A DNA stretch of 64,000 nt. It comes from Escherichia phage EK010. Both the position numbers and the translations under genes were made by a program. The notes beneath the pieces were generated by a model. The model was not told the origin of the DNA. It worked only from the letters and a program-made list of their open reading frames with translations, and did no database searches. Numbering within the stretch: the stretch's first letter is position 1; each line of letters begins with the position of its first letter. Location: sequence record NC_070981.1; one strand, given 5' to 3'. This document shows, in pieces, positions 1-64,000 of the stretch.

Positions 1-30
1 TAAGGATTGATATTAGACATGCATTATTTA

Positions 31-523
31 CCCATGTATATCTAACCAGTATTCTCCCACCCGTATTTCTCTTACTCATGTTAAGGAAGGATGAAAGGCT
101 AGCACTGTACAGGCATACTAATAGAAGACTATAACTAACCGGTATTAATAGTAAGAACATTAATGATAACCTATGTAAACTATACTGTTGCTAACACTTC
201 CCCACGTTTGAATGTAATAACTTATGTGATTATTTATGAGTGGATTATTGATGTATGTATGTTTAGACTGGTTATTGTTTACTTTAGTGATTATGTTAAT
301 TCTTTCTTTTAATCTTTTTCTTTTTCAGAGATTCTTTTTTCTTTTGATGAGTAGATTTTTGACTGGTAATTTATTACCGCATGGTCTGACCTGTTACCTG
401 TAACTAACTTACATTATATCCCACCCGTTTCCCCTTCCTCGTTAGGCTTCTTACCCATTGGCTAACCTATGCGGCACGTCTTACCCATCTATCTATCCCG
501 TTGGTCTGCTACCCGTTCTATTA
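31..523. repeat. Direct-repeat motifs in ORF-free left end (TTACCCAT x3, CCCACCCGT x2) flanking a T/C-rich tract
   Basis: Motif copies read at ~31-63 and ~419-500; pyrimidine run ~301-350; no ORF >=60 aa in 1-700. Confidence 0.5.
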
Positions 524-633
524 GTGTTATAAAGTAACATTCTGTCAGTAAGCTGTACCTCTGAGTAAGAAAGTTTAGTAAATTAAACTCCTTTTAGATT
601 CAATGAGTTATGAAATAGTTTGAAAATAAGTGG

Positions 634-661
634 TTGACATGTTTTTCCTTTAATATATAGT
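634..661 (+). promoter_or_regulatory. sigma70-type promoter (TTGACA -35, TATAGT-like -10) with upstream A-rich tract
   Basis: TTGACA at ~634-639, -10 ~656-661, 40 nt before ATG 702. Confidence 0.55.
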
Positions 662-701
662 TGCGACTGTAGTTTGTAGTTCACATCAACCGAAAGGATT
701 A

Positions 702-1571
702 ATGAAAATGTCAAAGTTAGCAATTAAATACTTGAATCAAGCAAATGATGTACTTTCTCCGTTAGGTCTTTCCGTTGGTGTGCCTTCTCAATGGATGGAT
801 AACCAGCAAGCTCGTACCAGCTTTAAAAACTCTGTCATTCTGGCTTGTCTTATCATAGATTCCGCTGCGAACGCCTTACAGTGTGAAGATGAGCAGTCAA
901 TGAAAGAGAATGGTTTTACAGATATGCAAGATGCTATCAACTGTTACATTCAGGCTAATTTAGATAGTTGGACTCAGAATGATTGGCCTGAATCTTGCCG
1001 CGATGTTAACGCAGTATTATCCCGCTTGTCTGCTATGGTTGAAGCTATTCAGAACAAGAAGAAGAAAGATAGTAAGCCTTCTATTGCAAGTAAGATTATG
1101 AAGTCTGTCAACCTTGCAAGTTATGCACTGGTTGCAGCTATCGGTGTTAGTGCTATCGCTACCAATGTGCAGGCAAAAGACTCTCTTTCTACAGGTCTGC
1201 AATCCTTTGTTAGCACGTTTAAGAATGCTCCTGATATGGCTTGCCGTGACGTTGGCAGTGATGGTAATGATTCATTTTGGAAGGTGCATTTTAACTCTGT
1301 AACCGTAAAAGATGTGCGTGTCACTCTTACCCCGTTAGGTGAGAAATCAGGCGTTCAGTCGGTCATTAATTTGAAACGTGCTGACAGTGATCACGACATG
1401 GTGACTTATTCTCTATATCAGAAGATTGAGAAAGAGAAATTACAGTTTGTAACTAATCTCGTTAGCTATGGTGATGTTAGTGAAACTGTACTCGCTACCA
1501 CTGCTTATAATGACGGTGTAGCAGTTTATACAACCTTTATTAACTTTGCTAATTGTGAGGCTATTCAGTGA
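702..1571 (+). CDS. hypothetical protein (289 aa)
   Basis: Track ORF; ATG start after promoter; no recognisable motif. Confidence 0.7.
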   Translation: MKMSKLAIKYLNQANDVLSPLGLSVGVPSQWMDNQQARTSFKNSVILACLIIDSAANALQCEDEQSMKENGFTDMQDAINCYIQANLDSWTQNDWPESCRDVNAVLSRLSAMVEAIQNKKKKDSKPSIASKIMKSVNLASYALVAAIGVSAIATNVQAKDSLSTGLQSFVSTFKNAPDMACRDVGSDGNDSFWKVHFNSVTVKDVRVTLTPLGEKSGVQSVINLKRADSDHDMVTYSLYQKIEKEKLQFVTNLVSYGDVSETVLATTAYNDGVAVYTTFINFANCEAIQ

Positions 1572-1816
1572 ACGAATCATTTGCAACCGTGATAAACGCC
1601 TATATGTGCATCCAGCACGGTGATTTGGTTATCAGTGGTAAATATGGCCTTGTACTGATTCCTATCCGTGCTTTGGCTTCCTTGTCTTCAGCACATGCAC
1701 GCATGACTATTGCCCGATTGTCCGGCCTTGATCCCATGACCGCTAACGAGTATCGTGATTTGCTGGTTAAGTCTGGTTTATCGCTGGAAGAACTGTTAAC
1801 CGTCGAGGATAATTAA
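1568..1816 (+). CDS. hypothetical protein (82 aa)
   Basis: Track ORF; start overlaps upstream stop (ATGA coupling). Confidence 0.55.
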   Translation: MNESFATVINAYMCIQHGDLVISGKYGLVLIPIRALASLSSAHARMTIARLSGLDPMTANEYRDLLVKSGLSLEELLTVEDN

Positions 1817-1818
1817 CG

Positions 1819-2091
1819 ATGGAAACTATTGCCATTATTGAAACACATAATTACGGCGTAGGCATTACACTGAATTATGATGCTATGGCTGACGTTGGTA
1901 ATTTGTTATTGATCACCCCTAGCGATATGAAAATTATTGCCTTCACTGGTATTATGCTTATTGGTGCGGATTATCTTGAGCTAGCCCAATTCTTTGCCCG
2001 TAATGGCCTACTATTGGACGTTGACGAGGTGCAAGCCATTTGTGAAACCTTTGATAACTATCTAGATAAGGTAGTAAGTGGTGAGCAATGA
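1819..2091 (+). CDS. hypothetical protein (90 aa)
   Basis: Track ORF tightly following previous gene. Confidence 0.55.
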   Translation: METIAIIETHNYGVGITLNYDAMADVGNLLLITPSDMKIIAFTGIMLIGADYLELAQFFARNGLLLDVDEVQAICETFDNYLDKVVSGEQ

Positions 2092-2105
2092 TTCATAAAT
2101 ATTTC

Positions 2106-2134
2106 TTGCATTGCCTGATTGCTTTCTGTATCAT
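2106..2134 (+). promoter_or_regulatory. possible sigma70-type promoter (TTGCAT-17-TATCAT)
   Basis: Hexamers read in intergenic region before 2191 gene. Confidence 0.35.
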
Positions 2135-2190
2135 GTTATTTACCTATGACATGATTTCTTATGTTGCACGTTCCTTGTAAGGGTTGGATT

Positions 2191-2517
2191 ATGAAAATTA
2201 AATTAGCTGTATGTGCTGCCTTGTTCGCTGTTTCTTCCGTGTCACATGCTGCCGTATTCAATGAGGCTAGCCTTGATGGTCTGCAATGCACCTATCTAAT
2301 GGAAAATTACGACACTGGCAAAAAGTCTAGCAAGGTAGTATTGATTGACCTGAATGATTATGATCATCGTGTCGTTGATGGCAAGCATGCAATGCTAGTC
2401 AATGAAACTACAGGCAAGCAAATTACTATTGATCACATGATGCGATCTAGCATGACGTTGTTCGATGAGTCGATGAACGAAATATCATCCGGTAACGGCA
2501 CTTGCACCAATCCGTAA
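2191..2517 (+). CDS. small exported protein with N-terminal signal peptide
   Basis: Internal ATG of track ORF 2161-2517 gives MKIKLAVCAALFAVSSVSHA signal-like N-terminus. Confidence 0.55.
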   Translation: MKIKLAVCAALFAVSSVSHAAVFNEASLDGLQCTYLMENYDTGKKSSKVVLIDLNDYDHRVVDGKHAMLVNETTGKQITIDHMMRSSMTLFDESMNEISSGNGTCTNP

Positions 2518-2536
2518 CCAATCCGTAAGACTCTCT

Positions 2537-2562
2537 AAGCGCCCTTTTGAGGCGCTTTTTTC
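2537..2562 (+). terminator. intrinsic terminator
   Basis: AAGCGCC/GGCGCTT stem, 7-nt loop, T-tract, directly after stop at 2517. Confidence 0.7.
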
Positions 2563-2766
2563 ATTTCTAAGGTGATTGTATGCCTTACTCCCTTTTAGCT
2601 CGTTGTGATGCGTTACAGGACGCTTATTATTGCTTTACAAGCCATTTCCTGTGATGTATCACGCGTGCACGTTCCTTTACCTCCTGATTTCTTTGTAGTT
2701 CCTATCCTCCCTAAAATAAATTCCTTTATAAAACAGTGAGATATAAAATAATTTGAAAAAAGGGTA

Positions 2767-2795
2767 TTGACAGGGTTTTCCTGTATAGTAATATG
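2767..2795 (+). promoter_or_regulatory. sigma70-type promoter P1 (TTGACA-16-TAATAT)
   Basis: Consensus -35 hexamer plus A-tract UP-like element upstream. Confidence 0.6.
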
Positions 2796-2922
2796 AATCC
2801 CGTAGTAAGCAGTAAGTAACAACAAGTAGTAAAAACTCCTCGATAGGTGATTAGCATCACGGTAAAAGGCTTCAACGGGGAGCGGTAGGAATACCGACAG
2901 TAAGACGCACAATGAAGTGCTA

Positions 2923-2936
2923 CGCTCTTTAAAAAT
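2923..2936 (+). promoter_or_regulatory. boxA-like antitermination motif CGCTCTTTAAAAAT
   Basis: Matches lambda nutL boxA (CGCTCTTAAAAA) and rrn boxA (GCTCTTTAACAA) consensus. Confidence 0.5.
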
Positions 2937-2970
2937 CAGGCTAGAAAGTGAAAATACTTTAAAAATAGTA

Positions 2971-2999
2971 TTGACACCGAAAACAGCCTGATTCATAAT
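2971..2999 (+). promoter_or_regulatory. sigma70-type promoter P2 (TTGACA-17-CATAAT)
   Basis: Near-consensus hexamers, A-rich upstream. Confidence 0.65.
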
Positions 3000-3032
3000 A
3001 AGCACTCAGTCAGCGATGACTTAAAATATCCC

Positions 3033-3046
3033 CGCTCTTTAAAAAT
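3033..3046 (+). promoter_or_regulatory. boxA-like motif CGCTCTTTAAAAAT
   Basis: ~30 nt downstream of P2 -10. Confidence 0.55.
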
Positions 3047-3095
3047 ATGATTTGTCTTACAGGTGGCGGCGACGTCATTACTATAAGGCGCTTAG

Positions 3096-3124
3096 TTGAC
3101 CACTAGAATTGATTCCTGATTCAT
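3096..3124 (+). promoter_or_regulatory. degenerate copy of the P2/P4 promoter module (TTGACC ... CATACG)
   Basis: Aligns with P2/P4 but -10 hexamer is degraded. Confidence 0.25.
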
Positions 3125-3302
3125 ACGTGAAACAGGCGGACGATGAGCAACAAAATAAGCCTCATTTGTTCGATACTTTCAAATGGTCGATGCTTGAAAG
3201 CGCACTAGATTCCTAAAAGACAAATCAGACTTATCATCTTGCCCTTTCGCATAGATTCACGCGAGATAAGGGAACGGAATAAAAGAAGACGATAAAAAAG
3301 AG

Positions 3303-3330
3303 TTGACAAGGTGAAACGTTCTGATAGAAT
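3303..3330 (+). promoter_or_regulatory. sigma70-type promoter P3 (TTGACA-16-TAGAAT, TG extended -10)
   Basis: Hexamers read directly; A-rich UP-like tract upstream. Confidence 0.65.
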
Positions 3331-3353
3331 GTTCACTAAGCAGTAAGAAACAC

Positions 3354-3367
3354 CGCTCTTTAAAAAT
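3354..3367 (+). promoter_or_regulatory. boxA-like motif CGCTCTTTAAAAAT
   Basis: ~20 nt downstream of P3 -10; followed by TAAGCG-CAAC-CGCTTA hairpin. Confidence 0.55.
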
Positions 3368-3469
3368 ATGAATCAGAAAGTTAAGCGCAACCGCTTACAA
3401 TCTTGTTAATCCAATGCGTGATTAACTGGTCATTCGAAAGAATAGACGAGAAAAAGATTTAAAAAGTGG

Positions 3470-3498
3470 TTGACACGCTAAACAGGATGATTCATAAT
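3470..3498 (+). promoter_or_regulatory. sigma70-type promoter P4 (TTGACA-17-CATAAT)
   Basis: Near-identical module to P2. Confidence 0.65.
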
Positions 3499-3587
3499 GA
3501 GCACTCACTAAGCAAATCACCGCGAAGTGAACAGCGTAACAACGGCTAACAGTTGCATAGTGTGAGAAAACACACTGATAGATTTAC

Positions 3588-3600
3588 CGCTCTTTAACAA
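3588..3600 (+). promoter_or_regulatory. boxA-like motif CGCTCTTTAACAA (rrn-type)
   Basis: 12/13 match to E. coli rrn boxA as I recall it; followed by TTTAAACA. Confidence 0.55.
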
Positions 3601-4414
3601 TTTAAACATTCTCCTATATCGGTTGAATATGCTAGATGATAATAACCATCGGATAGCATACCAGATAAAACGGTGTAAGATTCTCTAAACTATCAGAGTA
3701 AACAACCTTACAATCCCTTAACTGGAAACGTCACCACTGATAAACAGATTCATCGAGTGCACGCAAAGACTTAAGCTAATCGCCCACGGTTAAGGGTAGC
3801 GGCGGTCATCGCTAACAAGGCGCTACGGTGAAAGAAGTTAATCGGGGTAGGCAATTCCGACGAATACAAGCTCAATTGAGAGCGGCGGTGAGTGGTTAAA
3901 GAGTAGCAAATTGCTATTTAACAATAAGGTTTAGTGTGAACGTTTACGAAGTGAATGATTTGAGGCCACTATTGATGGCGTACATAATCAGTTTATGTAG
4001 TAAACCTGCTGAAAGATATAAAACGTCAATGTATCAGGCGGCTAATGACTCTTTCGCAATAACCTCCCGTAGTGGGCGATGGTTAGCGATTGAGAGTTAG
4101 TATAAAAGGATAGGCGGGAGCGAAAGCAAAGTAAACGATATTACCGACGGTTACAATAAAGTAACTAATTAGAGTCGGGCACACTGCCTTATTGTGATGA
4201 TTGATCATCGCTGGCAAATCGGCTTTGTTTATAGCGATTAGTTGAATCCACCAGATGAAACATCACGGCAAGTTAGGCGGCAAGGTTAACTCCTGATAAG
4301 ACCGCCTGATTTACCACTGGTTACTAATAGTTAGTGATTAGTGTTAAGTCATTGTGACTTGAATAGCTCATAGAGAGCGGCGCATAGTGCGTTTACAATT
4401 GAAAGGTGAATATC

Positions 4415-5317
4415 ATGGCTAAAGTTTTTAATCTGGTTAACGAATCCGGCTTTAATGCACTGGCTAACAACATTCGTAGCAACAACGCGGCAATCAAACA
4501 AGATGTTTCTAATTTCCTGTTAGGTCATTTGCAGCACTTCCGCACTAACGGTAAGAAACTTCATGTATTGCAGGCGGCGGTTGATTTTCTGTTAACTGAA
4601 CGTTATCGTGATTTAGATGTGATTGCAGTTGCAATCTCTTTCCTCACTCCTATCAAGTTTAACACCGATGCGGCAAATGGTCGTAAAAAGTGGATTAATC
4701 TGGAAGGTGAGGCGAAAGCGAAAGAAGATGCGAAAGAAGCGCAAATTAAGGCCAAAATGGAACAAAACCGCGCTCGCTGGTCAAACTCCTTTGAACGCTT
4801 TGCTAAAGGTGAAGACGTGCAGGTTGATAACCCAGCATTCTACAAAGGTTGCAACGACAACGTTCCGGTAGCAAACCAGATCAACCAGAAGGTTAACGAA
4901 AACTTTAATCAGGATATTTATGCACTGGTTGACCGTCTGGCTGCAATCCGTATTGAATCGGCATTACTAGCAGATGAACGCAATGGCGCATCTTCTGATA
5001 ACACTATCGCATTGAGTGAAGAAGTAGGCAAAGTTAAGAAAACTTTCGATTCACTCCTTAAGAAAGTAACCGCTTCAACTGTATCTATCAGCGATGACTA
5101 CCTGATTAATGCCTCGACTAAAGAGCTTGAATCTTTGGACTCATACGCCGATGAAATGGAAAAGGCGATCAACGAAATGACTGAAAAATTGTCTAACCTT
5201 CGCGGTCGTATCTCAAATGCTTCAACTATCAAAGCTAATGAGAAAGCTGCGCAGGAAGAAGAAGAAGTGTTGCGCAAAGCTGCCGAAATCATGGCGGCAC
5301 GCCAACAAGCTGCATAA
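4415..5317 (+). CDS. hypothetical early protein (~300 aa, charged, coiled-coil-like C-terminus)
   Basis: Track ORF 4406-5317; ATG 4415 preceded by AAAGG SD; first gene after promoter/boxA leader. Confidence 0.7.
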   Translation: MAKVFNLVNESGFNALANNIRSNNAAIKQDVSNFLLGHLQHFRTNGKKLHVLQAAVDFLLTERYRDLDVIAVAISFLTPIKFNTDAANGRKKWINLEGEAKAKEDAKEAQIKAKMEQNRARWSNSFERFAKGEDVQVDNPAFYKGCNDNVPVANQINQKVNENFNQDIYALVDRLAAIRIESALLADERNGASSDNTIALSEEVGKVKKTFDSLLKKVTASTVSISDDYLINASTKELESLDSYADEMEKAINEMTEKLSNLRGRISNASTIKANEKAAQEEEEVLRKAAEIMAARQQAA

Positions 5318-5338
5318 CCCATAATAAAGAACAAGTAA

Positions 5339-5371
5339 GGCGCTATTCGAAAAGGTAGCGCCTTTTCTTTT
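5339..5371 (+). terminator. intrinsic terminator
   Basis: GGCGCTA/TAGCGCC stem with T-tract after stop 5317. Confidence 0.7.
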
Positions 5372-5416
5372 ACTAGTGCATTGATTCAGTGTGCTAATCA
5401 AAGAAACTAAAAAGAG

Positions 5417-5650
5417 ATGATCACCATGCCAAAATTGAAAACAGAAGTTAAGATGTATCGTAATATCTTAAACAATATGACCTATCGTAAAACCGATAGA
5501 TATGGAATCGAATGCAAATGCACCCTTACCGGTGAATGGTATCCGTCACCGATTCAAGAACAAGCCTTGATTGATAACTCTGTCACTTATACTATCACGC
5601 AGGAAACTAAGTTAGGTCGTCTACTTCGTAAGCTAGGGCTTCGCAAATGA
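5417..5650 (+). CDS. hypothetical small protein (77 aa)
   Basis: Track ORF with AAAGAG SD-like sequence. Confidence 0.5.
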   Translation: MITMPKLKTEVKMYRNILNNMTYRKTDRYGIECKCTLTGEWYPSPIQEQALIDNSVTYTITQETKLGRLLRKLGLRK

Positions 5651-5868
5651 TTTTAACTCAATCCCACCTTTGCCCCATCTGTAAGAAAGCACGTGCTAAC
5701 AACAACCATCGCAAATGTAGCAGAATCTTACAACGTCGTCGTAATGATGCCGAGATGGATAAGATTCGAAAGAATCAGCATGAGCACGAAAGAAAACAAG
5801 CGGCGATTAGTGCATCTTCTGTAATGTATCGTCGTGTAAGAGCACTCCAATATAAAGAGGTTGTTTAA
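5647..5868 (+). CDS. hypothetical small basic protein with CxxC motif (73 aa)
   Basis: Track ORF; start overlaps upstream stop. Confidence 0.5.
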   Translation: MILTQSHLCPICKKARANNNHRKCSRILQRRRNDAEMDKIRKNQHEHERKQAAISASSVMYRRVRALQYKEVV

Positions 5869-6078
5869 ATGACTAGTTTAAGCACGTTAGAGAAGAAAGC
5901 GACTCGACTGTTAGGGCGTCGTGTCCGCTACCACTACCTGAATAAAGGTAAGGCATTAACCGGACGTATTACCACGGTATCCAGTTGTCGCGGTAAACTG
6001 ATCTCTGTAAGTGTTCTCTTTGATGGTGAAAAGGTAGCAATTACACGTAGTTGGAAGTCATTTAGTTTAATTGATTAA
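5869..6078 (+). CDS. hypothetical small protein (69 aa)
   Basis: Track ORF adjacent to previous gene. Confidence 0.5.
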   Translation: MTSLSTLEKKATRLLGRRVRYHYLNKGKALTGRITTVSSCRGKLISVSVLFDGEKVAITRSWKSFSLID

Positions 6079-6148
6079 GTTATTTGGTTAAGCCTTGCTG
6101 TGTGGTAAGGCTTGCACGATATAATTTATCAGCGAAAGGAATAAAGCA

Positions 6149-6592
6149 ATGGCTAAATCTAAAATCAGCATGAAAGGCGGACGAGTGTTCTCTATGAGTG
6201 AGCTGGAAAAAGAAAAGCCAGCCGCTGTTAACCATATTAGCAAACGTAGCCTTAAACGCAGGGCTATGAAACAGGCCGCTCAAGAACATAAAGAATCTCC
6301 TGTACCAAAGGTACTAGGTCGCCGTGTTCATCGTGCTGATGCGCTTCTTCTTGCTGATCACAAGCGTTCCTTGTTAACCAACGGGGCGGCGAAAACGGAA
6401 CAAGAAAAGCGTTTAGAAATCTTCTGCAACGGTCGCACTAAAGGTAAGCAGAAGAATAAAGGTAGCACTAAGCCGCCGAAAGCATTCCCTACTACTAGCC
6501 AATGTGCACCTGATGTTTTCTACGCTGATAGCAAACACAAGTGGGGAGTTGAAAAATATATTGACCCAATCAAAACAGCAAGAGTTAAGTAA
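6149..6592 (+). CDS. hypothetical basic protein (147 aa)
   Basis: Track ORF; Lys/Arg-rich. Confidence 0.6.
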   Translation: MAKSKISMKGGRVFSMSELEKEKPAAVNHISKRSLKRRAMKQAAQEHKESPVPKVLGRRVHRADALLLADHKRSLLTNGAAKTEQEKRLEIFCNGRTKGKQKNKGSTKPPKAFPTTSQCAPDVFYADSKHKWGVEKYIDPIKTARVK

Positions 6593-6622
6593 GCCCCTTC
6601 TGTACCAGTGGTCAACTACTAT

Positions 6623-6646
6623 GACGCTCTTCTTGAGCGTCTTTTT
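6623..6646 (+). terminator. intrinsic terminator T1
   Basis: GACGCTC/GAGCGTC stem, TTTTT. Confidence 0.75.
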
Positions 6647-6650
6647 GTCT

Positions 6651-6671
6651 GCCGCCTTTGTGCGGCTTTTT
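6651..6671 (+). terminator. intrinsic terminator T2
   Basis: GCCGC/GCGGC stem, TTTTT. Confidence 0.7.
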
Positions 6672-6752
6672 GCGTAGCTAGTGATGCCTAAAGGGAACTC
6701 CCTTTGTGAATCATTGGCATGGTTCAATTCCTATTGGATGGTCATTTGACCG

Positions 6753-6776
6753 GGCCTTTAACGAGGCCTCTTTTTT
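6753..6776 (+). terminator. intrinsic terminator T3
   Basis: GGCCT/AGGCC stem, TCTTTTTT. Confidence 0.55.
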
Positions 6777-6800
6777 AAGAGTCTTTACGAGGATTCTTAA

Positions 6801-6932
6801 ATGAGTGAGGTCATGTTCACTCTTTCAGGTCGCCCCGTCTTCGGATGGGGCTTTTTTATGCCCGTAAAACAGGGGGTAGTAAGTTCTGATAACGACAGCC
6901 CAGCTACTTTTGACATTGACTATTTATTATGA
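6801..6932 (+). CDS. possible short leader ORF (43 aa) spanning terminator T4
   Basis: ATG with GAGGA SD; overlaps start of 6910 gene in another frame; below track size cut-off. Confidence 0.2.
   Translation: MSEVMFTLSGRPVFGWGFFMPVKQGVVSSDNDSPATFDIDYLL
6832..6857 (+). terminator. intrinsic terminator T4
   Basis: GCCCC/GGGGC stem, TTTTTT. Confidence 0.7.
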
Positions 6933-7296
6933 GGCAGGGAATCAGCCAACCGCTTGCAAAGCATTAGTAGCGGATACCGTAATAAACAGAATGTCACAAC
7001 GAAAACTGACTGCCGAGCAGGTTATAAACCAACGAAACCAGTTCGAGTGGATACCCGTCCTATTAAAGAAGGAGAAACCTTTTAAGCGTTATGTAAAGCT
7101 GATTCGTGATGATAATCCTCTGATAAAGAAAGCAATCAGAGAGAGCGAGGAGCTTGCAAGACGTGCACTGAAGAAGGGTTATGTGCCTTTATATAGCGGT
7201 ACATACTTTCAGAGTAAGAGCGAAGGGGTGCCAAAGTGGTATACCAATCCAATGTATTGTGGTGATTTAGTGTTCAATAATAGTGCCCGTGACTGA
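6910..7296 (+). CDS. SleB/CwlJ-like cell-wall hydrolase domain protein
   Basis: IYYEAGNQ...CKALVADTVINR...QVINQRNQFEW motifs typical of Hydrolase_2 family; apparent TTG start. Confidence 0.55.
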   Translation: MTLTIYYEAGNQPTACKALVADTVINRMSQRKLTAEQVINQRNQFEWIPVLLKKEKPFKRYVKLIRDDNPLIKKAIRESEELARRALKKGYVPLYSGTYFQSKSEGVPKWYTNPMYCGDLVFNNSARD

Positions 7297-7497
7297 TTCA
7301 TAGGTGCCAAGATCGACAAACTAAATTCCCTTATAAATCACCTACTTATGATTTTCTCTGTAAAAAGTGGTAGTGATTCGGAACCAGAGGTAATGACTGT
7401 ATATAGACCTCTGAAAATTATTGATAGAAATTAAGTTTAGAAATAATAAATTCTAAATAATATTTCTTATAATATCTTACTTTAAGAGGATAAAGAT

Positions 7498-7803
7498 ATG
7501 ACTTTAGAGGTTTATAAGTTCCTTCTCGTACTCACTGTAACGATCTCTACTCTAGGATTTATTGCTTTAAGTAATAAATCAGCAAGCTGGAAGCGTCGTT
7601 ACGAGTTCCTTCTTAAGCAAGAGGAAGTCTTTAATGCTGATGTTCGTTCCAAACTGCTCAAGATGCAGGAGCAAATTGAAGCACGTAATGATCGTTTGGC
7701 TTCTTTGGGTTGGGAGATTAAACGTATTCAAGATCTCAACAAGCAACTCACTGAAGAAATTAAACGCCAGAATGAGGAAACAGAGGATGCGCTCAAAGGT
7801 TAA
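7498..7803 (+). CDS. membrane protein with N-terminal TM helix and coiled coil
   Basis: Track ORF; hydrophobic FLLVLTVTISTLGFIAL. Confidence 0.55.
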   Translation: MTLEVYKFLLVLTVTISTLGFIALSNKSASWKRRYEFLLKQEEVFNADVRSKLLKMQEQIEARNDRLASLGWEIKRIQDLNKQLTEEIKRQNEETEDALKG

Positions 7804-7963
7804 GTTTACCACTGGTAACACTGTTCGCCTTGTTGGCGGTACTCAAACAGGTGTTATTCGTCGGAGAACAACGATTGATGGTGTTCTCTGTTATCTTGTT
7901 CAGTGGAATGGTGAATCTTCTCCTTCCTTCGAACGTCGTACTGATTTGGTGTTAATCAAATGA
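7787..7963 (+). CDS. hypothetical small protein
   Basis: Internal ATG of track ORF 7634-7963 with GAGGAAACAGAGG SD. Confidence 0.4.
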   Translation: MRSKVKFTTGNTVRLVGGTQTGVIRRRTTIDGVLCYLVQWNGESSPSFERRTDLVLIK

Positions 7964-8190
7964 AAATTAATCTCTTCTCTGTAGTTGTTACCAAAAAGCT
8001 CAGTGAGTTACGTCCTGGCGATGTGTTCCGTTTACCAACTAACTCTGAAAATGTCTACCTAAAGACAGACACTAGACTTAACGATATGCATCGTGTGGTT
8101 GGTCTTAGTCAGGGGACACTGTTCCAATTACAGGAAGACCATGAAGTTATCCCTGTACCTGATGTTCAAGTAACTCATATCGGTGGTTAA
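7960..8190 (+). CDS. small protein, paralog family A (LRPGDxF ... EDxEVxPVP)
   Basis: Track ORF; shares motifs with 13142-13390, 9245-9496, 11500-11754. Confidence 0.55.
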   Translation: MKINLFSVVVTKKLSELRPGDVFRLPTNSENVYLKTDTRLNDMHRVVGLSQGTLFQLQEDHEVIPVPDVQVTHIGG

Positions 8191-8499
8191 ATGATAAATC
8201 TTAATATCCGTAGAGGTTTTTACCCTAAAGTCTCTTTCCGTGCTCAACTGGAGCAGCTTCCTGGTGTAACTTTCTTAGAGTTTACCTACAGCTGCGGTCG
8301 AGACAATCCCGGTTTCACTGTCACAATTGAATCTGGTTGGTTTAATATGACCATCATGCCAGAAGATGTTAACAATGCACTCCGTGGTATTAAGTCCGGC
8401 GGCCTAAACCTTTTAGCTCCCAAGGTGGGTGATGAACTTCTCACTGTGATTCGTAATGGTGTGGATAAAACAGCTAAGATGGTTGAAGCTCTTAAGTAA
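8191..8499 (+). CDS. hypothetical protein (102 aa)
   Basis: Track ORF. Confidence 0.55.
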   Translation: MINLNIRRGFYPKVSFRAQLEQLPGVTFLEFTYSCGRDNPGFTVTIESGWFNMTIMPEDVNNALRGIKSGGLNLLAPKVGDELLTVIRNGVDKTAKMVEALK

Positions 8500-8507
8500 C
8501 ATCGACT

Positions 8508-8580
8508 TATAGCCCTTGTGTTTATCAGAGGGCTATGTGAGGGTGTTCCTCAATTAACTATAATCTCAACGCCATATGGC
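8508..8580 (+). repeat. conserved intergenic hairpin element, copy 1 (TATAGCCCTTGTG..TATCAGAGGGCTATGTGAG ... CTCAA.TAAC)
   Basis: About 32/34 identical to copy at 13395; 8-bp inverted repeat ATAGCCCT/AGGGCTAT. Confidence 0.6.
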
Positions 8581-8728
8581 TCACCGCTAGGGCGAGACTT
8601 GTCTCAAACATCCGGTGATAGACTAAAACCTGTTAATTTTCGAACAGCTTTCCGATATGTAGGGGTATGTATCGGTTTGGGATAGAGAACAATCTAGGGG
8701 TAGAGAGTTCTCGACAGTTAGTACAAGC

Positions 8729-8762
8729 GGAAGCCTTAACGTGTAGGGCTTCCCTTTATATT
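8729..8762 (+). terminator. intrinsic terminator
   Basis: GGAAGCC/GGCTTCC stem followed by CTTTATATT. Confidence 0.45.
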
Positions 8763-8801
8763 AACTGGCAATCCTGCCTTCACCAACAAAGAGAGAACGA
8801 T

Positions 8802-8942
8802 ATGAAGAAGACAACCAAACGTATGAACCGTCCTGAGCGTATGGAAGCAGTGGCAAATGGTGCTCTGAAGATTGAGTCTGCCATGCTTCGTCTGACAACT
8901 AACATCCGTAAGCGTCAAGGTGATTGGTTCTACGGTGGATAA
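8802..8942 (+). CDS. hypothetical small protein (46 aa)
   Basis: ATG with AAGAGAGAA SD after terminator; track ORF 8667-8942 would span the terminator. Confidence 0.4.
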   Translation: MKKTTKRMNRPERMEAVANGALKIESAMLRLTTNIRKRQGDWFYGG

Positions 8943-9025
8943 TTAATAATGGGCTGCCCTTAGGGGTGGCCTTTGTTGTTTTAATTAAGGGACAACTCTT
9001 ACTTAAACTAACAAGAGAGGTTGTT

Positions 9026-9235
9026 ATGAACATTCGTTTAGTTCGTGAGCAAGATGGCAGACAGGTTGTGCTAGGTGAGATTATCCGTGCTGCACACAAC
9101 CTACTCCCTGAAAAAGATGAAACTGTCTGGGTTGATGGAGAGTATCGCCGAGTGTTGTCGGTTGTTAAGTCCTTTGAACCAAAGCGTAACAATGAAAAAG
9201 CTCTTACCTGCTGGTTTGAGGTTAATATTACATAA
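9026..9235 (+). CDS. hypothetical small protein
   Basis: Internal ATG of track ORF 8924-9235 with AGAGAGG SD. Confidence 0.45.
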   Translation: MNIRLVREQDGRQVVLGEIIRAAHNLLPEKDETVWVDGEYRRVLSVVKSFEPKRNNEKALTCWFEVNIT

Positions 9236-9244
9236 GGGGTTGAT

Positions 9245-9496
9245 ATGTTCAATCGTTTATTTGACCGTAAAGGTCGCACTGACATACTGATACCTTCTAT
9301 CGGTGTGCCAGCTAAGTTCGGTGAGATACGTGCTGGTGATTTCTTCATGGAATCAGGTCGTCTTCATCTGAAGATCAACCTTGAACACGCTGTTGAAATC
9401 CTTAGTGATGATAAGCCAATCATCGGCACTTCGGTGTACAGTGCAAACCATACTGTATTTGTTGTCAATGTTCAGATTGAGATTAAATCACCATGA
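9245..9496 (+). CDS. small protein, paralog family A
   Basis: Track ORF; FGEIRAGDFF ... LHLKI motifs. Confidence 0.5.
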   Translation: MFNRLFDRKGRTDILIPSIGVPAKFGEIRAGDFFMESGRLHLKINLEHAVEILSDDKPIIGTSVYSANHTVFVVNVQIEIKSP

Positions 9497-9750
9497 AGAC
9501 AAACTTCCGAGCAGCAGTTATTACTAAAGTAATAGCAGTTGGTGATGTAATGATGCAAGTTCCTCTGAACACTCGTTACATTGCCATTGACCGAATGGGT
9601 TATGTGTGGGCTTGGAAGTGGAAGCCTACTTACAATGAACTGTTCGACGAATACCAGTGCGCTGGGCCTTACATGCCAACGTTGGTTGGTGTGTATGAAG
9701 ACGGTCCTTGTCGTACTCCTCAGTTAATTGAACTACCGGCGTGTGCTTAG
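9493..9750 (+). CDS. hypothetical protein (85 aa)
   Basis: Track ORF. Confidence 0.5.
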   Translation: MKTNFRAAVITKVIAVGDVMMQVPLNTRYIAIDRMGYVWAWKWKPTYNELFDEYQCAGPYMPTLVGVYEDGPCRTPQLIELPACA

Positions 9751-9751
9751 T

Positions 9752-9916
9752 ATGATTAAATGGTTCAAGCGTCTTGTGCACCTGCATGATTGGGTAATCC
9801 TTGAAAAATATACGCTGAAGATTACTGACGATCACGGTGGGACAAAGCACAAAGGTCTTCGCTATATTATGCAGTGTAAAGTGTGTGGTCATGTTACCAA
9901 GCGTGACATGATCTAA
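9752..9916 (+). CDS. small CxxC protein, tandem paralog 1 (MIKWFKRL...)
   Basis: Internal ATG of track ORF 9728-9916; near-identical N-terminus to next gene. Confidence 0.5.
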   Translation: MIKWFKRLVHLHDWVILEKYTLKITDDHGGTKHKGLRYIMQCKVCGHVTKRDMI

Positions 9917-9925
9917 GGGATCATT

Positions 9926-10090
9926 ATGATTAAATGGTTCAAGCGTCTCTTTCATTTCCATGAGTGGGAAGATCTTTCTACTTATGAATTGACGATCACA
10001 AATAAACTTACTGACAGAGAGCGACAAGGGTTGCGTATCTACTCTCGCTGTAAAGTGTGTGGTCTGCACAAGAAAACAGATCTGATCTAA
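9926..10090 (+). CDS. small CxxC protein, tandem paralog 2 (MIKWFKRLFHFHEW...CKVCG)
   Basis: Hand-translated 54-aa ORF below track cut-off; paralogous to flanking genes. Confidence 0.5.
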   Translation: MIKWFKRLFHFHEWEDLSTYELTITNKLTDRERQGLRIYSRCKVCGLHKKTDLI

Positions 10091-10098
10091 GGGGTGTT

Positions 10099-10308
10099 AT
10101 GTTCTTTCGTAAGAAAAAGCCCGAAGATTCTGAGTGTAAGCATGAGTGGGTGATCACTGAAAACCTACATATCACTCACGCTAAAGACACTCCAGTCGAG
10201 AGAAAAGAGTCTCGTGTATCTCGTATCTGTAAGCGCTGTTTGAAAATAGAACAGCATAAAGTTCCCGGTCATATTGGTCATGATGTGGCCTTGCGTATTT
10301 TCAGTTAA
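10099..10308 (+). CDS. small CxxC protein, tandem paralog 3
   Basis: Internal ATG of track ORF 10057-10308; shares HEW ... CKRC pattern. Confidence 0.5.
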   Translation: MFFRKKKPEDSECKHEWVITENLHITHAKDTPVERKESRVSRICKRCLKIEQHKVPGHIGHDVALRIFS

Positions 10309-10317
10309 ATAAATATA

Positions 10318-10395
10318 GCACCCTTAGCTCAATTGGATTAGAGTAGCGACCTTCTAAGTCGTCGGTTACAGGTTCGAATCCTGTAGGGTGCACCA
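10318..10395 (+). tRNA. tRNA-Arg (anticodon UCU)
   Basis: Hand-folded cloverleaf: 7-bp acceptor stem GCACCCT/AGGGTGC, anticodon loop CUUCUAA, T-arm ACAGG-TTCGAAT-CCTGT, encoded CCA. Confidence 0.85.
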
Positions 10396-10413
10396 ATTAA
10401 CGTAGGAGGGCAT

Positions 10414-10740
10414 ATGAGCTGGGGTGGTGTAATTACCTTAACCTGTATCTTTATCGCCTGTGTAGCTCTTACAGGCTGCGTACAGCATCGTCCTGATGGA
10501 TGGTGTGCATTATCGGTAGAAGGTGTCTGTGTTTCCCGTTGGCATAGCGGGGAGAAGATTCCTAGTGGTGAAATTGATATGCGTTATGCTGGTGCTTCTT
10601 GTTCTAATGGCGGTGCTGTTGACGAGAAGGCTTATGCAGAGCGTAACATGGAAACCCAAGGTGATTGGTCACGTTATGACTTCATCTCCCGTGGTGTACA
10701 GTGTAGTGGCTCTGTGACAACAACAGGTAAGGAGTGGTGA
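10414..10740 (+). CDS. Cys-rich lipoprotein (lipobox LTGC)
   Basis: Signal peptide VITLTCIFIACVALTGC; track ORF. Confidence 0.6.
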   Translation: MSWGGVITLTCIFIACVALTGCVQHRPDGWCALSVEGVCVSRWHSGEKIPSGEIDMRYAGASCSNGGAVDEKAYAERNMETQGDWSRYDFISRGVQCSGSVTTTGKEW

Positions 10741-10741
10741 T

Positions 10742-10996
10742 ATGTCTGGTCATTATTCTGATACGAAAGCTTTACTGGAAACAGCGGCTCAGACTTCATG
10801 CCAACAGCAAGTAAAAATGTTGTTGGTTGATATTCGTAATCTGCGTTGGCTTATCAAAGAAGGTCATATCGGAAACGCTGCCTATTACAACGTTAAAGAT
10901 ATCCTTCGCCGCCAGCACTTTCTTATCCACGGAAACGTGGTCACTCGCAACTATCAATGGAACGGTCAATGGTTACAGCAGCGTATGTCCTCCTGA
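10742..10996 (+). CDS. hypothetical protein (84 aa)
   Basis: Track ORF. Confidence 0.5.
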   Translation: MSGHYSDTKALLETAAQTSCQQQVKMLLVDIRNLRWLIKEGHIGNAAYYNVKDILRRQHFLIHGNVVTRNYQWNGQWLQQRMSS

Positions 10997-11223
10997 TTTA
11001 TGTTATTGGTTGGTGGTTGGCAGCCATTGTAGTTAAATGGTGCTTCAAAACCAATACACTCTACAACTTCTTCCATTCCTCATGGAGTGGTAAGCCTGAT
11101 GAATACTCTATTTGGACGGTGATATTCTTCTGGCCTTTTATGCTGATCTTTATCCTCTTCTTACCTTTACTTATGTTGATAGGTTGGGTAATGGATAAGG
11201 TGACAATCTTTGTTACTAAGTAA
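10957..11223 (+). CDS. membrane protein (2 predicted TM helices)
   Basis: Track ORF; hydrophobic segments; start uncertain. Confidence 0.45.
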   Translation: MERSMVTAAYVLLIYVIGWWLAAIVVKWCFKTNTLYNFFHSSWSGKPDEYSIWTVIFFWPFMLIFILFLPLLMLIGWVMDKVTIFVTK

Positions 11224-11414
11224 TATCGTGAAGGATTCTTACGAGAGTCCTTTGAGATAGGACTTCAGATCTCCTATCAACTAACCGCTCAATGTTGAGC
11301 ATTTTATTCACATAAGCCCCTCATGGGCTGGGTTTAATGCCGGTAAGCGTTTTACGCTATCCACTACAGCATCGGATTGTTAGGTCTTACATGCAACATT
11401 AATTAATAGGATAT

Positions 11415-11444
11415 GGGAGGATTCGTCCCCTCCCCCTATTTATG
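11415..11444 (+). terminator. possible terminator hairpin
   Basis: GGGAGG/CCTCCC stem, weak T-tract. Confidence 0.3.
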
Positions 11445-11499
11445 AAAGCATTCTTCCGAGAGTTCTCTCATAAATTGGTCCATAACTAAAGGTGGTAAA

Positions 11500-11754
11500 A
11501 TGAAAGTTAACAAACCAGCCAGTAAGAACGCAATACCCCTCAGTGCTTTGCGACTTGGGGATTGCTTCATGTACCCTAACAGTGAAGATGGTGATTTGTA
11601 CATCTTACTGTCTACCGAGTTCTCAACTCGACTCTGCATCAAGGGCGCGGACGAGCATAGACTTGTAGCCTGTCTTAACACAGGCCGAGCGACAGCTCCT
11701 CGTAAAGATGTTGCTGTTATTCCTATTAAAGCTGAAGCAACTATTAAGGAGTAA
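11500..11754 (+). CDS. small protein, paralog family A
   Basis: Track ORF; AAAGGTGG SD; LSALRLGDCF motif. Confidence 0.55.
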   Translation: MKVNKPASKNAIPLSALRLGDCFMYPNSEDGDLYILLSTEFSTRLCIKGADEHRLVACLNTGRATAPRKDVAVIPIKAEATIKE

Positions 11755-11757
11755 GCA

Positions 11758-12021
11758 ATGGCTCTGACCATTAACAAAACTCGTATTGCGGATATTCCTC
11801 TAATGGTGGCAGGTGTTTCTATCGGTTCTTTCTTTACTTTGAAAGAAGATAAAGAACAAACCATTTACATGAAAGTGAACAAAAGCTCTAATGGTTGTGA
11901 ATACCACCGAGCTGTGTCTATGCAGAGTGGATACGTTCGTAATATGGCATCCAATATGCCAGTTGGTATTGTGTTTGAATCAGCAACTCTGGATTTAGTG
12001 GAGAAGATCAGTGAAACATAA
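11758..12021 (+). CDS. small protein, weak paralog family A member
   Basis: Track ORF. Confidence 0.5.
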   Translation: MALTINKTRIADIPLMVAGVSIGSFFTLKEDKEQTIYMKVNKSSNGCEYHRAVSMQSGYVRNMASNMPVGIVFESATLDLVEKISET

Positions 12022-12268
12022 AGACCATCCAAAGTATGTATCGCTATTGGATGCAGCCCTTCTCTGCACGTACTGGCTCCTTATTATTATTGGGGTTGTG
12101 CTAATGATATGTGGTGTCGTACAGTTCTTTATGTATCTACAAAGCGTGTTAGATATCACATTAGCTAACACTATAATCCTTGCAATTCTCGGTGTTATTG
12201 CTTTCTGTGTGATTGTCTTCTTCGTTTGGTTATCTATGAACGACGACTCTACACACACCTTCTATTGA
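12011..12268 (+). CDS. membrane protein (2 TM helices)
   Basis: Track ORF; strongly hydrophobic. Confidence 0.5.
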   Translation: MKHKDHPKYVSLLDAALLCTYWLLIIIGVVLMICGVVQFFMYLQSVLDITLANTIILAILGVIAFCVIVFFVWLSMNDDSTHTFY

Positions 12269-12281
12269 CAGGAGAAAATCA

Positions 12282-12398
12282 ATGAGAAAACGTGCCTACT
12301 CTGAAGAAGAAATGGTTAACTTGAAAGGCTTCGGTCAACGACAGCCTGACGGCTCAGTTATCTGGTACATTAACGGACAGAAAAAGGCAAGTAAATAA
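12282..12398 (+). CDS. possible small protein (38 aa)
   Basis: ATG with GGAGAAAA SD; below track cut-off. Confidence 0.3.
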   Translation: MRKRAYSEEEMVNLKGFGQRQPDGSVIWYINGQKKASK

Positions 12399-12467
12399 GC
12401 CCTCTTCTCTCCTCCTTTTAACTACTATGACGCCTCTCTTTTCGGCGCTGTTTTGGAGCTTCAAAAA

Positions 12468-12881
12468 ATGGCTGGGAAATTCCCCAACGTAAGCAAGAAA
12501 TTGGCTTACCTCACGTATAAAGAAAACATTGATCTTCTGGTCAAGCTATATCCGGCTTCATTCAACAAGCAATTCCCTCTTCCTTTGGAGCTTAATGTCC
12601 ACAAGGAAATCGCCCGCAAGACTGGTTGGTCAGCGGAGAAAACAAGCATGGTGCTCAACATCTGGACTACTCGTATGGAGTATGTGATGATGGCCTGTAG
12701 CACTGGTAAACGCTTCAAGCTGCACTCTGTAGCTATGAAGATTCATAGCCCTATTGACCCTGAGCCGATGGCTGGCTTTATTAGCCGTCTGAAATCTTTC
12801 CGTGATCGTGGTCGTGTAGTGAAATTCAAGCATGACTTCTCTTACAAGTTTGGATACGAAGCGTTCCAATTTGTTGTTTAA
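12468..12881 (+). CDS. hypothetical protein
   Basis: ATG inside track ORF 12453-12881. Confidence 0.55.
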   Translation: MAGKFPNVSKKLAYLTYKENIDLLVKLYPASFNKQFPLPLELNVHKEIARKTGWSAEKTSMVLNIWTTRMEYVMMACSTGKRFKLHSVAMKIHSPIDPEPMAGFISRLKSFRDRGRVVKFKHDFSYKFGYEAFQFVV

Positions 12882-12908
12882 TCTCTCTTTAATGTAAGGT
12901 AATAAAAC

Positions 12909-13142
12909 ATGTCTAAAGTTAGCGCAATTGATGCCATCCGTCAGCCGTTCCAGTTCCAGTCTAAATCAACTCAGACCCACAGCGAACCGCGTCAGATTCG
13001 TCTGGGCGGTACAGAGAAGTCTGTGTTTGATATTGCGAAAAACAAAAGCGTAACCATCGTCGAAGGCGGCGAGCTGGTTAATGTTTCCCATCGTATCCGC
13101 ACTGGCAAAACTGCCAAAGATCGTGCTAAGAAAGGTCTGTAA
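12909..13142 (+). CDS. hypothetical protein (77 aa)
   Basis: Track ORF. Confidence 0.5.
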   Translation: MSKVSAIDAIRQPFQFQSKSTQTHSEPRQIRLGGTEKSVFDIAKNKSVTIVEGGELVNVSHRIRTGKTAKDRAKKGL

Positions 13143-13390
13143 TGCAAATTGCTGATAAAATTCCTAAACAAACTTCCAAAATAAAGGATCTTTATTCAGG
13201 GAGTGTGTTCCGCTCTGTTAAATATCCAGAAGAGTTCTTTATCAGAGTTCCTTCCATACAGGCTGGAGGCCACTCTAAACCAGTAACAGCTGCAAATTTA
13301 AGTACAGGACATCTATACCGACTGGATGAAGATCTGGAAGTATACCCTGTCCCAGCAGCAATCCTCCGCTTCGATGGAGCCACAGAGTAA
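13142..13390 (+). CDS. small protein, paralog family A
   Basis: Track ORF; LDEDLEVYPVP motif shared with 7960-8190. Confidence 0.55.
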   Translation: MQIADKIPKQTSKIKDLYSGSVFRSVKYPEEFFIRVPSIQAGGHSKPVTAANLSTGHLYRLDEDLEVYPVPAAILRFDGATE

Positions 13391-13394
13391 CATC

Positions 13395-13465
13395 TATAGC
13401 CCTTGTGAGTATCAGAGGGCTATGTGAGCTATTCTGGCTCAACTAACCTAAACTTAATTTAATCT
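13395..13465 (+). repeat. conserved intergenic hairpin element, copy 2
   Basis: Same sequence module as 8508-8580, again directly after a stop codon. Confidence 0.6.
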
Positions 13466-13586
13466 TACCCGTATGGGGCCGATGCTAGGGAGAGGGATAA
13501 TCCTCGAACATCCGTCGGATAGAATATTTTAAGAGCAGGTTATCCACAGATATTGGGTGATATCTATTTAATTGGCCTTAAAGCTT

Positions 13587-13611
13587 GGCTCTCTTAGGAG
13601 AGTCCTTTTTT
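13587..13611 (+). terminator. intrinsic terminator
   Basis: GGCTCTC/GAGAGTCC stem with one bulge, TTTTTT. Confidence 0.55.
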
Positions 13612-13631
13612 AAGTTCAAAGAAGAGGTTGT

Positions 13632-13799
13632 ATGGATAATAAGTTGAAAGCTAAATTCTTATTGGCAGCAATCTTTATTTGCTTAGCCACTGTGGGGTTT
13701 GCCCGTGTGACTTCCTTTGTATCTTGTGAGTTAAGCAAGAATAACAGAGGGTCTTATGACTGGCTAACCAATCAATGTGACAAACAGGAGAAGTTATGA
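13632..13799 (+). CDS. small exported protein (55 aa, signal peptide)
   Basis: ATG with GAAGAGG SD; stop overlaps next ATG; below track cut-off. Confidence 0.4.
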   Translation: MDNKLKAKFLLAAIFICLATVGFARVTSFVSCELSKNNRGSYDWLTNQCDKQEKL

Positions 13800-14158
13800 A
13801 CCTACGCCCCATTAAAGGCCATGTAAACCTGTCTACGCTTCATAAAGTAGCAAATGATTTAGGTGGTATGGATGAAGAAGATCTGAAGCAGAATTTGCTC
13901 TGGATTGCTAATGGCATCAAGGCGGCAAAGGCCAAAATGGCTCGTGCACAAGGTAAACTAAAAGCGAATAAATATCTTATTCGCCGTCGTAATACCTTAC
14001 CTCAGGATGTGGTAAGTTTAGCTTTATCAGGATATAAAGCAGCAGAGGTAGAGCTTCAGGAAGCAGAGTTTGAAAAGATGCGCTTCCAAGAGAACTATCG
14101 AAACTTCCGTAGTATTGACTACATTCGCAAGTCTCTGAGCCTTTTGGTAGCAGAGTAA
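13796..14158 (+). CDS. hypothetical protein (120 aa)
   Basis: Track ORF. Confidence 0.55.
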   Translation: MNLRPIKGHVNLSTLHKVANDLGGMDEEDLKQNLLWIANGIKAAKAKMARAQGKLKANKYLIRRRNTLPQDVVSLALSGYKAAEVELQEAEFEKMRFQENYRNFRSIDYIRKSLSLLVAE

Positions 14159-14169
14159 AGAGGTAAAAG

Positions 14170-15387
14170 ATGTTCCCTGTAACACTTCAAAGCTGGAAAG
14201 AATCAGAAGACGTTGTAACTGTTTGGCCTCCTTGTTATGGTTTCCTGAAAGCAGGTTACTATCAGGGTGGTGATTATGATGAAGATGAAGATGGCTATCC
14301 TGACTACTACAACGCATATGACAGCAACTACGGCTGGAATATCCGCATTAAGGTGTGGAGTGAGGGTATGATGGTTCGTCAAGGCACTGCTGAAGAGAAC
14401 GTTCTTGAAAACATGATGCCCATGTCTGAAATCAAGTACATCTGGAACTCTGGTACACACCTTCCCGCTTATGGTGTAAAACGTTATGGTGATAAAGAGC
14501 CTATTACCACCCAGTATTTCCGCGAAGGGTTGGAGAATGGAGACCCTCGTCCTCCTTCTCACGTAGAAACATGGGCAGAAGAAAACAATCGCCCGGATGT
14601 TACTGATCGTGCTGTAATGGAAGCCTTTGAAGCATTCATGGATAAAGATCTTGACTCGTGTCTGGTATGGCATGAAGTAGGGTTCATGGGTGTTTGTACT
14701 GATGGTTGCCCTGCTGATCGCGCTCTGTTCTATCTAATGCTGAATCGTACATTCTATACAGATGATGAAAAATCTGCTGTGTATGAAATGTTGAACAAGA
14801 TGTATAAGAAAGGTTGGTCTCCTTTAGCCTCTCTTGCATTCAGCCGACTGATCAACCCTTCAGTGGATGTGTTCGGTAACGAACGTGTTGCTTTAACAGG
14901 GAATGATTACGATTCGTGTATCTTCCAAGCATCTCTGTATACAGTAGGTGTTGGTAGTACGATGATTGAGCCTCGCCAGACCAAATGGCGACAGTGTGAA
15001 TACACTGAAGGTGAGGGACACCTACGTGATGAAGACTTCTCCAGTCTGATCTACCGTAGTGAAGGTGTGCGTGATTGTCGAGTGAATAACTCGATGTTCT
15101 TACCAATCCTTCTTCCTCAGTATTGTAATCTACCAGAGGGTGAGCGTCCGGTCATCACAGAGAAGTCACTCTTGGTTGAATTTATCCGAGAAGTGGCTGA
15201 ATCTGAAACATCTTTTGCTAAAATTGTATTCGGTTATAACTGGAACAATGAAACAGCTTCAGCTCGAAGCTATAATATGTATAACATTATTAGTAACATG
15301 TCCAATGGACTAACCGATAGTGTTTATGCAGTACGTCCCTCAGAAGAGTGGGAAAACATTTTGGAAAAATTATTCTTCAATAAATAG
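14170..15387 (+). CDS. hypothetical protein (405 aa), first gene of ligase cluster
   Basis: Track ORF. Confidence 0.65.
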   Translation: MFPVTLQSWKESEDVVTVWPPCYGFLKAGYYQGGDYDEDEDGYPDYYNAYDSNYGWNIRIKVWSEGMMVRQGTAEENVLENMMPMSEIKYIWNSGTHLPAYGVKRYGDKEPITTQYFREGLENGDPRPPSHVETWAEENNRPDVTDRAVMEAFEAFMDKDLDSCLVWHEVGFMGVCTDGCPADRALFYLMLNRTFYTDDEKSAVYEMLNKMYKKGWSPLASLAFSRLINPSVDVFGNERVALTGNDYDSCIFQASLYTVGVGSTMIEPRQTKWRQCEYTEGEGHLRDEDFSSLIYRSEGVRDCRVNNSMFLPILLPQYCNLPEGERPVITEKSLLVEFIREVAESETSFAKIVFGYNWNNETASARSYNMYNIISNMSNGLTDSVYAVRPSEEWENILEKLFFNK

Positions 15388-15395
15388 AGGCGAAT

Positions 15396-16346
15396 ATGTC
15401 AATCTCCGCATCGATTGCTCCGGTAACACCAGCAGAGAACTTCGGTGAGTCAGTGTTCAAAGGAAGAGCTTGCTTTGGTACTTTTAACTGTATGCACATG
15501 TACTCTGTTACAGACATTAATGGTGAAAGTCTTAACCAAACAAGCCTTCGTGACAGAACTTCAGAAATTGAAGTTATTAACTTCTGGCCTCACAATTTTT
15601 ATGGCGTACCAGCTAAAGATATCGAAAATGCTTTAGTTGAAGCAACAGACATTTTTAATTCAATGTCTTGCTATAAAGATATGTTCTCTGTCACTTCGGT
15701 GAATTCAATTGCCGTGAACCTTCGAAACCATCCAGCAGACAAGGTGTTTACTGGACTAATGACCATCCGTAGCTATTTGGATGGTGATTTTAATGGAATG
15801 GAGTTCCTTCAGGAAGGCGTACAAGACAAGGAAGAGTTGCTTAAGCGACAACGAATCGGTTTAGCTCTACGCCTAGCTGGTTTAAGTCGTAACTTCTTTG
15901 GTCGCTGGTGTTATAGTAATGACGTAGACTCAACTGATGAGTCAGCAGCGACTTATTTTGATGGTGACATGAGTGCAATTGCATTTCTGCCACTAATTTG
16001 CACCACTGATGAATTTTCTGAAAACGTATGGGTTCAGAATGTGTTCGGTGTTGATGATAACCTAGATGGTTATGTACGAAACCATAATGATGGAGTTCTC
16101 CGTCGTATGGCACGTCGTCGTGACCAAGACCCTGACCATTACGAGAGTATGAGTGAATGGTTACGTCTCTGGTCAACTTGTGCAGGTCACAAGAGAGAAG
16201 TATTAGATCAGCGTATGGATAGAATTACTGTTCGTAGTTTTATTGAACGTCTGATGCAAGCAGTACCTTCCTCAATGACACCAGAAGAAGCTGGTGCCCG
16301 TGTTGTTTCCCTTTTTGATGAACTCGTGGAGTATTACAATGACTAA
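15396..16346 (+). CDS. hypothetical protein (316 aa)
   Basis: Track ORF. Confidence 0.65.
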   Translation: MSISASIAPVTPAENFGESVFKGRACFGTFNCMHMYSVTDINGESLNQTSLRDRTSEIEVINFWPHNFYGVPAKDIENALVEATDIFNSMSCYKDMFSVTSVNSIAVNLRNHPADKVFTGLMTIRSYLDGDFNGMEFLQEGVQDKEELLKRQRIGLALRLAGLSRNFFGRWCYSNDVDSTDESAATYFDGDMSAIAFLPLICTTDEFSENVWVQNVFGVDDNLDGYVRNHNDGVLRRMARRRDQDPDHYESMSEWLRLWSTCAGHKREVLDQRMDRITVRSFIERLMQAVPSSMTPEEAGARVVSLFDELVEYYND

Positions 16347-17145
16347 GCGCGCTTTCCTTATTGGCTCTGACCCTGAAATGTTTGTTCGTACTGCTTCCGG
16401 TATTATCACCTCTGTGGCTGGTAAGCTGGGCTGTTCTAAAGATAATAAAATTGATCTGGCTCCTGATGTTCGTCTTCAAGAAGACAACGTTCTGGCTGAG
16501 TTTGATATTAACCCACAGAAAGGGTTTGAAGCGTTTGATGATAATATTCAGCGTGGTATTGATCTGACTAACAAAGTTCTCAATGAACGTGGCATGGAGG
16601 CAGCACTTGGGATTAGCTCTCATGTGTTCACTTCAGAAGAACTTGAATCATTCCACCCGTCAGCTTTTGTATTTGGCTGTACTCCTGATTTCAATGCCTT
16701 CACTGGACAAAAGAACCCTTCACCAGTCGCAACCGATAAGGGTTTGCGTACTGCTGGGGGTCATGTGCACCTTGGTGTCTCCGGGACTTTAGAGATTACT
16801 CGACAAACTCAAATGATGTTGGGTGTGTTGTGTGATTACTTCCTGTCCTTGCCAGCTGTGATCATGGATAAAGACACTCGTCGTAAAGAGTTGTACGGAA
16901 AGGCTTCTGCCATTCGCTACAAAGATTACGGTATTGAATATCGTTCTCTTTCTAACTTCTGGATTGGTGATAAGTCCACTCGCAAGTTTGTTTATGAGCA
17001 AGTGGATAAGGTTGTTCAGGGTTGTGATATGGAAGTGTTGATGTCACTTCACTCTCGCCTTCCAATTGAAAAGCTTCATAACATCATCAACAGCAACGAT
17101 GTTAAAGAAGCGGATAAATTCTCCTCTAAACTCCAGATTGTATAA
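16339..17145 (+). CDS. amidoligase-like protein (GSDPE ... GGHVHLG motifs)
   Basis: Internal ATG of track ORF 16294-17145; HxH motif and pattern similar to 17778 gene. Confidence 0.45.
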   Translation: MTKRAFLIGSDPEMFVRTASGIITSVAGKLGCSKDNKIDLAPDVRLQEDNVLAEFDINPQKGFEAFDDNIQRGIDLTNKVLNERGMEAALGISSHVFTSEELESFHPSAFVFGCTPDFNAFTGQKNPSPVATDKGLRTAGGHVHLGVSGTLEITRQTQMMLGVLCDYFLSLPAVIMDKDTRRKELYGKASAIRYKDYGIEYRSLSNFWIGDKSTRKFVYEQVDKVVQGCDMEVLMSLHSRLPIEKLHNIINSNDVKEADKFSSKLQIV

Positions 17146-17154
17146 GGTGATATT

Positions 17155-17781
17155 ATGAGCTTGTTAAGAGATTTTCAACACTATTATTGTGGAACATGGA
17201 TTGCTCAGCGATCACCTGATGGTAAAAACCTCCCTCTATATGTGCTTGATGTTCGTCAGCAAGGTAACTTTGATATCGACGACTACTCACACGACGCTGA
17301 AATGTCTTTAGTGTTTGAGGCGGAACGCTGGACTAAAAACTCTGAAGGTCAGTTTGAACGTCAGATTGTTAGTAATATCCCAGTGTTTGATCACAGCCTC
17401 ATTCTAGAGTCTCCAGATGTAGGATACCTTCAGCATGGTAATAACATGGTGAGCTGGACCCATATCAACCCTGTTCGTCAGCGAGCTAAAGGCTTGATGG
17501 GGAATAAACTTCGTGGTGCTGCACCTTCTCTCGGACGTTCGATTCCGGGTGATTTGGTGTACAACTTGTTTAATCCAGAGTTTGAAGGGTTGGTTACTCG
17601 TTTCATCTATATCAACCCTGTCGATGGAAAAGTGTATTACAAAGGGGCTTACGTTGGAAACGTGCTTCTTGAAGCTGGCTATGGCGACAACGGTCGCCAA
17701 TCTTTAAACCTTCTGGAGAAGTTCAAGCATATTTCTTCAGACCTGTCATCATATAATGTAGAGTTGGTGGAATCATTATGA
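17155..17781 (+). CDS. hypothetical protein (208 aa)
   Basis: Track ORF. Confidence 0.6.
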   Translation: MSLLRDFQHYYCGTWIAQRSPDGKNLPLYVLDVRQQGNFDIDDYSHDAEMSLVFEAERWTKNSEGQFERQIVSNIPVFDHSLILESPDVGYLQHGNNMVSWTHINPVRQRAKGLMGNKLRGAAPSLGRSIPGDLVYNLFNPEFEGLVTRFIYINPVDGKVYYKGAYVGNVLLEAGYGDNGRQSLNLLEKFKHISSDLSSYNVELVESL

Positions 17782-18878
17782 CAACCGTAGCACAAGTTTT
17801 TGGATACCGTAACCCTCGCTTATCTGAACCACATCCAAGTATTGCTTTTCAGTGTGGTGTAGGTATTGAGTTAGAAGTCGAAGGTACAATTGACATTGAC
17901 GCTGATATGTGGGTTTGTACTGAAGATGGCTCTCTTCGTGATGGTTGTGAATTAGTGTGTGCACGACCTTACAACGGTGAAGAATTACTTCGTGCTATTA
18001 ACAATCTGAGTGAAGCAGTACAGGACTCTGGAGCCGAGGGAACTTGGCGCTGCTCCACTCACGTTCATATGGATATGCGGGACGCTGATAGTAATATCCT
18101 TAAGAAAGTTATTCTTGGGTGGACGTTCTATGAAAAGATGATGTTCAAATGTTCTGGATATCATCGTTACCGTAGTAACTTCTGCCCAGCTTTTGCTGTT
18201 GTTCAAGCTCAAGTTATGAATGCTTCATCAGCGTTCAACCGAGATGGGGAAGATTTCTTCCGTACTCTTGTTAATAGCTGGGACAAGTATACCTCCCTTA
18301 ACCTGTTGCCTCTATCTCAGTTTGGTTCTGTTGAGTTTCGTATTTCAGAGCCGAAGTGGAAAAAGAGTCAGCTGCTAAATCTGGTCAATCGCTTCTTGGT
18401 TCTCAAGAAACTGGCTGTTGAATATGCAGATTTAGATAATGAAGCTTATGTTGAGAAGTTGAATGAGCTGCGCTTCGCTCCTATGATTCAACATCTACCT
18501 CTAGACTATACTCCAAGAGATAGCGATCTCACTGAAGGGTATCGTCTTGCCCGTGATATTCTGTTCTGTCGTGAGCAATCTGTAACTTTGGTTGGTCGTG
18601 TTCGTGTGCAACAGACTGGCCCTGATGGTGAAGTCCTTATCAACTTACGTGATATGAATGACTTCTATGGTTTCTTGGGATATGTGCGCGGTAATGCCAA
18701 CACTGTCTATGAAGAGATCATGACCTACTACACTCCTCAGATTGAAAGCACTCGAATCGCAACGGTTCGTGAAATTCGTCACATGTTTGCATTGATGCGT
18801 GAATCAGGTAGCAGTGATAATAACATCACTGATTACATTCCAGACCATCTGGAAATGCAATTAGAACGACTGCTGTAA
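17778..18878 (+). CDS. putative amidoligase (GS/GCS-like, Amidoligase_2-type)
   Basis: GVGIELEVEG and STHVHMD motifs; sits next to a GATase and an AIG2-like gene. Confidence 0.55.
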   Translation: MTTVAQVFGYRNPRLSEPHPSIAFQCGVGIELEVEGTIDIDADMWVCTEDGSLRDGCELVCARPYNGEELLRAINNLSEAVQDSGAEGTWRCSTHVHMDMRDADSNILKKVILGWTFYEKMMFKCSGYHRYRSNFCPAFAVVQAQVMNASSAFNRDGEDFFRTLVNSWDKYTSLNLLPLSQFGSVEFRISEPKWKKSQLLNLVNRFLVLKKLAVEYADLDNEAYVEKLNELRFAPMIQHLPLDYTPRDSDLTEGYRLARDILFCREQSVTLVGRVRVQQTGPDGEVLINLRDMNDFYGFLGYVRGNANTVYEEIMTYYTPQIESTRIATVREIRHMFALMRESGSSDNNITDYIPDHLEMQLERLL

Positions 18879-18955
18879 CACAATGGGCGCTCTGATAAAG
18901 GGCGCATTTAAAGGTTAATTAGATGAAAGGGTTTACCCTTCAGGTGGATTAGAAA

Positions 18956-20989
18956 ATTTGTGGTATCGTATTAGCTGGCGGCAACATGACCTCAACAGAT
19001 TTGGATATTTTCAACCAACTTCTGTATGCTGGTGTTTTCCGGGGACAGCACTCAACTGGTGTGTTTGGTCAGCGTAAAGGTGAAAAGCAAGTCTTCTCTT
19101 ATAAAGAAGCTCTTCCTTCTTATGCTTTTATGCTCCAGACAGAATATACAAATATTACCAAAGGGCTTACGAACTACGTGGTTCCTCCTTCGTGGATTGT
19201 TGGTCACAGCCGACATGCCACTCGTGGGGCTGTCAATGCTCGAAATGCTCACCCATTTACTCACGGGGATATTACTCTGGTTCATAATGGAACCCTGTTA
19301 GATCAAGATCTCCTTCCTGACAGTAAGCGTTTCGAAGTTGATAGTGAAAACATCTGCCACTCAATTAATACCATTGGAGCAGCAGAGACTATCCAAAAAC
19401 TGGATGGTGCATTCACTTTAATCTGGCATGACGCCAAAGATAACACGCTTCACATTATCCGTAATGATGAGCGTCCTTTCCACCTAGCCCGTTGTGGTTT
19501 AGATTGGTTTGGGGCTTCTGAAGAAGCTATGCTTATGTGGATTTTAGAGCGTTCTAAATCCCACAAGAACCGTATCAATGACCACTTCGAGTGTAAAGTG
19601 GGAACTGAGTATATCTTTGATGTGTCTAACAGTCGTATGACTCTGGTTCAAGAGGTGGAGCACAAGCTTCCGGTTTTTACGGTAACGAGTCGCTGGGGCG
19701 GCTATTACTCGAACTCCTCTCTATATCAGAACCAACAGACAAACAAATCAAGCAGCAGCACAAGCGACATTTACGGAAACAAAGACGACAAGCCCGGCGT
19801 GACAAGCGGAGACATTCGTCGTCGTAAAGCGATTGAAGACCAGAACAAACTGGCTGCCGATCGTGGTCTTCCTTATCGTCGTGATGGTCGTGTGGATATT
19901 ATTCCTCACGAGTTCCATGCTTATAACAACACAGATCGTGGTAAGATGGTTGGTTACATCTACGACGATAAAGCCCAAGAGTATGTCGAAGGGGATGTTC
20001 ACAACGTAGCCAAAGATGAATATCTTAAGGCTCTTGAAAACCCAAAGGTAGTATATCGCGGGACGATTGCTTGTATCTCCGAAGTGGACAGTATGATTCG
20101 CCTCGTACTAACTTCAGGGCTGTTTGTTGATGCTACAGATAAGGAGCCTCAAAGCACTACTGCTGATTTTGATGATGATATCCCTTTTGATGCAGAGGAC
20201 TCCTTCATCACTAAAAATGGTGTAGAAGTCACTCGTAAGTTCTGGGAATCTCACTCTCATGGTGATTGTGGTGGTTGTGATAAGCACATTGACTGGAAAG
20301 ATGCTCGTAAGGCTGTGTTTGCTTATCAAGCATACTGGCATCCAGAATGCTTCGAAGCGTTATCTAAAACCTCTGAAGATGAAGAAGATGTGCCTTTGGG
20401 TGTATGTGCTATCTGTGGTGAAGTCAAGACTGATTTCGAGTTTGACAACGAAATGAGTAAACTTCGTGGTGAAGACGTTTGTTATATCTGCTCCAAAGAA
20501 ATCAAAGATAAAGTAAAGAATGTTACTCTATCTGAAGGTTATATTTGGACTAAAGCAGTAGACACAACCAACCCACGTCGTCCTGAAGTAGCTGTTCGTG
20601 TTGATGAACGTATGCTTAGCCGTATGATCGTAATGGTTAGCTCAGCAAAACGTTCAGGGGATATCACACTTGCAGATGTTCCTAATTCGTATTTGGAAAA
20701 ACGTGGTGGTGATACTTATGCCATCTCTGTTTATGGTCCAAAGAATGCCCCAAAGGAGGTACCCGCTGAGAAAGCGGAGACATTTCCAGAAAAGTCAACC
20801 TCTCTCCGAAAAACAGTTGTCAGTTACGATGGACAACGAACAGCTGAGTTTACAAAAGCCCTCTGGACTTCAATTGGGTTTTGTGCAGTCTGTTATAAAC
20901 AAATTCCGTGGCGTGATGCAGAAACTTGCTCACTAAACAAAGAAAATAGAGTGATCTGTAATTCAGATTACTGTAAAGGTAAACACTAA
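18956..20989 (+). CDS. class-II (Ntn) glutamine amidotransferase with Cys-rich C-terminal extension
   Basis: CGIVLAGG...LQ-like RGQHSTGV...HSRHATRG...NAHPF motifs; Cys nucleophile lies 9 codons upstream of the first ATG (18986), implying ATT start at ~18956 after AGGTGG SD. Confidence 0.8.
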   Translation: MCGIVLAGGNMTSTDLDIFNQLLYAGVFRGQHSTGVFGQRKGEKQVFSYKEALPSYAFMLQTEYTNITKGLTNYVVPPSWIVGHSRHATRGAVNARNAHPFTHGDITLVHNGTLLDQDLLPDSKRFEVDSENICHSINTIGAAETIQKLDGAFTLIWHDAKDNTLHIIRNDERPFHLARCGLDWFGASEEAMLMWILERSKSHKNRINDHFECKVGTEYIFDVSNSRMTLVQEVEHKLPVFTVTSRWGGYYSNSSLYQNQQTNKSSSSTSDIYGNKDDKPGVTSGDIRRRKAIEDQNKLAADRGLPYRRDGRVDIIPHEFHAYNNTDRGKMVGYIYDDKAQEYVEGDVHNVAKDEYLKALENPKVVYRGTIACISEVDSMIRLVLTSGLFVDATDKEPQSTTADFDDDIPFDAEDSFITKNGVEVTRKFWESHSHGDCGGCDKHIDWKDARKAVFAYQAYWHPECFEALSKTSEDEEDVPLGVCAICGEVKTDFEFDNEMSKLRGEDVCYICSKEIKDKVKNVTLSEGYIWTKAVDTTNPRRPEVAVRVDERMLSRMIVMVSSAKRSGDITLADVPNSYLEKRGGDTYAISVYGPKNAPKEVPAEKAETFPEKSTSLRKTVVSYDGQRTAEFTKALWTSIGFCAVCYKQIPWRDAETCSLNKENRVICNSDYCKGKH

Positions 20990-21000
20990 GAGGTATAGTT

Positions 21001-21234
21001 ATGGAAGTTCGTAAACTGATGTTGGATAACGTGGTAACTACCCGTCGTATTCCGATGACAAGCACAGGATGTGATAACCTCCGAGCAATTCAGAAGTGGA
21101 TGCAAGAAGGTATTGGGAAGCTGGTTGACTCTCCAGTAGAAATCCCTTTTCCAACCGTCATTAATAACGTGTTGGCTGACTATGTTAAAATGAAGGGGAT
21201 TAAAGTTGAGCCTCATGTCAAGCAAGGGAGCTAA
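21001..21234 (+). CDS. hypothetical protein (77 aa)
   Basis: Track ORF. Confidence 0.5.
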   Translation: MEVRKLMLDNVVTTRRIPMTSTGCDNLRAIQKWMQEGIGKLVDSPVEIPFPTVINNVLADYVKMKGIKVEPHVKQGS

Positions 21235-21436
21235 GCCTCACCTGACAATGCTGGAGTATCAACAACTCCGACTTCAACAACTGGTAACGGAGCAGCGAAA
21301 GCTGTATCCGTTTGCTTTTAACCTAATTGATTCACCAAGCGATGACCAAGAAGACGAGATGTTCGCCAAGTATTGGGAAATCGAAGTTAAAATTCAATCC
21401 TGTCGTAACGAAATTCTTAAACTAAAAGGTATCTAA
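21206..21436 (+). CDS. hypothetical protein (76 aa)
   Basis: Track ORF; start uncertain. Confidence 0.45.
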   Translation: MSLMSSKGAKPHLTMLEYQQLRLQQLVTEQRKLYPFAFNLIDSPSDDQEDEMFAKYWEIEVKIQSCRNEILKLKGI

Positions 21437-21438
21437 AA

Positions 21439-22674
21439 ATGACTACTCGTATCCGTGTTCTTCCGTATGGCCCTTCTGATTCTGTTAACGCTCTGGTAAC
21501 TGCCATTAACGATACTATCCGTGATGAACGTATCAACGCTAACATAATGGGTCTTCTTTCAGAGAACAGTCGCTGGCGTTCTCGTGAGGGTGATGTGGTT
21601 GTGAACTACGGGAACCGTCGCTATCCTGAATCCTTCTTTGGTTCTGCAACTGTCCTTAACCGTACCGCAGCCTTACATATGGCAGCGAACAAACGTCGTG
21701 CTTTCAGCGTGATGGACCAAGCAGGTGTTAAAACTGTTGAGTATACAGATGTTCAAGAGATTGCTCAGGAGTGGTCAAACTCTGGCAACATTGTGTATGA
21801 ACGTCATGAACTGACTGGTCACTCTGGTTCGGGTATCGTTGTTGTTGAGCCTCGTGATTCAATTGGTCAAGCTGAACTGTACACCAAAGGTATTCAAGGT
21901 CCACGTCGTGAATGGCGTGTCCATGTGTTCAAAGGTGTTATCACCTATGTTCAGAAGAAGATTCGTCGTAACGGCTATCGTGAAGACCCTAACTATCGTG
22001 AAGATGTTCGTAACCATCACACTGGTTGGGTTTACTCAAGTTCCTTCACAGACGCTCCAAATGATGCATCTCTGATCAACGCAGTGAAAGCTGTTGAATC
22101 AATGGGTCTGGATTTCGGTGCAGTTGATATCATCACCAAAGGTCAAGAAGCGTGGGTACTGGAAGTTAATACAGCACCGGGCCTGACTGGTACAACTCTG
22201 GATACCTACCGTCATAACATTCTTGAGTTTGTTAAAGCTCAAAACCCTCTCTATACCCCTCAGTATAAAGTGGTTTACCAGACTCCGATTGAAGATGGAG
22301 ACGGTGAGTTGGTGGATGATATTGAAAGTGCTGATGATGAAAACTTTGCACTGGAAGGACAAGTAGCACAGCCGATTGATTCAGTTGATGTGGTTCCTGA
22401 AGAAATGCAACTGGAAGGTCAGATGAATACTCAAACTATTCGTAATGCACCTACTGGCTACACTTTGTCTCGTGGCTACTGGATTGCAAATATCCGTCAT
22501 GTCCACAACAACCTGCAACCGAATGCAATGTCTGCCAATGTCATCCTGTTCTGTGATGGTCGTAACTTCTACCGCAGTGGTTGGAACGTTCCGGTCAATC
22601 CAGTCCAGATTCATAACCCTCGCAAGTTAGAGTCTGTCAATGTTGAAGGTAGCGAAGTAGCAGTAACTCTGTAA
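21439..22674 (+). CDS. ATP-grasp family ligase
   Basis: GHSGSGIVVV, EWRVHVF, WVLEVNTAPGLTG motifs. Confidence 0.7.
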   Translation: MTTRIRVLPYGPSDSVNALVTAINDTIRDERINANIMGLLSENSRWRSREGDVVVNYGNRRYPESFFGSATVLNRTAALHMAANKRRAFSVMDQAGVKTVEYTDVQEIAQEWSNSGNIVYERHELTGHSGSGIVVVEPRDSIGQAELYTKGIQGPRREWRVHVFKGVITYVQKKIRRNGYREDPNYREDVRNHHTGWVYSSSFTDAPNDASLINAVKAVESMGLDFGAVDIITKGQEAWVLEVNTAPGLTGTTLDTYRHNILEFVKAQNPLYTPQYKVVYQTPIEDGDGELVDDIESADDENFALEGQVAQPIDSVDVVPEEMQLEGQMNTQTIRNAPTGYTLSRGYWIANIRHVHNNLQPNAMSANVILFCDGRNFYRSGWNVPVNPVQIHNPRKLESVNVEGSEVAVTL

Positions 22675-22705
22675 TTAAATTAAATTAAACAAAAAGGAAT
22701 TTGTA

Positions 22706-22948
22706 ATGTTGTCTATCGAAGATTTGATCAGCCGTGGAATGACCGAAGAAAAAGAGCCTCTGATTGTAGGCTCTCGTAAAGCTATCAACCAACTCTGTGA
22801 AGAGTTCGGAATCACAAATAAGAGAATGATTGGTAATCAGTTCTCTGCAATCATCACCTTCCTCAAACGAGGTGATAAATATTCAATGGAATGTGCTGAG
22901 CGTATCATCGCAATTGCACAAGCAGATAAGGGAGTAACAAATCTATGA
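22706..22948 (+). CDS. hypothetical protein (80 aa)
   Basis: Track ORF. Confidence 0.5.
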   Translation: MLSIEDLISRGMTEEKEPLIVGSRKAINQLCEEFGITNKRMIGNQFSAIITFLKRGDKYSMECAERIIAIAQADKGVTNL

Positions 22949-23130
22949 ATAAATACACAATCATGTTTCGTACAATGTCAGCAGAAGGAAATATTCAATC
23001 TCTGGACATTCAAGCAGATCGCTTTGAATCACTTGGAACAAGTGTTAACTTCTTCCGAGGTACAGAGCTAGTGGGTACATTCCAATCTGATGTGTTGACT
23101 GGTGTGATCAAACACTTCGAAGTAGAATAA
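22945..23130 (+). CDS. hypothetical protein (61 aa)
   Basis: Track ORF. Confidence 0.45.
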   Translation: MNKYTIMFRTMSAEGNIQSLDIQADRFESLGTSVNFFRGTELVGTFQSDVLTGVIKHFEVE

Positions 23131-23189
23131 TTTGCTTTAGCCTCTTCGAAAGAGGGGGCTAGTTCGAATTTAGCTTACAAAGGAGTTTT

Positions 23190-23726
23190 ATGGAATGGAG
23201 AGAACTTCCCGGATATGAGGGACAGTATTCAATCTCTGATAAAGGGGATATCCGTAGTAATTACCGATGGTATCTTAACCCTAAGACACTAACACGCCAT
23301 AAGAAAGATCGTGAATTGATTATGACACCCAATGTTGGTTCAGCGGGTTATGCTCGAATCAAATTAAGTGATCAGATTTTTCATCCGTATCACAGATTGG
23401 TAGCTATTGTTTGGGTAAGCAATCCAGAAAACAAACCTTTCATCAACCATAAAGATGGAAACAAACTGAACAACAACCCTTCTAATCTAGAATGGGTTAC
23501 TTGTCAGGAAAACAATATACATGCATATCAGACAGGTTTAAACTCTGGTATGCTAAGAGCAGAAACCCTTTCACATGTGTGGAATTTTATATCTCCCGAA
23601 GGGGTTCAAACCGAAATCACTAACCTTTGTAAATATTGTAGAGAGAATGATTTATCTAAGTCCTCTATGATAGCAGTACACAAAGGAACTCAATATCAAC
23701 ATAAGGGTTGGAAAAGAAATGAGTAA
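23190..23726 (+). CDS. HNH homing endonuclease (NUMOD4-like N-terminus)
   Basis: WRELPGYEGQYSISDKGDIRS and NHKDGNKLNNNPSNLEWVTCQENNIHA motifs. Confidence 0.8.
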   Translation: MEWRELPGYEGQYSISDKGDIRSNYRWYLNPKTLTRHKKDRELIMTPNVGSAGYARIKLSDQIFHPYHRLVAIVWVSNPENKPFINHKDGNKLNNNPSNLEWVTCQENNIHAYQTGLNSGMLRAETLSHVWNFISPEGVQTEITNLCKYCRENDLSKSSMIAVHKGTQYQHKGWKRNE

Positions 23727-24153
23727 TGAGAAAGTTTTAGTAGCAACTTACGGCAGCTTGAGAAAAGGTCAACACAACCACGCTATCAATGCTCGTGCAG
23801 GTGGTGTGTCTATCGGTGAAGGGTGGACAGTAAACAACTGTAACCTGTATCAGTATTGCACAGCATACTTCCCAAGTGTATCTCTGGTGCATAACAGCAA
23901 TGGTAAGCCTGTTCGTGTAGAGGTCTTTGAGACAACCCAAGCTGGTCTGGAAGGCCCATATGACGGTCTGGAAGGTCACCGTGGCAATGATAACCCATAC
24001 ACCTTTTACAAACGTACATTGATCCCAGTATTATTGGACAGTGGTGAAACTGTGGAAGCGTGGATTTACCATATTGACGAAGAACAAGATGTTCTTGTTG
24101 AATCTGGTGACTGGACAGCATATCTGGCAGGTGAGAAGGATGACAGTAACTGA
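23719..24153 (+). CDS. gamma-glutamyl cyclotransferase (AIG2/GGCT)-like protein
   Basis: N-terminal VATYGSLRKG motif. Confidence 0.65.
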   Translation: MSNEKVLVATYGSLRKGQHNHAINARAGGVSIGEGWTVNNCNLYQYCTAYFPSVSLVHNSNGKPVRVEVFETTQAGLEGPYDGLEGHRGNDNPYTFYKRTLIPVLLDSGETVEAWIYHIDEEQDVLVESGDWTAYLAGEKDDSN

Positions 24154-24346
24154 CAGGCAGAAGTTAAGAAAGCTGGAATCTGACTACTTGAAGATGCGGT
24201 GGAAAATTAATCGCTATGAAAAGTTTGTCAGTATGCTCACACCTGATAAGCACTCTGAAGAATTTATTCACAGAACAAAGCAAACCTTGCAGGGTTTTAG
24301 AAACTTGCAAGATGATGTGTGGGAAGAAATACGATCGTTTTACTAA
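24140..24346 (+). CDS. hypothetical small protein
   Basis: Internal ATG of track ORF 24041-24346 with GAGAAGG SD. Confidence 0.4.
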   Translation: MTVTDRQKLRKLESDYLKMRWKINRYEKFVSMLTPDKHSEEFIHRTKQTLQGFRNLQDDVWEEIRSFY

Positions 24347-24381
24347 GAAGATTGCTCAAGGAATTCCAAGGAGGATAGAGC

Positions 24382-26172
24382 ATGTCAAAGATCATTTTGG
24401 GAGACACAGGCTGTAAAGAGTGTATCTCTCATGGTCGTGATAAGACCCGCAATCACATGATTCTCTTCCGAAATGAAGAGTCCGGTGAGGAGTGGGGTTC
24501 ATGTAACAGATGTGGTGCGTATGAAATCTTCGAGAAAGGAACGACGCCCACTCCTAATGAAAAGAAAGAGCTGTCCCCTGAAGAACTCCGAGAAGTCTTA
24601 GACGATTGCTTAGAGCTTCCTCAGGGAGAGTTGACTCGTCGCTTAATTCCTAAAGCTGTATCTGAACGTTATGGATGCCGTATCGGTTTAAGCCAAACAG
24701 ATGGTCAAACTCCTGACAGCTACTTCTTCCCTCGTGAACGTGATGGGAACATTGTTGGATATGAAGTAAAACTTCTAGACAGCAAGAAGTTCTATTATGT
24801 AGGTAATGTGAAAGAAGCCGACTTGTTTGGTATGGCTCAAGCACAACGTGGTGACGTATACAACAAGAAACTCTTCATCTTTGAAGATCCTCTCTCTTGT
24901 ATGTCTGGGTTCCACGTACTTACCGCGTTTACAAACGCAACTAACATCAAACCTGCTTGCGTCTCTCTTCCGTTCGGTGCAGGTTCAATCTCTTCTGTAT
25001 TATCAAGAAACCGTGATTTTATTAATGGTTTCGAGGAGATTGTACTCTGCATGGACAATGATGATGCAGGTGAGATTGCTTTAACTAAGGGTCGTTCTCT
25101 GTACCCGCATGTTAAGTTTGCAAGGATTCCAAAAGGTACGTTCACTTATAACGGACAAGAAAAGGAAATCAAAGATGCAAACGACATGTTACTTGCAGGG
25201 AGAGGTCAAGAGCTTTTCAACAATCTGAAATATTCAGCTAAGCGGGAATCTCCTGCTGGAGCTGTTACAGTTTTTGATTGCCTCGAAGATGCTCTGAAGA
25301 AAGCGGAATGGGGTATCCCTTATCCGTGGAAAACTCTCAATGACATGACCTTTGGTATTCGTTGGGGAGAGATGGTTGCAATCGGTGGTGGTGTTGGTTC
25401 AGGTAAAACCTTAATCGCACATGAACTGGTAGCATGGCTTTGCCTTGAGCACGGTTTTAATGGTGGTGGCTTCTTCTTGGAAGAGAAGGTAGGCATGTCT
25501 GTTAAGAACATTGCAGGTAAATCCGCATCCATCCCATTCCACCGACCAGATGTTGAGTATGAAGAAAGTCAGCTACGAGATGAAGCACTTCGATACGCTG
25601 ATAAGTTTTTCTTGTACGACAACTTTGGGCAGAATGAGTGGGAAGACATTAAGCAGTGTATTCGCTTTTGGGTAGTTGAGAATCAGTGTAAATTTATCAT
25701 TCTTGATAACATCACTGCATTGGTATCTCACTTAACTCCGTCTGAGGTAAATACAGAAATCAGCAAGATTGCTTCAGAGCTTGCTGGTATGTGTAAGGAA
25801 CTGGACTTCACTGCTTTTGTGTTATCTCACTTGAATGCTCCGGCGGGCGGTGCCCCTCACGAAGAAGGTGGTCAGGTTAAAGAAGTACAGTTTACTGGCT
25901 CACGTTCATTAATGCGCTGGTGTCAATGTATTATCGGTTTCGAACGTAATAAACAAGCGGATGGGTTAGGTAAAAACTTGTCAATCATACGTCTGCTCAA
26001 AGAACGTAACTACGGACAGACAGGGGTTTGCTATACCAAATACATTAACGAAACAGGTCGTCTTGTGGAACGAGAAGATCATGAAGTTGATGAAGATAAT
26101 CCGTTTACAGTCACCAATGGAGAAGATGCAGCTTCCTTACTTTCACAAGAAGGGGAGGCACGTCCATGGTAA
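24382..26172 (+). CDS. DNA primase/helicase (T7 gp4-like)
   Basis: N-terminal Cys4 zinc ribbon, Walker [10 protein letters not shown], Walker B FIILDNIT. Confidence 0.85.
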
Positions 26173-26714
26173 AGAAACTGTATGCGTTTGATATTGAAGG
26201 TGATAACCTCTATGACGGTATTCAGAATGTCTGGTGTATATGGATATTTGATGTACTGTCTGGAGAACGGTGGGGGTATCGCCCTCACCAAATTGAAGAA
26301 GCACTACACAAACTGAAAGAAGCTGATGTAGTAATAGGTCACAATATTATTGATTTTGACCTTCCTGCTTTGTTTAAATTCTACTCTCATGTGATACCTT
26401 TTCGTTTTAATGTCTTTGATACCCTGTGCCTGAGTCGATACCTCAAGCCTGATCGTATTGGTGACAGTCCAGAATACCCCAAAGGCGACCCTAGACATGG
26501 ACCTCGCGGTCATGGCCTCAAGCAATGGGGCGAATTTCTGGGAGAGCTGAAGGGTGATTATGGCGAACAGGAAGAAGCATGGGATGCATTCACTGAAGAC
26601 ATGTTCACATATTGTGAGCAAGACGTTAACTTGACAGTTAAGGTTTACATGTGTCTTTGTCAAATGGCAGGATTTGATTATAAGAATCCCCCATCTCTCA
26701 ACTGGAAAATGTAG
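26166..26714 (+). CDS. DnaQ-like 3'-5' exonuclease (separately encoded proofreading domain)
   Basis: Exo I FDIEGD, Exo [13 protein letters not shown], Exo [11 protein letters not shown]. Confidence 0.8.
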
Positions 26715-26716
26715 AA

Positions 26717-28177
26717 ATGATTAAGATTCCATTATCTGAATTGAACCTTCAAGAAGGAGAAGCCCTCAGTGTAGGGCTTGACCTGATTCGTAATTTGATC
26801 AGAGATAACGTAGTCCCTGATGGTATCTATCCTGTTATTGCAGGTGGTGCTATCCGTGATACGTTCTTCCAAAATCGAACTCCGAATGATGTTGATATCT
26901 TCCTAGTTCAAGGAGGGCTTCGTTGGAACACTCGCCAGGAAAATAGCCCTGCTAACGTAGGTAATGCTGCACTGTTCCTTGACAACTTCTTATCTTGGAC
27001 AGAAAGTAAGGGGCTTCAGGTTACATCTCGCCTAGTTCAGCCTGTTAACGGGACAACCTATGCTGAAGCGCTTTTCACTTTCCAAGAGATTCTGGAAATT
27101 GAGATTGATCAAGTGAAGATTCAGATGATGATTAATCTCCCTCTGGATATGGATACTTTGAGTCGTCGCTTTCCTATGATCTGTCAAGGGTTTATGACTC
27201 TTGGTGATTTGTATGTGTCAAACGAAGGTTTGTTTGCAATGTCATACACTCGTGACATTCCTGTGGTATCTAGTCGTGAAATGAAGTATGTTCACAAGAA
27301 GTGGCCTGAAGCAACTGTTGCAGTTTATAGCAGTTCTACCGAATATATGCACCTTGCAATGGGAGCTTTCGGTGAGCCAGAAGTTCACCTGATTAGTGAT
27401 TTAGTTGGACCTATGGCTGGTGTAAATTTATATCAGAATCAGCGTCGTCATTATACCCTGAAGATGATGGAAACTATATTAAACATTCCTCAGGAAAGGG
27501 GTCGTAGCTATCTGGACGAGGAAGTTAACCTACAGACAGAATGGTCTAGTGGATTAACCACTATAGGTGCTGAAGCAATTACGCAGCCTTGGACTCCGGG
27601 AACTAACAGACGAGATCTTCAAGCTTTTAATGAAGAAACTTCTCGAACTGTTCGAGGAGGTGTTGTAGGGTATAACGTACAACCTCATGAAAGACCTCGT
27701 GACACTTTTACTGGCAGTTTTGGTAGTGCACACTCTTCTGGAATGGATACTCGTACATGGCATGTCCAAGGAGGAACTGCTCGTCCTATTCCTTCTCCGT
27801 CAATGGATGATTTGCAGCGTTCTCGTCGTTCATGGGAAACAGTAAGCTCTGTTGTTCAGGGTCTACGTGCTAGTGATGTAGAACGTGTAGAAGTTGGCGA
27901 TGTGCTGGAAGATGGATTGCTGGCGATAGCGGCTCGTGAAGCTGCTCGTACTGGCTTTGCATCTTTAGCTAATGATGCTAACGAAGCTCCTCGCCCTCGC
28001 CGTCGTAGCGGTTTAGCTCACTCTAACACTGAACTAGGTTCAGAACTCCGATCTGCTGCTCGTGAGCTATCTGGTGAGCTTCACAACAACCTAGCAGGTG
28101 TTACACTATCTCGTGAAACAGCTCGTAATATGATTAATAATTTGGCATCATCTGTACAAGGAAACAGAAACTCATGA
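26717..28177 (+). CDS. Pol-beta superfamily nucleotidyltransferase (tRNA-NT/poly(A) polymerase head-like) with R/S-rich C-terminal tail
   Basis: IAGGAIRDTFF...DVDIF matches GGxVRD...DxD head motif. Confidence 0.5.
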   Translation: MIKIPLSELNLQEGEALSVGLDLIRNLIRDNVVPDGIYPVIAGGAIRDTFFQNRTPNDVDIFLVQGGLRWNTRQENSPANVGNAALFLDNFLSWTESKGLQVTSRLVQPVNGTTYAEALFTFQEILEIEIDQVKIQMMINLPLDMDTLSRRFPMICQGFMTLGDLYVSNEGLFAMSYTRDIPVVSSREMKYVHKKWPEATVAVYSSSTEYMHLAMGAFGEPEVHLISDLVGPMAGVNLYQNQRRHYTLKMMETILNIPQERGRSYLDEEVNLQTEWSSGLTTIGAEAITQPWTPGTNRRDLQAFNEETSRTVRGGVVGYNVQPHERPRDTFTGSFGSAHSSGMDTRTWHVQGGTARPIPSPSMDDLQRSRRSWETVSSVVQGLRASDVERVEVGDVLEDGLLAIAAREAARTGFASLANDANEAPRPRRRSGLAHSNTELGSELRSAARELSGELHNNLAGVTLSRETARNMINNLASSVQGNRNS

Positions 28178-28707
28178 GTCTTTTAGGTTCTCAAGAATTA
28201 CACAGCGTTATTGATAGTGGCTTTTTAGATGCGGAGCATAAATATGTTAACGCTGCTAGTGTGGATATCCGTATTGGTGATACTATCCTTGTTGAAGAAC
28301 AGGCTGATGGTATTGTTGACATTGATGCTAAAGAAAACCTCAAGTGGAAAGAAGTGAAAATCCCTGAAGATGGCATTGTCATTACTCCGGGACAGTTCTT
28401 CTTAGCTCACTCTATGGAAGAATTTAACCTTCCAGATAACATCTCAAGCCTGTTTGTACTCCGCTCCTCGATGGCTCGTTGTGGTTTGAACCACCTACAT
28501 GCTGGTTGGGCTGATGCAGGGTTTAACAGCAGTAAGCTAACCTTTGAGTTCCATAACGTTACCCACAATCACAGCTTACGAGTTCGTGCTGGGATGCGTG
28601 TTGGTCAAATGGTTATGTTTGAACACTCTCACGCTGGTGATGATTCCTATGCAGTGAAGGGTCGTTACAATGGCAGCAATGGTGTAGTTGCTTCTAAAGG
28701 TGTATAA
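28174..28707 (+). CDS. dcd: dCTP deaminase family protein
   Basis: SSMARCGL...GWADAGF...LTFEFHN motifs of dCTP deaminase/dUTPase fold. Confidence 0.8.
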   Translation: MSLLGSQELHSVIDSGFLDAEHKYVNAASVDIRIGDTILVEEQADGIVDIDAKENLKWKEVKIPEDGIVITPGQFFLAHSMEEFNLPDNISSLFVLRSSMARCGLNHLHAGWADAGFNSSKLTFEFHNVTHNHSLRVRAGMRVGQMVMFEHSHAGDDSYAVKGRYNGSNGVVASKGV

Positions 28708-28923
28708 TTGATGGAGTTTGGAACAATGAAAAGACGTTGGGTAGTTCGTGTTCACTGGAGCAGTGGTGCAGAGTCAATGGGTATTAGAAACACCCGTCAA
28801 GAAGCTCGCGCTCATAAGAAGTTCTTGTTAAGTTGTGAAAGCACAATTAATAAGATCACTATCCACAAAGCTCAAGACTTTAAATCAGGTCGTTTCTATA
28901 TCAGCGGAAAGGTACATTACTAA
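28708..28923 (+). CDS. small protein, paralog family B (WxVxVxW ... TRQEAR ... KVHY)
   Basis: Track ORF; 4 paralogs in window. Confidence 0.5.
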   Translation: MMEFGTMKRRWVVRVHWSSGAESMGIRNTRQEARAHKKFLLSCESTINKITIHKAQDFKSGRFYISGKVHY

Positions 28924-29129
28924 TGGCTAGATTATGGGCAGTTCGCGTTAAATGGGCTAACAAAGACCTTGGTGGTGATTGTATTAAATTATTCGACACT
29001 CGACAAGAAGCTCGTCTTGCTAAGAAAGCTACAAAAGCTTTAGGTCTCGCTGAAAAAGTAGAGATTCATCGTTGGTTTCAAAATGACAATAACAGTGCAG
29101 GATCCTTGACTAGCAAGGTTCATTACTAG
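28923..29129 (+). CDS. small protein, paralog family B
   Basis: Track ORF. Confidence 0.5.
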   Translation: MARLWAVRVKWANKDLGGDCIKLFDTRQEARLAKKATKALGLAEKVEIHRWFQNDNNSAGSLTSKVHY

Positions 29130-29153
29130 TTGGTAGTAGATATGATAACTCTC

Positions 29154-29162
29154 AAATGTATA
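29154..29162 (+). promoter_or_regulatory. AAATGTATA motif (8/9 match to recurring TAATGTATA element)
   Basis: ~38 nt upstream of ATG 29200. Confidence 0.3.
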
Positions 29163-29199
29163 TACAGTATAAGAATATTGTATGAAACAGGAGAGAGTT

Positions 29200-29529
29200 A
29201 TGTTAGATTTGAGTAAAGTGGCCCCGCCATCTGAAGAGATTAGCAAAGCTAAAGTTATGCAGCAGTTCTATCATCGGGATATGCTTGGTCGTTATATCAA
29301 GAATCGTGATGTTGTTGCATGGTCTATTGGAAATCAAGGTTATCTTCTCAAAGTGTTGCAAGTTACTGGCTCAACAGCCAAGCGAGTCAAAGTCTATGAC
29401 CCTGAAATGGGGCGTTCTAAATCAGTAGACCCTCAGAATTGCATTGTTATCACACAACAGGTCATGGATAACATTGCTCGTAATGTAGCTAATTCAACTA
29501 ACTTAGAAGGGGATGCACCTAATGCATAA
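29200..29529 (+). CDS. hypothetical protein
   Basis: ATG with CAGGAGAGAG SD inside track ORF 29182-29529. Confidence 0.5.
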   Translation: MLDLSKVAPPSEEISKAKVMQQFYHRDMLGRYIKNRDVVAWSIGNQGYLLKVLQVTGSTAKRVKVYDPEMGRSKSVDPQNCIVITQQVMDNIARNVANSTNLEGDAPNA

Positions 29530-30088
29530 TAATGTCTTCGACTTACCTGAACTAACACGAGTGGGTTCTAGCAACCCATTCTCTACTACTGACTCTTCTA
29601 TTTCTCGTCTTGAGGGAATGAATAAACTGATTAGTGGTAACAGCTTAGAACACATCTTATGTGATGTGCAAGCTAACCTTGAACTTCTACACATCAAAGC
29701 AAAGAACTACCACTGGAACGTCTCTGGAGCTGGTTTCCAAGGTGTTCATGGTATGTTCGATGAACTAGAAGATTATGCTCGTGAGGCAGGCGACCGAATA
29801 GCAGAGCGTATGCGCTTCCATTGTGTTAAGGTGGATGCCACTGCCAGTAACTATTTAGGTCACGCTTGGTTCCGAGAAGGTAACGCTGATCTCGACATGG
29901 ACGGTATGCTTTCCGACATGTGCATGACTCTTATGTGTATCATTGAGAAGATGGATGAGTTTGATTCAGACTTGTGCACCTATCCAGTGGACCAGAGTAT
30001 GCTTCAAGAAATTAATGAAGGTCTTGGCAAGTTCTGTTACTTCGTCAAGAGCAACATGTCCCACTCCAGTGGTGATGTGTCTTACTAA
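29513..30088 (+). CDS. Dps-like ferritin-fold protein
   Basis: KNYHWNVSGAGFQGVHGMFDELEDYAREAGDRIAERM matches Dps ferroxidase-site region. Confidence 0.7.
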   Translation: MHLMHNNVFDLPELTRVGSSNPFSTTDSSISRLEGMNKLISGNSLEHILCDVQANLELLHIKAKNYHWNVSGAGFQGVHGMFDELEDYAREAGDRIAERMRFHCVKVDATASNYLGHAWFREGNADLDMDGMLSDMCMTLMCIIEKMDEFDSDLCTYPVDQSMLQEINEGLGKFCYFVKSNMSHSSGDVSY

Positions 30089-30152
30089 TCAAACCTCCGC
30101 CCTGTCTCGTTTGTTCAAGAGGTGGGGCGAACTTTTTTATAAGGATGTGAAT

Positions 30153-30332
30153 ATGTTTTCAGCAATCGTATGGTCTGTGTGGGCAATTCTTGTTGGCGGT
30201 ATCGTTTATCTGGCTCAGAAGCAGATGCTTAAAGAGAATCCGAATGATGCTAAAGCCATTAAACATGGCAGCATTGCTCTGGTAGTCTTCTCTGTTGTTA
30301 TTCCTTTCCTTCTTCACCTATGGACTGCATAA
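30153..30332 (+). CDS. small membrane protein (2 TM)
   Basis: ATG with AAGGA SD inside track ORF 29943-30332. Confidence 0.45.
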   Translation: MFSAIVWSVWAILVGGIVYLAQKQMLKENPNDAKAIKHGSIALVVFSVVIPFLLHLWTA

Positions 30333-30508
30333 TGAAATTAAACCTCCCTGAAGAGCTACAAGCACATGCTATTATTGTTAGTGGCTGTGTAATGGGTCTT
30401 GGTCAGACGAAGAAGATTGCCCATGATTTAGCAAAAGGGCAGTATAAATCTTTTATTGTTGTTCCTGCTACCCAACGTCATATCAATCTGTTTATTAACA
30501 AGGAATAG
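30332..30508 (+). CDS. hypothetical small protein
   Basis: TAATG overlap with upstream stop; track ORF 30320-30508. Confidence 0.4.
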   Translation: MKLNLPEELQAHAIIVSGCVMGLGQTKKIAHDLAKGQYKSFIVVPATQRHINLFINKE

Positions 30509-30509
30509 A

Positions 30510-30785
30510 ATGAGTAAAGTGATTAAGTTTTATAGTAACTCCTGTGCTCCGTGTGCAGCTATGGCTCCTGTGTTTAAGAAGGTTGTGGCTGACTATAACG
30601 TTGAAGTTGAAGAGGTAAACATCTCTGAAGGTGATGGTCGAGAGCGGGCCATTGAGTATGGTGTTCGCAGTATCCCAGCCTTCATAGTCCCTGATAATAA
30701 CAGTGGTGCTCACTATAGTTTGTCAGGTATGCAAACTGAATCTAATCTCCGTGCATTTTTAGACACGGCTCTGAAAGGTAAGTAA
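30510..30785 (+). CDS. thioredoxin-like protein (CxxC active site)
   Basis: FYSNSCAPCAAMAPVF; ATG with AAGGAA SD inside track ORF 30456-30785. Confidence 0.7.
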   Translation: MSKVIKFYSNSCAPCAAMAPVFKKVVADYNVEVEEVNISEGDGRERAIEYGVRSIPAFIVPDNNSGAHYSLSGMQTESNLRAFLDTALKGK

Positions 30786-30786
30786 T

Positions 30787-30999
30787 ATGTCCGAATGTAA
30801 ATGGGCTTTACAAGTAAATTGGGGTGGTAATAGAAGTGACATTGCCGCCACTATCTCGTTACAACGAACCCGTGAAGCTGCTCGTACACTTCGTCGTATG
30901 TTTATCAGTGGTGGTCAGAAACCATGTGATGTTAAAATCTACAAAGTTAAACATACCAACGGTGTTATGCAAATTGACACCAACGTAAATTATCGCTGA
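30787..30999 (+). CDS. small protein, paralog family B
   Basis: Track ORF. Confidence 0.5.
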   Translation: MSECKWALQVNWGGNRSDIAATISLQRTREAARTLRRMFISGGQKPCDVKIYKVKHTNGVMQIDTNVNYR

Positions 31000-31006
31000 G
31001 GCAGAT

Positions 31007-31222
31007 ATGGAAAAGAAACCTTGGGTTACTTTTTGGGTAGTTAAGTGGTTTAATTTTGATAGTACAATCCCTAGCTTCTCAACATACTCCACACGGAAAG
31101 AGGCTCGTCGGTTTAAGCGAGCTTTAAAAATTGCTAATACCGGTGCTTCTAAGATTACAATCCAGAAAGGGATTGAAACAGAAAGCGGAAGCAACATGGT
31201 TTATAAAAAGATTCACTATTAA
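31007..31222 (+). CDS. small protein, paralog family B
   Basis: Track ORF. Confidence 0.5.
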   Translation: MEKKPWVTFWVVKWFNFDSTIPSFSTYSTRKEARRFKRALKIANTGASKITIQKGIETESGSNMVYKKIHY

Positions 31223-31229
31223 GGAAGAA

Positions 31230-31697
31230 ATGATACAAGACGACTTGGAATACAACCCTAAGACTGGAGACTTCTTCTGGAAGAACACAAAAGGTCGAAG
31301 GGTTAAAGGAAATCAAGCTGGGTATGTATCTTCTCTAGGTTATCGTTACATTGAGCATGAAGGGAAAAGCTACAGAGCTTGTCGCCTTGCTTGGTTCTTT
31401 GTTCATGGAAAGTTTCCTGAGTTTGAAATTGACCACATCGACCAGAACAAACTTAATGACTCAATTGATAACCTAAGAGATGTGAATCCATCTACTAACT
31501 GCCATAACAGAAGGCAGTACGATGTTGATAACAAGATAGGAAATCTTCCTAGAGGTGTGTATCTTCGTAAGACAGCTTCTGGTGATAAATATCGAGCCAT
31601 TATCGGCGTCAAAGGTAAGAATATATACTTAGGGACTTTTGCTTCTTGTGAAGAGGCAGAAGAAGTTTACAACAAGGAGAAGTTGAAGTATGTCTGA
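31230..31697 (+). CDS. HNH homing endonuclease with AP2-like DNA-binding domain
   Basis: EIDHIDQNKLNDSIDNLRDVNPSTNCHNRR; paralog of 42035 gene. Confidence 0.8.
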   Translation: MIQDDLEYNPKTGDFFWKNTKGRRVKGNQAGYVSSLGYRYIEHEGKSYRACRLAWFFVHGKFPEFEIDHIDQNKLNDSIDNLRDVNPSTNCHNRRQYDVDNKIGNLPRGVYLRKTASGDKYRAIIGVKGKNIYLGTFASCEEAEEVYNKEKLKYV

Positions 31698-32340
31698 TTT
31701 TTTAAAAGCAACACTGGTAGAGCACATGGGTTCCGACAAATCTGTGGTCAATGCAGCAAGGGTTTCCTTTGGTGTGACACGAGATGGTGATCTGAACGAA
31801 CGTGACGAGCGGTTGATTAAATTCTTAGCTCGGGAACGTCATGTGACTCCTTTTCGACACCCTCAAATCACCTTTCGGTGTAAGGCTCCCATTGCAATTG
31901 CTAGACAACTCAATAAACACCAAGTTGGATTCTCATGGAACGAAATGTCCCGGCGGTATAAAGATGGAGCAGTTGAACTCTTCATCCCTAAAGAGATTTT
32001 TGAAAGACCTTCGGACCTCCATGCAGGTGCGGGGAATCTCCTTACCACAGGAGCACAAAACTCTGCACTAGTTCTGATTAATCGGGCATACGAAACAGCT
32101 CTTGAGTCGTATGATGAATTGATTAAGTTTATCGCTCCAGAGCAAGCTCGATTTGTTCTACCTCAAGGTATGATCACGGAGTGGGTGTGGACAGGTTCTT
32201 TATATGGCTGGTCAGAGTTATGTCGTCAGCGACTGTCCGACCATGCTCAGTATGAAGTACGAGTGTTCGCATCAACGGTCGATGAAGAGCTTCGTAAACT
32301 TTTCCCAATCTCATGGGATGCACTACGTGAAGCCCACTAA
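31690..32340 (+). CDS. thyX: ThyX-family (flavin-dependent thymidylate synthase) homolog with divergent active-site motif
   Basis: Aligns along its length with ThyX (AARVSF...TPF.H...KAPI..ARQ...S.NE.S.RY) but canonical RHR is K-H-Q here. Confidence 0.75.
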   Translation: MSDFLKATLVEHMGSDKSVVNAARVSFGVTRDGDLNERDERLIKFLARERHVTPFRHPQITFRCKAPIAIARQLNKHQVGFSWNEMSRRYKDGAVELFIPKEIFERPSDLHAGAGNLLTTGAQNSALVLINRAYETALESYDELIKFIAPEQARFVLPQGMITEWVWTGSLYGWSELCRQRLSDHAQYEVRVFASTVDEELRKLFPISWDALREAH

Positions 32341-32347
32341 AGTATGT

Positions 32348-32378
32348 AGCTTCTGTCAAAAGCAGAAGCTTCTTATCA
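32348..32378 (+). terminator. intrinsic terminator
   Basis: AGCTTCTG/CAGAAGCT perfect 8-bp stem, T-rich tail. Confidence 0.6.
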
Positions 32379-32511
32379 ATTTCAAGCTGAACGAGGAAAC
32401 AGGTTTGGGTCATGCTTTTTGTCATGATTGCAGGCACTACCTTGAACAGAAGCAACACATAAACTGGTTGCATTACTACCATCCAACAACATTCAAATTT
32501 AAGGTTGTTAA

Positions 32512-32715
32512 ATGAGAACATTGTGGACTCTTGACTGTCAAGATGATGAAGGAGAGCGTTGGACTTGGAAATATTTCCTAGATAAACCAACACCTGATAA
32601 CCCTGCTTTAGATTTTACTTCATATGAAGATGCTAAGAAGTTAGTAAACGGAGAAAAGGTTTGGTCTCCGGATGATGAAGTTCAATACTTTTTAACAGAA
32701 CGGAAATTTTCATAA
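32512..32715 (+). CDS. hypothetical protein (67 aa)
   Basis: Track ORF. Confidence 0.5.
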   Translation: MRTLWTLDCQDDEGERWTWKYFLDKPTPDNPALDFTSYEDAKKLVNGEKVWSPDDEVQYFLTERKFS

Positions 32716-33035
32716 TGATTGACAGTAATACATTTAGGACTGGTAACGGAAACGAGATTAGTCCTGCTGAAGTGATTAAACGACACAGAACGCAGATGCT
32801 TATCCATTCCTATCTGTATTATTGGTTGGATGACCCAATCTGGTCTGATGACAAATGGCAACAAGTGGCTGATGACTTAACCACTTTGCAAGAGATGTAT
32901 CCTGAGCCTATCGGATTCTTTGATTCAGAGTTCAATGGATGGAATGGCTCCACTGGTATGCATCTTCCTCATGACGAGCGTATAGCTTGTATGGCTACTG
33001 AAGTATACCGTTTACATAAGGACAAATCAATCTGA
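32715..33035 (+). CDS. hypothetical protein (106 aa)
   Basis: Track ORF. Confidence 0.5.
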   Translation: MIDSNTFRTGNGNEISPAEVIKRHRTQMLIHSYLYYWLDDPIWSDDKWQQVADDLTTLQEMYPEPIGFFDSEFNGWNGSTGMHLPHDERIACMATEVYRLHKDKSI

Positions 33036-33213
33036 AATGTTTTAAATGTGAATCAACTCTTCTCCATTTGGACTCGAAAGTAATACGGGAGCTTGCCAAA
33101 GGCTCCCCGACTAAAGGGAAGAATAAGAAGTTTGTCGAAATTAAGGTTATAGGTATCCATTGCTCAGAGTGTAAATCCTGTAGCTTCTTATATGAAGAAC
33201 ACGGAGGTAGGAA

Positions 33214-33951
33214 ATGAGTCGTAGAGAATCTCGGAAAGCATCACGGAGAGAATTACGTCGTGAAGCTCTCGTCACCAAGAAAGGAAAGCGGGAATTTGAA
33301 GAAGTAGTTCTTGCTAAGCCGGTAGTACCTCAGAACCAATTCCAGAGTGAGCTGCTTAATGCAATTAAAACCAAACAGGTTGTATTCACAGATGCTCCTG
33401 CTGGTTGTGGTAAGACCTTCGTAATCACTTCTACAGTGATTGATGCTCTGAAGAGTGGGAAGATTGAGAAGATTATCCTAAGCCGACCTGCTGTTGGTAT
33501 GGGTAATAGTCTTGGATTACTTCCCGGTGGACTTCGTGAGAAGTTTGAACCATACCTAATGCCAATCGTTGATGTTATTACTCAGCGCTACGGTAAAGGT
33601 TTCTACGAATGTCAAGTAGGTAATGGTAATATTGAGTTCGTACCTCTGGAATATCTACGTGGTCGCTCGTTCAACGATGCTATCGTGATTGTTGATGAGT
33701 TCCAGAACACTACTCCTGATGAAGCATATTCAATCATGACACGTCTTGGTGAAACCTCTCAGATGTTCTGCATGGGGGACACTAACCAGCACGACATGCG
33801 TGGTGAGAGCGGTCTTGATTGGGCTACTGATTTCATCTACCGTCACCAGTTATTTGAATTTGCCGCTCTAGTAGATGGCGAATCAGATGATATTGTTCGT
33901 TCAGGTTTCTGTAAAGCTATTGTTAAAGCAATGGAATCTGAAAAATCATAA
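33214..33951 (+). CDS. phoH: PhoH-like ATPase
   Basis: Walker A APAGCGKTF, Walker B-like IVIVDEFQN. Confidence 0.8.
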   Translation: MSRRESRKASRRELRREALVTKKGKREFEEVVLAKPVVPQNQFQSELLNAIKTKQVVFTDAPAGCGKTFVITSTVIDALKSGKIEKIILSRPAVGMGNSLGLLPGGLREKFEPYLMPIVDVITQRYGKGFYECQVGNGNIEFVPLEYLRGRSFNDAIVIVDEFQNTTPDEAYSIMTRLGETSQMFCMGDTNQHDMRGESGLDWATDFIYRHQLFEFAALVDGESDDIVRSGFCKAIVKAMESEKS

Positions 33952-33954
33952 ACA

Positions 33955-33963
33955 TAATGTATA
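33955..33963 (+). promoter_or_regulatory. TAATGTATA motif, candidate phage-sigma promoter element
   Basis: Exact 9-mer 33 nt upstream of ATG 33996. Confidence 0.4.
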
Positions 33964-33995
33964 CTCCTTAGTGTACACTGATATATTAAGGAGTT

Positions 33996-34319
33996 ATGAT
34001 GACCGATAAGGCGAAACGTGATTATGCACAAGAACGAAGAACTGCAATCGCAAGGGGTGAAACCGGCGTTGGTAGCAAGAGCGGAGATGCTCAGCGCCAC
34101 CGTGCACGTCGCATCGTTGAAAAGCGCGATGGAAAAGCTGCTGTCCGAGGTAAAGATGTTGGACATAAACGATCAATCAAGTCGGGAGGTTCTAATGCGT
34201 CAAGTAACTTACGTGTTGAATCAGTCTCTCGAAATCGCTCGAACGGCGGCAAAAGTGGAGATCGTGCTGGAAAATCAGCAGGAGGAGTCAAATCGAGAAA
34301 AGGCGCTCTAAGTCAATGA
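33996..34319 (+). CDS. highly basic Gly/Arg/Lys-rich protein
   Basis: Track ORF with AAGGAG SD; chosen over overlapping frame 34018-34311. Confidence 0.5.
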   Translation: MMTDKAKRDYAQERRTAIARGETGVGSKSGDAQRHRARRIVEKRDGKAAVRGKDVGHKRSIKSGGSNASSNLRVESVSRNRSNGGKSGDRAGKSAGGVKSRKGALSQ

Positions 34320-34810
34320 TTCCGATTTCCGACTACTTGTCATACGACCCGGATACTGGTTTATTGATTTTTACCGAATCTAGCTCTAAAGGTAAGAAAT
34401 GGAATAAATCACATCCGGGAAAAGTGGCAGGGGCTGTTGATGAAAAAGGATATATCAGAGTTTACTTTGAAGGGAGGAGATGGAAAGCTCACAGACTTAT
34501 AGCTTCTGTGCTCATACCTAACCCTGAAAATAAACCACAAATTAACCACATCAATGGTAACAAAAGTGATAATAGGTTAGAGAACCTAGAGTGGGTCACT
34601 GGTCATGAAAATATACAACATGCTTTTTCAACAGGTCTTAATGTTGGTAAAGAGAGGGATGCTAATGGAATGACTAAAATCAACACATTGGATGTGGAGA
34701 AGATCAAGAGTTTATATGTTAAAGGCTCTACCACTCACGGAACAAGAGCACTAGGTAAGATGTTTGGCGTAAGTCACACAGCTATCCGACATGCTTTAAG
34801 CTCAAGTTAA
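34316..34810 (+). CDS. HNH homing endonuclease
   Basis: INHINGNKSDNRLENLEWVTGHENIQHA. Confidence 0.8.
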   Translation: MIPISDYLSYDPDTGLLIFTESSSKGKKWNKSHPGKVAGAVDEKGYIRVYFEGRRWKAHRLIASVLIPNPENKPQINHINGNKSDNRLENLEWVTGHENIQHAFSTGLNVGKERDANGMTKINTLDVEKIKSLYVKGSTTHGTRALGKMFGVSHTAIRHALSSS

Positions 34811-34814
34811 TATA

Positions 34815-34845
34815 AGGCTACCCATTTCGGGTGGCCTTTTCTTTT
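34815..34845 (+). terminator. intrinsic terminator
   Basis: 9-bp stem AGGCTACCC/GGGTGGCCT (one G-U), TTTTCTTTT. Confidence 0.65.
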
Positions 34846-34866
34846 ATGTAACCTAAGGTAATAAAT

Positions 34867-35118
34867 ATGTCTAAAGTAACTTACATCACTGTAACTGATT
34901 TCCTCCCTTCTCTGAACACAACTGAGAGCTATACTTTTCCTGTAGAAAATGTTACAAGCTCTGTTGAGATGATTCAGTTTAACAAAACAACAGCTCGTAC
35001 TAATGTAGCCCTTCGTGGTCCTGATGGCAAGTTCATCTCCTTCCGTGATAAGGCTGTTCCTAAGTGTATTGCTAAGTCTATTGAAAATCTGAAACCTTTC
35101 CCTAACTTTGGTGCATAA
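34867..35118 (+). CDS. small protein, tandem paralog pair C (KTTARTNV ... DGKF ... NLKPFP)
   Basis: Track ORF. Confidence 0.55.
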   Translation: MSKVTYITVTDFLPSLNTTESYTFPVENVTSSVEMIQFNKTTARTNVALRGPDGKFISFRDKAVPKCIAKSIENLKPFPNFGA

Positions 35119-35377
35119 TATGAAGATTAGCTTAATCCAAATTCGTGATCATCTCTTTAATGGTGACGCTCAGACTCATGACTACAAGGTTAATCAAGGA
35201 CAACACCCTACCAACCATCTTATTGGAGGGATTTCTTTATTGCCTAATAAAACAGCACGGACTAATGTAATGATTCGTGGTAAGGATGGTAAATTCCTCT
35301 CTTATCGTGATCCTGAAATCTGTGCTGATGTTCGTACAGCCATGAACAACCTAAAACCATTCCCGACAGTGGAGTAA
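35108..35377 (+). CDS. small protein, tandem paralog pair C
   Basis: Track ORF. Confidence 0.55.
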   Translation: MVHNMKISLIQIRDHLFNGDAQTHDYKVNQGQHPTNHLIGGISLLPNKTARTNVMIRGKDGKFLSYRDPEICADVRTAMNNLKPFPTVE

Positions 35378-35380
35378 GTT

Positions 35381-35734
35381 ATGCCAGTACCTCAACGCCT
35401 AGAACGTCACTGCGTTCTCAAATGGGATAATATTCATGATAACCTCTCTATTCAAGAGTTTCGTCAGTTTATCGAATTGACAGCGAAGATTAACCGAAAC
35501 CAACCAGCTCGAAACTTTGTGGTGGTTAGTGATAAGTATCCAGAGCTGTATGAGCAGGTGTGGGGGATGAAACTAGCACAGGTTCAGAGGAATAGTAATG
35601 AACGGAGAGAAGCTCGTAGACAGCGAGCAGAAGATGTTCCAGCAGTCTTTTATGTGGATGAATTGGCTGATTCATATGAAGCTTTAGATATTGTTGAAGA
35701 CAACCAAGCATTCACAGATTTAATATACCAATAA
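35381..35734 (+). CDS. hypothetical protein (117 aa)
   Basis: Track ORF. Confidence 0.55.
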   Translation: MPVPQRLERHCVLKWDNIHDNLSIQEFRQFIELTAKINRNQPARNFVVVSDKYPELYEQVWGMKLAQVQRNSNERREARRQRAEDVPAVFYVDELADSYEALDIVEDNQAFTDLIYQ

Positions 35735-35747
35735 CTATAAGGAGTGG

Positions 35748-37595
35748 GTGATGGATAACCCTGATAAGTTACCTTTCATAACGGAGATGACAGTCGCTGA
35801 TATAATCTCAAAACAAGCGAAGCATGGAGTCAACTTCAACAGAAGAAACGCTCGGTGGTTTGTTCACCTTCTCAAAGAGATTATTGTCAATATTGATAAA
35901 GAACTGATTCCTCTCCTCCCCAAAATGCGGGTGGATGGTTCAACTTATGCTAAGCCTTTTAAGAAATCAGGTGCTTTACAGAAGTGGCCTCAACTCTATT
36001 GTGATAGGGTTGGTCTTAAAAGAGAAGATATCGGTGGGGCGTTTACTTGCGTTGAGTATGTAGACTTTGACCCATCAAAAGATGCACGTATCAAAGAAGC
36101 CTTGATGGATGAAGGTTTTATACCTCCAGAGTGGAATTATTCTAAGAAACCTTGGAATACTTTTGAAATTCGTAAAGCTATGAAGAAGTATGGTACATAC
36201 TCTGCATGGTATTCTGCTTGGATTCGAGGTAACGCTAAAGAGAAACAGACAGCAGAGATGATAGATGCTGATATCCGAAGGTTTTTGGATAAGCACTTCC
36301 GTTATCACACTGTCAACTATATGAAAGCCTATGTCAGCGGTTTAGGTCTTAACCCTAACAGGAAGAAGCCTGTAACCTTTGATGAAATCAAAAAAGCTTT
36401 GGCTACATCAAACAAGTGGCCTACAGCCCCTACAAACCTTGAGGAGACTCTTGAAGAGGGGCTTGGGGGTGAGCTAGGGGGTGTAGGAAGTTTGCTTAAG
36501 AGACGCGTTGTAGCGGCTCACAGGCTAGGTTTGATTAGCGGGCTTATCGACAAGGAACGTAAAGATGGTAAGTTGTCCGCCGAAGCTAATAGCTGCGCTA
36601 CTCCGACATTTCGTTTTAAACATCGCATTGTTGTTAATATTCCTTCTCGCGGTTTGTTTGGTCACGAGTGCCGCAGTCTTTTTCAATCTGACTATTCCTC
36701 AGACGATAGTCATAACCATCCTTTCATCATTACCAACCATATCCCTGATGGGTGTTACGTACGAAAGGGTACTAACATTATCTACGAAATGGGAAAACCG
36801 GGCAAGAAAGACAAACCAATAGGTGCTTATAAATTTTATGTACCTGCTGGTCGTGAAATCTTCTTAGGTTACGATGGCTCTGGTCTTGAGCTGAGGATGC
36901 TTGCTCATTACCTTATCAAAGAATGTCGTGAGATGCTCGCTGAAGCAGAGCAGGAAAACAACCCAGCTAAGAAACGAGAAGCTGAACGCGGTCTAGCTTC
37001 TGCTGTTATGTACAGAGATATTCTTTTAGAAGGAGATATTCACTCACACAACCAAAAACTTGCTGGCCTTCCTACTCGTGATAATGCTAAAACGTTTATC
37101 TACGCATTCAACTACGGAGCTGGTGACGCTAAGTTAGGAAGCATCGTAGGTGGTGGCTCTGATGAAGGGGCTGTCATGAGGGCAAGATTCTTAGCAGAGA
37201 ATCCTTGTATTGCAATTCTTATTGAACGTATGACAGAGAAAGCACAAAGTGGATACATCTACGGTGTGGATGGACGTCGTATTACAATGAGAAGGGATGC
37301 AACTGGAAAGGTTATGGTTCATAAAGCCTTAAACACCCTCTTACAGAGCGCTGGGGCGATTGTTATGAAGTATGCAATGCTATTCCTTAATAAATGGATT
37401 GAGCGTGATGGTGTTCGTTGTGCGAAGGTTATTGACATGCATGATGAAGGCCAGTTCACTGTACATCGTGACGATGTTAACAAACTTCGTACCCTCACTG
37501 AAGAGTGTGTTCGTAAAGCAGGTGAATACCTCAAAATGGAATGTCCTCTTGCATCTGATTGTAAGATTGGGTTAAACTGGAATCACACTCACTAA
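35748..37595 (+). CDS. family-A DNA polymerase, polymerase domain
   Basis: Motif A DGSGLELRMLAHY, motif B KTFIYAFNYGAG, motif C VIDMHDEGQF. Confidence 0.9.
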   Translation: MMDNPDKLPFITEMTVADIISKQAKHGVNFNRRNARWFVHLLKEIIVNIDKELIPLLPKMRVDGSTYAKPFKKSGALQKWPQLYCDRVGLKREDIGGAFTCVEYVDFDPSKDARIKEALMDEGFIPPEWNYSKKPWNTFEIRKAMKKYGTYSAWYSAWIRGNAKEKQTAEMIDADIRRFLDKHFRYHTVNYMKAYVSGLGLNPNRKKPVTFDEIKKALATSNKWPTAPTNLEETLEEGLGGELGGVGSLLKRRVVAAHRLGLISGLIDKERKDGKLSAEANSCATPTFRFKHRIVVNIPSRGLFGHECRSLFQSDYSSDDSHNHPFIITNHIPDGCYVRKGTNIIYEMGKPGKKDKPIGAYKFYVPAGREIFLGYDGSGLELRMLAHYLIKECREMLAEAEQENNPAKKREAERGLASAVMYRDILLEGDIHSHNQKLAGLPTRDNAKTFIYAFNYGAGDAKLGSIVGGGSDEGAVMRARFLAENPCIAILIERMTEKAQSGYIYGVDGRRITMRRDATGKVMVHKALNTLLQSAGAIVMKYAMLFLNKWIERDGVRCAKVIDMHDEGQFTVHRDDVNKLRTLTEECVRKAGEYLKMECPLASDCKIGLNWNHTH

Positions 37596-37612
37596 TTTGT
37601 AGTGGAGGAATA

Positions 37613-37804
37613 ATGACTAGACACGTACATGAAACATGGGCCATTACGGGAGCAAAAGATGCAATTGTTTGCTGTAATGGACATTTCTGCATCTATAACA
37701 CAGAAAGAAAAGCTATTCAAGAAGCGGCTGAGTTAATGGAAGAGTTTCCTGATAAAGATTTCTCTATTAAGAATCTAACCATCAACCTTCCGTGGAAGAG
37801 CTGA
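37613..37804 (+). CDS. hypothetical protein (63 aa)
   Basis: Track ORF. Confidence 0.5.
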   Translation: MTRHVHETWAITGAKDAIVCCNGHFCIYNTERKAIQEAAELMEEFPDKDFSIKNLTINLPWKS

Positions 37805-37819
37805 ATCATATTACGAAAT

Positions 37820-37847
37820 GAACTAGTCTTATTGATTAGTTCTTTTT
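37820..37847 (+). terminator. intrinsic terminator
   Basis: GAACTA/TAGTTC stem, TTTTT. Confidence 0.5.
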
Positions 37848-37861
37848 AAGGAGACAAGGAA

Positions 37862-37996
37862 ATGGAAGAAGTAAAAAGTTCTGAATGGTGCTTGAAGCAA
37901 CAAAAACTCGCACAGGAAGAAGGACGTTTTGATGATGCCAAAGTGTATGGGGAGCTTTTTCATACATGGGTTGAACGAGAGGAGAAAGATCAATGA
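37862..37996 (+). CDS. possible small protein (44 aa)
   Basis: ATG with AAGGAGACAAGG SD; below track cut-off. Confidence 0.35.
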   Translation: MEEVKSSEWCLKQQKLAQEEGRFDDAKVYGELFHTWVEREEKDQ

Positions 37997-38160
37997 TGGA
38001 TTTGATTCGTAAACCTGCTCCAAAATGGAATGTATATTTCCAAGATGCTACAGGAAAATTTCACAACCAACTGGTTTATTCTGATGAAGAACGCGATGAA
38101 GTCGCTGCTCAGATTAAAGCGGATGGTGGTACAGTTCTCAAAATTTATGAAAGGGAGTAA
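37993..38160 (+). CDS. possible small protein (55 aa)
   Basis: ATGA-coupled to previous ORF; below track cut-off. Confidence 0.35.
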   Translation: MMDLIRKPAPKWNVYFQDATGKFHNQLVYSDEERDEVAAQIKADGGTVLKIYERE

Positions 38161-38162
38161 TA

Positions 38163-38405
38163 ATGACTTTAACATCTAAAGAATTGAAAGAGACTCTAGA
38201 AACAACTGAAGGTAAGCAATTCTTTGTTGCACAGATTCATTCTATGGGCAAAGATTCACTACGTCAGGCTTTGTATGAACTAACTACTGCGGTTCTTCAA
38301 ACAGAAGCTGACGCTGAAGAAGCTCTAATTAAGCTAGAAGCCGCTCAGGCTGAAATTAATGGTTTGAAAGTTCGTATCAGTGAACTGGAAACACAGAATA
38401 AATAA
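38163..38405 (+). CDS. hypothetical coiled-coil protein (80 aa)
   Basis: Track ORF. Confidence 0.5.
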   Translation: MTLTSKELKETLETTEGKQFFVAQIHSMGKDSLRQALYELTTAVLQTEADAEEALIKLEAAQAEINGLKVRISELETQNK

Positions 38406-38428
38406 GCTACCTTCGGGTGGCTTTTCTT
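38404..38428 (+). terminator. intrinsic terminator
   Basis: AAGCTACC-TTCG-GGTGGCTT hairpin, T-tract. Confidence 0.6.
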
Positions 38429-38443
38429 GTCTAAGAGGCTAGT

Positions 38444-38836
38444 ATGAATATTGGTTTAGATTATGATGACACTTTTACAGTGGACAAGGAGATGTGGACC
38501 CACATTGTAGGTCTTATGAAATCTCGTGGACACGATGTTCGTATTGTCACTTATCGTTTTGCTCAGCCCAATGGGTATTCAAATGAAGAGCTTCTAGCAG
38601 ATGCAGCAAGTCTAGATATTCCTGTTATTTTTTGCAACGGTGTTCAGAAGGATTCTGTCACTCAGAGCTTGGGTTTCTTTGTGGATGTTTGGATTGATGA
38701 CTTCCCTGTCGGTATCCCTAAAATGGACCACCTAGATGGTATGCTGAAGGGCGTAAGGCTTAATGACCTTAGAGCAGCACCTCCGGTAGAAATAGCCTCT
38801 CCTGTGTACTCTGAAGAGCCTCTGGTGATACGATGA
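38444..38836 (+). CDS. possible HAD-like phosphatase/nucleotidase
   Basis: N-terminal LDYDDTF resembles HAD motif I (DxDxT); weak. Confidence 0.4.
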   Translation: MNIGLDYDDTFTVDKEMWTHIVGLMKSRGHDVRIVTYRFAQPNGYSNEELLADAASLDIPVIFCNGVQKDSVTQSLGFFVDVWIDDFPVGIPKMDHLDGMLKGVRLNDLRAAPPVEIASPVYSEEPLVIR

Positions 38837-39012
38837 AGAAGTTTCTAATCTGGTCTATTGTAATTGCTCTGTTTCTTTGGGTGATGGATGCTCTTGGAGA
38901 TTATAGCAAAGAAGACTGTGAGACTCGAATCTCTCAAGAGTTTAAATCAGAGACCAAGTGGGTTGATGGTCGCTGTTACATCAAGGATTGGGGAAGGGTC
39001 TTATCAAGATGA
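38833..39012 (+). CDS. possible small membrane protein (59 aa)
   Basis: ATGA-coupled; hydrophobic N-terminus; below track cut-off. Confidence 0.35.
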   Translation: MKKFLIWSIVIALFLWVMDALGDYSKEDCETRISQEFKSETKWVDGRCYIKDWGRVLSR

Positions 39013-39188
39013 AGAGATACAGCATGTGGTTCAATGAGGTAGAAGAGGGTTTTGATGAAGTTGGTGGTTGGGTTAATATCCTAAACACAGACGATATAGA
39101 AGAGGCCGAGAAATGCGCCCTAAACTACAACTCTGGATATTATGAAAGAAATTGGGAGCACGATGAAATACTACAAAGTAGTTTATAA
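39009..39188 (+). CDS. small protein, paralog pair D (KRY..W ... GW ... TDDxEEAE ... NY..YYE)
   Basis: Internal ATG of track ORF 38988-39188. Confidence 0.45.
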   Translation: MKRYSMWFNEVEEGFDEVGGWVNILNTDDIEEAEKCALNYNSGYYERNWEHDEILQSSL

Positions 39189-39348
39189 GTTAAATTTATA
39201 CCTTCGTGGAACAGGCAGTCTTGAAGTGTCAGGGTGTAAAGTTGTAGAAGAAGAAAACCCTATTAAAGCTGTTGAGAAGGTTAAAGAGATTATTAAGCTT
39301 GAAGAAATAGGAAGTTTTGAATTAGTTGATATTGAGGAAGTTAAATGA
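39163..39348 (+). CDS. hypothetical small protein
   Basis: Internal ATG of track ORF 39142-39348. Confidence 0.4.
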   Translation: MKYYKVVYKLNLYLRGTGSLEVSGCKVVEEENPIKAVEKVKEIIKLEEIGSFELVDIEEVK

Positions 39349-39569
39349 TTTGGGTTCATACTTATAAGATTGGAAAGAAAACAGTTGACCGAATTCACTA
39401 TGATGAAGCGGAAGCTCAGGCTTCTCTAGCGGTTCTTGGTGGCAAAGTTAAGAATTACATAGAGGCTGATAAAACAACTAAGGGTGTCCCTGTTCTAGAA
39501 TATCTTGGAACAAATAATCCAGTCACAGCGATGACAGTCATTAACAGCAAACAAAGGGAGATCTTATAA
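39345..39569 (+). CDS. hypothetical protein (74 aa)
   Basis: Track ORF. Confidence 0.5.
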   Translation: MIWVHTYKIGKKTVDRIHYDEAEAQASLAVLGGKVKNYIEADKTTKGVPVLEYLGTNNPVTAMTVINSKQREIL

Positions 39570-39772
39570 TGTCTAAAGAGTATATTGTTAAAGCTGAAGG
39601 TAAAGGTTTGTTTCAATTCGTCACTGATGCGACGGATTATGGTCAATTGATAAACTTCGTAGAACTTGCAAAGCTCAAGGAAGAAATTGATGCTCTGTAT
39701 GCCGATGAGCAATCTCGACTCCTACAAGAGTCTCTCAGTGGAGATTACATCTGCGATGGTTGCACAATCTAA
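39569..39772 (+). CDS. hypothetical protein (67 aa)
   Basis: Track ORF. Confidence 0.5.
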   Translation: MSKEYIVKAEGKGLFQFVTDATDYGQLINFVELAKLKEEIDALYADEQSRLLQESLSGDYICDGCTI

Positions 39773-39923
39773 ACGATACAAAGTCTGGCTAGACGAAGGA
39801 GCTGAATATCCTGATGGTTCTGGCTGGAAAGTTGTTCTAGAAACAGACGACAGGGAGGAGGCTGAAACGAAAGCTGAATCCTTCAACTACTCATATTACG
39901 AGGACACATACGAGAATGGCTGA
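39756..39923 (+). CDS. small protein, paralog pair D
   Basis: Internal ATG of track ORF 39666-39923; paralog of 39009 gene. Confidence 0.45.
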   Translation: MVAQSKRYKVWLDEGAEYPDGSGWKVVLETDDREEAETKAESFNYSYYEDTYENG

Positions 39924-40536
39924 AGTTTATTTTGCAGGTGATGGTCACCTAGGCCATCGTAACATCTGTAACTTTAGGAAGAAGTTTAGTAGTATTGAAG
40001 AACATGATAAAGCTATCTTAGCAGCGTTTGATCATGTTACTAAACGCGATAAAACTTTCTTTACAGGTGACTGGGTGTTTGAGAAATATGCACTTGATAT
40101 TATCGCTGAAGTAAAGGGAGAGAAACATCTTGTCTTAGGGAACCATGACAGATTAGAACTTCTCCCTGATATGATGAAAGTCTTTAGACATATCAGCGGT
40201 GATTATAAGTACAAAGAATTTTGGGTAACTCATATTCCTATCCACTCTGATGAAATGAGAGGAAAGTATAATATCTATGCTCATACTCATAATTCTACTA
40301 TCAGAGATTGGAGATACTTCTGTACTTCTATGGAACAAATTGATTACAGAGCTGTGTCTCTGCAAGAGATTAGAAAAGAACTGGAAAGTAGGAAAGAGTG
40401 GGTAGCTTCTTTATTACAAAAAGATCATCCAATTACCAGCGAAGTACAAGAGATGTTAAGTAAACAAGCTGAATCTAACTTACCTTTTCAGAGAACAGTA
40501 GAACAAACTAGCTTTAAAGGTCTTTTAGAATGGTAG
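39916..40536 (+). CDS. calcineurin-like metallophosphoesterase
   Basis: GDGHLGH, FTGDWVF, LGNHD motifs. Confidence 0.7.
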   Translation: MAEVYFAGDGHLGHRNICNFRKKFSSIEEHDKAILAAFDHVTKRDKTFFTGDWVFEKYALDIIAEVKGEKHLVLGNHDRLELLPDMMKVFRHISGDYKYKEFWVTHIPIHSDEMRGKYNIYAHTHNSTIRDWRYFCTSMEQIDYRAVSLQEIRKELESRKEWVASLLQKDHPITSEVQEMLSKQAESNLPFQRTVEQTSFKGLLEW

Positions 40537-40730
40537 AAGTTATTGTTTTAAGTTAAGTTTTCTTTTGATTTTAATAGAGAATCAAAGTCCTAGGAGTCCT
40601 CAACCTAAATCAAGGATTTCCTTAATTCTCTATTTTTATCTCGCAGGTGTCTCCTGCCCTTCGGTACTTGCAAGGGTTACGATGATTGCCCAATATACAA
40701 GCCTGCAATAGCTTTACTAGCTATACCATA

Positions 40731-40739
40731 TATACATTA
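40731..40739 (-). promoter_or_regulatory. TAATGTATA motif on minus strand
   Basis: Plus-strand TATACATTA; orientation opposite to neighbouring genes. Confidence 0.25.
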
Positions 40740-40801
40740 CTACTTACTGTTATCTACTACCAAAAAGGTTATAGTATAATAGAACCTTATCTGTATAAGT
40801 G

Positions 40802-40810
40802 TAATGTATA
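40802..40810 (+). promoter_or_regulatory. TAATGTATA motif, candidate phage-sigma promoter element
   Basis: Exact 9-mer ~60 nt upstream of ATG 40870. Confidence 0.4.
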
Positions 40811-40869
40811 TAGTATACAAACCGCTCAAAGAGAGCAACAATCTTAAATCTATATAAGGAAATATTAAT

Positions 40870-41610
40870 ATGTCTATGATCCCTGAACTGTCTGTATCCC
40901 GTAAATCCAACTACGATGTAATCCCTGATGGTGAGTACGAAGCACGTATTGTTCGTGTTGTAGGTTTGGGTGTTCACAATCGTGACCCTTGGATTGACCC
41001 TAAAACCAAAGCAGTTACTCCTAAGAACCCAGCTTTCCGTATGGACTTAGCTTTTGAGCTGATTGGCGTAGATGCAACAGGGACTGATAATGAAGGCAAA
41101 CCTCTGGACCCTCGCCCTGCTTGCCAGTTTAAATCTTTCGATGTAAATCCACGAGCTAAGAACTCTGGTATTCTGAATCTGATTAAAATGATCGACCCAA
41201 GTGTTCAAGCACTGAAAGGTGATTTGGGTTGGTTTAAAGATATGCTGTTAGGTCAGCCTGTTAACATTCTGGTTAATTCCTATGTAAACAAAGCTGGTGA
41301 GAAGAAAAACTCTATTAAGAGTATCACTCCAATTCCGACCAAATATCGTGATGCTGTAGGTGCTCCTCGTAGTGAGTTGATCTTCTTCGAACCGTATGCT
41401 GAGACTGATGCTAACTTAGCTGCTTATCAAGCAATCTTCCCATTCCAACGTAACCTCTTGACTCAAGCTAACGATGCTAAGAACATTCCTCTGGCTGGTC
41501 GTGAAGTTACCAAAGCTTCTGACACTGAACAGAAGGACGCAACTCCGAGTATCCCTACTATTAATGAAGAGCCGCAGTCTACCTTTGAAGAGGACGACTC
41601 TCCTTTCTGA
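40870..41610 (+). CDS. possible single-stranded DNA-binding protein
   Basis: Acidic C-terminal tail ending EEDDSPF, reminiscent of SSB C-termini (DDDIPF); no fold evidence. Confidence 0.4.
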   Translation: MSMIPELSVSRKSNYDVIPDGEYEARIVRVVGLGVHNRDPWIDPKTKAVTPKNPAFRMDLAFELIGVDATGTDNEGKPLDPRPACQFKSFDVNPRAKNSGILNLIKMIDPSVQALKGDLGWFKDMLLGQPVNILVNSYVNKAGEKKNSIKSITPIPTKYRDAVGAPRSELIFFEPYAETDANLAAYQAIFPFQRNLLTQANDAKNIPLAGREVTKASDTEQKDATPSIPTINEEPQSTFEEDDSPF

Positions 41611-41633
41611 TGAATCTCTCCTTGTAATAGCTT

Positions 41634-41657
41634 AGCCACCTTCGGGTGGCTTTTTTC
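41634..41657 (+). terminator. intrinsic terminator
   Basis: AGCCACC-TTCG-GGTGGCT hairpin, TTTTT. Confidence 0.75.
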
Positions 41658-41669
41658 GTTGGAGTTAAA

Positions 41670-42011
41670 ATGGAAAAGCTTCAAAACAATATAGGCTTTC
41701 TTATTTTCACAGCTCTTATTTTCTTTGGTGGAATGAAGTTTGAGCAATATCGAAACGATAGCAGTGCTCTTGACCAAGAGAAGAAACAACAAGAGATAGA
41801 GATTGAGAGAGCCAAGGCTGCTGATGAAGTAGCTCAGAAAGTTCTTACCGGTTTAACTAACTGGAAGAAGAACACGGAAACTATTTACAAAGAGATGCAT
41901 TATGAAAAGACTAAGCCAGTTTTTTACAATGTGTGTGCTAGCGATGAGTATGTCTCTTTATTTAACCAAAGACAGGAAGAAGCTAAGAGGGTTTTAAAAT
42001 CGAAGGAATAG
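41670..42011 (+). CDS. membrane protein with N-terminal TM helix
   Basis: ATG inside track ORF 41646-42011. Confidence 0.5.
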   Translation: MEKLQNNIGFLIFTALIFFGGMKFEQYRNDSSALDQEKKQQEIEIERAKAADEVAQKVLTGLTNWKKNTETIYKEMHYEKTKPVFYNVCASDEYVSLFNQRQEEAKRVLKSKE

Positions 42012-42034
42012 AAGAGTTTTTATCCTATGATGAA

Positions 42035-42493
42035 ATGTCAGGAAAACTAACGTGGAGAAGCTCTGAAAAGAAGAGCAATCAATGGAACTCTAGGTTTGCT
42101 GGAAAAGAGGCTGGCTGTTTGATAGATGCTGGATACATTGTTGTGAGGTTTAATGGGAAAGCACATAAAGCTCACAGAGTGGCTTGGTATTTAAAAACAG
42201 GAGAAATCCCTGATACTGATATCGACCACAAAGATCAGATTAAATCTAACAATTCTTGGACCAACCTGAGAAAAGCAACCAATGCGCAGAATCAGATGAA
42301 TACATCTGCTCAGAAGAATTCTATAACAGGTATAAAAGGTGTCGGATATAGAAAGGATGTTAACAAGTGGACTGCTCGAATAGGGTTTGAGGATAAAGTT
42401 ATTTGGCTTGGTTTTCATGATACACTGGAAGGAGCTAAGTGTGCATATAAAGAAAAAGCTATTGAGTTGTACGGGGATTTTGCTAGCTTTTAG
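42035..42493 (+). CDS. HNH homing endonuclease with AP2-like domain
   Basis: IDHKDQIKSNNSWTNLRKATNAQNQMN; paralog of 31230 gene. Confidence 0.75.
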   Translation: MSGKLTWRSSEKKSNQWNSRFAGKEAGCLIDAGYIVVRFNGKAHKAHRVAWYLKTGEIPDTDIDHKDQIKSNNSWTNLRKATNAQNQMNTSAQKNSITGIKGVGYRKDVNKWTARIGFEDKVIWLGFHDTLEGAKCAYKEKAIELYGDFASF

Positions 42494-42707
42494 TTTATCA
42501 GCTTGTTCAACGAGCGACAACAGCAGGCAATCAATGCCCTTACCAACAAACCTAAAAGCTGAATGTAGAGTTGACCTACCTCTTTTAGAGAGTGCTCAAG
42601 GGAAGGCACTAGCCACTACGTTGGAGTGGTATCAGGACCAGTACACAGAATGTGCTGCTAATCACAATGGATTGTTAGAAGCTCTGAAAGAGCGTGGAAT
42701 AGAATAA
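42417..42707 (+). CDS. putative lipoprotein (lipobox LSAC)
   Basis: ATG inside track ORF 42387-42707; overlaps 3' end of HNH gene. Confidence 0.4.
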   Translation: MIHWKELSVHIKKKLLSCTGILLAFSLSACSTSDNSRQSMPLPTNLKAECRVDLPLLESAQGKALATTLEWYQDQYTECAANHNGLLEALKERGIE

Positions 42708-43045
42708 TGGAAGTCCTTAATTTCTACAAAGAGGGGTTGAAGATTCCAGAAGGCGCTATTTACATAGGAAGATATAGTGCCAAGCATGGTCTACCACAAT
42801 CTAAGTATCACAACCCAATAAAGCTCCAAGAGGGTGAGCCAAGAGGTTCTACTCTGGATAAGTATAGGAAATATTTATGGGGTGAGATAAAAGCTGGCAG
42901 AATAACTGTGGAAGAGCTTGCAAATCTGTATGGAACAAACCTTGTGTGTTATTGTAAGCCCAAACCTTGTCATGGGGATATCCTTATGGCTGCTATAAAA
43001 TGGGCAAAAGAAGAAATGGATAATGCTATAACTAAGGAAAGATGA
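42707..43045 (+). CDS. DUF4326-like protein (CYCxPxPCHGD motif)
   Basis: Track ORF; motif [15 protein letters not shown]; assignment from memory. Confidence 0.45.
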
Positions 43046-43695
43046 TGGCGAAGAAGACAACACCTACAAGATATCGAATTCATGGAATCCCTATTAAGTA
43101 TATCTCAAACTATGAAGAGTTTTACAGAGTGAACTGGAAAGTGGTTCACAAGTTCTTCATGTATGATATCAGGGATTATCATGAAGCAGAAGATGTGGCA
43201 CAAGAAGTGCTCTTGAATGCTTGGAGATTTGTCTTCGCTAAGCAGGATGAGAGAGTCCTAGAGGATGAGAAAGACCAAGAGCATATGACTTATCGAGTCA
43301 AGAACATTATCTGGTCGATTCGTTCTAATCGTCAGACAGTTGGAGACCGACGTATCTACTCTATTCCAGAGGCTGATATGTTTAGACCTCCTGAGATGAA
43401 CTCATGGGAAAGTCCTTTAGAAATTGCGATGGATAAGCATGATTCTACTGGAGACCCATTCTTGGAATCTAGAATCTTTTTCTTCTTCCAAGACCTGAGT
43501 GACATTATGGAAAACCGTAAGATGGCAAGCATGTTCTCAATGCTCTTTCTCGGCATCCCACATGATCACATCCAGCAGGAGCTGGGAATTTCACACGGAA
43601 CCTTCTATCGCCGTTATGCAGAGAATCGTGATCTGTATGAAGCGGTAGTAGAGAAGCACTTTGATAAAGAAGATCTTCAAGGGATGATTCAATAA
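43042..43695 (+). CDS. phage-encoded sigma factor (sigma70/ECF-like)
   Basis: Region-2-like [15 protein letters not shown] and C-terminal HTH-like region. Confidence 0.65.
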
Positions 43696-44291
43696 TGAGT
43701 AAACCATTAGTAGTAATTCTGAATGGACCACCGGGTTGTGGTAAAGATACAATCGCTAATGCTTGGCTAGAATTCACTAAAGAGAACATTGAATTTAAGC
43801 CACATATAAAGGCTTTTAAGGAGCCTATGTACCGAGTTGCTGCTGCTGCATTAGGTATTCCTATTGACGAGTTCATGGAGCTGTATAGCGACCGTGAGTG
43901 GAAAGAACGAAGCCGTCCTGAATGGGGCGGTAAGTCAGTTCGAGATTTGATGATTGCAACTAGTGAGAGCTACTTGAAGCCAATGTTTGGTGATACCTGT
44001 ATGGGTAAGTTGGCTGTTAGTAGTATCAAACGACAACTGTTAGGACAGAAAGATGTTATCGTCTTCTCTGATGGTGGATTCAAAGCAGAAGTTTCAGAAC
44101 TGGAAGAACAATTCCATGTTCAAGTAGTTCAGATTCTTCGTGATGGTTGCACTTTTGAAGGAGACTCTCGGTCTTACATCGAAGGCAGTCAGAGAAACAC
44201 ATATTACCTAGTAAACGATTCTACTGTAGAAGATGCAATAGACTATTTAAATTGGATTGTTGTACGGACACGGAGAGATCTCTATGTCTGA
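43695..44291 (+). CDS. P-loop kinase (possible dNMP kinase)
   Basis: Walker A GPPGCGKDT. Confidence 0.55.
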   Translation: MSKPLVVILNGPPGCGKDTIANAWLEFTKENIEFKPHIKAFKEPMYRVAAAALGIPIDEFMELYSDREWKERSRPEWGGKSVRDLMIATSESYLKPMFGDTCMGKLAVSSIKRQLLGQKDVIVFSDGGFKAEVSELEEQFHVQVVQILRDGCTFEGDSRSYIEGSQRNTYYLVNDSTVEDAIDYLNWIVVRTRRDLYV

Positions 44292-45105
44292 TGTAATTTA
44301 TCCTGAAGTAGCAATTGTGGATGCAGATGTTCTGCGATATGAAGTCGGTGCTCTTACACAAGAGCATCCTTTTCTAGACACAGGTCGTGTTCCAGTTGAT
44401 TATGGATTCTTGATTGAACGACTTCAACATAAAATAGATGTAATCATTGCAAGGTCTGGTTGCGAGAAAACAATCTTTTACTTCAGCGAAGGTGGTAATT
44501 TTCGGTTTGATATTGCTAAGCAGCAAGGTTATAAAGCTAATCGACCACTGGGAGAAAGACCTCATCATTGGCAGAACGTTAGTGATTATATTAAAGAAAA
44601 TTACGAGTATGTAGAAGTTTTTGGGAGAGAGGCAGATGATGCCTTAGCTGAAAGACAGAGACGTGATAAGAACACTATCATTTGCACCCGTGATAAAGAT
44701 TTGTTAATCACCCCCGGATGGCATTACCGTTGGGCTTGCGGGGAGAGACAGAAAGAAGTACCTCCTCATTATGTATCAGAGGAAGTAGCATGGCAGAACT
44801 TCTTCTACCAGATGTTGATTGGGGATAGGACAGATAATATTCCCGGATGTGGTGAGAAGGTTGAAATGATGTGGGGTGGCAACCTAGTGATGCGTCGTCA
44901 AGGTGTTGGCAGCAAGGCTGCAATCGAACTTATTGAGAAGGTATTCGATAAGTGGACTCTTTATCATATTATACGAATGGAATACTATAAGAGGTTCGAG
45001 GAAGAAGCAGAAGCTAAGATGTTAGAAAACGCTCGATTGCTCTTCGTTGGACAAGCTGAAGGCGACCTCTTTGATTGGTCGTGGTTAGATAAAACTTGGG
45101 AATAA
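44284..45105 (+). CDS. 5'-3' exonuclease / flap endonuclease (FEN family)
   Basis: GREADD, TRDKDLL, GDRTDNIPG motifs. Confidence 0.8.
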   Translation: MSDVIYPEVAIVDADVLRYEVGALTQEHPFLDTGRVPVDYGFLIERLQHKIDVIIARSGCEKTIFYFSEGGNFRFDIAKQQGYKANRPLGERPHHWQNVSDYIKENYEYVEVFGREADDALAERQRRDKNTIICTRDKDLLITPGWHYRWACGERQKEVPPHYVSEEVAWQNFFYQMLIGDRTDNIPGCGEKVEMMWGGNLVMRRQGVGSKAAIELIEKVFDKWTLYHIIRMEYYKRFEEEAEAKMLENARLLFVGQAEGDLFDWSWLDKTWE

Positions 45106-45115
45106 GGATATTATA

Positions 45116-45307
45116 ATGGGTAAATTTGACTATCGTTCGTATGATGAAAACTCCTCTACTCGTGAATCTCGTAAAGATCAAAAGATTAAGCACCAAGCAT
45201 TTGATCGTCGCACAGGCCGTATCCCTCGTGCTGATAAAGAATCACACCGAGTCAATAAACGCATTTGGGAAGACGCTGATATGGATGTAGGTTATGGCGA
45301 AAGCTGA
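45116..45307 (+). CDS. hypothetical protein (63 aa)
   Basis: Track ORF. Confidence 0.5.
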   Translation: MGKFDYRSYDENSSTRESRKDQKIKHQAFDRRTGRIPRADKESHRVNKRIWEDADMDVGYGES

Positions 45308-45698
45308 GAAGACAAGATGCTCTGGTCAGTGGACTGAAGCACGTTATAACTCCTTCATTAAGTCAGGGATTCGTTCTCTGACTAGGAAATGGAAACCTAT
45401 GTTTGATTCTCTCAAAGAGGCTCAGACAGAACGTAAAATCAACCCTAAAACTGGCAAAATGGCAATGCATTACAAGTGCGCCATGTGTGGTAATGATTCT
45501 CCTCTTAAAGACGTAGCAGTAGACCATATAGAGCCTATTGTTCCAGTGGACCATGAAGCTACTTGGGATGAAATCATCGAGAGGGCTTTAGTTGAGAAAG
45601 ATGGTTTTCAAGTCTTATGCAAAGAGCCTTGCCATAAGATAAAAACTAAGGAAGAGAATGATGCAAGACGCGAATTTAAAAAATCTAGAGACTTCTGA
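45294..45698 (+). CDS. HNH endonuclease
   Basis: CAMCGN ... DHIEPIVP ... CKEPCHKIK motif. Confidence 0.65.
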   Translation: MAKAEKTRCSGQWTEARYNSFIKSGIRSLTRKWKPMFDSLKEAQTERKINPKTGKMAMHYKCAMCGNDSPLKDVAVDHIEPIVPVDHEATWDEIIERALVEKDGFQVLCKEPCHKIKTKEENDARREFKKSRDF

Positions 45699-45960
45699 AG
45701 AAAGAGAAGTCTTTGAATCTATGAACAAGGAAAACACATATGATCAAGTATCTACGAAACAAGTTCTTCGCTTTAGCTATCGTAATTGGAGAGGCGAAGT
45801 TGCAGACCGCTCCGTTATTCCTTTACGAACCTCAGTTGCTTCTTCCCGCTATCATAATGGGGGCAAACCTTGTTGGATAATGACCGCTTGGGACAATGAT
45901 AAGAATGACATTCGAGAGTTCAAACTCTCTGATATTATTAAGTATTATGACTTAATCTAG
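45658..45960 (+). CDS. hypothetical protein (100 aa)
   Basis: Track ORF. Confidence 0.45.
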   Translation: MMQDANLKNLETSEEREVFESMNKENTYDQVSTKQVLRFSYRNWRGEVADRSVIPLRTSVASSRYHNGGKPCWIMTAWDNDKNDIREFKLSDIIKYYDLI

Positions 45961-45968
45961 GAGAACAA

Positions 45969-46235
45969 ATGGATTTTAGTTCAGCACTTATTAAAGTAAA
46001 AGAAGGTAAGAAGATTGCTCGTTCTGGTTGGAATGGTGCAAATCAGTTCGTCATCAAAGCAGGTGGATATGAAGTAGAAGAAGCTCGACCGGGTTCTGAT
46101 TATGAAAAAGCTGGCATCACAGGTCGATTCACTATCGCCCCTCATTTAGACTTAAAGAATGCTCAGGGTATTATGCAACCCGGATGGGTTCCATCTCAGG
46201 GTGATTTATTTGCAGATGATTGGGAGGTCTTATGA
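45969..46235 (+). CDS. DUF2829-family protein (Tad2-like candidate anti-Thoeris factor)
   Basis: N-terminal ALIKVKEGKKIARSGWNG and C-terminal DLFADDWEV match DUF2829 signature as recalled. Confidence 0.5.
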   Translation: MDFSSALIKVKEGKKIARSGWNGANQFVIKAGGYEVEEARPGSDYEKAGITGRFTIAPHLDLKNAQGIMQPGWVPSQGDLFADDWEVL

Positions 46236-46417
46236 TTGACTTCGAAGAAGAAAATTGGGATGTGTGATGAATTCGATGGATTCTAGTAGCCTTGGGTTTT
46301 CTCTTTGTTCTAATAGTTCCTATTAAGAGTAAGGACACACCCCCTACTGTACAGTAGATATGGCAAGAGAAGTGATAAAGGTTTGATATAAAACGTCGAA
46401 CCTGTATCTAGAAATAA

Positions 46418-46450
46418 AGAAGCCCCCTTCCTTTCGGTTGGGGGCTTTTC
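46418..46450. terminator. bidirectional terminator between convergent plus- and minus-strand gene blocks
   Basis: AGCCCCC/GGGGGCT stem with T-rich tracts on both strands. Confidence 0.65.
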
Positions 46451-46454
46451 TTGT

Positions 46455-49400
46455 TTACTCCTTAGCTCGAACTCTAACACGAAGTTTAGCTTGACGCTTA
46501 CTTCTCTCCAACTTGTCAGACAGAGAACCACGTTTGACTTTCAACTCTCCCTCGTCATTATACTTCTCCAAGAACTGTAAATACTCTTGTCGAGTAGTTG
46601 TCTTGTAAGAAGGAATCTTAGCATTAGGATTCGCTTCAATCACACGTCTAATCTTAGCTACATCATCCCTCCCTAAAAGTTTCCCTTTAGCTTGTTCTGC
46701 TGTAGAACCAAAGATTTTCTCAAGTGCTCGAGATTTGTTACCACCTGCCGAAGCAGCACCAAGTTTCGCAATAGCAGAATAATCATCAGCACTAAACCAA
46801 GCCACTGGATTATCTCCATAACGTTTCTTGTTCTCAGCAGCAGTCTGTAGAGCACGTACAAATCGACGGTTGTTACCAGCCTTATCTGCACCATGAACCC
46901 TATCTAGAACCTCTGCAACACTCGCCAACTCCTGCAAGTCTTTCCCTTCAATAAAAGCTTTCTCTGCTTTGTTAGCAAAGTCGTCTTCCTGCTTTTTAAT
47001 ACTTTCAAGAATATCAGAGTTAGCCTGAGATCTTTCATCCTCAGGTAGAGCGGAACGAATCTTCTCCATTTCTTTCTCTTCATCTAAAAGTTTCTTAAAG
47101 TCAGAATCAACTTTACGAGCATCTTCGATAGCTTTTGCTGTTTCTGCATCAAGGTCAGAAGCTTTCCCGTCTGCATCACCAGTTGCCTTAGCAATCTCTC
47201 TTTCGATTGGAGTAGCTGTTTCATACTTCTTAACAAACTTCTCTACGTCAGATTCGATACGAGCACGAGCATTCTGATGTTCCACTGGAGTCATAGGTTT
47301 CTCTAACAAAGCATACCGATTATCCATATAAGAACCAGCATACGCTTCAGCATCCTCCCTAGAAACCCCCTTCTCTTCCAGAGTGTTGACTAAACGCTTA
47401 TGAATGTCATCACGTTGACGTTGAACTGCCATTAGGTCATTCTCCCGTTCCTGAGCTTCTTTCAGAGCCTTATCTCTCTTCACTCTAGAATCAATATCAA
47501 ACCTACGGTTCATTTCCTCAGCCTGTTCATACATTCTATTCCACTTAGCCTCACGAGCATCTTCCTCTGCTTCGGTCAAACGTCGTTTGCGATCGAGGTA
47601 ATCACTCTCAGCGTTGTGAATACGTTCAATAATACTACGGAAACGCTCTGGTGGTACTGGAGAGTTTTTATCATGGTGAGCAGCAAGCTGTTTCAAAGTA
47701 CGACCTTCCTGAGCTTCTCTGACACTTTCAGGCAACTCTTTGAACATCTTCTCCATCTCGGATTTCTGAGCCGCTATAGCTTCCAAGGACTGCTTTTCAG
47801 CTTCCATAGCTGCCTTGGCATCATTACGAGCCTTAGCTCTGTTACGGAGCGTCTCAAGACGTTCTTGACGTGCTTGCAAGTGTTTAGCCGCTGCTTCGTA
47901 TTGAGAGTTCTTGTTAGCCTTGTTGAACATGTTAACTTCTCGGTTATAGGTATTGATAAACCCATCCCACACATCCTTCATTTGACCAACTTCCAAAGCC
48001 TCAACCCTTCCAGCTTTTTCTGAAGATTTAAACTTACTCTCCACAAAGTCTTCCATAATCCTACGCATAGCATCTTTCTGAGCAGGACGTAAAGGTTCTG
48101 CATCAAGCAGTGTACCAATTTCATCCTGAAGCTCTTTCTTCTGATCTACCAGTTTAGGAGCATCTTTCTTGTCAAAAGCTTTATTCTCTTCCAGAGCCTC
48201 TCGATAGAGACGGTCAAATTCATCATCTCTCTGTTTCTGATATAAACGCTCAGCTCTTCGTTTCAGTGAATCTAGGCTTGTGACGTTTCCACCCAAACCC
48301 TTCTCTTCAGCACGTAAAGCCTTAGTAGCAATATCAGAAGGCAATCCACGCTCTTTTACCCAATCAGCAAAAGAAGAACGAACATGTTGAGACTTAGCAG
48401 AAGCAATACCTTGCTGTGAAGCTAGCTGGTTTCTAGCCATCTCTTCATGACGCTGTGTGTTGTTTGCTTGGTCTTCCTGACGGATACGACGCATAAGCTC
48501 TTTAGGGTCTCCTTTATAAGAAAGGAAGTTTTCCGCAGTAGCTTTAGCTTTAGCAGCAGCCGAATACAAAGAACGAGCAAATCGGTCAGCACGATCTTTT
48601 GTTGCCTGACGGGCAGCAGTTGACATAGAAGCCAGACGCTCTACACCGAGTGATGGTTTAACAGGCTCAAGAGCCTTCTCAGGAGCTTTAGGCGCACGAG
48701 CAGGTAATGGCTCAGGTTTCTCTTGAGGTTCCTCTACGGTCTTCTCAGGAGCTTCTTTAGCACGTTCCGCTTCCTCTGCTTCTTGACGTTTCTTCGCTTC
48801 TGCTACAGCTCTGCGCTGAGCTACTAGCTCTCTTGCTGTAAGAGCTTCTTGCTGTGGTTCAGGTTCTGGTGTAGCACTTTCTTGAGCCTGAGCAGCTTCA
48901 GCTTCTTGACGTCTAAGCTCTGCTTGTTGGAGAGCACGTCTTTGAGCAACTAGATCCCTCGCAGTAAGAGGTGTTTCAGTTGGAGCTGGAGAGGAAGGAA
49001 TTTCTTCCGTCACAGTAGTAGCAGAAGGCTCCTCACGAACCGGTTCGGAAGGTGCATCATTTTGAGTACGGAATTTGATGTCTTCTGTGGTTGGTTCTTC
49101 TTCCATTTTTGCTCTTGCTTCTTCAGCCTGAGTCCTAGCTCGTTGTACTTCTAAATCAGCCCTAGCCAAAGAGCGGATAGCTTCGCTATTAGCTGACTGT
49201 TGCTTCTCACGTTGAGCACGAGCACGATCGGAAGTAAAGCGGTTAAGTACATACTTGGCTGCACCGAGAGGATTCTTAACTAACACAGGAGCCGGAGCTT
49301 CACGAAAACCGTCATCAGTCAGAGAGGTCCAACCACGGTCTTGGTTACTCATGAACTTAGCTGTATTATTCAGAGTGAAAGCATCTTGGATAGGGTTAAA

Positions 49401-50900
49401 ACCTTCAGGCATACCTTTTAGTTTCTTTAATCCACCAATGGCCTTCTTCATTTCTGGAGAAACATTTTCAGAGAGCTTCTGCAACTGAGTAGCTTTATCA
49501 ATGAAGTTGTTTAGGTCTTCACCATCACGAGCTTTGAAACGATTAGCTTCACTGTAAAAAGTTTTATAAGCATCAATAAAATCACGATCAGCTTGAGTAC
49601 GGTTTTTAATGTCAATAGCACTACCAGTAAAATCACCACTTGCTCTCAGAGCTACTAACTCTCGGTCTAGATTGTCTAGAACATCAGTAAGAGCTTTGGT
49701 GTTATCTTTAGTGTAGTCAGCCATTGCATCTTTCATTGCCACAGCTTGTTTCTGGTTGTACTCATTGTCAGCAAAAGCTTTACCTTGAGTCTTCTTAGGA
49801 GAAGCTAAAGGATTAAGACCGGGAACGTTAGAACTATCTTTCTGAACCGTAGCAGCCTTCTCTGCACGACTTTGATCTGTATTTAATATACGTTGAACAG
49901 CAGGAGAGTCCATAGCAACTGCATCTGTGATTCGGAAACCATTTTCATCCAGAAGGTTTAAAGCAGAGGCAGCATTAGCATTCTCAGCTTTAGCATAGGC
50001 TTCACGAAGTTCATCAGCGTTAGCAGCTTTACGAATAGCCTCATCTTCAGCAGCAATGTCAGTCTTAACATGCTCAGGAGTACGATCAAACACTTGAGGA
50101 CTAGGACGACTTATTAACCCATGAACCCCACCAATCGCCCCACCATAAGCGGCACCGAGTGCACCTTCTTCAATAGCCCCTTCTAAGACATTAGCTAGAG
50201 TAGTGTCATCCCCATATTTGTTCTGAGCTTCAGCAGCACCAACAATAGCACCACCCTTAGCACCAGCAACTGCGTTAGAGGCTACGCTTTGTCCTACACG
50301 ACCAAGAGTAGTAGAAGCTGTACCAGTCATGCCCGGAAGTATCTTCTGAGCAGCGTAGTTAGCACCACCAACAAGAGCAGCATCTAAGACTGACTTATCT
50401 TCATCTTCTTTAGGAGTTTGATCAGCATAAGCACGACCTGTTTCACGAGCTGCAATCACAGCAGCAGCAACAGCAGGGTTTGCAACTGTCAAACCAATAT
50501 CAGCAGCAACACCAGCATACTGACCAGCTGTTTTACCAAAACCATCTTCTATCTTGGATAAGCGTTCTTCCAGCAATTGCTTAGAGTTCTCTTGAATGCG
50601 CTTACCGTAGCTTGTTTCCGAACCAGTTAGATTTTCACCAATCTCTACCAGCCCACCTAAACCTTTAGCAGCACTAGCTGCAATGTTAGCACCACCTGAT
50701 TGAAGAGCGTTAGACACACCTTGAGCAAACTCCCCAATAGCACCTCGTTCTTCTTGTTGTGGTTGCTCTTGTGGTTGAGTCTCAGGAATAGTGCCCCCTG
50801 CTGCCTTGTATTGTTCTCTCATTTGAGCCTGTTGCTCTGGAGAGGCATTCAGATACGCAGGAGCTTTGGAAGCTTCTTCCCACGATTTTAAATTAGCCAT
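46455..50900 (-). CDS. large internal virion / ejection-type protein (1481 aa)
   Basis: Track ORF; Gly/Ala-rich hydrophobic N-terminal region, long coiled-coil-like region, internal repeat LTAR(D/E)LVAQRRA. Confidence 0.6.
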   Translation of the reverse strand: MANLKSWEEASKAPAYLNASPEQQAQMREQYKAAGGTIPETQPQEQPQQEERGAIGEFAQGVSNALQSGGANIAASAAKGLGGLVEIGENLTGSETSYGKRIQENSKQLLEERLSKIEDGFGKTAGQYAGVAADIGLTVANPAVAAAVIAARETGRAYADQTPKEDEDKSVLDAALVGGANYAAQKILPGMTGTASTTLGRVGQSVASNAVAGAKGGAIVGAAEAQNKYGDDTTLANVLEGAIEEGALGAAYGGAIGGVHGLISRPSPQVFDRTPEHVKTDIAAEDEAIRKAANADELREAYAKAENANAASALNLLDENGFRITDAVAMDSPAVQRILNTDQSRAEKAATVQKDSSNVPGLNPLASPKKTQGKAFADNEYNQKQAVAMKDAMADYTKDNTKALTDVLDNLDRELVALRASGDFTGSAIDIKNRTQADRDFIDAYKTFYSEANRFKARDGEDLNNFIDKATQLQKLSENVSPEMKKAIGGLKKLKGMPEGFNPIQDAFTLNNTAKFMSNQDRGWTSLTDDGFREAPAPVLVKNPLGAAKYVLNRFTSDRARAQREKQQSANSEAIRSLARADLEVQRARTQAEEARAKMEEEPTTEDIKFRTQNDAPSEPVREEPSATTVTEEIPSSPAPTETPLTARDLVAQRRALQQAELRRQEAEAAQAQESATPEPEPQQEALTARELVAQRRAVAEAKKRQEAEEAERAKEAPEKTVEEPQEKPEPLPARAPKAPEKALEPVKPSLGVERLASMSTAARQATKDRADRFARSLYSAAAKAKATAENFLSYKGDPKELMRRIRQEDQANNTQRHEEMARNQLASQQGIASAKSQHVRSSFADWVKERGLPSDIATKALRAEEKGLGGNVTSLDSLKRRAERLYQKQRDDEFDRLYREALEENKAFDKKDAPKLVDQKKELQDEIGTLLDAEPLRPAQKDAMRRIMEDFVESKFKSSEKAGRVEALEVGQMKDVWDGFINTYNREVNMFNKANKNSQYEAAAKHLQARQERLETLRNRAKARNDAKAAMEAEKQSLEAIAAQKSEMEKMFKELPESVREAQEGRTLKQLAAHHDKNSPVPPERFRSIIERIHNAESDYLDRKRRLTEAEEDAREAKWNRMYEQAEEMNRRFDIDSRVKRDKALKEAQERENDLMAVQRQRDDIHKRLVNTLEEKGVSREDAEAYAGSYMDNRYALLEKPMTPVEHQNARARIESDVEKFVKKYETATPIEREIAKATGDADGKASDLDAETAKAIEDARKVDSDFKKLLDEEKEMEKIRSALPEDERSQANSDILESIKKQEDDFANKAEKAFIEGKDLQELASVAEVLDRVHGADKAGNNRRFVRALQTAAENKKRYGDNPVAWFSADDYSAIAKLGAASAGGNKSRALEKIFGSTAEQAKGKLLGRDDVAKIRRVIEANPNAKIPSYKTTTRQEYLQFLEKYNDEGELKVKRGSLSDKLERSKRQAKLRVRVRAKE

Positions 50901-50936
50901 AACGTCTCCTTATAAATAAAAATGTCCTACCTCCTA

Positions 50937-50945
50937 TATACATTA
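50937..50945 (-). promoter_or_regulatory. TAATGTATA motif, candidate phage-sigma promoter element
   Basis: Exact 9-mer on minus strand 37 nt upstream of start codon at 50900. Confidence 0.4.
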
Positions 50946-50970
50946 TAAGAGATAGGACTTAGGTCTTAGA

Positions 50971-52638
50971 TTACTGTAACATCCAACTCGTGTCCGCTGG
51001 AGCAGAAGAAAGAGCGCCTGTTAATCGAGGATTTGTAGCATCTCCACCAACAGCTGCTTCAGCTTCACTCTCAAACGTACCGAATGGGTCATAGAAACCA
51101 GCAGAAGGAATAGCACGGTTGACAAGAGCTGTCGCTCGTTTCTTATCCATACCAGAACCGATATATGCCTCAATTGTTGCTTTCTTAGCATCCTTCACAC
51201 CTTTCTCAGCAGAAGTAGCACCAACAGTTGCCTGCTTACGAGCATATGACAGAGCAGCATCAGAAGGACGATAACCTGCTTTAAGGGACCATGTATTACC
51301 CAACTTAACAAAGATGGACGGGTCTTCTGCAAAGTGGGCTAAGTCATCAGCTTGGAGAGAACGGTTAGCACCGATTTCTGCCCTTGCGGAGTTCATGATA
51401 GCCTGCATGTAAGCAGAACGAGCAGTTTGGTAATCCTTATCCTTAACAGCTTTGTCTGCTAAATCCAAGTCCTTATGAGACTGGTTGAACAGACCTGCTT
51501 TCTCTGCCCACTGCTTAGCAACTGTACCTTCTGCTGTGTTCTGAGCAAGACGAACTTCTTTCGGATTGAAAGTAAAGCTCTGAGCAGCTTTCTCTGCACG
51601 ATCTGCTTTAACTTGATCACGATATCCAATAAGTTCTTTCTGTTTCTCGAACTGAGCATTAGCACGTTCTTCAGCAGCACGACGAGTTTCAGCAGCACGT
51701 TCCCGCATCGAATTCTCTTGAATCTGTTGACGTCTATCCCACTCACGATTGGCACGTTCTTCATCCTGAGCAGCAAGAGCCATTTTCTCCTGAGGACTCA
51801 TCTGACGCATCTTGAGAAGAGAAGGATCTCCCGAAGCAATTGCAGCAGCAACTGAATCTTGAGAGTAGCCTTGTTCTAACAGAGCATCACGGTTGGCTTC
51901 TAGTTGTTGTTTAGTTTCATCCTGAGCAGCTAAGCCAGAACCAATCTGGAAAGCTTCAATAGGGGATTTACCTGACATGATAGAAAGACCAACACCCATT
52001 AAGCCAGTATAGAAACTAGACTTCTGGTAGAATGGTTGCTTCTGAAGCTCATTCCAAGCTTGTGCTGGATCTTTAGCTTTAGCTACTTCCATAATATCAT
52101 TATTAATACGTTCTTGGTCTTTAGCACGAGTTGCACCAGCCATACCTTCAGGAGCTGGATTACTATTAGCTAGAGTGTTAATAACATTCTGAGCCTGTTC
52201 CACTTGAACTGGAGAGAACTCTTTATCTGTTTCTTCCAAAGGTTTACGAGGAGGAGTAACAGGAAGTGGGTCACTAGGCATCAATCCAGCAGCTTGTAGA
52301 CCTTCATCAGAGGATAGATCTGGGTTATTTATAGCAGGAGCTGGTTCGCCAATATCAATACCCTGAAGGCTTGTAGGAGTCCCTTGATTCTCTGCTTCCA
52401 TAAGGCGCTGTCTAAATCCCGGATTTAACATAGCTTCTTGGTCCTCTTGAGCAGTAGCAACAAGAGAGGATAAACCTACAGGAGAAGCAGGAGGTCTCCG
52501 GTTATACATAGAAACATCAGCAGCTGGGTAAGTAGGTCTTGCCATGTATGGAGAGGCCGAAGCGGCCCCTTGTTTAACACCATAGATCTGATTTCTTGGG
52601 TCTTGACTGCGAAGATACGCATAAGAAGTTTGTTGCAT
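50971..52638 (-). CDS. virion-associated protein (555 aa)
   Basis: Track ORF in structural block; AATTAGGAG SD upstream. Confidence 0.6.
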   Translation of the reverse strand: MQQTSYAYLRSQDPRNQIYGVKQGAASASPYMARPTYPAADVSMYNRRPPASPVGLSSLVATAQEDQEAMLNPGFRQRLMEAENQGTPTSLQGIDIGEPAPAINNPDLSSDEGLQAAGLMPSDPLPVTPPRKPLEETDKEFSPVQVEQAQNVINTLANSNPAPEGMAGATRAKDQERINNDIMEVAKAKDPAQAWNELQKQPFYQKSSFYTGLMGVGLSIMSGKSPIEAFQIGSGLAAQDETKQQLEANRDALLEQGYSQDSVAAAIASGDPSLLKMRQMSPQEKMALAAQDEERANREWDRRQQIQENSMRERAAETRRAAEERANAQFEKQKELIGYRDQVKADRAEKAAQSFTFNPKEVRLAQNTAEGTVAKQWAEKAGLFNQSHKDLDLADKAVKDKDYQTARSAYMQAIMNSARAEIGANRSLQADDLAHFAEDPSIFVKLGNTWSLKAGYRPSDAALSYARKQATVGATSAEKGVKDAKKATIEAYIGSGMDKKRATALVNRAIPSAGFYDPFGTFESEAEAAVGGDATNPRLTGALSSAPADTSWMLQ

Positions 52639-52652
52639 AATTATTCTCCTAA

Positions 52653-53621
52653 TTAAGAGCTAGCTAAGCCACCGATAACACCGCCAGCTAAAGCGCCCCA
52701 AGGGCCAAAAGCTGAACCAGCAGCAGCACCACTCGCAGCACCACCTAGGAAGCCTCCACTACCACCAGATGTTTTAGTAGTTGTGGTTGTCCCTAAAGCT
52801 CCATTAAGAACCCCGGCAGCACCTAGTTGATTGTTAATATCCTGCCAACCCCAATTAGCAGCATTCTGAGCATTCTCATAAGCATTGTTCAAATCAGACT
52901 GCTGTTGTTGCTGCTGTTGCAGTCCTGCATTCCACTGATTCATCATTTGCTGTTGTGATAGCTGACCAGCTTGGTTTCCTAGATTAGCAAGGTTGGAGCC
53001 AATGTTAGATAAACCACCCAAAGCAGATGCTTGTGTTTGTCTATTACCAGAAAGAATGTTCTGTGCTTGAGTTAGAGCGGAGTCATAAGCACTATTAGTA
53101 ATATTAGTTGCTGTGTTCTGCATCTGGTTCAGAGCATCACCCTGAGCAAAAGATTTAGCCATACGTGCACCAGAACCTTGCTGACCAGCAAACTGCTGAG
53201 AGATTTGAGGAAGTGCATTCCTAGCCAAACTCTGTTGGGTTTGTTCATTATTCGCTGCAATAGCTGCTTGCACAGCCTCGTCGTCATAGAGCTGGCCTGC
53301 AAGAGCACCAATCTGTTCTCCAGTGATTTGACCAGAGTTTGAAAGGTTATTGTATCCAGAGTATGCATTATCTAGATAACCTAAGCCAGATTGAGCAGCA
53401 TCCATATACTGAGAAGAAAGTGCACCTAATGCACCAGATTGTGATAGATTGTTCAGAGCCTCTTGCTGGTTTTGATTAAGTCCAACATTTTCTCGATACA
53501 CATAATCGCCTGAACTAGTGTTATTAACCTGATTGACCAACTGATCAATATAGGATTGAATGTAGTCAGGTCTTGTCATTTTAGAAGTAGTCTTGCTACT
53601 CCCACCACCAAATAAAGCCAT
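52653..53621 (-). CDS. Q/N/G-rich virion protein
   Basis: Track ORF; N-terminus MALFGGGS paralogous to next gene. Confidence 0.6.
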   Translation of the reverse strand: MALFGGGSSKTTSKMTRPDYIQSYIDQLVNQVNNTSSGDYVYRENVGLNQNQQEALNNLSQSGALGALSSQYMDAAQSGLGYLDNAYSGYNNLSNSGQITGEQIGALAGQLYDDEAVQAAIAANNEQTQQSLARNALPQISQQFAGQQGSGARMAKSFAQGDALNQMQNTATNITNSAYDSALTQAQNILSGNRQTQASALGGLSNIGSNLANLGNQAGQLSQQQMMNQWNAGLQQQQQQQSDLNNAYENAQNAANWGWQDINNQLGAAGVLNGALGTTTTTKTSGGSGGFLGGAASGAAAGSAFGPWGALAGGVIGGLASS

Positions 53622-53630
53622 AGCTCCTCC

Positions 53631-54683
53631 TTAATTTGCTCCAAAGGCTCCTAGAACACCACCTAAGATATTACTCCCTGCGGTAGATAACCAGTTGCTC
53701 TGACTATTCTGTTGAGACAGGTTTGAGCCACCAATCATAGGACCAGCCATCCCAGCTTGACCTCCAGAAGCATTGTACGAATTCCAAGCATTAGTAGTTT
53801 GCTGGTTAGGGGTAAAAGCACCTAGACGACCAGCAATACCAAGACCAGTAATCCCAGCACCAAGGATTTGTTGTGAAGTATTAGGGGCAGCACCTTTATT
53901 AGTAATAGTGTACCCAGCCATTGGACTTACTGAGTTTAATACATTAAGCTGATTGTTAAGCCGATTCCAACCATACTGCTGACTGCCAATAGTATTCTCC
54001 CAATTGTTGTTAGCTTGGAGTTGATCTTGCTGCTGTTGAAGGTTTCCAGCAGTGAGCTGATTCTGTATTGCTTGTTGACCAGCTTGTACTCCAGCAGCAC
54101 CTAGATTCAAGTTCTGACCTGCTAGACCAGATTGAGCATTTAGCAAACCTTGCTGATAAGAGCTGTTATTCAGAAGATTACTAACACCCATATTTTTACC
54201 CTGAATAGAGCGAGAGAGGTTAGTATTCGCTGAAGAAAGAGCAGCACCTTGGGCAGCAGCACGTCTCAGAGAACCTGAGTCAGATCCATTGCCAAGGGAT
54301 ACATTAGCAGCAGCTTTACCTGTAGACTTAGCTAGTGCAGAATTATTCAATCCAGAACTAAAGTTATTAACATCCTGAGCAGAGATACCACCTTTATTAA
54401 CTAGGTTTTGGTATTTCTGAGCCAACTCATTCATCTGGTCTAGCCCTTGTTGAGTTCGAGGAGTATACATCTGACTAAATTGGTTAAGTGTATTAGAGTT
54501 TGCTAAATTAGAAAGAGCTGCCGTTTGGCCTTCATTGAAGCCCGCTATATTACGACTGATGAACCCTTGGTCATTTTGATTCATAGCTTGGGCATTGGCT
54601 ACAATCTGTTTCAGAAGAGCATCAACCTGAGAAGACGGAGCTACCGTAGTCTTAGATTTAGGAGCAGAACCGAAAAGAGACAT
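53631..54683 (-). CDS. Q/N/G-rich virion protein (paralog)
   Basis: Track ORF; N-terminus MSLFGSAP. Confidence 0.6.
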   Translation of the reverse strand: MSLFGSAPKSKTTVAPSSQVDALLKQIVANAQAMNQNDQGFISRNIAGFNEGQTAALSNLANSNTLNQFSQMYTPRTQQGLDQMNELAQKYQNLVNKGGISAQDVNNFSSGLNNSALAKSTGKAAANVSLGNGSDSGSLRRAAAQGAALSSANTNLSRSIQGKNMGVSNLLNNSSYQQGLLNAQSGLAGQNLNLGAAGVQAGQQAIQNQLTAGNLQQQQDQLQANNNWENTIGSQQYGWNRLNNQLNVLNSVSPMAGYTITNKGAAPNTSQQILGAGITGLGIAGRLGAFTPNQQTTNAWNSYNASGGQAGMAGPMIGGSNLSQQNSQSNWLSTAGSNILGGVLGAFGAN

Positions 54684-54692
54684 ATGTCCTCC

Positions 54693-55490
54693 TTATCTGT
54701 AAATGTCAGTGCCTATGCTAGACAGACGTCTAAGCACGGCTTGTGTTTGTGGACTATATCGAGAACCTGCCTGAGTGGGAGCATGTGCTCTTTGCACAGT
54801 TTGAGAGTTAGGTTGCTTTCCTGCAAGCATAGAGGCAGCTGCCAATACAGCATTACCAAAATTCTGTTGAGGTTTTTGATCCTCTCCGGAAGATTGTTCG
54901 TCAGAGTAAAACTCTACAGGACTACCACCTAAAGCTCCAGCCTTACTTGCAGCTATCTCTGCCTGAGTTGGAGCATTAGCAGCTCCTTCTTTAGTAAGTG
55001 TGTTAGAGCCGAATTGGTCTACAGGTTGTGCTGCTTTCAAAGCACCGACAGGGTTAGCCACTTGAGATGCTGCTGTATTCTTATCAAAGAATGGTAAGAA
55101 TAACTTGTTGTTCATAGAATCTAAAGCTTGAGGAGTAAACCCACGCTTACCAGAGAACATCTGTTTTGCACCACCAGTCCCTTCTGAATATCCCACCAAA
55201 GCTTTCCTCACATCACCATCAAAAGCTTTTAGGTTGTCTCTCAAATACCTAGCACCCATATCAATATTCTTTGCAGGGTCTAATCTATCTTCTAGTTTGT
55301 AACCATAATCTTTAGCCAACCCTTTACTGATTTGCATTAAACCTACTGGCCCTGTACCTGATGCAACAGAGGGTCTACCACTAGACTCCCTCTGGATAAC
55401 TGCATGGATAAGAGCAGCAGGAATGCCGTACTTCTTAGAAGCTTGCTGGACCATAGGATCTAGCTCAGACACTCCCATTCTTATTGTCAT
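54693..55490 (-). CDS. lytic transglycosylase (SLT domain)
   Basis: HAVIQRESSGRPSVASGTGPVGLMQI motif. Confidence 0.8.
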   Translation of the reverse strand: MTIRMGVSELDPMVQQASKKYGIPAALIHAVIQRESSGRPSVASGTGPVGLMQISKGLAKDYGYKLEDRLDPAKNIDMGARYLRDNLKAFDGDVRKALVGYSEGTGGAKQMFSGKRGFTPQALDSMNNKLFLPFFDKNTAASQVANPVGALKAAQPVDQFGSNTLTKEGAANAPTQAEIAASKAGALGGSPVEFYSDEQSSGEDQKPQQNFGNAVLAAASMLAGKQPNSQTVQRAHAPTQAGSRYSPQTQAVLRRLSSIGTDIYR

Positions 55491-55502
55491 ACGTCCTCCT
55501 TG

Positions 55503-56537
55503 TTATATACTTGCAAAAATTTTAGTTGCATCTAATACAGGAACGGAGATCCCTATAGTTGAGTTAGAGCCTAGGTCGTAGGAGTTATCCCACTGGAACA
55601 TATACCTCCCATACCCTGTACCAAAAGAAGAACCATTCATAGTGTGTGACCTAGCATGTTGGAAATACCAACCACTACCATTACCTCGGATAGCACCTAC
55701 ACCAGAAGATAAAGGTATCATTGGGTATGAGATTCCTGTATTCCCACCACTATAAGGCATAAAATTGTGAATCATCATTGGTGTTCTGTAAGTAGAGAAT
55801 ACACACTGAGAACCGTTAGGAGAATAAATGTTCAGTCCACCGTTGTGAGTAGGAACACTGCCACCATCACAGAACACTGCAACCCTAACTGTTCCGATGT
55901 TACCACCTGCGTTGTTGTTTCCGTTGTTGTAAGATCTGTTTTGATATACCCGAATAGTTCTATCACCAGCTGTGTATAGAAGACCTGCACCACTGTTTGA
56001 CCAATTGGCAAATACCATGTATCTGTTAGAATCAAACCCACTAATCGCAGGTATCTGCATAGAACCGTTGATTGTGCCCTCCCAAGCATAAATACACTGA
56101 CCAACCGTACCACTATCAGAGATAGAGAAGTAGTCAGCTGTGTTTGAAAAAGTAATACCGTAGTTTCTGTTAGCTCTAGGCCAAATCTGGTATACGTTAA
56201 ATCCACAGTCAAACAGAGGGTTACTTCCGGGGTTCTGGTTGATGCTGACCCTGAAGGTAGAGTTATTGATTACAGAAATTCCAGTGACACAATAAACATC
56301 AGGAATTAAGTTAGGAGGAACTTCCCATTGCCAGCACAAACTGCCAATCGGAGCAATAACAATTTGACCTGAACCGTCCCATCCCGATATAGGGAAATCT
56401 CTGCTTCCTCCATTGAAGTTGTAGTTACCACTCACTCTATTCTTGAATTGAGGGAAAGTTGAACCACTATCAATAAAAAGTTCAGAAGGAGTTGCTGGTC
56501 CCGGCCCTACTGGTTTAGTCCAAATTCCATATGCCAT
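55503..56537 (-). CDS. tail-associated protein (344 aa)
   Basis: Track ORF in structural block; Gly/Asn/Ser-rich. Confidence 0.55.
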   Translation of the reverse strand: MAYGIWTKPVGPGPATPSELFIDSGSTFPQFKNRVSGNYNFNGGSRDFPISGWDGSGQIVIAPIGSLCWQWEVPPNLIPDVYCVTGISVINNSTFRVSINQNPGSNPLFDCGFNVYQIWPRANRNYGITFSNTADYFSISDSGTVGQCIYAWEGTINGSMQIPAISGFDSNRYMVFANWSNSGAGLLYTAGDRTIRVYQNRSYNNGNNNAGGNIGTVRVAVFCDGGSVPTHNGGLNIYSPNGSQCVFSTYRTPMMIHNFMPYSGGNTGISYPMIPLSSGVGAIRGNGSGWYFQHARSHTMNGSSFGTGYGRYMFQWDNSYDLGSNSTIGISVPVLDATKIFASI

Positions 56538-56538
56538 A

Positions 56539-57552
56539 TTACCATGTCCCTATTCTAATTCTTAACGTACCACTGCCGTCATAGAAATCTATACGGCTTC
56601 CATTCATCCACAACCTGTTACCACCAGAGGTTGGACCTAATTGAAAATCTCCACCAACTGTAAGTCTCCAGTTAGACCCACTCATTGCACCAGCAGTAAT
56701 CTTGTTAGCTGACAAGTTTTGAATCTGAGCATTACTAACAGACACATTATCAATCTGTGCCCATTGGATTCGAGCATTTGATATCATTGCTGTCGTTATG
56801 TTGACGTTCTTGATATCAGCAAACTCCATCCTAGCTCGACCATTCTCAAAGACGAAAGGTGCATTACCTGATGTACCATTACCGACAATAAACTTATTCG
56901 CTGTAACTTGAAACTGACTATTCGTACCATTGTTGGTAAGCTTAACTCCAGCATACTGACCGTTAACAGAAGAGTTAACACCCCACGTAGCTTCATAGGA
57001 GGAAAGTTTCATATATTGAGACAGAGAGTTCTGAACTGTAGTAACTTTACCATCTACCGTTGCTATCTGTTGACCTTGAGCGGTAAGCTCTGTTTGAACT
57101 AAAGCAATCTCTTGACCTTGGTCATTTACAATACCTTCTACCGTTTGAATCTTAAGATTAGTCCCTTCAATAGAGGTCTTGAAGCCTGCTACCGTCCCAT
57201 CTAGTTTGGTAGGAGGAACAGTTGAGTTATCCCAAATATCTTCAGTGGACAGATTACCCATTTGTGTCTGGATATCAGCAATAGCTGTTTCAATCTCTGT
57301 AGTAATTCTATTCTCAAGTTCGTCAAATTGAAGATTCATTGCATTAAGAGCTTTGATTCGAACATCAATCTCATCATGTATCTCATCAATTGCTTGGAAC
57401 ATTTGGTTTGTAGCGGTGCTGACTTTCTGGAGTTCATCATAAACCGCAACGTTGTATTTATCCGTATCCTCTACATTGTTGAGAAAGCCAACGTTGTAGG
57501 GAAGCGTGGTGTTGTTTCTTCCAGTATTCTTACGAAAACCTCCAGCACCCAT
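56539..57552 (-). CDS. tail fibre-like protein
   Basis: Track ORF; coiled-coil N-terminal region then beta-rich Gly/Asn region. Confidence 0.55.
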   Translation of the reverse strand: MGAGGFRKNTGRNNTTLPYNVGFLNNVEDTDKYNVAVYDELQKVSTATNQMFQAIDEIHDEIDVRIKALNAMNLQFDELENRITTEIETAIADIQTQMGNLSTEDIWDNSTVPPTKLDGTVAGFKTSIEGTNLKIQTVEGIVNDQGQEIALVQTELTAQGQQIATVDGKVTTVQNSLSQYMKLSSYEATWGVNSSVNGQYAGVKLTNNGTNSQFQVTANKFIVGNGTSGNAPFVFENGRARMEFADIKNVNITTAMISNARIQWAQIDNVSVSNAQIQNLSANKITAGAMSGSNWRLTVGGDFQLGPTSGGNRLWMNGSRIDFYDGSGTLRIRIGTW

Positions 57553-57570
57553 AAGTACCTCCCATTATAA

Positions 57571-57596
57571 ACAATAAAAGGGGCCGAAGCCCCTTG
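57571..57596 (-). terminator. intrinsic terminator (minus strand)
   Basis: GGGGC-CGAA-GCCCC hairpin with T-tract on minus strand. Confidence 0.6.
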
Positions 57597-57599
57597 TCG

Positions 57600-60599
57600 T
57601 TACCTTCGACCGCCAACAGCAAACTCTATAGTGAGTCCATTCATAGATGCATTACTGTTAACATCATTATCTATAACATTATAGAATAGGTATGGATGGT
57701 TCAATCTTACTGACACATGACGGTCTACCCCAACCCTAAACTCTTTAGTTGAGTGATTATGTCCATACTCATTAGAGAATTGACTTCCACCTGCTTCGAA
57801 CATATAAGTGCCTGTTCCTGTCACTTGTGGTCTAAACCTGTTGATGTGTTTTTGATTCCATTCATTAGTGACATTATCAAAGTCAATACCAGTCCTCTCT
57901 AGCCTCATTTCTAAAGGCCTTTCTATGACTGTATCGTTTGATCTGTCATAAAAATAATCTAAAGCACCAACATCTACTTGATAGAACCCTCTCAAGAAAG
58001 AACCTACTATTGTAACCCTCTGACGGAAGTTTGTTGCATCCTTTCTCCAGACAAGTTTATCAATAGATGGATCATCCCAAGTGACTTCTTGAAAATCTGC
58101 CCAAATAGGACCACGCTCAAGAACAGGAGGATCAACCAAACCAATACAATAAGAGTGTGGAATAGTACGGAAAGACCAAGTATCAAATTCGTAGTTCCAA
58201 ACAGCAGCTTTGGTACAAGCGAAACTCTCTTTTGGCTCTCCCGGTCCTACGTATAGAATCCAAACTTCTTTCTTATCTTGGTGTAGGTGAACTTTAGTAG
58301 CTATGGGATTAACTAAACAAATCTCATTGATTAGCATATTCTTAACACGATTGGAAGCAATTGACTTCTTAGATGCCCCATTATGAAGAATAACATCGTT
58401 CTGAGTAACTACAAAATGACCACCCTCTACTTCCACAACACATTCGGGAGCAAGAATTCCTGAATCGTTAAACAACTTCTTAAACATCAGAGGTTGATAT
58501 GTGTTATTAGTGGGTGACCCAATGTATGTCTCAAATTCAGTGTAAACAAACAAATAGTCCTTCAGAGGTAACACTTCTATAAGACTACCGTTCGAATCTG
58601 CAAGATCAATATACCCTGCATACCCATTCTCAAGAGCTTCAGTCTGTCCGACAATATTAGCAGCAAGATCAGAGCTGACAGCCCTATCATATGCATAATC
58701 ATCCCACAGCTCTGGAGCCTTGTTCTCTTCTGCAAAATTAGACCAACGAAGACGCAACGGGTAATGTGTTGTAACGCCAGAAGCATTAGATTCTCTCATA
58801 TTCAGAGCAAACAATCTGTTGTTAAATGCACGAATGCGCTCACACTTCCAGTTATACTTCTTAACAGAAGGGTTCCCTGATGCATCTACTACTGTCTGTT
58901 CGCCCCATCCCGGCAAGTCAACAAAGTATTCAGAATCAAACTCTTTAACTTGAGGAGTTTCATAATGGGTGGTTGCAACTGCACAGTTAGAGATGATAGT
59001 ATGATACCACGGGTAATCTTCAAAAGCATCGTAGTCTTTTTGAACCATCTGACTTACAGTGCAGGTAACTTTCACTTCACCCTTACGGAGAGCTGTGAGC
59101 TTGAGAGTAGGGCTACTAGTGTTGGTAGTAGACACATAACCACTCTTATCTACAGTCCATTTATAGGAATAGTTACCAGTCGGAGAAGCTGTTGCTGTCA
59201 ATACAATCTCTTCACCAACATCCAGAGAGGCATCTATAATATCCAAAGTCACGCCACTTAAAGGAGGGTCATTAGCTAGAAGAGCAGCTCTGCCAAAACC
59301 TTCAAGGTCCATTACGTTAGAGTAGTCATAGAAATTGTTACCTTCTGCCATACCTGTTGTATCAATTCCAGTGTTCTCTGATGCAAAATATACCACATCT
59401 TCTTTCTCAATCACAGGCTCTTCTACCGGAGCTTCAGGAGTAATAGAGTAAGACAAAGAACGAGCCATTCTAGAAGCCAAACCAACTTGAACTTCACAAG
59501 TAGCGGTACGTTTACCTTCTACAGTTGTTGCCGTGATTTGAGTATACCCCGCTACTAGGCCAGTAATGGTTGCTTCTGTACTAGAACCACTAACAGTAGC
59601 AATGTTGGGGTTAGAACTTGTCCAAGTGATTGCTTTGTTAGGGGCATTGGCTGGATTAACCGTAGCTGTTAGTATGTACTGAGTCCCCCTATTCATTGTT
59701 ACATTCTCTTGACTTAAAGAGATGCTATCAATCTGAGGAATTGCAGAAACTACACAAGATGCAGTTTTTGTCCCATTATCAGCTGTAATGGTTACGTTAC
59801 CTTCTCCTGAAGCCCTCAACACTGCGGTTAAAGAGTTTGAGTTAGGAGTGACTGACACAATACTTGGATTAGAGCTTGTCCAAGTGACGCTTGGTTTTCC
59901 TGTAATAGCAGTAAGTGTTGAAGTTCCTCCTTTTCTCACTGTCAATGTATCCTGACTTAAGAAGATTCCAGAATCTCCATCAATAATGTTAACTGCAATC
60001 TGAGTAGAAATGGATTCATCTGCCGTTCGAACTGTAACTACTAAATTACCCTCAACAGCTTTAGAAGTAAGAGTTGCTCTCTTAGAATCTGTAGGATCAA
60101 CAACAATACTGCCATAGGCTGAGTTACTTACTGACCAAACTAGGTTAGTATTTTGTGCATCTTCTGGAGTTACACTAACTTCCAAAACCTTTGTTTTATT
60201 GAAAGTCATAGAAACAGAGGATTCTTTAGGGGTAATAGAAGATACTACCGGATAAATCTTAAGTGTCGCTGTTGCTTTCTTAGTTGCTGTAGCAACCTTG
60301 CGACTGATGTCAGTAAGCCCTTCATCAGTTAATTTGTACAACTTCTTATCTGTACCAACTACAAGGAAACTGTTGCCAGCGCTATAATAGTCAAAAGGCA
60401 TAGAGATGAAAGAGAGGGGGGTAAGCTCCTTATCTTCATCAACGTAAGAAAGAGGGGCATTGCCCCCCGTCTTAAAAACCCTTTGCTCAACAAAACGAGC
60501 ATTAATAGCGTTAGTGAAAGCATTTGGTGCTAAGTCAGTAGGTGCTTGGTCAGCGATAACCCCAACTGCCCCTAATGATTTTATTGGATATAAAGCCAT
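57600..60599 (-). CDS. large tail protein with tandem bacterial Ig-like (Big_2) domains
   Basis: Repeated Big_2-like segments (e.g. QENVTMNRGTQYILTATVNPANAPNKAITWTSSNPNIATVS). Confidence 0.7.
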   Translation of the reverse strand: MALYPIKSLGAVGVIADQAPTDLAPNAFTNAINARFVEQRVFKTGGNAPLSYVDEDKELTPLSFISMPFDYYSAGNSFLVVGTDKKLYKLTDEGLTDISRKVATATKKATATLKIYPVVSSITPKESSVSMTFNKTKVLEVSVTPEDAQNTNLVWSVSNSAYGSIVVDPTDSKRATLTSKAVEGNLVVTVRTADESISTQIAVNIIDGDSGIFLSQDTLTVRKGGTSTLTAITGKPSVTWTSSNPSIVSVTPNSNSLTAVLRASGEGNVTITADNGTKTASCVVSAIPQIDSISLSQENVTMNRGTQYILTATVNPANAPNKAITWTSSNPNIATVSGSSTEATITGLVAGYTQITATTVEGKRTATCEVQVGLASRMARSLSYSITPEAPVEEPVIEKEDVVYFASENTGIDTTGMAEGNNFYDYSNVMDLEGFGRAALLANDPPLSGVTLDIIDASLDVGEEIVLTATASPTGNYSYKWTVDKSGYVSTTNTSSPTLKLTALRKGEVKVTCTVSQMVQKDYDAFEDYPWYHTIISNCAVATTHYETPQVKEFDSEYFVDLPGWGEQTVVDASGNPSVKKYNWKCERIRAFNNRLFALNMRESNASGVTTHYPLRLRWSNFAEENKAPELWDDYAYDRAVSSDLAANIVGQTEALENGYAGYIDLADSNGSLIEVLPLKDYLFVYTEFETYIGSPTNNTYQPLMFKKLFNDSGILAPECVVEVEGGHFVVTQNDVILHNGASKKSIASNRVKNMLINEICLVNPIATKVHLHQDKKEVWILYVGPGEPKESFACTKAAVWNYEFDTWSFRTIPHSYCIGLVDPPVLERGPIWADFQEVTWDDPSIDKLVWRKDATNFRQRVTIVGSFLRGFYQVDVGALDYFYDRSNDTVIERPLEMRLERTGIDFDNVTNEWNQKHINRFRPQVTGTGTYMFEAGGSQFSNEYGHNHSTKEFRVGVDRHVSVRLNHPYLFYNVIDNDVNSNASMNGLTIEFAVGGRR

Positions 60600-60610
60600 T
60601 ATAGCCCTCC

Positions 60611-61414
60611 TTAGCTAATACGTCTCCAAATGTGTGCTGCTCGGAACGGAGGCAATGTGTTAATAGGTTGGCGAGATGTATCATCACGACCAAAACTAAC
60701 AGAACCTGTGATTGTGTGTGAGTGAGTATTAGTGTCAGTCACCTGAGTGTAACCACTACCCGGACTATACCAGTTAGGGCTGCTGTTATGACCACTTGCA
60801 TCACCTCGTCCCATTCTGATATTGTGTGAGTGGGAATAAGAACTAACTTGGAAACTAGAACCGTTGATTGTGGTTAGAGGGATATTATCAGCACGAATCG
60901 TATTGAATACGCGACCACCTGTACCACCTGCTTGAAATTCTACACGTTGGGCGTTAGGAACAGACCCATCAGGGTTAACAACACCAGTACCCATAATAAC
61001 ACCTGTTACTTTGGCCCAAGAGCCAAAACCAAGAGATGCGGAATCACCCGGATTGATATCTTCTTCAGTGATGTAATAAGAACCAATACGGTACAACTTA
61101 TTCTGCATCCAATTCAACATGAAAGCTTCCATCTGACCTTTGGTTACAGCATCTTTGTCTCCAGTTCCCGGAGTAAGATTTTTAATCATAAGATTACCAA
61201 CATCCATAGCATCACCAGTAAAAGTAATCTTCTCTGATAGAGCTTTAAAAGACTCAGAAGAGAGGTCTACCGGCTCTGTAATATTAGGGAATGTGTTAAT
61301 CAAAACCTGCTTAATGAGGCGGAGTTGAGCCGCCCCTTCGTAAATGTAATCCCTGTCCCGAGGGTACAGAGGGTTTAAATCGGTAGTCACTACCGCAGTT
61401 GTTTCGATAGCCAT
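60611..61414 (-). CDS. tail fibre protein
   Basis: Track ORF; DAVTKGQM motif typical of fibre N-terminal regions. Confidence 0.55.
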   Translation of the reverse strand: MAIETTAVVTTDLNPLYPRDRDYIYEGAAQLRLIKQVLINTFPNITEPVDLSSESFKALSEKITFTGDAMDVGNLMIKNLTPGTGDKDAVTKGQMEAFMLNWMQNKLYRIGSYYITEEDINPGDSASLGFGSWAKVTGVIMGTGVVNPDGSVPNAQRVEFQAGGTGGRVFNTIRADNIPLTTINGSSFQVSSYSHSHNIRMGRGDASGHNSSPNWYSPGSGYTQVTDTNTHSHTITGSVSFGRDDTSRQPINTLPPFRAAHIWRRIS

Positions 61415-61426
61415 AAGGCACCTCCA

Positions 61427-61951
61427 TTAATATTTTCCTGTGGTGTATAGGTCTGCTTCTGCAACCCTACGATTGTGAAGTCCCGGACTCTGTTGTTTTA
61501 CACCCTTAACAGTTATCTTATCCCAACGCAAGAATTCTGAATAAACATCACCCTTTACGTCCCCGTTAATCACTTTCCTAAGTTTTGAGGTTGATAGAGC
61601 ACCACCACCAACATTAAAGTTGAACGAGGTGACAGCATCAAACTCATGGGCTAACATAGGAACTCTTATGTTTTTCTGAGTAGCACGAACAGAGTCTTGT
61701 GTGTCTCTATCTAGCAGAGCTAGACAATCCTCTATAGAATACGTTAATCCTTGTCTTACTGGATACCCATTCATATCGCGCGTAGCCCCTACACATATTG
61801 TCCAGATTCCAGCGGAGTCTTTATAGGCTTTAGTTCTCATGCCTTCATGTTTCATGATAAACTCCATACCGTCTGGACTCAGGCTCATTTGTACAGGTGG
61901 CAATGCGATAGCGTCCATCTTGACCTCCTTTTTGTTATTATGATAGGTCAA
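61427..61951 (-). CDS. GH24 (T4-type) lysozyme
   Basis: EGMRTKAYKDSAGIWTICVG catalytic E/D/T motif; true start may be an internal Met. Confidence 0.85.
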   Translation of the reverse strand: MTYHNNKKEVKMDAIALPPVQMSLSPDGMEFIMKHEGMRTKAYKDSAGIWTICVGATRDMNGYPVRQGLTYSIEDCLALLDRDTQDSVRATQKNIRVPMLAHEFDAVTSFNFNVGGGALSTSKLRKVINGDVKGDVYSEFLRWDKITVKGVKQQSPGLHNRRVAEADLYTTGKY

Positions 61952-62170
61952 TTAAGGAAGAATTTTTCTCAGAGCTGAAGATTGAGCATCTGGGCAAATA
62001 ACAACCAAATTATTTTGAATGGTCCTTTGTTTACATTGAGAACTGAGCTTCTCTACGGGAGCTTCTATAACAGAATGAGAGCTTACCGCATTTACAGGCA
62101 CTGCCGTAGAAATCACAAAACCAGTCCCTAAGCAAGCAAGACCATAAGTTACTTGTTTCATCATTTTCAT
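61952..62170 (-). CDS. small exported/TM protein (possible holin or lysis accessory)
   Basis: N-terminal signal/TM segment with VNA cleavage-like site, immediately upstream of lysozyme. Confidence 0.4.
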   Translation of the reverse strand: MKMMKQVTYGLACLGTGFVISTAVPVNAVSSHSVIEAPVEKLSSQCKQRTIQNNLVVICPDAQSSALRKILP

Positions 62171-62240
62171 TTTCTTCTCCTTTTCGTTTTCCTTTTGGAT
62201 ATAGTAGTTTCATTACTTATTCACCAGTTTCACTCCTAAA

Positions 62241-62256
62241 AGCCCCCGAAGGGGCT
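62241..62256 (-). terminator. GC-rich tetraloop hairpin after tail-fibre stop (possible attenuator)
   Basis: AGCCCC-CGAA-GGGGCT; only 3 T on minus strand. Confidence 0.3.
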
Positions 62257-62260
62257 TATC

Positions 62261-64000
62261 TCACTTCTCTGCTAACTTCGCTTCTAGAACTTCAATACGC
62301 TTCAGCAGATCTTGAACAACCTGCATGGTATCTAAAAGCATTGGAGTTGCATCCAACTCTTTCTGTTCCTGCTCTACCCCATCGTTGTCATGGAATTTAC
62401 GAGTTTTAACATAAAGAGGTTCAACTTTCTCTGCCTGCTGTGCAATGATACCACGACGAGTTCTTCCTTGATTATCATTGTTGTACACAAACGATTTGAA
62501 ATCCAAACCTTTTATCGCACGAATTGCTTCATCAGGAGAGATATCTTGGATGTTATGTTTCAACCTTTCATCAGATACAGGATTCATAGCAAGAGTATAA
62601 GTTCCAGCGGAGCCGGGCTGCCATGTGTAATAGAAAATCTCATTTCTGTTTGGTCGAAGGGTTAAACGACACCCGAATTGGTTATTTTCATCACCAGAGA
62701 CATGCCAACAGGAATCAGCAAAAGATCCAGCATCATTGTGAATCATCCCTACATGGGTAGTAGTTTTGTATCCACCTTGAGATGCTTGGGAAGCACTCAG
62801 TATAGAGTTAAAAGAGTAGTTAGCACCAATCCCTTGGTTATCTATAGAAAACGTCCCTCTGCGAATTCCTGTTTCGTTCCAAGACATCAATGTTCTAGAC
62901 CGAGCAGCATACCTATCAGAGTTCAGGGTTCCAGAATCGTCAAAAGCTAATTGCTTGGTAACACCTTTGGTTTTATTATAAACACCAATAATCCCATAAT
63001 AAACTCCGTCGATATAAGCATCAGTTTGGAGCGTAGTAGAAGCCTCTACTTCTGAACCAATTTTATATTCAGCAACAACAGAACCACTAGTTACTCGAGT
63101 TCCACCAGCAGGACGGTTTGCATCACTATTAATAACTGACCAAGAAGTGTTAGCTGCTACAAAAGCACCTTTAGCTCTGATAACCCAAACGCCGATGAAT
63201 GAATTTGTTCTAACCTCAGAAACGTCGTCCTTACCGTAGACCGGACTTGAGCGCGATGCGTCGAGCCTGAATGAGATATACCTAGTCCCAGCTTCGGGGG
63301 TTGTTAGATTTAGCACCCCTTGAGCAACTGGTGTAGGGAAGTAAACGGCCCCTCCTTGTTGCGCATTGTTGTAGGCATAAGATTGCCACTGACCAGTTAT
63401 ATTTGGCGCGGCGGCCTCGTGGATCTTTCTGGTGAAATCTCCTGACCCACGACCATATAGACCCTTTATACTTCCCGGTTGAACACCATTCTTATCAGGA
63501 ACTCGGAATGTGGTAGAGCCATCGCCTAGTGAATATTGAGACCTTTTCAGAGGATCTGCCAGCCAATCAGCATCAGAGATAGGTGTTATCATTTGCGCGT
63601 ATGCCCAAAGCTCTGGATAATCTGTACGAGAAAGAAGTTGACCATCTGACGGGATATCATTAGATGGGATATAAGCTCTACTGTCAATTAAACGGAAATC
63701 ACCAATGTTGAAATTGGAGATACCATTCATTGTAGGGCCACCAGAACCTCCACCACTGTTACGAAGCTGCCTTAGTGTAACTGCATCATAGTCACCTACA
63801 GCATCTGCTACAGTAACCGGTTGCTGAAAGGTAACTTTCTCGGTAAATTGTTTGATATCAGAGTTGATACCAGTTCGAGTTACACCAATGGTGCGTCCTT
63901 TGGAATCTTTTACATAGGAACCGATTGAAGCGAAAGGTAAATCCTCGATCTCAGGACGATAACGTTTAGAGTAAATAGGATACTTGGTTTCTATACCACC
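62261..64000 (-). CDS. tail fibre with collar domain and C-terminal S74 intramolecular chaperone; 5' end beyond window
   Basis: SDERLKHNIQDI chaperone motif, DGQLLSRTDYPELWAYA collar motif; hand translation upstream of the track Met (63730) stays open to 64000 and contains VTVADAVGDYDAVTLRQL. Confidence 0.7.
   Translation of the reverse strand, partial: GGIETKYPIYSKRYRPEIEDLPFASIGSYVKDSKGRTIGVTRTGINSDIKQFTEKVTFQQPVTVADAVGDYDAVTLRQLRNSGGGSGGPTMNGISNFNIGDFRLIDSRAYIPSNDIPSDGQLLSRTDYPELWAYAQMITPISDADWLADPLKRSQYSLGDGSTTFRVPDKNGVQPGSIKGLYGRGSGDFTRKIHEAAAPNITGQWQSYAYNNAQQGGAVYFPTPVAQGVLNLTTPEAGTRYISFRLDASRSSPVYGKDDVSEVRTNSFIGVWVIRAKGAFVAANTSWSVINSDANRPAGGTRVTSGSVVAEYKIGSEVEASTTLQTDAYIDGVYYGIIGVYNKTKGVTKQLAFDDSGTLNSDRYAARSRTLMSWNETGIRRGTFSIDNQGIGANYSFNSILSASQASQGGYKTTTHVGMIHNDAGSFADSCWHVSGDENNQFGCRLTLRPNRNEIFYYTWQPGSAGTYTLAMNPVSDERLKHNIQDISPDEAIRAIKGLDFKSFVYNNDNQGRTRRGIIAQQAEKVEPLYVKTRKFHDNDGVEQEQKELDATPMLLDTMQVVQDLLKRIEVLEAKLAEK

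Follow-up and report, generated by a model that had tools for sequence, protein, structure and literature searches.

The spacer at positions 6593-6870 of Escherichia phage EK010 (NC_070981.1; the whole 64,000-nt stretch that was analysed is referred to here as the window) is probably a compound, one-directional intrinsic-terminator region located inside an early operon transcribed by the host RNA polymerase (RNAP), in which the terminators T4 and T2 are ancestral and the SleB-like hydrolase gene that follows would be expressed by read-through. The cluster is judged to be a compound terminator placed where small genes are frequently inserted; it is real and, as a terminator cluster, fairly ordinary. 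The source is a phiEco32-like podophage whose nearest relative is E20-1 (99%), and the terminator and hairpin region was compared among about 25 relatives. The features of the region are collected in Table 1.

Table 1. Genes, terminators (T), other hairpins (H) and translation signals in and around the spacer (window positions).
Feature	Position	Strand	Description
Upstream early gene	6149..6592	+	147 aa, phi32_120 homolog; last gene ahead of the terminator cluster
T1	6623..6647	+	hairpin 6623-6641, 7 bp GACGCUC/GAGCGUC, tail TTTTTG, dG -11.3 kcal/mol
T2	6651..6672	+	hairpin 6651-6666, 5 bp, all G-C, GCCGC/GCGGC, tail TTTTTG, -7.9 kcal/mol
H3	6677..6718	+	long irregular hairpin, ~17 bp, dG -20.8, directly 3' of T2
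H4 + H5	6722-6739 + 6740-6751	+	small hairpins, both within the insert specific to window-type genomes
T3	6752..6776	+	hairpin 6752-6769, 7 bp, tail CTTTTTT, -9.5 kcal/mol
H7	6774..6801	+	12 bp with G-U pairs; hides GAGGA (6789-6793) as well as the first base of ATG 6801
43-codon ORF	6801..6932	+	ATG start; judged non-coding
H8	6803..6822	+	7-bp hairpin, conserved hexaloop GUCAUG, just 5' of T4
T4	6832..6857	+	hairpin 6832-6851, 8 bp, UUCG loop, TTTTTT tail, -14.8 kcal/mol
Hydrolase Shine-Dalgarno (SD)	6871..6876	+	AGGGGG (AGGAGG in Kuravirus)
SleB-like cell-wall hydrolase	6886..7296	+	Pfam Hydrolase_2; proposed start CTG 6886

The four hairpins with T-tracts that a sequence-only reading had placed in this region were all recovered on the + strand by a consensus scan. 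In the window, each of them shows at least five U's among the eight nucleotides immediately 3' of the stem, and T2 (4-6 T's), T3 and T4 also have such a tract in the relatives. The scan predicts 14.1 terminator-like sites for every 20 kb with both strands counted, or ~0.085 for a single strand of 240 nt, which gives four sites on one strand within 240 nt a Poisson probability of ~2e-6 per interval of that length, or roughly 1e-3 to 4e-3 when corrected for the scan of 64 kb. The complete spacer (278 nt) folds at -108 kcal/mol, compared with -75 +/- 4.8 kcal/mol for shuffled sequences (z = -7.05), and T4 is formed in every MFE and centroid fold. According to these models, T4 is the main, strong terminator, and T2, with its 5-bp stem, is probably weak and possibly very weak.

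The hairpins are genuine, co-oriented terminator-like elements specific to the + strand, but they are not equivalent, since two of the four are ancestral, the U-tract of T1 is absent or degraded in most relatives and T3 is lineage-specific. T2 and T4 appear in all 22 relatives carrying the module, and both are judged to be ancestral elements kept across the subfamily. The T2 stem is invariant in these 22 relatives, with a variable loop (CTTTGT, CTCTGT, CTTTGA, CTTTGG) and a tail of 4-6 T's. T4 has a UUCG loop in the window and a UACG loop in Kuravirus, one of its pairs shows a compensatory change from G-C to U-A, and one G-U pair is found in all sequences. The hairpin of T1 is kept in most Kuravirus genomes, where it is followed by GUGCCCUCUCCCC in place of the U-tract, and in TH38 a G-C to G-U change preserves its pairing. 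However, T1 has no T-tract in any Kuravirus genome, and among the nine window-type genomes five T's are seen in just two, those of the window and Bas87. As the U-tract is missing or degraded in most relatives, the terminator-like status of T1 would be lineage-specific. T3 is confined to the ~20 genomes nearest to the window (Suseptimavirus-like), where it forms part of an insert of ~100 nt, and was absent from all the Kuravirus-type sequences compared. Part of this picture was already known, because the GenBank records of several relatives mark T1/T2, T2 or T4 as predicted terminators (T2 in WFI101126 and 4E8; T4 in Paul, WFI101126 and 4E8). Against a general role as a compound terminator, EcoN5-type phages have no terminator ahead of the hydrolase gene.

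The cluster had been proposed to close the early region, but its flanking genes, homologs of phi32_120 and phi32_117, place it inside that region. Homologs of the upstream gene are annotated in SU7, phiEco32, Bas87 and others, and a Pfam search of its product found no match. The first exact copy of the gp36-sigma motif TAATGTATA on the + strand is located at 33955, and the early genes of phiEco32 reach CDS 69, according to PMC4281155. The temporal classes of phiEco32-like genes are taken here at second hand from three papers (PMC4281155, PMC4331800, PMC12276001), and an RNA-seq data set of E. coli NC101 sampled 10 min into infection with the Kuraviruses RSB02 and RSB04 (PRJNA1225266; phage genomes PX402466 and PX402468) was mapped by its authors to the host alone (PMC12803456). 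PMC4281155 describes no early promoters other than one upstream of CDS125, in a unit closed by a terminator behind CDS121, and three within the 120/121 spacer, which corresponds to ~2560-3936 of the window. No strong consensus sigma70 promoter was found downstream of T4 for the homologs of phi32_116 to 69. With an efficient T4, this situation argues for either regulated read-through or unrecognised promoters, and in phiEco32 some 57 early genes appear to depend on a few promoters at the far end of their cluster, with strong terminators in between. An AT-rich stretch with a TATAAT at 7468-7473 was observed and could be an unrecognised promoter.

The identification of the downstream product as SleB-like is sustained by a match to Pfam Hydrolase_2 (PF07486; score 31.1 bits, curated cut-off 27, E = 3.8e-7). 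The ORF list contains a TTG-started frame (6910-7296), whose TTG had been taken as the start of the gene. This is probably not the case; CTG 6886, located 9 nt downstream of the conserved SD, is the most likely start codon of the hydrolase. The sequence common to all relatives begins at this SD whatever is found upstream, and EcoN5, Bas92, phiEco32 and SGF2, which carry different upstream genes, share the same block formed by the SD and GTTCTGATAAC. Behind the CTG, four of the five variable nucleotides occupy third codon positions (p about 0.05, with few sites), and in codons 3-5 all the variable sites are synonymous third positions. The N-terminal extension was assessed by alignment with the homologs of 7-11 and GAP52, which have 13 codons before the IY.EAG motif, versus 12 from the CTG, and with which residues L7, L9, T10 and L11 of the CTG-started protein align. 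The position of the phiEco32 ATG is a CTT in the window, and the records of Bas86-89 already carry the CTG start. For annotation purposes, the gene probably begins at this SD-served CTG. The hydrolase was also considered as the main endolysin, as in the lambda tR' case, and this option was rejected, as these phages encode their holin and lysozyme in distinct late genes (PMC4281155).

Between 6590 and 6900, neither a sigma70-like site matching at least 9 of 12 positions nor a gp36-type motif was detected. A TTGACC noticed by eye at 6746 is not accompanied by a usable -10 hexamer. Because no promoter was detected there and the ~20 nt that separate T4 from the hydrolase SD leave no room for one, the hydrolase would be made only from read-through RNA. 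Its translation would depend on the conserved strong SD and on a weak CUG start, and the combination of a read-through supply with this weak start would hold down the synthesis of a wall hydrolase that may be harmful.

How RNAP would cross the cluster is suggested by the boxA sequences that the sequence-only reading had mentioned upstream. Four exact copies of CGCTCTTTA are indeed found at 2923-3596 on the + strand, downstream of four sigma70 promoters with 11/12 matches (2767-3498) and 3.0-3.7 kb upstream of the cluster. One of them is GCTCTTTAACAA, identical to the rrn boxA, and the copies are conserved and co-oriented in phiEco32, KBNP1711, NJ01, SU7 and Paul. Small hairpins adjoining some of the copies were seen by eye. 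A possible, although doubtful, reading of this arrangement is that NusB/E, NusA, NusG and SuhB loaded at boxA would render RNAP resistant to terminators, so that it could cross T1-T4 and the other early terminators. Tentatively, unmodified polymerases would stop at the cluster, and the early genes would be split into immediate and delayed sets. Besides the boxA copies and the long early region with few described promoters, this reading is favoured by an excess of terminator-like sites in the first 20 kb (in 1-20 kb, 28 were counted and 14.1 expected, with 22 of the 28 on the + strand) that disappears in 20-40 kb, where they are at chance level (14 versus 13.7). Moreover, an rrn-type complex of boxA, Nus factors and SuhB dampens intrinsic termination at tR' in vitro, according to PMC6614801. 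However, complexes of this type act mainly against Rho (PMC6614801, PMC4807359), and the boxA copies may just shield an untranslated leader of ~1.4 kb from this factor. Neither an N- or Q-like factor nor a nut-type boxB was recognised, the flanks of boxA having been inspected by eye only, and another strong terminator (5337-5364) separates the boxA copies from T1-T4. In addition, the annotators of SU7 and 4E8 predict restart promoters, and among the papers searched none links these phages to boxA. Read-through of the cluster by a Nus-modified polymerase can be regarded as possible, and the cluster, combined with the conserved boxA array, would serve well as a reporter of Nus-dependent read-through in these phages.

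A very different way of regulating read-through had also been proposed, in which translation of the 43-codon ORF through T4 would block the hairpin and couple read-through to translation, in a mechanism similar to attenuation. The ORF is present in the ORF list as an ATG-started frame, and the hydrolase frame is +1 relative to it, as had been described. A GAGGA lies 7 nt before its ATG, which corresponds to the good SD that had been claimed, but its quality is doubtful because it is base-paired in H7. Every relative with the H8-T4 module has some ATG-started frame across T4 (KBNP1711, which lacks H8, has none), and in the Bas87-type version the stop codon TGA overlaps the CTG of the hydrolase (CTGA), which makes reinitiation conceivable. 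Nevertheless, the ORF is not conserved. In genomes that are 92-99% identical, 1-nt indels that shift the frame give it 43, 29 or 21 codons, so that three different peptides would be encoded across T4, and Kuravirus genomes conserve H8 and T4 but not the SD and ATG 6801. Substitutions with respect to phiEco32 in the 3' part of the ORF are all non-synonymous in its frame, and the peptide (MSEVMFTLSGRPVFGWGFFMPVKQGVV...), which differs among relatives, shows no run of regulatory codons. Furthermore, both the SD and the AUG are caught in the stems of H7 and H8, and neither the sequence nor the folds revealed an upstream segment complementary to the 5' arm of T4 (GCCCCGUC), and hence no antiterminator pairing with this hairpin. 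Because of its composition, the T4 sequence lacks stop codons in each of the three frames, and the ORF is a by-product of hairpin sequence free of stops. Judged by this comparison, leader-peptide attenuation is unsupported, largely refuted and highly improbable, and the 43-codon ORF, which is annotated as phi32_118 in phiEco32 and, for the Bas phages, as small CDSs, is not to be regarded as a gene. The ORFs of the minus strand (6797-6916 and 6413-6727) are not credible either, as they are disrupted by the same indels.

What seems to be conserved in the spacer is RNA structure. The spacer is predicted to fold into an array of nine hairpins, five of which are not terminators. Among nine close relatives there are ~16 variable columns, five of them in stems, and four of these five changes preserve pairing. 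The changes in H3 are confined to the loop or a bulge among close relatives. At the same position Kuravirus has a different hairpin of 16 bp (folded in L004), and the long hairpin of 4E8-type genomes contains two mismatched pairs, as read from the alignment. Three one-sided changes in H7 preserve its pairing (G-C to G-U twice, U-A to U-G), and its loop is variable (UACG, UGCG, UGAG, UUCG). The clearest case is H8, for which covariation was counted on re-aligned, trimmed modules: six of its seven pairs have changed on both sides between lineages and 98% of the cells are paired, against 37-51% once the 3' partner was slid as a control. These double changes argue for a selected RNA structure, in which the GUCAUG loop and the linker are invariant while the stem covaries. 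The G-U pairs of T4 and H7 indicate that the structures belong to the + strand RNA, and these data together point to selection on the hairpins at that level. A plain terminator role leaves the conserved H8 loop and the long hairpin after T2 unaccounted for, and H8 constitutes a small, well-delimited candidate for a phage RNA element.

One explanation for these elements, which is considered unlikely, is that the spacer is a small-RNA locus. Stable RNAs terminated at T3 or T4, of ~105 nt (T2-T3) and ~85 nt (T3-T4) here and of ~90 nt (T2-T4) in Kuravirus, would be processed from read-through transcripts, and their functional part, a seed or a protein-binding site, would lie, with the same low probability, in the GUCAUG loop of H8 and in the UUUCAGGU linker. 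The layout resembles that of an sRNA, in which hairpins at the 5' end are followed by an unpaired linker rich in U and by a strong terminator with a tract of six U's, and the covariation of H8 around an invariant loop and linker, the pair-preserving substitutions in H7 and the strand specificity given by the G-U pairs fit with it. An analogous arrangement, which also favours the compound-terminator reading, is found in the distant phage 7-11, where a structured non-coding stretch of 246 nt (z = -5.7) ends in a terminator immediately upstream of a hydrolase homolog. On the other side, the promoter scan of 6590-6900 found no promoter within the locus or just upstream, and H8 is missing altogether in KBNP1711. 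Scanned with Rfam at gathering thresholds, the whole window yielded only a tRNA-Arg at 10318, and a permissive scan of 6560-6940 gave only sub-threshold matches driven by the terminators (best score 20.3 bits, versus a cut-off of 49.5 bits). On the phage + strand, sequences complementary to the H8 loop and linker are no more frequent than expected by chance, the other copies of GGTCATGT (9887, 16759) lie inside genes without a similar module, and no similarity was found in E. coli genomes. A broader proposal combines this idea with the boxA copies. The array would be one of several checkpoints of the early operon of a lytic phage, passed only by a Nus/SuhB RNAP converted at boxA (N-independent, rrn-style processive antitermination), which would set the timing of 'delayed-early' genes, and the RNAs with the GUCAUG hairpin released at T3/T4 would be functional sRNAs. 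This proposal is distinctly unlikely.

The array could also serve RNA processing and stability, with H3, or the 16-bp hairpin of Kuravirus, as an RNase III-type site, the other hairpins as 3' protectors and termination as a secondary effect. An irregular hairpin of 16-19 bp is located at the same position in both lineages in spite of its unrelated sequence, within an array of stable hairpins at an operon junction, and the H3-type long hairpin presumably resembles the RNase III sites of the T7 early region. The two mismatched pairs of the 4E8-type hairpin argue against such a role, which is seen as quite improbable.

The variation among relatives also marks the spacer as an insertion hot spot, in which the various relatives have accommodated small accessory genes that differ among them, in some cases accompanied by a terminator. 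The gp119 gene of phiEco32 and the insert of SGF2 each carry a terminator of their own after T4, in KBNP1711 a small ORF with a hydrophobic product separates T2 from T4, and Paul, WFI101126 and EP335 contain an extra ORF of 57-60 aa before T1. In EcoN5 and Bas92 the upstream gene itself is different. A host origin of the insert was considered, but a BLASTN search with 6668-6862 as the query gave no match in any of 5,426 E. coli genomes, and a pattern scan of viral contigs returned only five loci, mostly from the same GenBank phages.

Within the preferred reading of a compound terminator, most early transcripts coming from upstream would end at T2 to T4. T1 is terminator-like only in genomes where it gained a U-tract, T3 was brought in by the insert of ~100 nt, and the stable 3' hairpins would protect the upstream mRNA. 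This organization is similar to that of tandem or compound Rho-independent terminators such as rrnB T1-T2 and T7 TE, in which stacked G+C-rich hairpins with U-tracts are co-oriented with the upstream genes, and the strongest site, T4, has a UNCG tetraloop and six U's, as in those terminators. Contrary to them, the cluster described here interrupts a series of early genes instead of ending it, only two of its four terminators are conserved, five selected non-terminator hairpins are interleaved with them, and a promoter-less gene follows after ~20 nt. The succession of a structured non-coding RNA, a strong terminator and a wall-hydrolase gene reached by read-through is also taken here to resemble the pR'-6S RNA-tR' region of lambda, with the differences that neither a promoter nor a Q-like factor was identified and that the hydrolase is not the main lysozyme. 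As in rrnTAC, an exact boxA appears shortly downstream of very strong sigma70 promoters, and long, poorly translated leaders are followed by terminators; in this phage, however, there are four boxA copies arranged in tandem units, at a distance of several kilobases from the cluster, and neither boxC nor a leader-trailer context is present. Finally, the variable small genes located between conserved ones, with inserts that bring or adjoin a terminator (gp119, SGF2, KBNP1711), recall the 'moron' cassettes of phages, although the cassette space of the window holds no credible ORF but only structured RNA.

Positions 5400-7400 matched 97 phage records (megablast), all from Gordonclarkvirinae, phiEco32-like podophages that infect E. 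coli or Shigella, with E20-1 as the top match (99.2%) and SU7, IME267, MLP3 and Bas86-88 at 92-96%. The + strand of the window is the reverse complement of most relatives' records, and gene numbers descend along it. About 25 relatives were retrieved and the region was cut out for comparison. BLASTN of 6590-6940 revealed three tiers of conservation: the entire region is common to only ~20 close relatives (95-99% identity), the part from ~6822 onward, holding T4, to many more Kuravirus genomes, and that from ~6866 onward to all relatives.

The four hairpin-plus-T-tract sites described in the sequence-only reading (T1-T4) were all recovered on the + strand (see table). Shuffled sequence is expected to hold 14.1 terminator-like sites in 20 kb, the two strands counted together; four one-strand sites within 240 nt are therefore far above chance (~2e-6 per window and at most ~4e-3 after scan correction, by a Poisson estimate). 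Nine hairpins in a row make up the predicted fold of the whole spacer 6593-6870, at -108 kcal/mol where shuffles give -75 ± 4.8 (z = -7.05). Taken together, the cluster appears to be a real compound intrinsic terminator placed among selected RNA hairpins.

Features in and around the terminator cluster (window coordinates unless another locus is named)
Feature	Position	Strand	Description
Homolog of phi32_120	6149-6592	+	comparison with annotated relatives
T1	6623-6641	+	consensus scan; stem-loop -11.3 kcal/mol
T2	6651-6666	+	consensus scan; stem-loop -7.9 kcal/mol
H3	6677-6718	+	long hairpin after T2; -20.8 kcal/mol
T3	6752-6769	+	consensus scan; stem-loop -9.5 kcal/mol
H8	6803-6822	+	7-bp hairpin, hexaloop GUCAUG, immediately 5' of T4
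T4	6832-6851	+	consensus scan; stem-loop -14.8 kcal/mol
Homolog of phi32_117		+	gene 3' of the terminator cluster; comparison with annotated relatives
Sigma70 promoters	2767-2794, 2971-2999, 3303-3330, 3470-3498
boxA, exact CGCTCTTTA	2923, 3033, 3354, 3588		only exact copies in 64 kb
Terminator-like sites, examples in first 20 kb	2537, 5337, 8729, 8951, 11415, 13587, 15762
phiEco32 gp119	754-1470 of the phiEco32 locus (L003)		directly after T4; Gly-rich, Gly-X-X collagen-like repeats, annotated tail protein

The four sites differ in their distribution among the relatives compared. The T2 stem (GCCGC/GCGGC) is unchanged, with a variable loop, and T4 is found in every module-bearing genome, with one pair changed from G-C to U-A and a UNCG-class loop that reads UUCG or UACG. 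Most Kuravirus genomes (the other main lineage) retain the T1 hairpin (one G-C to G-U change occurs among them), followed by GUGCCCUCUCCCC in place of the U's, and T1 is missing from the 4E8, Bas89 and KBNP1711 types. Of the nine window-type genomes compared (the closest, Suseptimavirus-like relatives), two carry a run of five T's after T1, the window and Bas87; the tail in the remainder is CTTTTG, CTTTG or CTTTGTG. T3 is restricted to window-type genomes, within a ~100-nt insert that also carries the hairpins H4, H5 and H7. The conservation of T2 and T4 and the lineage restriction of T1 and T3 show two ancestral terminators and two recent, lineage-specific ones; four tandem sites are indeed present, but only two are old. 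The 5' arm and loop of T1 (6624-6632) contain a near-boxA string (CGCTCTTCT; CGCTCTTTC in Kuravirus), which lacks the final A, is partly base-paired and is probably coincidental.

Selection on RNA structure is seen in H8, whose stem differs between lineages (window, GAGUGAG/UUCACUC; most Kuravirus genomes, AGCAACG/UGUUGCU; 4E8 type, GCAAUA/UAUUGC), with the loop and the UUUCAGGU linker 3' of it constant across lineages. In the trimmed alignment, both sides have changed in six of seven pairs and 98% of cells are paired, a value that drops to 37-51% when the 3' partners are slid; the covariation score was matched by none of 500 shuffles, although it draws on only ~3 independent lineages. The nine close relatives show ~16 variable columns, five of them in stems, with the pair kept in four. 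H7 offers examples of such pair-keeping changes (G-C to G-U, U-A to U-G), and its loop is UACG, UGCG, UGAG or UUCG. Since G-U pairs occur in both T4 and H7, these structures belong to the + strand RNA. A long hairpin lies 3' of T2 in both lineages, with unrelated sequences; that of Kuravirus has 16 bp and shares part of its 3' arm with H8. In L004 (a Kuravirus genome) and other Kuravirus loci, AGCAAC in the T2-T4 spacer serves both as this 3' arm and as the H8 5' arm, so that the two hairpins are mutually exclusive. In window-type genomes they are separate.

The 43-codon ORF (6801-6932), proposed to couple translation to read-through as a leader, does exist but is not conserved. An additional A (AAAACAAGGGGG) in Bas86, Bas87, Bas88 and ECBP2 makes the frame stop at TGA after 29 codons, and a lost C (CACTTTTCAGG) in SU7, PAS59 and IME267 leads to TAA after 21 codons, with another peptide across T4. 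Both the ATG at 6801 and its GAGGA are absent from Kuravirus genomes, and in the 3' part of the ORF every substitution relative to phiEco32 is non-synonymous in its frame. In the folds, H7 takes up GAGGA together with the A of the ATG, whose G forms the first H8 pair; no segment is able to act as an antiterminator by pairing with the T4 5' arm. The non-conserved frame, the paired SD and AUG and the missing antiterminator mean that leader-peptide attenuation fails its defining tests. T4 is stop-free in all frames, and therefore any upstream ATG would "span" it; the ORF is a compositional artefact.

Nor does the cluster close the early region, as had been suggested. According to PMC4281155, the early genes of SU10 and phiEco32 are CDS 69-125, served by one promoter before CDS125 and by three of sigma70 type within the 120/121 spacer; the early class ends without a terminator. 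Middle and late promoters carry TAATGTATA (PMC4331800, PMC12276001), and because no exact + strand copy of this motif occurs in the window before 33955, the cluster lies ~3 kb into a ~30-kb early region. Positions 1-20000 hold 28 terminator-like sites against 14.1 expected from shuffles (22 of the 28 on the + strand), and 20001-40000 hold 14 against 13.7, which is chance level; such hairpins punctuate the early operon to an unusual degree at its front. Promoter-like sites past 3.5 kb are no commoner than expected by chance, none was detected in 6590-6900, and the ~20-nt gap between T4 and the SD of the downstream SleB-like hydrolase is too short for one, so that the hydrolase would have to be transcribed by read-through. 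The intergenic stretch 7400-7480, 3' of the hydrolase, is very AT-rich, with a perfect TATAAT (7468-7473) and no recognisable -35; the SU7 and 4E8 annotators predicted a promoter there. Early transcription may resume there downstream of T4.

Upstream, 2560-3936 is a stretch of ~1.4 kb without long ORFs, holding four near-consensus (11/12) sigma70 promoters, each followed 24-130 nt downstream by an exact boxA CGCTCTTTA. The copy at 3588 reads GCTCTTTAACAA, the same as the rrn boxA, and phiEco32, KBNP1711, NJ01, SU7 and Paul retain the copies in a common orientation. In vitro, an rrn-type complex that includes SuhB suppresses intrinsic termination at tR' (PMC6614801). Given this suppression and the conserved copies, boxA-based antitermination across T1-T4 is plausible; boxA may equally serve only to counter Rho on the long untranslated leader. 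The searched library yielded no literature linking phiEco32-like phages to boxA.

The protein encoded 3' of T4 matches Pfam Hydrolase_2 above the cut-off, which bears out its description as SleB-like. A TTG-started ORF (6910-7296) exists, but the gene most likely extends over 6886-7296, from a CTG served by a conserved, strong SD. This SD (AGGGGG at 6871-6876, AGGAGG in Kuravirus) is where the sequence common to all relatives begins, even where the upstream genes are unrelated (EcoN5, Bas92, phiEco32, SGF2), and is followed by TAGYAA and the invariant GTTCTGATAAC. The CTG lies 9 nt 3' of the SD, and codons 3-5 vary at three sites (ACG/ACA, ACA/ACG, GCC/GCA), each a synonymous third position in the hydrolase frame. 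In the homologs of phage 7-11 and GAP52 the start ATG stands 13 codons ahead of the IY.EAG motif (12 for the CTG), with L7, L9, T10 and L11 aligning. The CTG start is already annotated in the Bas86-89 records; annotations among records give versions of 101, 129 and 136 aa, and a CTT in the window is the counterpart of the annotated phiEco32 ATG. In E. coli, a CUG start codon works at no more than a few percent of the efficiency of AUG, and hydrolase expression should therefore be low.

The inserts at the phi32_120/phi32_117 junction differ between relatives: within the early operon, the cluster sits at a hot spot where accessory genes are inserted. The gp119 insert of phiEco32 has its own terminator (CCTCTCCC-GAAA-GGGAGGGG) immediately 5' of the hydrolase SD; phi32_118 (43 aa) starts within this hairpin and looks spurious. 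SGF2 has another sequence at the T4-hydrolase junction, a different gene adjoins the hydrolase SD in EcoN5 and Bas92, and Paul, WFI101126 and EP335 hold an ORF of 57-60 aa 5' of T1. In KBNP1711, a small hydrophobic-peptide ORF (...GGFFFLCGMLFGVIITLLILMIGFMEAVSR) replaces H8 between the T2 and T4 equivalents and ends just before T4, a candidate membrane-peptide insert. In the distant Salmonella phage 7-11 (L022, 316-561), the hydrolase homolog is preceded by 246 nt of highly structured non-coding sequence (z = -5.7) with an annotated terminator at its end, a layout like that of the window, although sequence similarity is absent.

Follow-up and report, generated by a model that had tools for sequence, protein, structure and literature searches.

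The 64-kb window (the whole stretch of DNA analyzed here) belongs to a Kuravirus, a phiEco32-like coliphage, and is 99.9% identical to phage E20-1. The initial annotation had proposed that four or five open reading frames scattered through its small-gene region encode a paralogous family. The five ORFs lie exactly at the positions claimed, all on the + strand, and each corresponds to an annotated CDS (hypothetical) in E20-1:

P1, 7960..8190, + strand: 76 aa; certain member and hub of the in-window similarities.
P2, 9245..9496, + strand: 83 aa; probable, strongly diverged member.
P3, 11500..11754, + strand: 84 aa; certain member, first of a tandem pair.
P4, 11758..12021, + strand: 87 aa; certain but diverged member.
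P5, 13142..13390, + strand: 82 aa; certain member, last gene ahead of a terminator-like hairpin.

The genes are packed tightly in operons. The start codon of P1 and the stop codon of the preceding gene overlap in an ATGA, P5 overlaps its upstream stop codon by one base, and P4 begins 3 nt past the stop of P3. A strong Shine-Dalgarno sequence, AAAGGTGG, lies upstream of P3, and the SU7 record carries an annotated promoter immediately upstream of the P3 orthologue; the terminator-like site after P5 is at 13587-13604. Purifying selection acts on all five genes, with dN/dS of 0.02-0.43 against five relatives, and there is therefore no overall, gene-wide signal of positive selection. The individual values are 0.02-0.29 for P2, about 0.10 for P3 (four relatives, with zero amino-acid differences from SU7), 0.17-0.20 for P4, and 0.18-0.26 for P5 (four relatives, dS 1.1-1.6). 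Together with the overlapping start and stop codons and the Shine-Dalgarno sequences, the dN/dS values indicate that the genes are real.

We derived the family statistics from phmmer, HMM, and hhalign searches with a whole-window control. Pairwise identity within the family is only 25-35%. Computed against the 395 window ORFs, P1 matches P5 at E = 1e-5, P3 at 0.006, and P4 at 0.003-0.008; the match to P2 (E = 0.27-0.39) is non-significant, although it is still the top non-family match in both directions. In an iterated HMM search of 895 ORFs from the window, phiEco32, and phage 7-11, four members score between 7e-24 and 6e-11, and noise begins at 1.5. P1, P3, and P5 match the family profile over their full length at 7e-24 (P5) to 8e-21 (P3), and P4 moves from E = 0.0034 with a narrow profile to 5.6e-11 once iterated. 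When a 63-sequence family profile was compared by hhalign with all 367 window ORFs of at most 200 aa, the five claimed ORFs took ranks one to five: P1, P3, and P5 at 99.4-99.5%, P4 at 87.6% (E = 3.5e-6, full length), and P2 at 50.6%. The sixth rank fell to 8.4%, where we dropped ORF100 (9493-9750) as a member, and all remaining ORFs lie below 3%; no further family members were found in the 64-kb window. The window copies also match family PHROGs and cross-match each other's. P3 matches PHROG 7832 (E = 9e-22); P5 matches PHROG 6570 (E = 2e-14), with cross-matches to six further family PHROGs; and P4 matches PHROG 12612, with a cross-match to 7431, and phi32_95 by BLASTP (E = 7e-9). On these comparisons, P1, P3, P4, and P5 are homologous beyond doubt. 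The proposed family thus stands as four secure members plus one probable one, with firm statistical support for the shared residues in the four. The weak member had been named as 11758-12021, but P4 is secure and the weak one is P2.

The proposed N-terminal core, L[SR]xLRxGDxF, occurs in its strict form only in P1 and P3. All five carry a relaxed form, [LIVMF]xx[LIVM]xxG[DES]xF, and no others do among the 395 six-frame ORFs with 40 aa or more, compared to a mean of 1.0 under residue shuffles. The C-terminal motif reported for two members is indeed found in two, P1 and P5; its form had been shifted by one residue, and the true form, L(Q/D)EDxEVxPVP, is a local version of a family-wide D..V.P[VI] motif that P1, P3, and P5 carry clearly, that has degenerated in P4, and that P2 lacks as a motif. 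Across the family, the motifs run [LIVMF]xx[LIV]xxG[DE]xF ... Y[MIL]K ... VxLxxG ... DxxV[IV]P[VI] in a single domain of 70-90 residues. Conserved columns of the family alignment are mainly hydrophobic or glycine, the pattern expected of the core and turns of a beta-barrel. Indels are concentrated in two loops, and the intervening segments vary in sequence and length. Given the raw five or four sequences, MAFFT sets P4 in the wrong register, with its N-terminal motif aligned to the C-terminal motif of the family; a broader profile corrects this. We also considered an internal duplication (LxxGxxFxL occurs in both halves) and found no support for it, as hhalign of the N-terminal against the C-terminal half gave just 32% over 13 columns.

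The family is widely distributed among virulent phages. When 1.84 billion proteins (a library of 50%-identity clusters) were searched exhaustively, 248 cluster representatives matched, mostly proteins of 70-90 aa aligned along their entire length, with several tandem two-domain fusions; P0022, P0024, P0039, P0103, and P0134 were set aside as large repetitive false positives that sum weak repeats. There are nine copies in phiEco32, four in Salmonella phage 7-11, and six to eight in the sister Kuraviruses Bas88, TH42, TH34, and NC-B, and gp21 of phage N4 matches the family HMM at E = 3.6e-19. Given the nine phiEco32 copies, N4 gp21, and the 248 matches (mostly 70-90-residue proteins), the initial annotation was too modest about the extent of the family. 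N4 gp21, the member known best, is of the same family by sequence and has its length, motifs, and predicted fold in common with the window copies. It differs in that N4 has a single copy, outside the gp1-gp16 block, whereas Kuraviruses have five to nine in the inferred early region; N4 gp21 presumably sits among N4 middle genes. The match gives the family a name, not a function, and the family PHROGs (6570, 7832, 16423, 7431, 9955, 8365, and 12612) are all listed as 'unknown function'. The five window proteins have no explanatory match in Pfam, NCBIfam, or PDB sequence searches (nothing below E = 0.15 in the PDB), and a word-indexed homologue search returned only Kuravirus-like relatives with uninformative names. 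P1 matches FliN/SpoA (PF01052) over 24 residues at 12.7 bits (E = 0.12), below the gathering score of 23.8 bits. We also tried gp79, the phiEco32 protein that binds RNA polymerase, as a member; the family HMM does not match it.

The N-terminal half of P2 is recognizable and its C-terminal half has drifted. It could be argued that the family is four genes and that P2 is an unrelated small beta-protein with an (I/L)RxGDxF hairpin acquired by chance or convergence: plain HMM searches give P2 an E-value of 0.054-0.68 (0.054 in the iterated search, the best score outside the four), its single-sequence hhalign alignment is confined to 26 columns, and its sole PHROG match, 22099, is without cross-matches to family PHROGs. 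The AlphaFold model of P2, built from five close homologues, is unusable at a pLDDT of 41. Against this, P2 ranks fifth among the 367 ORFs with a clear gap before the sixth, and a comparison of profile with profile (A5 vs A6) scores 93.7% (E = 1.8e-7) in a 56-column alignment that extends across both halves. Its TH34 orthologue matches at E = 2.6e-5, and its slot in phiEco32 holds phi32_109/110, of which phi32_109 is a certain member. At 83 residues against 76-87 its length is similar, and in the profile-profile alignment a strongly hydrophobic stretch at its C-terminus is matched to the last strand of the family. We therefore consider an unrelated P2 unlikely; profile-profile comparison and genomic position make it a probable divergent member. 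That there is no family at all, and that chance or composition explains the resemblance, receives virtually no credence from us: the low identities and the MAFFT misalignment of P4 speak for it, but independent profiles reach E = 1e-24, the whole-window control, the PHROG cross-matches, and the mostly full-length exhaustive-search matches stand against it, and the hhalign ranking and the iterated HMM already refute it for four members. The five genes thus encode single-domain proteins, about 75-87 residues long, of a single family that is old and highly diverged, four as certain members and P2 as a probable one.

Comparison with phiEco32 by blastn places every member inside a non-matching block flanked by conserved blocks. 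In the P5 slot, phiEco32 has gp92/gp91; the slot following P1 is occupied here by a DUF7247 gene (Pfam DUF7247 matches ORF104) and, in four of the sister phages, by a sixth member of the family. For P1, P4, and P5, dS is 3- to 10-fold above that of neighboring genes; P2 and P3 are conserved to the same degree as their neighbors. The family genes sit in cassettes swapped wholesale between otherwise similar phages. They had been assigned to an early or middle region, and of these the early placement is supported, by synteny only, with no exact gp36-type promoter upstream of 33955 and none in or near the family region. The early class was experimentally determined for phiEco32 and transferred to SU10 and YF01 (PMC8948821, PMC4281155, PMC9965538), and by synteny the genes here probably belong to the sigma-70-transcribed early region.

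The AlphaFold model of P1 (pLDDT 80), the only usable one, predicts that its fold is a five-stranded SH3-like beta-barrel. The top BFVD matches of this model are uncharacterized phage proteins, N4 gp21 included, and Foldseek found no match in the PDB at E ≤ 0.001; the nearest folds include uL2, the Spt5 KOW domains, domain I of EF-P/eIF5A, CarD, and PWWP. SH3-like barrels bind nucleic acid as frequently as protein. With the Tudor-like domains that interact with RNA polymerase (CarD, the UvrD C-terminus, the RapA N-terminus, and the NusG/Spt5 KOW domains), the resemblance is one of fold only, without sequence similarity. Nor did we detect a sequence relationship to FeoA or to the C-terminal SH3-like domain of DtxR, which are cellular iron-uptake and regulation proteins and not phage proteins. 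The bacterial SH3 domains (SH3_3/SH3b, clan SH3) are of the fold class predicted for the family and resemble it weakly, by profile, in strands one to three: a lysozyme with 11 SH3_3 domains (P0025) is found by the family profile through these repeats, and hhalign against them gives 38% over 31 columns. The family nonetheless falls below every Pfam SH3 threshold; no SH3 family, SH3_3, SH3_4, and SH3_5 included, matches the five window proteins at E ≤ 1 or any of 63 diverse members at E ≤ 0.01. We are highly confident of the family and of its predicted fold class as described.

What might these proteins do? We propose that each copy, produced early in infection, serves in the cytoplasm as a binding module without enzymatic activity. 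Variable loops on a constant barrel would bind, and then block or redirect, one host macromolecule, for example an immune protein or a target of host takeover, and each phage lineage would vary its set through duplication and cassette exchange. We read the proteins as binding modules because they match no catalytic families, have conserved columns that are mostly hydrophobic or glycine, with indels in two loops, and are mostly neutral to acidic (median pI 5.8). A role in host interaction or counter-defence would also fit the swapped cassettes, the variable copy number, the use of small non-enzymatic folds for binding, and a Gad2-like neighbor. That neighbor, a Gad2-like gene adjoining one distant member, is the sole hint of an anti-defence context; the neighborhoods of five distant members otherwise contain only unannotated small-gene arrays. 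With dN/dS well below 1, the genes taken whole show no sign of an arms race, and the conservation of P2 and P3 would be just as compatible with housekeeping as with conflict. In the literature on the phiEco32 locus tags, N4 gp21, and accessory-gene and essentiality screens, we found no function for family members, and no binding partner, phenotype, or expression measurement for any of them. We advance this mechanism tentatively, rating its prospects somewhat below even; taken as a blend of family, fold, and mechanism, the explanation as a whole is slightly favored.

An alternative is that the proteins are nucleic-acid binders, small barrels of the KOW, Tudor, or Sm type. Through RNA or DNA they would adjust transcription or translation in phage or host, each paralogue recognizing sites of its own. 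The nearest folds named above all contact nucleic acid or RNA polymerase, one distant member (P0049) carries a C-terminal helix-turn-helix fusion, and phage gp36 and gp79 remodel host transcription (PMC8948821). However, just 13% of the family has a pI above 8 (6.3-8.5 for the window copies), the alignment has no conserved basic patch, with K2 and K35 the only conserved basic residues, and the helix-turn-helix of P0049 is the one such fusion among the longer matches inspected and falls below Pfam thresholds. On balance, nucleic-acid binding strikes us as improbable.

A role as accessory lysis or cell-wall-binding modules, stand-alone SH3b proteins that aid the endolysin, appears very unlikely. 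The profile match to the P0025 lysozyme would suit it, two members flank the endolysin gene in phage 7-11, and downstream of P3 and P4 lies the gene for a small membrane protein labelled as a holin in E20-1, a label unsupported by Pfam. A precedent has been proposed in T1-like phages, where DUF7244 is an SH3 protein standing alone beside the lysis cassette (PMC13164509). As predicted for the proteins described here, DUF7244 is a stand-alone SH3-clan protein of a virulent coliphage, but it is single-copy and tied to the lysis module, whereas the family consists of multi-copy early genes, and four to nine copies per genome in an early region are ill-suited to lysis. DUF7244 is absent from the Pfam scan output for the five window proteins and the 63 members, and no member matches any Pfam SH3 family or DUF7244 at E = 1. 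Judged by eye, the sequences have no apparent signal peptide or membrane segment, and therefore no evident route to the periplasm; nor are the proteins fused to cell-wall enzymes.

Returning to the proposal of early binding modules, its furthest extension is a modular, exchangeable arsenal of barrels, each paralogue using its variable loops to neutralize a defence or takeover target of its own in E. coli, with cassette swaps at fixed slots retuning the host range of Kuraviruses and N4-like phages. We regard this extension, in both its parts, as doubtful; if true, it would reveal a large unrecognized family of anti-defence scaffolds comparable to the anti-CRISPR families. Should the proteins be inhibitors of host factors or immunity, they would provide a sizeable new inhibitor scaffold; if not, they are an ordinary uncharacterized accessory family. 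Multi-copy families of tiny early genes make up a large share of phage 'dark matter', and here at least seven separate PHROGs listed without a function, N4 gp21, and five to nine genes per Kuravirus come together as a single family, SH3-like by prediction, whose motifs and exchange slots are defined. The result is a compact, testable gene set, five genes here and nine in phiEco32, with phages available in the BASEL collection (Bas86-88).

The 7.5-kb stretch around the five small genes that we studied (P1-P5, encoding 76, 83, 84, 87, and 82 aa) is 99.9% identical to Escherichia phage E20-1 (Kuravirus, Gordonclarkvirinae) and 90-97% identical to about 20 other phiEco32-like phages; 106 phage records match it in total. 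All five open reading frames picked out in the initial annotation are present exactly as described, and each is an annotated CDS in E20-1:

P1: 7960-8190, + strand, E20-1 ORF105, CDS 'hypothetical protein'
P2: 9245-9496, + strand, E20-1 ORF101, CDS 'hypothetical protein'
P3: 11500-11754, + strand, E20-1 ORF96, CDS 'hypothetical protein'
P4: 11758-12021, + strand, E20-1 ORF94, CDS 'hypothetical protein'
P5: 13142-13390, + strand, E20-1 ORF89, CDS 'hypothetical protein'

The SU7 record annotates four of the five as E20-1 does; there, the counterpart of P2 is a longer, 103-residue CDS (SU7_102).

We compared P1-P5 with all 395 ORFs of the window using phmmer. P1 is the hub of the similarities found, matching P5 at E = 1e-5, P3 at 0.006, and P4 at 0.003-0.008; P1 and P2 reach only 0.27-0.39, yet each is the other's best non-self match. 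PHROG scans agree with this picture: P1, P3, and P5 cross-match each other's families (16423, 7832, 6570, 7431, 9955, and 8365), P4 is linked through 7431, and P5 additionally matches 12612, the family of P4, while the sole match of P2 is its own family, 22099. With P1, P3, P5, and homologues of these as its seed, an HMM recovers P4 along almost the whole protein (E = 0.0034). When the search was iterated once on 895 ORFs (window, phiEco32, and phage 7-11), P1, P3, P4, and P5 scored between 7e-24 and 6e-11; P2 is the top non-member at 0.054, and noise begins at 1.5. As a control, we aligned a 63-sequence family profile to all 367 window ORFs of up to 200 residues with hhalign. The five genes took ranks 1-5 (99.5, 99.4, 99.4, 87.6, and 50.6%), followed by 8.4% at rank 6 and less than 3% for the remaining ORFs.

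The paralogous family of four or five proteins that had been proposed thus holds, by HMM, for four members that we regard as certain (P1, P3, P4, and P5). P2 is a probable fifth: its own profile aligns to the family profile at 93.7% (E = 1.8e-7) over 56 columns across both halves, its TH34 orthologue scores E = 2.6e-5, and its slot in phiEco32 is phi32_109/110, where phi32_109 is a certain member. P4 had been taken as the weak member, but that ranking is reversed: P4 is secure, and the doubt falls on P2. To judge from sequence, the window holds no members beyond these five.

The shared motifs needed some adjustment. The N-terminal core survives in a relaxed form, [LIVMF]xx[LIVM]xxG[DES]xF, which occurs in all five ORFs and in 0 of the 390 other six-frame ORFs of the window (shuffles gave about one match). 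The C-terminal motif exists but had been read one residue off; the correct form, L(Q/D)EDxEVxPVP, is a local version of the family-wide D..V.P[VI].

These results confirm the observation, and the family proves both larger and more firmly supported than was first thought. We searched 1.84 billion cluster representatives exhaustively with an HMM and obtained 248 proteins at E <= 0.001, most of them 70-90 residues long and aligned end to end, with the consensus MKI...(v)x[FL]xxLxxG[DE]xF...Y[MI]K...aVxLxtG...DxxVIPVxa. They include a handful of tandem two-domain fusions and one protein with a C-terminal helix-turn-helix; a few of the hits, to large repetitive proteins, are false positives. Copy number differs widely between phages: N4 has one member (gp21, E = 3.6e-19), Salmonella phage 7-11 four, Bas88, TH42, and NC-B five each plus the P2 type, TH34 seven plus the P2 type, and phiEco32 nine (gp95-98, 104, 109, and 113-115). 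Adjacent pairs of members occur on two unrelated metagenomic phage contigs. One distant member, P0023 (79 aa; L005 158-397, parent 122-kb contig JGI 3300059473), is flanked immediately upstream by another member and immediately downstream by a Gad2-like nucleotidyltransferase gene; several more genes of 79-82 residues are nearby, and the contig looks like that of a large virulent phage.

The fold class is SH3-like as predicted by the AlphaFold model of P1, a five-stranded barrel. No member matched any Pfam or NCBIfam model, and a sequence search of solved structures returned no relative (best E = 0.15, at chance level). A lysozyme with multiple SH3 domains is picked up weakly by the family profile through its SH3_3 repeats, and direct profile-profile comparison with those repeats gives 38% over 31 columns only; tests for membership in named SH3 families yielded no assignment.

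P1-P5 sit in a series of closely spaced small genes on the + strand, with start-stop codon overlaps at P1, P2, P4, and P5. P3 has a strong Shine-Dalgarno sequence, a tRNA-Arg gene lies midway along the series, and a terminator-like hairpin lies 3' of P5. The region is syntenic with the sigma-70-transcribed early cluster of phiEco32-like phages (PMC8948821, PMC4281155, PMC9965538). The promoter of the phage sigma (phiEco32 gp36-holoenzyme), TAATGTATA, has exact copies in the window only at 33955 (+), 40802 (+), 40731 (-), and 50937 (-), all well downstream of the small-gene region, with 33955 the first on the + strand; these positions are consistent with middle and late promoters. Allowing one mismatch brings the count to chance level. 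From the synteny and these promoter positions, we infer that P1-P5 belong to the sigma-70-transcribed early class. As a multi-copy set of tiny, presumably early genes on a common small-barrel fold in a virulent phage, the family is of an ordinary kind.

In blastn comparisons with phiEco32, conserved blocks (70-90% identity) alternate with blocks without similarity, and all family members fall in the latter. The slots correspond, and members in matching slots share only 28-35% identity:

Exchange slots and their phiEco32 counterparts
ORF106, P1, ORF104: gp115, gp114, gp113
ORF102, P2: gp110, gp109
P3, P4, ORF93: gp99-gp95
P5: gp92, gp91

The slot after P1 holds ORF104 here (8191-8499, 102 aa; Pfam DUF7247, E = 2e-13), which is absent from SU7; in Bas88, TH42, TH34, and NC-B the same slot holds a sixth, 74-residue family member (MKIDID...GDLxPGEVFQF). 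Against five relatives, dN/dS is 0.02-0.43 for all five genes (Nei-Gojobori), and they are therefore functional genes under purifying selection. P2 and P3 are conserved about as well as their neighbours, P2 falling to 83% identity in TH34. The dS of P1, P4, and P5 is 0.5-1.6 compared to 0.1-0.3 in neighbouring genes, which points to recombinational import of diverged alleles rather than faster point evolution. New here are this map of fixed exchange slots, the uniting of at least seven PHROGs labelled 'unknown function' and N4 gp21 in one family, and its predicted fold.

We also noted a 34-nt hairpin-forming repeat, TATAGCCCTTGTG(T/A)(T/G)TATCAGAGGGCTATGTGAG, at 8508-8541 and 13395-13428 (94% identity; two copies, against a chance expectation of none). 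ORF104 and P5, each the last gene of a variable cassette, are followed a few bases further 3' by one copy apiece, and phiEco32 has the element too, at 67988-68021. The repeat could act as a signal for processing or termination, or could mark a recombination boundary at which cassettes are exchanged.

We found nothing in the literature on the function of any family member. The proteins are small single-domain barrels with no catalytic-family match, neutral to acidic, with no apparent export signal; hydrophobic residues and glycine make up most of the conserved columns, in keeping with a barrel core and its turns, the loops are variable and rich in indels, and the genes vary in copy number within exchangeable cassettes. 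Our tentative reading, held at somewhat less than even confidence, is that each copy is a putative cytoplasmic binding module that would act early in infection by blocking or redirecting one host macromolecule, and that different paralogues would have different targets; one distant member adjoins a Gad2-like anti-defence gene, a single anecdote. That these modules form an inhibitor scaffold against defence or for host takeover is a more doubtful extension. Nucleic-acid binding, the main rival, is similarly doubtful: KOW, Tudor, and uL2 are among the fold neighbours and one member is fused to a helix-turn-helix, but the charge distribution is unfavourable. A role in lysis or peptidoglycan binding, as proposed for a stand-alone SH3 in T1-like phages (PMC13164509), is very unlikely given the lack of an apparent export signal, the presumed early placement, and the 4-9 copies, even though two members flank the endolysin gene of phage 7-11.

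Other small genes lie nearby. Two tiny ORFs, 7787-7963 (58 aa; weak Pfam matches to Mtf2_C and the CUL7 N-terminal barrel) and 5869-6078 (69 aa), resemble Tudor/KOW-type small barrels; the family HMM matches neither, and small-barrel proteins unrelated to the family may thus also be encoded in the early region. Two adjacent genes, 9728-9916 and 9926-10090 (62 and 54 residues), form a second family of small paralogues: both products start MIKWFKRL.H.H.W and finish in a CKVCG motif, and the genes have a 75-nt direct repeat in common (71% identity). The next gene, 10099-10308, with a similar H.W...C..C layout, possibly belongs with them. This family may be zinc-ribbon-like. The 108-residue ORF at 10414-10740, unannotated in E20-1 and annotated in SU7 (SU7_97), matches Pfam Phage_lipoprotein (E = 3e-36). 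Finally, two database labels look unreliable: ORF107 (7498-7803), a 'DNA helicase' in E20-1, Bas88, and phiEco32 (gp116), has 101 residues, a hydrophobic N-terminal segment, and a tail that resembles a coiled coil, and ORF93 (12011-12268), a 'holin' according to E20-1, encodes a membrane protein of 85 residues whose Pfam matches are all sub-threshold.

Follow-up and report, generated by a model that had tools for sequence, protein, structure and literature searches.

Conserved structured modules between early genes of Escherichia phage EK010, a hairpin being one stem of each

Two intercistronic regions in the early operon of Escherichia phage EK010 (NC_070981.1), here called IGa and IGc, very probably represent conserved, structured non-coding RNA modules, with a hairpin (H1) that is found just past an upstream stop codon being one stem of each. 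These modules are 240-300 nt in size and have a layout in common, i.e., AGUAAC, then H1, then GUGAG, and then a three-way-junction domain (P1, P2, and P3/P4), followed by one or two more G-loop hairpins and finally a terminal hairpin. As to function, I infer only tentatively, at somewhat short of an even chance, that the modules punctuate the early operon at the RNA level, that is, by stabilizing transcripts and by controlling terminator read-through.

The hairpin and its modules

The window, meaning the whole 64-kb stretch of DNA analyzed, is 99.9% identical to Escherichia phage E20-1 and is that of a phiEco32-like podovirus (subfamily Gordonclarkvirinae). A prior, sequence-only reading had described a hairpin with an 8-bp stem, a 12-nt loop, and no T-tract, present twice and right after stop codons. 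That description holds. The pattern ATAGCCCT-N12-AGGGCTAT, searched for with up to three mismatches allowed (0.19 matches expected by chance), is matched at 8509-8536 and 13396-13423, both on the + strand, and nowhere else in the window. Both copies fold, with stems of 8-9 bp and energies, with flanks, of -15 to -18 kcal/mol (z = -2.6 to -3.3), and no T-run is found 3' of either, which is not what an intrinsic terminator looks like. The stem begins one base inside a conserved 34-nt block (8508-8541 and 13395-13428; 32 of 34 nt identical), a block which itself begins 9 nt (8508) or 5 nt (13395) past the stop codons at 8497-8499 and 13388-13390.

The element had been put at ~70 nt, which captures the shared hairpin block but stops short of continuing similarity, i.e., of a second block at 8571-8623 and 13468-13523. 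Nor is there support for both copies following members of one paralog family, as had been claimed: the products of 8191-8499 and 13142-13390 give a BLASTP E of 0.32 and fall in different PHROG families. The larger module behind the hairpin, the role of the box (below) as a helix strand in the second copy, and a host-derived DnaA double box, also in the second copy, were absent from that reading.

Features of IGa, along with a third region, IGb:

8494-8801, + strand: IGa module, non-coding, in the rightward early operon
8494-8499, + strand: AGTAAC, 5' boundary of IGa, including the upstream gene's stop TAA (8497-8499)
8509-8536, + strand: hairpin H1a, 8-bp stem ATAGCCCT/AGGGCTAT and 12-nt loop, nearly invariant in 15 type-a copies
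8537-8541, + strand: GTGAG, conserved, directly 3' of H1a
8549-8558, + strand: box a, CTCAATTAAC, whose AATTAAC (8552-8558) has GTTAATT (8632-8638) as its predicted partner in P1a
8571-8623, + strand: core a, R1 covariance-model match of 53.9 bits (E = 2e-11)
8571-8580, + strand: P2 of core a (GCC-AUAU-GGC)
8581-8586 paired with 8613-8618, + strand: P3 of core a
8587-8593 opposite 8606-8612, + strand: internal loop of core a (CUAGGGC opposite AAACAUC)
8594-8605, + strand: P4 of core a (GAGA-CUUG-UCUC)
8652-8675 and 8685-8712, + strand: two hairpins, both with loop UAGGGGUA (TAGGGGTA at 8660 and 8695)
8729-8762, + strand: terminal hairpin, GGAAGCC...GGGCTTCC and then CTTTATATT, a weak terminator-like end
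11224-11499, + strand: IGb, a third conserved structured intergenic region, with a different core

Features of IGc:

13386-13631, + strand: IGc module, non-coding, in the rightward early operon
13386-13391, + strand: AGTAAC, 5' boundary of IGc (stop TAA 13388-13390), with phiEco32 similarity beginning at 13386
13396-13423, + strand: hairpin H1c, stem as H1a and 12-nt loop, from fold and pattern search
13424-13428, + strand: GTGAG, 3' of H1c
13444-13465, + strand: 5' strand of P1, paired with 13521-13542 and overlapping box CTCAACTAAC
13468-13523, + strand: core c, R1 match of 82.1 bits (E = 7e-19)
13468-13477, + strand: P2 of core c (CCC-GUAU-GGG)
13479-13484 paired with 13513-13518, + strand: P3 of core c
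13485-13491 opposite 13506-13512, + strand: internal loop of core c (CUAGGGA opposite GAACAUC)
13492-13505, + strand: P4 of core c
13549-13564, + strand: hairpin P5c, GAUAU(U)/(G)AUAUC with a GGGU loop
13587-13611, + strand: canonical intrinsic terminator, 7-bp GGCUCUC/GAGAGUC with loop UUAG, then C and U6

The genes following IGa and IGc start, respectively, at 8802 and at 13632, the latter 20 nt past the terminator. Homologs of both regions are present, 80-99% conserved, in ~100 phage genomes, which bears out the suggestion of a functional element, lacking a U-tract, that is conserved among relatives. Blocks of similarity to those relatives open exactly at the AGTAAC boundary (with phiEco32 and EP335, in IGa, exactly at 8494), and AGTAAC, AGTGAC, or AATAAC precedes the hairpin in all copies, including where it does not serve as a stop codon. 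A neighbouring 405-aa protein is just 41-46% identical across genera. In pSal-SNUABM-01, a distant Salmonella phage, IGc is the sole nucleotide-level match within 8.5 kb, and is found at a syntenic position, upstream of an endolysin and amidoligase block. With the R1 model, exactly two matches are obtained in the window; phiEco32-like genomes have two each, and 7-11-like genomes have one apiece. An Rfam search of the modules returned no family match, and no conserved ORF was found within them. Variation includes a 58-nt insertion in the IGa terminal stem in most of the Kuraviruses compared (NJ01, Bas92, IMEP8, and MN05 excepted) and the absence of P5c from SE131 and 7-11.

IGb, possibly a module of this class as well, opens with AAGTAATATCG and a UACG-loop hairpin, contains TCAACTAACC (11277-11286), and has a terminator-like hairpin (11415-11434) at its end; R1 has no match there.

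Selection on RNA structure

The second shared block is the core of the junction domain, consisting of the small hairpin P2 and of hairpin P3/P4 with its invariant 7x7 internal loop, CUAGGGN/NAACAUC. The same three-way junction is seen in single-sequence folds of both copies. Across an alignment of 20 distinct core sequences, 98.1% of cells pair versus 35-51% with partners slid, and covariation is 0.323 versus 0.118 upon shuffling, with none of 500 shuffles as high. For the full, 52-pair IGc model these numbers are 98.2% paired versus 38-49%, with ten pairs changed on both sides versus 2.9 +/- 1.4 in shuffles (again 0/500 as high). Core c pairs are 98-100% kept, with compensatory changes, and a non-Watson-Crick pair flanking P4 covaries as well (A..G 12, C..A 9, A..A 1). 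As the ~73 G·U cells of the fold would be A·C on the opposite strand, the fold is assigned to the + strand. Because the sequences are closely related, the compensatory changes amount to few independent events, the independent contrasts being type a versus type c and E. coli versus Salmonella phages.

H1c exists across phages as 16 sequence variants, all of which fold (-12 to -15.6 kcal/mol), with loops of UUCG, UACG, UCCG, or CUCC and with stem exchanges of U·G to U-A, C-G, or A-U. That H1 acts at the RNA level thus is supported by its retained stem, by its UNCG loop swaps, by compensatory changes, and by G·U pairs that exist on the + strand only. The stems bearing UAGGGGUA loops differ in a compensatory manner between Suseptimavirus and Kuravirus (GAGAAC/GUUCUC versus GGAGAC/GUCUUC, read from the sequences). 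The terminator stem of IGc is 100% paired in 18 of 18 sequences, among which there is C-G/G-C/U·G exchange and the loop varies to UUCG and GNRA.

For helix P1, good support is limited to IGc. There it is recovered both by minimum-free-energy folding and by RNAalifold, is paired at 97% in its main 12-pair segment and at 90% in its 4-pair outer segment, and has three pairs altered on both sides among phages, e.g., UCUUAA/UUAAGA in E. coli phages versus UCUUUU/AAAAGA in SE131 and 7-11. In the minimum-free-energy fold of 8545-8640, P1a closes the three-way junction of IGa. That pairing is weak (6-7 bp, -4 to -11 kcal/mol), is weakened further in several relatives, and shows no covariation among them. 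The 5' strand of P1 overlaps a box that the sequence-only reading had pointed to at both loci and near 11270. The box indeed is present at all three (beyond box a, CTCAACTAAC at 13438-13447 and ATCAACTAAC/TCAACTAACC at 11276-11286), but as a 10-nt motif on its own, one mismatch allowed, it is barely above chance (18 matches in the window versus 11.2 +/- 3.2 expected).

Punctuation or processing of the early transcript

In phiEco32 and 7-11, early promoters are found at the beginning of the cluster, which is a long operon (PMC8948821; PMC4331800). Simple consensus scans, of a kind that could miss a weak or unusual promoter, detected neither a sigma-70-like nor a gp36-type promoter in IGa or IGc. 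Given early promoters at the cluster start and no internal promoter detected, polymerase must pass the IGc terminator for the downstream block to be transcribed. Punctuation of the operon would work in cis, from a module transcribed within the long early mRNA. H1, as very stable though without a U-tract, would shield the module's fold from the translated upstream cistron, and would guard that cistron's 3' end after a downstream cut or termination. The core, which is the same in either copy and in two phage families, could be where one common factor docks, and candidates for that factor are RNA polymerase or a Nus-type elongation complex, an early protein of the phage, and an RNase. That factor would then set stopping at the terminal hairpin versus read-through into the next gene block. 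Such read-through control is far less evident at IGa, as the U-tract of its terminal hairpin is poor (CUUUAUAUU). Inspection found no conserved antiterminator pairing that would compete with the terminator.

It is possible, though on balance not likely, that the modules instead are purely signals for processing and stability, with no role in termination control and with H1 remaining at the 3' end of the upstream mRNA as a protective hairpin. Either RNase III would cut within the ~20-bp P1 or within the stack of P3/P4, or RNase E would cut within the C-rich, G-poor linker that follows H1. The placement of H1 directly past stop codons, its high stability, its lack of a U-tract, and the UNCG loops of relatives all are consistent with this, CUUCGG-type hairpins being common in phage intergenic regions and stabilizing T4 transcripts (PMC8948821). 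So too are the recurrence of the module between early cistrons and the dimensions of the IGc P1 (19-21 positions, 3 mismatches), which come near to RNase III substrate length. P1, however, is unsupported in IGa, and the invariant 7x7 loop and the covarying non-Watson-Crick pair exceed what a nuclease site usually needs. RNase III cleavage of the hairpin itself, which the sequence-only reading had listed, is not supported, as 8-10 bp is too short for a classical substrate; processing by RNase III or RNase E at another point of the module and binding of a regulator both are live options.

The host-derived segment and remaining alternatives

Within IGc, and overlapping the 3' strand of P1 (13521-13542), there is sequence of host derivation:

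13524-13557: host-derived segment, 32 of 34 nt identical to the E. coli nrdD leader
13529-13548: double DnaA box, TTAAGAGCA-GG-TTATCCACA

As + strand RNA, this segment is antisense to the 5'UTR of nrdD close by the ribosome-binding site. The complementarity is 32/34, covers positions -11 to -44 or so relative to the AUG, and is found for 5423 of 5426 E. coli genomes. It is unlikely, though worth weighing, that the modules are genes for trans-acting stable non-coding RNAs, released from the early transcript by 5' processing together with termination at the last hairpin of the module. RNA from IGc would pair with the nrdD 5'UTR and alter expression of anaerobic ribonucleotide reductase, with the common core binding an RNA chaperone or other protein. 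The predicted duplex with nrdD (-50.2 kcal/mol versus -11.8 for the competing intramolecular P1) argues for this, as does the finding that, out of 62 enterobacterial nrdD leaders, E. coli phages match that of E. coli best. The terminator at the 3' end has a U6 tail of the kind seen in small RNAs that bind Hfq or ProQ, and a protein of the ProQ/FinO family is encoded by a related Salmonella phage. A scan of 10 large + strand ORFs (15.4-45.1 kb) turned up no ribonucleotide reductase gene, so the phage probably needs host dNTP synthesis. Nevertheless, the double DnaA box, as DNA, accounts for 20 of the 34 nt, P1 ties up half of the antisense stretch, Salmonella-phage versions vary among themselves outside of GGTTATCCACA, and neither IGa nor IGb contains a host match of at least 23 nt.

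Improbable is a nut- or rrn-type antitermination site, with H1 as boxB and the CTCAAYTAAC box as boxA, which would either bring in NusB/NusE with their partners or, in the manner of HK022 put RNA, act on polymerase directly, such that polymerase resists Rho and downstream terminators. In all three long intergenic regions a hairpin is followed, 10-25 nt on, by a C-rich box, and that of the Kuravirus IGa, CCUCAUUAACUU, agrees with the rrn boxA consensus, GCUCUUUAACAA, at 8 of 12 positions. Long untranslated stretches of an operon, furthermore, need protection from Rho, and polymerase does have a terminator to pass. Against this, aligning the IGc box with boxA requires an indel and leaves the U-run missing, the H1 loop is not conserved and therefore offers no boxB-like loop recognition, the IGc box is a P1 strand with compensatory changes, and the box motif by itself shows no enrichment across the window.

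Quite improbable, too, is an element that works as DNA, inverted repeats included, whether as a DnaA-dependent replication origin, as a sink for DnaA, or as a protein roadblock. All IGc copies, those of Salmonella phages included, keep one perfect DnaA box unchanged, an AT-rich stretch adjoins, a second perfect box is found near IGa (8460-8468), and near-boxes occur at 8934, 11304, and 13631. Yet this would explain the double box and not H1 or the core. The IGa module has both of the latter and contains no DnaA box, and a search of the window for such boxes with one mismatch gives 27 versus 18.2 +/- 4.0 expected, only a mild enrichment. One-strand G·U pairs, UNCG and GNRA tetraloops, and the covarying non-Watson-Crick pair all indicate RNA.

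A promoter for the host sigma-70 or phage gp36 holoenzyme, i.e., the middle-promoter element once suggested, is very improbable: a TATAAT lies just past box a (8559-8564) and weak -35/-10-like hexamers with 18-nt spacing can be drawn in IGc as read from its sequence, but beyond the negative scan that TATAAT is not conserved among relatives, spacing varies through indels, no gp36-type tAATGTAtA site is matched in the intergenic regions (perfect ones being at 33955, 40731, 40802, and 50937), and a start site there would leave out the P1 5' strand, which covaries with its partner.

With regard to known systems, punctuation of the early operon remains the tentatively preferred reading, processing would resemble the RNase III sites found between T7 early genes, and the DnaA-box arrangement of IGc is that of the E. 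coli nrdD site, a double box which ChIP-seq finds to be bound by DnaA (PMC11317965).

A structured RNA module in two related copies

Each of two unusually long intergenic regions, 8500-8801 and 13391-13631, is opened by one copy of a hairpin, here designated H1 (H1a, 8509-8536; H1c, 13396-13423), with the surrounding modules designated IGa (8494-8801) and IGc (13386-13631). A third long intergenic region, IGb, spans 11224-11499. Genes in this part of the window are found on the + strand throughout. The right genome end is about 90 nt away from window position 1, which puts the two H1 copies at 8.5 and 13.4 kb along the early gene cluster. Window positions 8000-14000 are 99.9% identical to Escherichia phage E20-1 (a record which is reverse-oriented), with partial matches seen to about 100 further phiEco32-like podoviruses (Gordonclarkvirinae: Suseptimavirus, Kuravirus, Nieuwekanaalvirus).

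The sequence-only reading described a conserved element of about 70 nt, present twice immediately after stop codons, and much of this description stands. The two hairpin copies (8508-8541 versus 13395-13428) are identical at 32/34 positions, and the pattern ATAGCCCT-N12-AGGGCTAT, allowing up to 3 mismatches, occurs in the 64 kb at just these two sites, against a chance expectation of 0.19. Both copies fold as claimed, at -15 to -18 kcal/mol with flanks (z of about -3), and each is separated from a stop codon by less than 10 nt. Nor is H1 a simple intrinsic terminator, as also had been suggested, since in both copies the stem is followed by GTGAG and then by no T-run, and H1 is absent from the terminator scan. 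The hairpin is conserved, but the 70-nt boundary is not the right one, as the hairpin is part of a larger conserved module in each long intergenic region. The supposed paralogy of the two upstream genes, in turn, must be given up (BLASTP E = 0.32), with the two proteins belonging to different PHROG families.

Among phages it is the lower stem of H1 that is kept, along with the flanks AGUAAC and GUGAG, while the top of the hairpin varies: a 12-nt loop, a UUCG-extended stem (phiEco32, SU10), CUCC, UACG and UCCG (Salmonella phages), or UUCU. Specifically, CUUCGG is found in phiEco32, SU10, NJ01, and Paul, UACG in pSal01, and UCCG in SE131, with the 12-nt loop, lacking a UNCG tetraloop, found in both window copies and in every type-a (i.e., IGa) copy. 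Exchanges within the stem run from U·G to U-A, C-G, and A-U, and folding is retained in all 16 variants, with energies of -12 to -15.6 kcal/mol.

Downstream of H1 is a core, consisting of a three-way junction with an internal loop. When 33 distinct copies (15 type a and 18 type c, the latter from IGc) are aligned, along with about 10 metagenomic variants, H1 and core vary in the way that an RNA would be expected to. Three helices are common to both copies: P2, a 3-bp hairpin (GGC/GCC, GCC/GGC, or CCC/GGG); P3, a 6-bp helix (CACCG/CGGUG, CCGAUG/CGUCGG, or UCGGUG/CGCCGA); and P4, a helix GAG..CUC with variable tetraloops. Between P3 and P4 is an invariant 7x7 internal loop, CUAGGGN opposite NAACAUC, whose two N positions covary (A..G 12, C..A 9, A..A 1), which is the manner in which an isosteric non-Watson-Crick pair would covary. 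The loop was compared by inspection with the kink-turn, the sarcin-ricin/loop E motif, and the T-loop, and it matched none of these. With a covariance model of the core, R1, the window yields two + strand copies and no more, 8571-8623 and 13468-13523.

Pairing is seen in 98.1% of cells of the core alignment, versus 35-51% with partners slid by 1-3 columns, and the core covariation score exceeds that of all 500 shuffles. A full IGc model, i.e., H1, helices P1 through P5, and a terminator (52 pairs), similarly is 98.2% paired versus 38-49% slid, with changes on both sides in 10 pairs versus 2.9 +/- 1.4 in shuffles. Given the close relatedness of the sequences, the changes seen in core and full model alike represent few independent events. 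Read on the opposite strand, about 73 G·U cells would become A·C, and the fold therefore belongs to the + strand, that is, to the operon sense. The three-way junction also emerges, independently and for both copies, from minimum-free-energy folding of the single E20-1 sequences. What is present, then, is a structured RNA module, conserved and belonging to the + strand, of which there are two related versions that have H1 as first stem and share an invariant core.

Of Rfam families only tRNA-Arg passes its gathering threshold, and at E up to 10 both H1 and the core are free of matches in IGa as well as in IGc; the sole match inside the intergenic regions at that level is STnc100 (13515-13616, 21.2 bits versus a gathering score of 47). 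No conserved ORF was found in the intergenic regions, the longest being 19-55 codons and differing between phages, and a small protein-coding gene was rejected given stops in every frame and indels that are not multiples of three. The loop UAGGGGUA occurs on two adjacent IGa hairpins (8660-8667, 8695-8702), with a GGGU loop found on the IGc hairpin P5. These recurring G-rich loops may point to a shared ligand or to a ribosome-binding-site-like decoy.

A search of related phage genomes, as had been proposed, found IGa, IGb, and IGc to be conserved throughout the phage group. Similarity blocks relative to phiEco32 and EP335 begin exactly at the AGTAAC preceding the hairpin, and a neighbouring 405-aa protein displays just 41-46% identity between genera. 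With Salmonella phage pSal-SNUABM-01 (Grimontviridae, 7-11-like), IGc is the sole nucleotide similarity across these 8.5 kb, and its position is syntenic, i.e., upstream of the endolysin and amidoligase gene block. Each phiEco32-like genome has two R1 copies and each 7-11-like genome has one, with none found at the syntenic location in Cronobacter phage GAP52, Proteus phage P59, or Aeromonas phage LAh_9. Pattern scans of viral and metagenome contigs returned phiEco32-like and 7-11-like phages only, plus a few chance matches in coding sequence. In an unrelated viral contig (IMG/VR UViG_3300005805_008608, locus L019, 5110-5144), GGCTAGGGGGAG...CCTCAAACATCC weakly matches part of the core loop (R1 E = 0.15). 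It is intergenic and directly after a terminator, and could be chance or a distant relative. RNA-handling proteins are found in relatives both with and without the RNA: a ProQ/FinO-family protein is encoded near the RNA in pSal-SNUABM-01 (L004, 1151-1879), an RtcB ligase is encoded nearby in phage P59 (L025, 1747-2874), and RNA ligase 2 is encoded nearby in both GAP52 (L024, 17320-18285) and LAh_9 (L026, 3456-4379).

The R1 core model finds no match in IGb. Leaving aside the first 5 alignment columns, the opening 55 nt of IGb do not differ among the 9 phages compared. A UACG-loop hairpin follows directly upon the stop codon, TCAACTAACC is found inside, and a terminator-like hairpin (11415-11434) is found at the end, with RNAalifold predicting a long-range helix of about 23 pairs, about 28 nt per strand, which joins the two ends. 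IGb also carries near-DnaA boxes, TTATTCACA (11304) and CTATCCACT. Between IGa and IGb are a tandem duplication, 9751-9825 and 9925-9999 (174-nt spacing, 71% identical, each beginning ATGATTAAATGGTTCAAGCG), and an exact 16-nt repeat, TGTAAAGTGTGTGGTC, at 9875 and 10049, which together probably are paralogous small ORFs with a CxxC motif.

Candidate roles in the early transcript

Early promoters of phiEco32 have been placed at the start of the cluster (PMC8948821), and the functional cluster of phage 7-11 has been described as one long operon (PMC4331800). For genes found downstream to be expressed, polymerase thus has to cross the modules, including a strong terminator:

13587-13611, + strand, intrinsic terminator at the end of IGc (7-bp stem, then C and U6)

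This terminator is 20 nt ahead of the next start codon and has UUCG and GNRA loop variants in relatives. The IGa end has instead a conserved hairpin with a poor U-tract, which is weak as a terminator. IGc thereby has the layout of an attenuator, i.e., a three-way junction (13444-13542) with the terminator downstream. No conserved, mutually exclusive antiterminator pairing was found on inspection, a candidate in E20-1 (UAAGAG/CUCUUA) not being kept in phiEco32 or in Salmonella phages, and no transcript-end mapping for this phage group was found in the literature searched. Elsewhere in the cluster are four terminator-like T-run hairpins within 230 nt of the + strand (6623-6851; at 6623, 6651, 6752, and 6832), a multi-terminator barrier upstream of the gene block leading to IGa; a strong terminator at 8951-8981, GGGCTGCCC..GGGTGGCCT plus T-run, which is conserved, non-coding, and 91% identical to phiEco32; and a conserved 185-nt intergenic region at 12269-12452 that is 83% identical to phiEco32.

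The reading that we tentatively prefer is one of modules which punctuate the early transcript. H1 would insulate and protect the upstream cistron, the core would recruit one common factor, and this factor would then set processing or read-through at the module's terminal hairpin.

Processing by RNase, without more, is a possible though unlikely explanation. In IGc the box (CTCAAYTAAC) supplies the 5' strand of P1, a long closing helix in which 13444-13465 pairs with 13521-13542 over 19-21 positions with 3 mismatches, a length that is compatible with an RNase III substrate. P1 also displays a compensatory difference, UCUUAA/UUAAGA in E. coli phages versus UCUUUU/AAAAGA in SE131 and 7-11. H1, by contrast, at 8-10 bp is too short for an RNase III site of about two helical turns, and the IGa box has a predicted pairing of just 6-7 bp (AAUUAAC/GUUAAUU), which is weak and without covariation. 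The box as originally proposed survives in part: It is present at 8549 and 13438, with a one-mismatch copy at 11276, but as a 10-mer it is hardly enriched (18 hits versus 11.2 +/- 3.2 expected).

Alternatively, the modules may supply trans-acting small RNAs, including one antisense to nrdD, an explanation which we consider to be unlikely. Compared with 5,426 E. coli genomes, IGc has one match each in 5,423, directly upstream of nrdD, and in these same 5,426 genomes IGa and IGb have no host match. Within IGc it is 13524-13557 that matches the E. coli nrdD leader (L027, 1201-1234), at 32/34 positions, with the phage + strand antisense to the nrdD 5'UTR and complementarity stopping about 6 nt short of the GGAG ribosome-binding sequence. 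Such extended complementarity near a ribosome-binding site is what would be looked for in an antisense small RNA. The predicted duplex energy of these 34 nt with the nrdD leader is -50.2 kcal/mol versus -11.8 for P1, with only this short duplex being meaningful as, upon folding whole-length IGc with the leader, shuffles score equally well. The E. coli phages match the E. coli leader better than any other of 62 enterobacterial nrdD leaders compared. A host leader element, CTGTGGATAACCTGTTCTT, is conserved across Enterobacterales, and GGTTATCCACA is invariant in every IGc copy, Salmonella phages included. Across 80 Enterobacterales nrdD loci (L028-L107), CTGTGGATAACC(TGTTCTT) is kept in genera ranging from Escherichia to Yersinia, Serratia, and Proteus and lies 10-25 nt ahead of the ribosome-binding site. 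Its length exceeds that of one DnaA box, suggesting that the nrdD 5'UTR has a regulatory site which is conserved.

That the modules are antitermination signals of the nut or put type, in the strict sense, is improbable. Consensus boxA sequences are GCUCUUUAACAA (rrn) and CGCUCUUA (lambda). The Kuravirus IGa box, CCUCAUUAACUU, is the best case, at 8/12 positions, and the IGc box, GCUCAACUAACC, requires an indel and lacks the U-run. From these sequences the resemblance to boxA is not convincing, nor is the conserved loop of a boxB present.

Quite improbable as well is a function solely at the level of DNA, whether involving DnaA or a replication origin. The middle 20 nt of the 34-nt segment, 13529-13548, are a double DnaA box, TTAAGAGCAggTTATCCACA, which differs by a single base from the nrdD site found by ChIP-seq to be bound by DnaA, TTAAGAACAggTTATCCACA (PMC11317965). 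Double boxes are defined by the DnaA 9-mer TTATCCACA together with a weaker 9-mer 2-3 bp upstream in the same orientation, and TTATCCACA is matched at 9/9 positions by 13540-13548. The IGc DnaA box is probably real, but a DnaA box cannot explain H1. The only other perfect TTATCCACA in the 64 kb is at 8460-8468 (- strand), within the gene whose end directly precedes IGa and about 40 nt ahead of the first hairpin, and one-mismatch boxes are found at 8934 and 13631.

A promoter, including the middle-promoter element raised by the sequence-only reading, is very improbable, as no sigma-70 site (-35/-10, 16-18 nt spacing) is found in IGa, IGb, or IGc and no gp36 element (tAATGTAtA, up to 1 mismatch) is found within 8494-8801, 11224-11499, or 13386-13631. 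A TATAAT at 8559 was rejected as a promoter, not being conserved in relatives. The sequence tAATGTAtA is the promoter element of gp36, the phiEco32 phage sigma factor (PMC8948821), and in the consensus scan of the window perfect elements, TAATGTATA, were as follows:

33955, + strand, perfect gp36 element
40802, + strand, perfect gp36 element
40731, - strand, perfect gp36 element
50937, - strand, perfect gp36 element

These are probable markers of middle and late promoters. A one-mismatch element, TAATGTAGA, is found at 17754 (+ strand), 24 nt ahead of the amidoligase gene.

Possible host takeover and significance

A bolder reading, and a rather unlikely one, is that the modules are a new class of phage regulatory RNA, either acting on polymerase in a put-like manner or binding protein, with IGc in addition a dual-coded, host-takeover device consisting of both RNA and DNA. 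As DNA, IGc would be a copy of the nrdD DnaA operator, serving as a DnaA soak or as a replication-coupled roadblock, and as RNA it would be a 34-nt antisense to the nrdD 5'UTR. If true, then a virulent phage in which no ribonucleotide reductase gene was found, i.e., in none of the 10 large + strand ORFs scanned over 15.4-45.1 kb, would rewire host anaerobic dNTP synthesis as well as time the early-to-middle switch.

Sigma-factor takeover is studied with the phiEco32-like phages as a model, and these phages also are in therapy use, yet within their long early operon only promoters have been mapped. That operon has three conserved, structured intergenic RNAs, two with an invariant core which reaches into a different phage family, and these RNAs are candidates for the missing layer of control, whether as punctuation, terminator read-through, or small RNAs. 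The near-exact antisense in one module of a DnaA-bound nrdD operator offers a testable link among virulent phage, DnaA, and host dNTP supply. Should the core bind polymerase or a protein, then it would represent a new RNA family and possibly a compact, portable regulatory part.

Comparison with known systems

No prior description of these RNAs was found in searchable literature. The known kind to which they would appear to belong, as a further member, is the phage intercistronic structured RNA. Like small RNAs of the 3'UTR or phage type (OOP, DicF), the predicted IGc RNA is non-coding, terminator-bounded, and complementary over a long stretch to a host mRNA near its ribosome-binding site. Compared with the usual small-RNA seed, however, the complementarity is much longer, at 34 nt, and overlaps a protein-binding DNA site. 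As DNA, 13529-13548 resembles the double DnaA box of the nrdD leader (as well as the double boxes of datA, oriC, and DARS type), but it belongs to a virulent phage, is oriented oppositely with respect to transcription, and lies within an RNA helix whose other strand co-evolves.

Similarly to riboswitch or attenuator leaders, IGc combines a three-way junction having invariant loop nucleotides with an intrinsic terminator just before genes. It differs from these in having no Rfam match and no conserved antiterminator alternative that was found, and IGa is without a good terminator. With lambda nut, the rrn leader, and HK022 put, the modules share a structured nascent RNA upstream of terminators in a phage early operon and, like putL/putR or nutL/nutR, they come as a related pair in each genome, with a hairpin plus a C-rich box. 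In contrast to nut and rrn sites, the boxA consensus is unconvincing and the H1 loop, differing freely among phages, is not of the boxB type. The modules also are 8-13 kb from the cluster start rather than promoter-adjacent, as nut and put are, and we know of no sequence similarity to HK022 put.

The T7 sites R0.3-R1.3 are RNase III sites between early genes, non-terminators whose cleavage leaves a protective 3' hairpin. There, as here, related hairpin signals are repeated after stop codons in an early operon transcribed by host polymerase. Each T7 site, though, consists of one irregular hairpin with about 20 bp or more, versus the 8-10 bp of H1, and the sole helix of such length here, P1 of IGc, closes a three-way junction.

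Hairpins of the CUUCGG type in T4-type phages function in transcript stabilisation and folding nucleation (PMC8948821). H1, like those UNCG hairpins, is short, very stable, lacking in a U-tract, and found between cistrons of phage mRNA, and the H1 of phiEco32, SU10, EP335, and 7-11-like phages in fact is CUUCGG, UACG, or UCCG. It is distinct from the T4-type hairpins in that the window's H1 has a 12-nt loop and, moreover, in that H1 always is coupled to a specific, downstream three-way-junction RNA.
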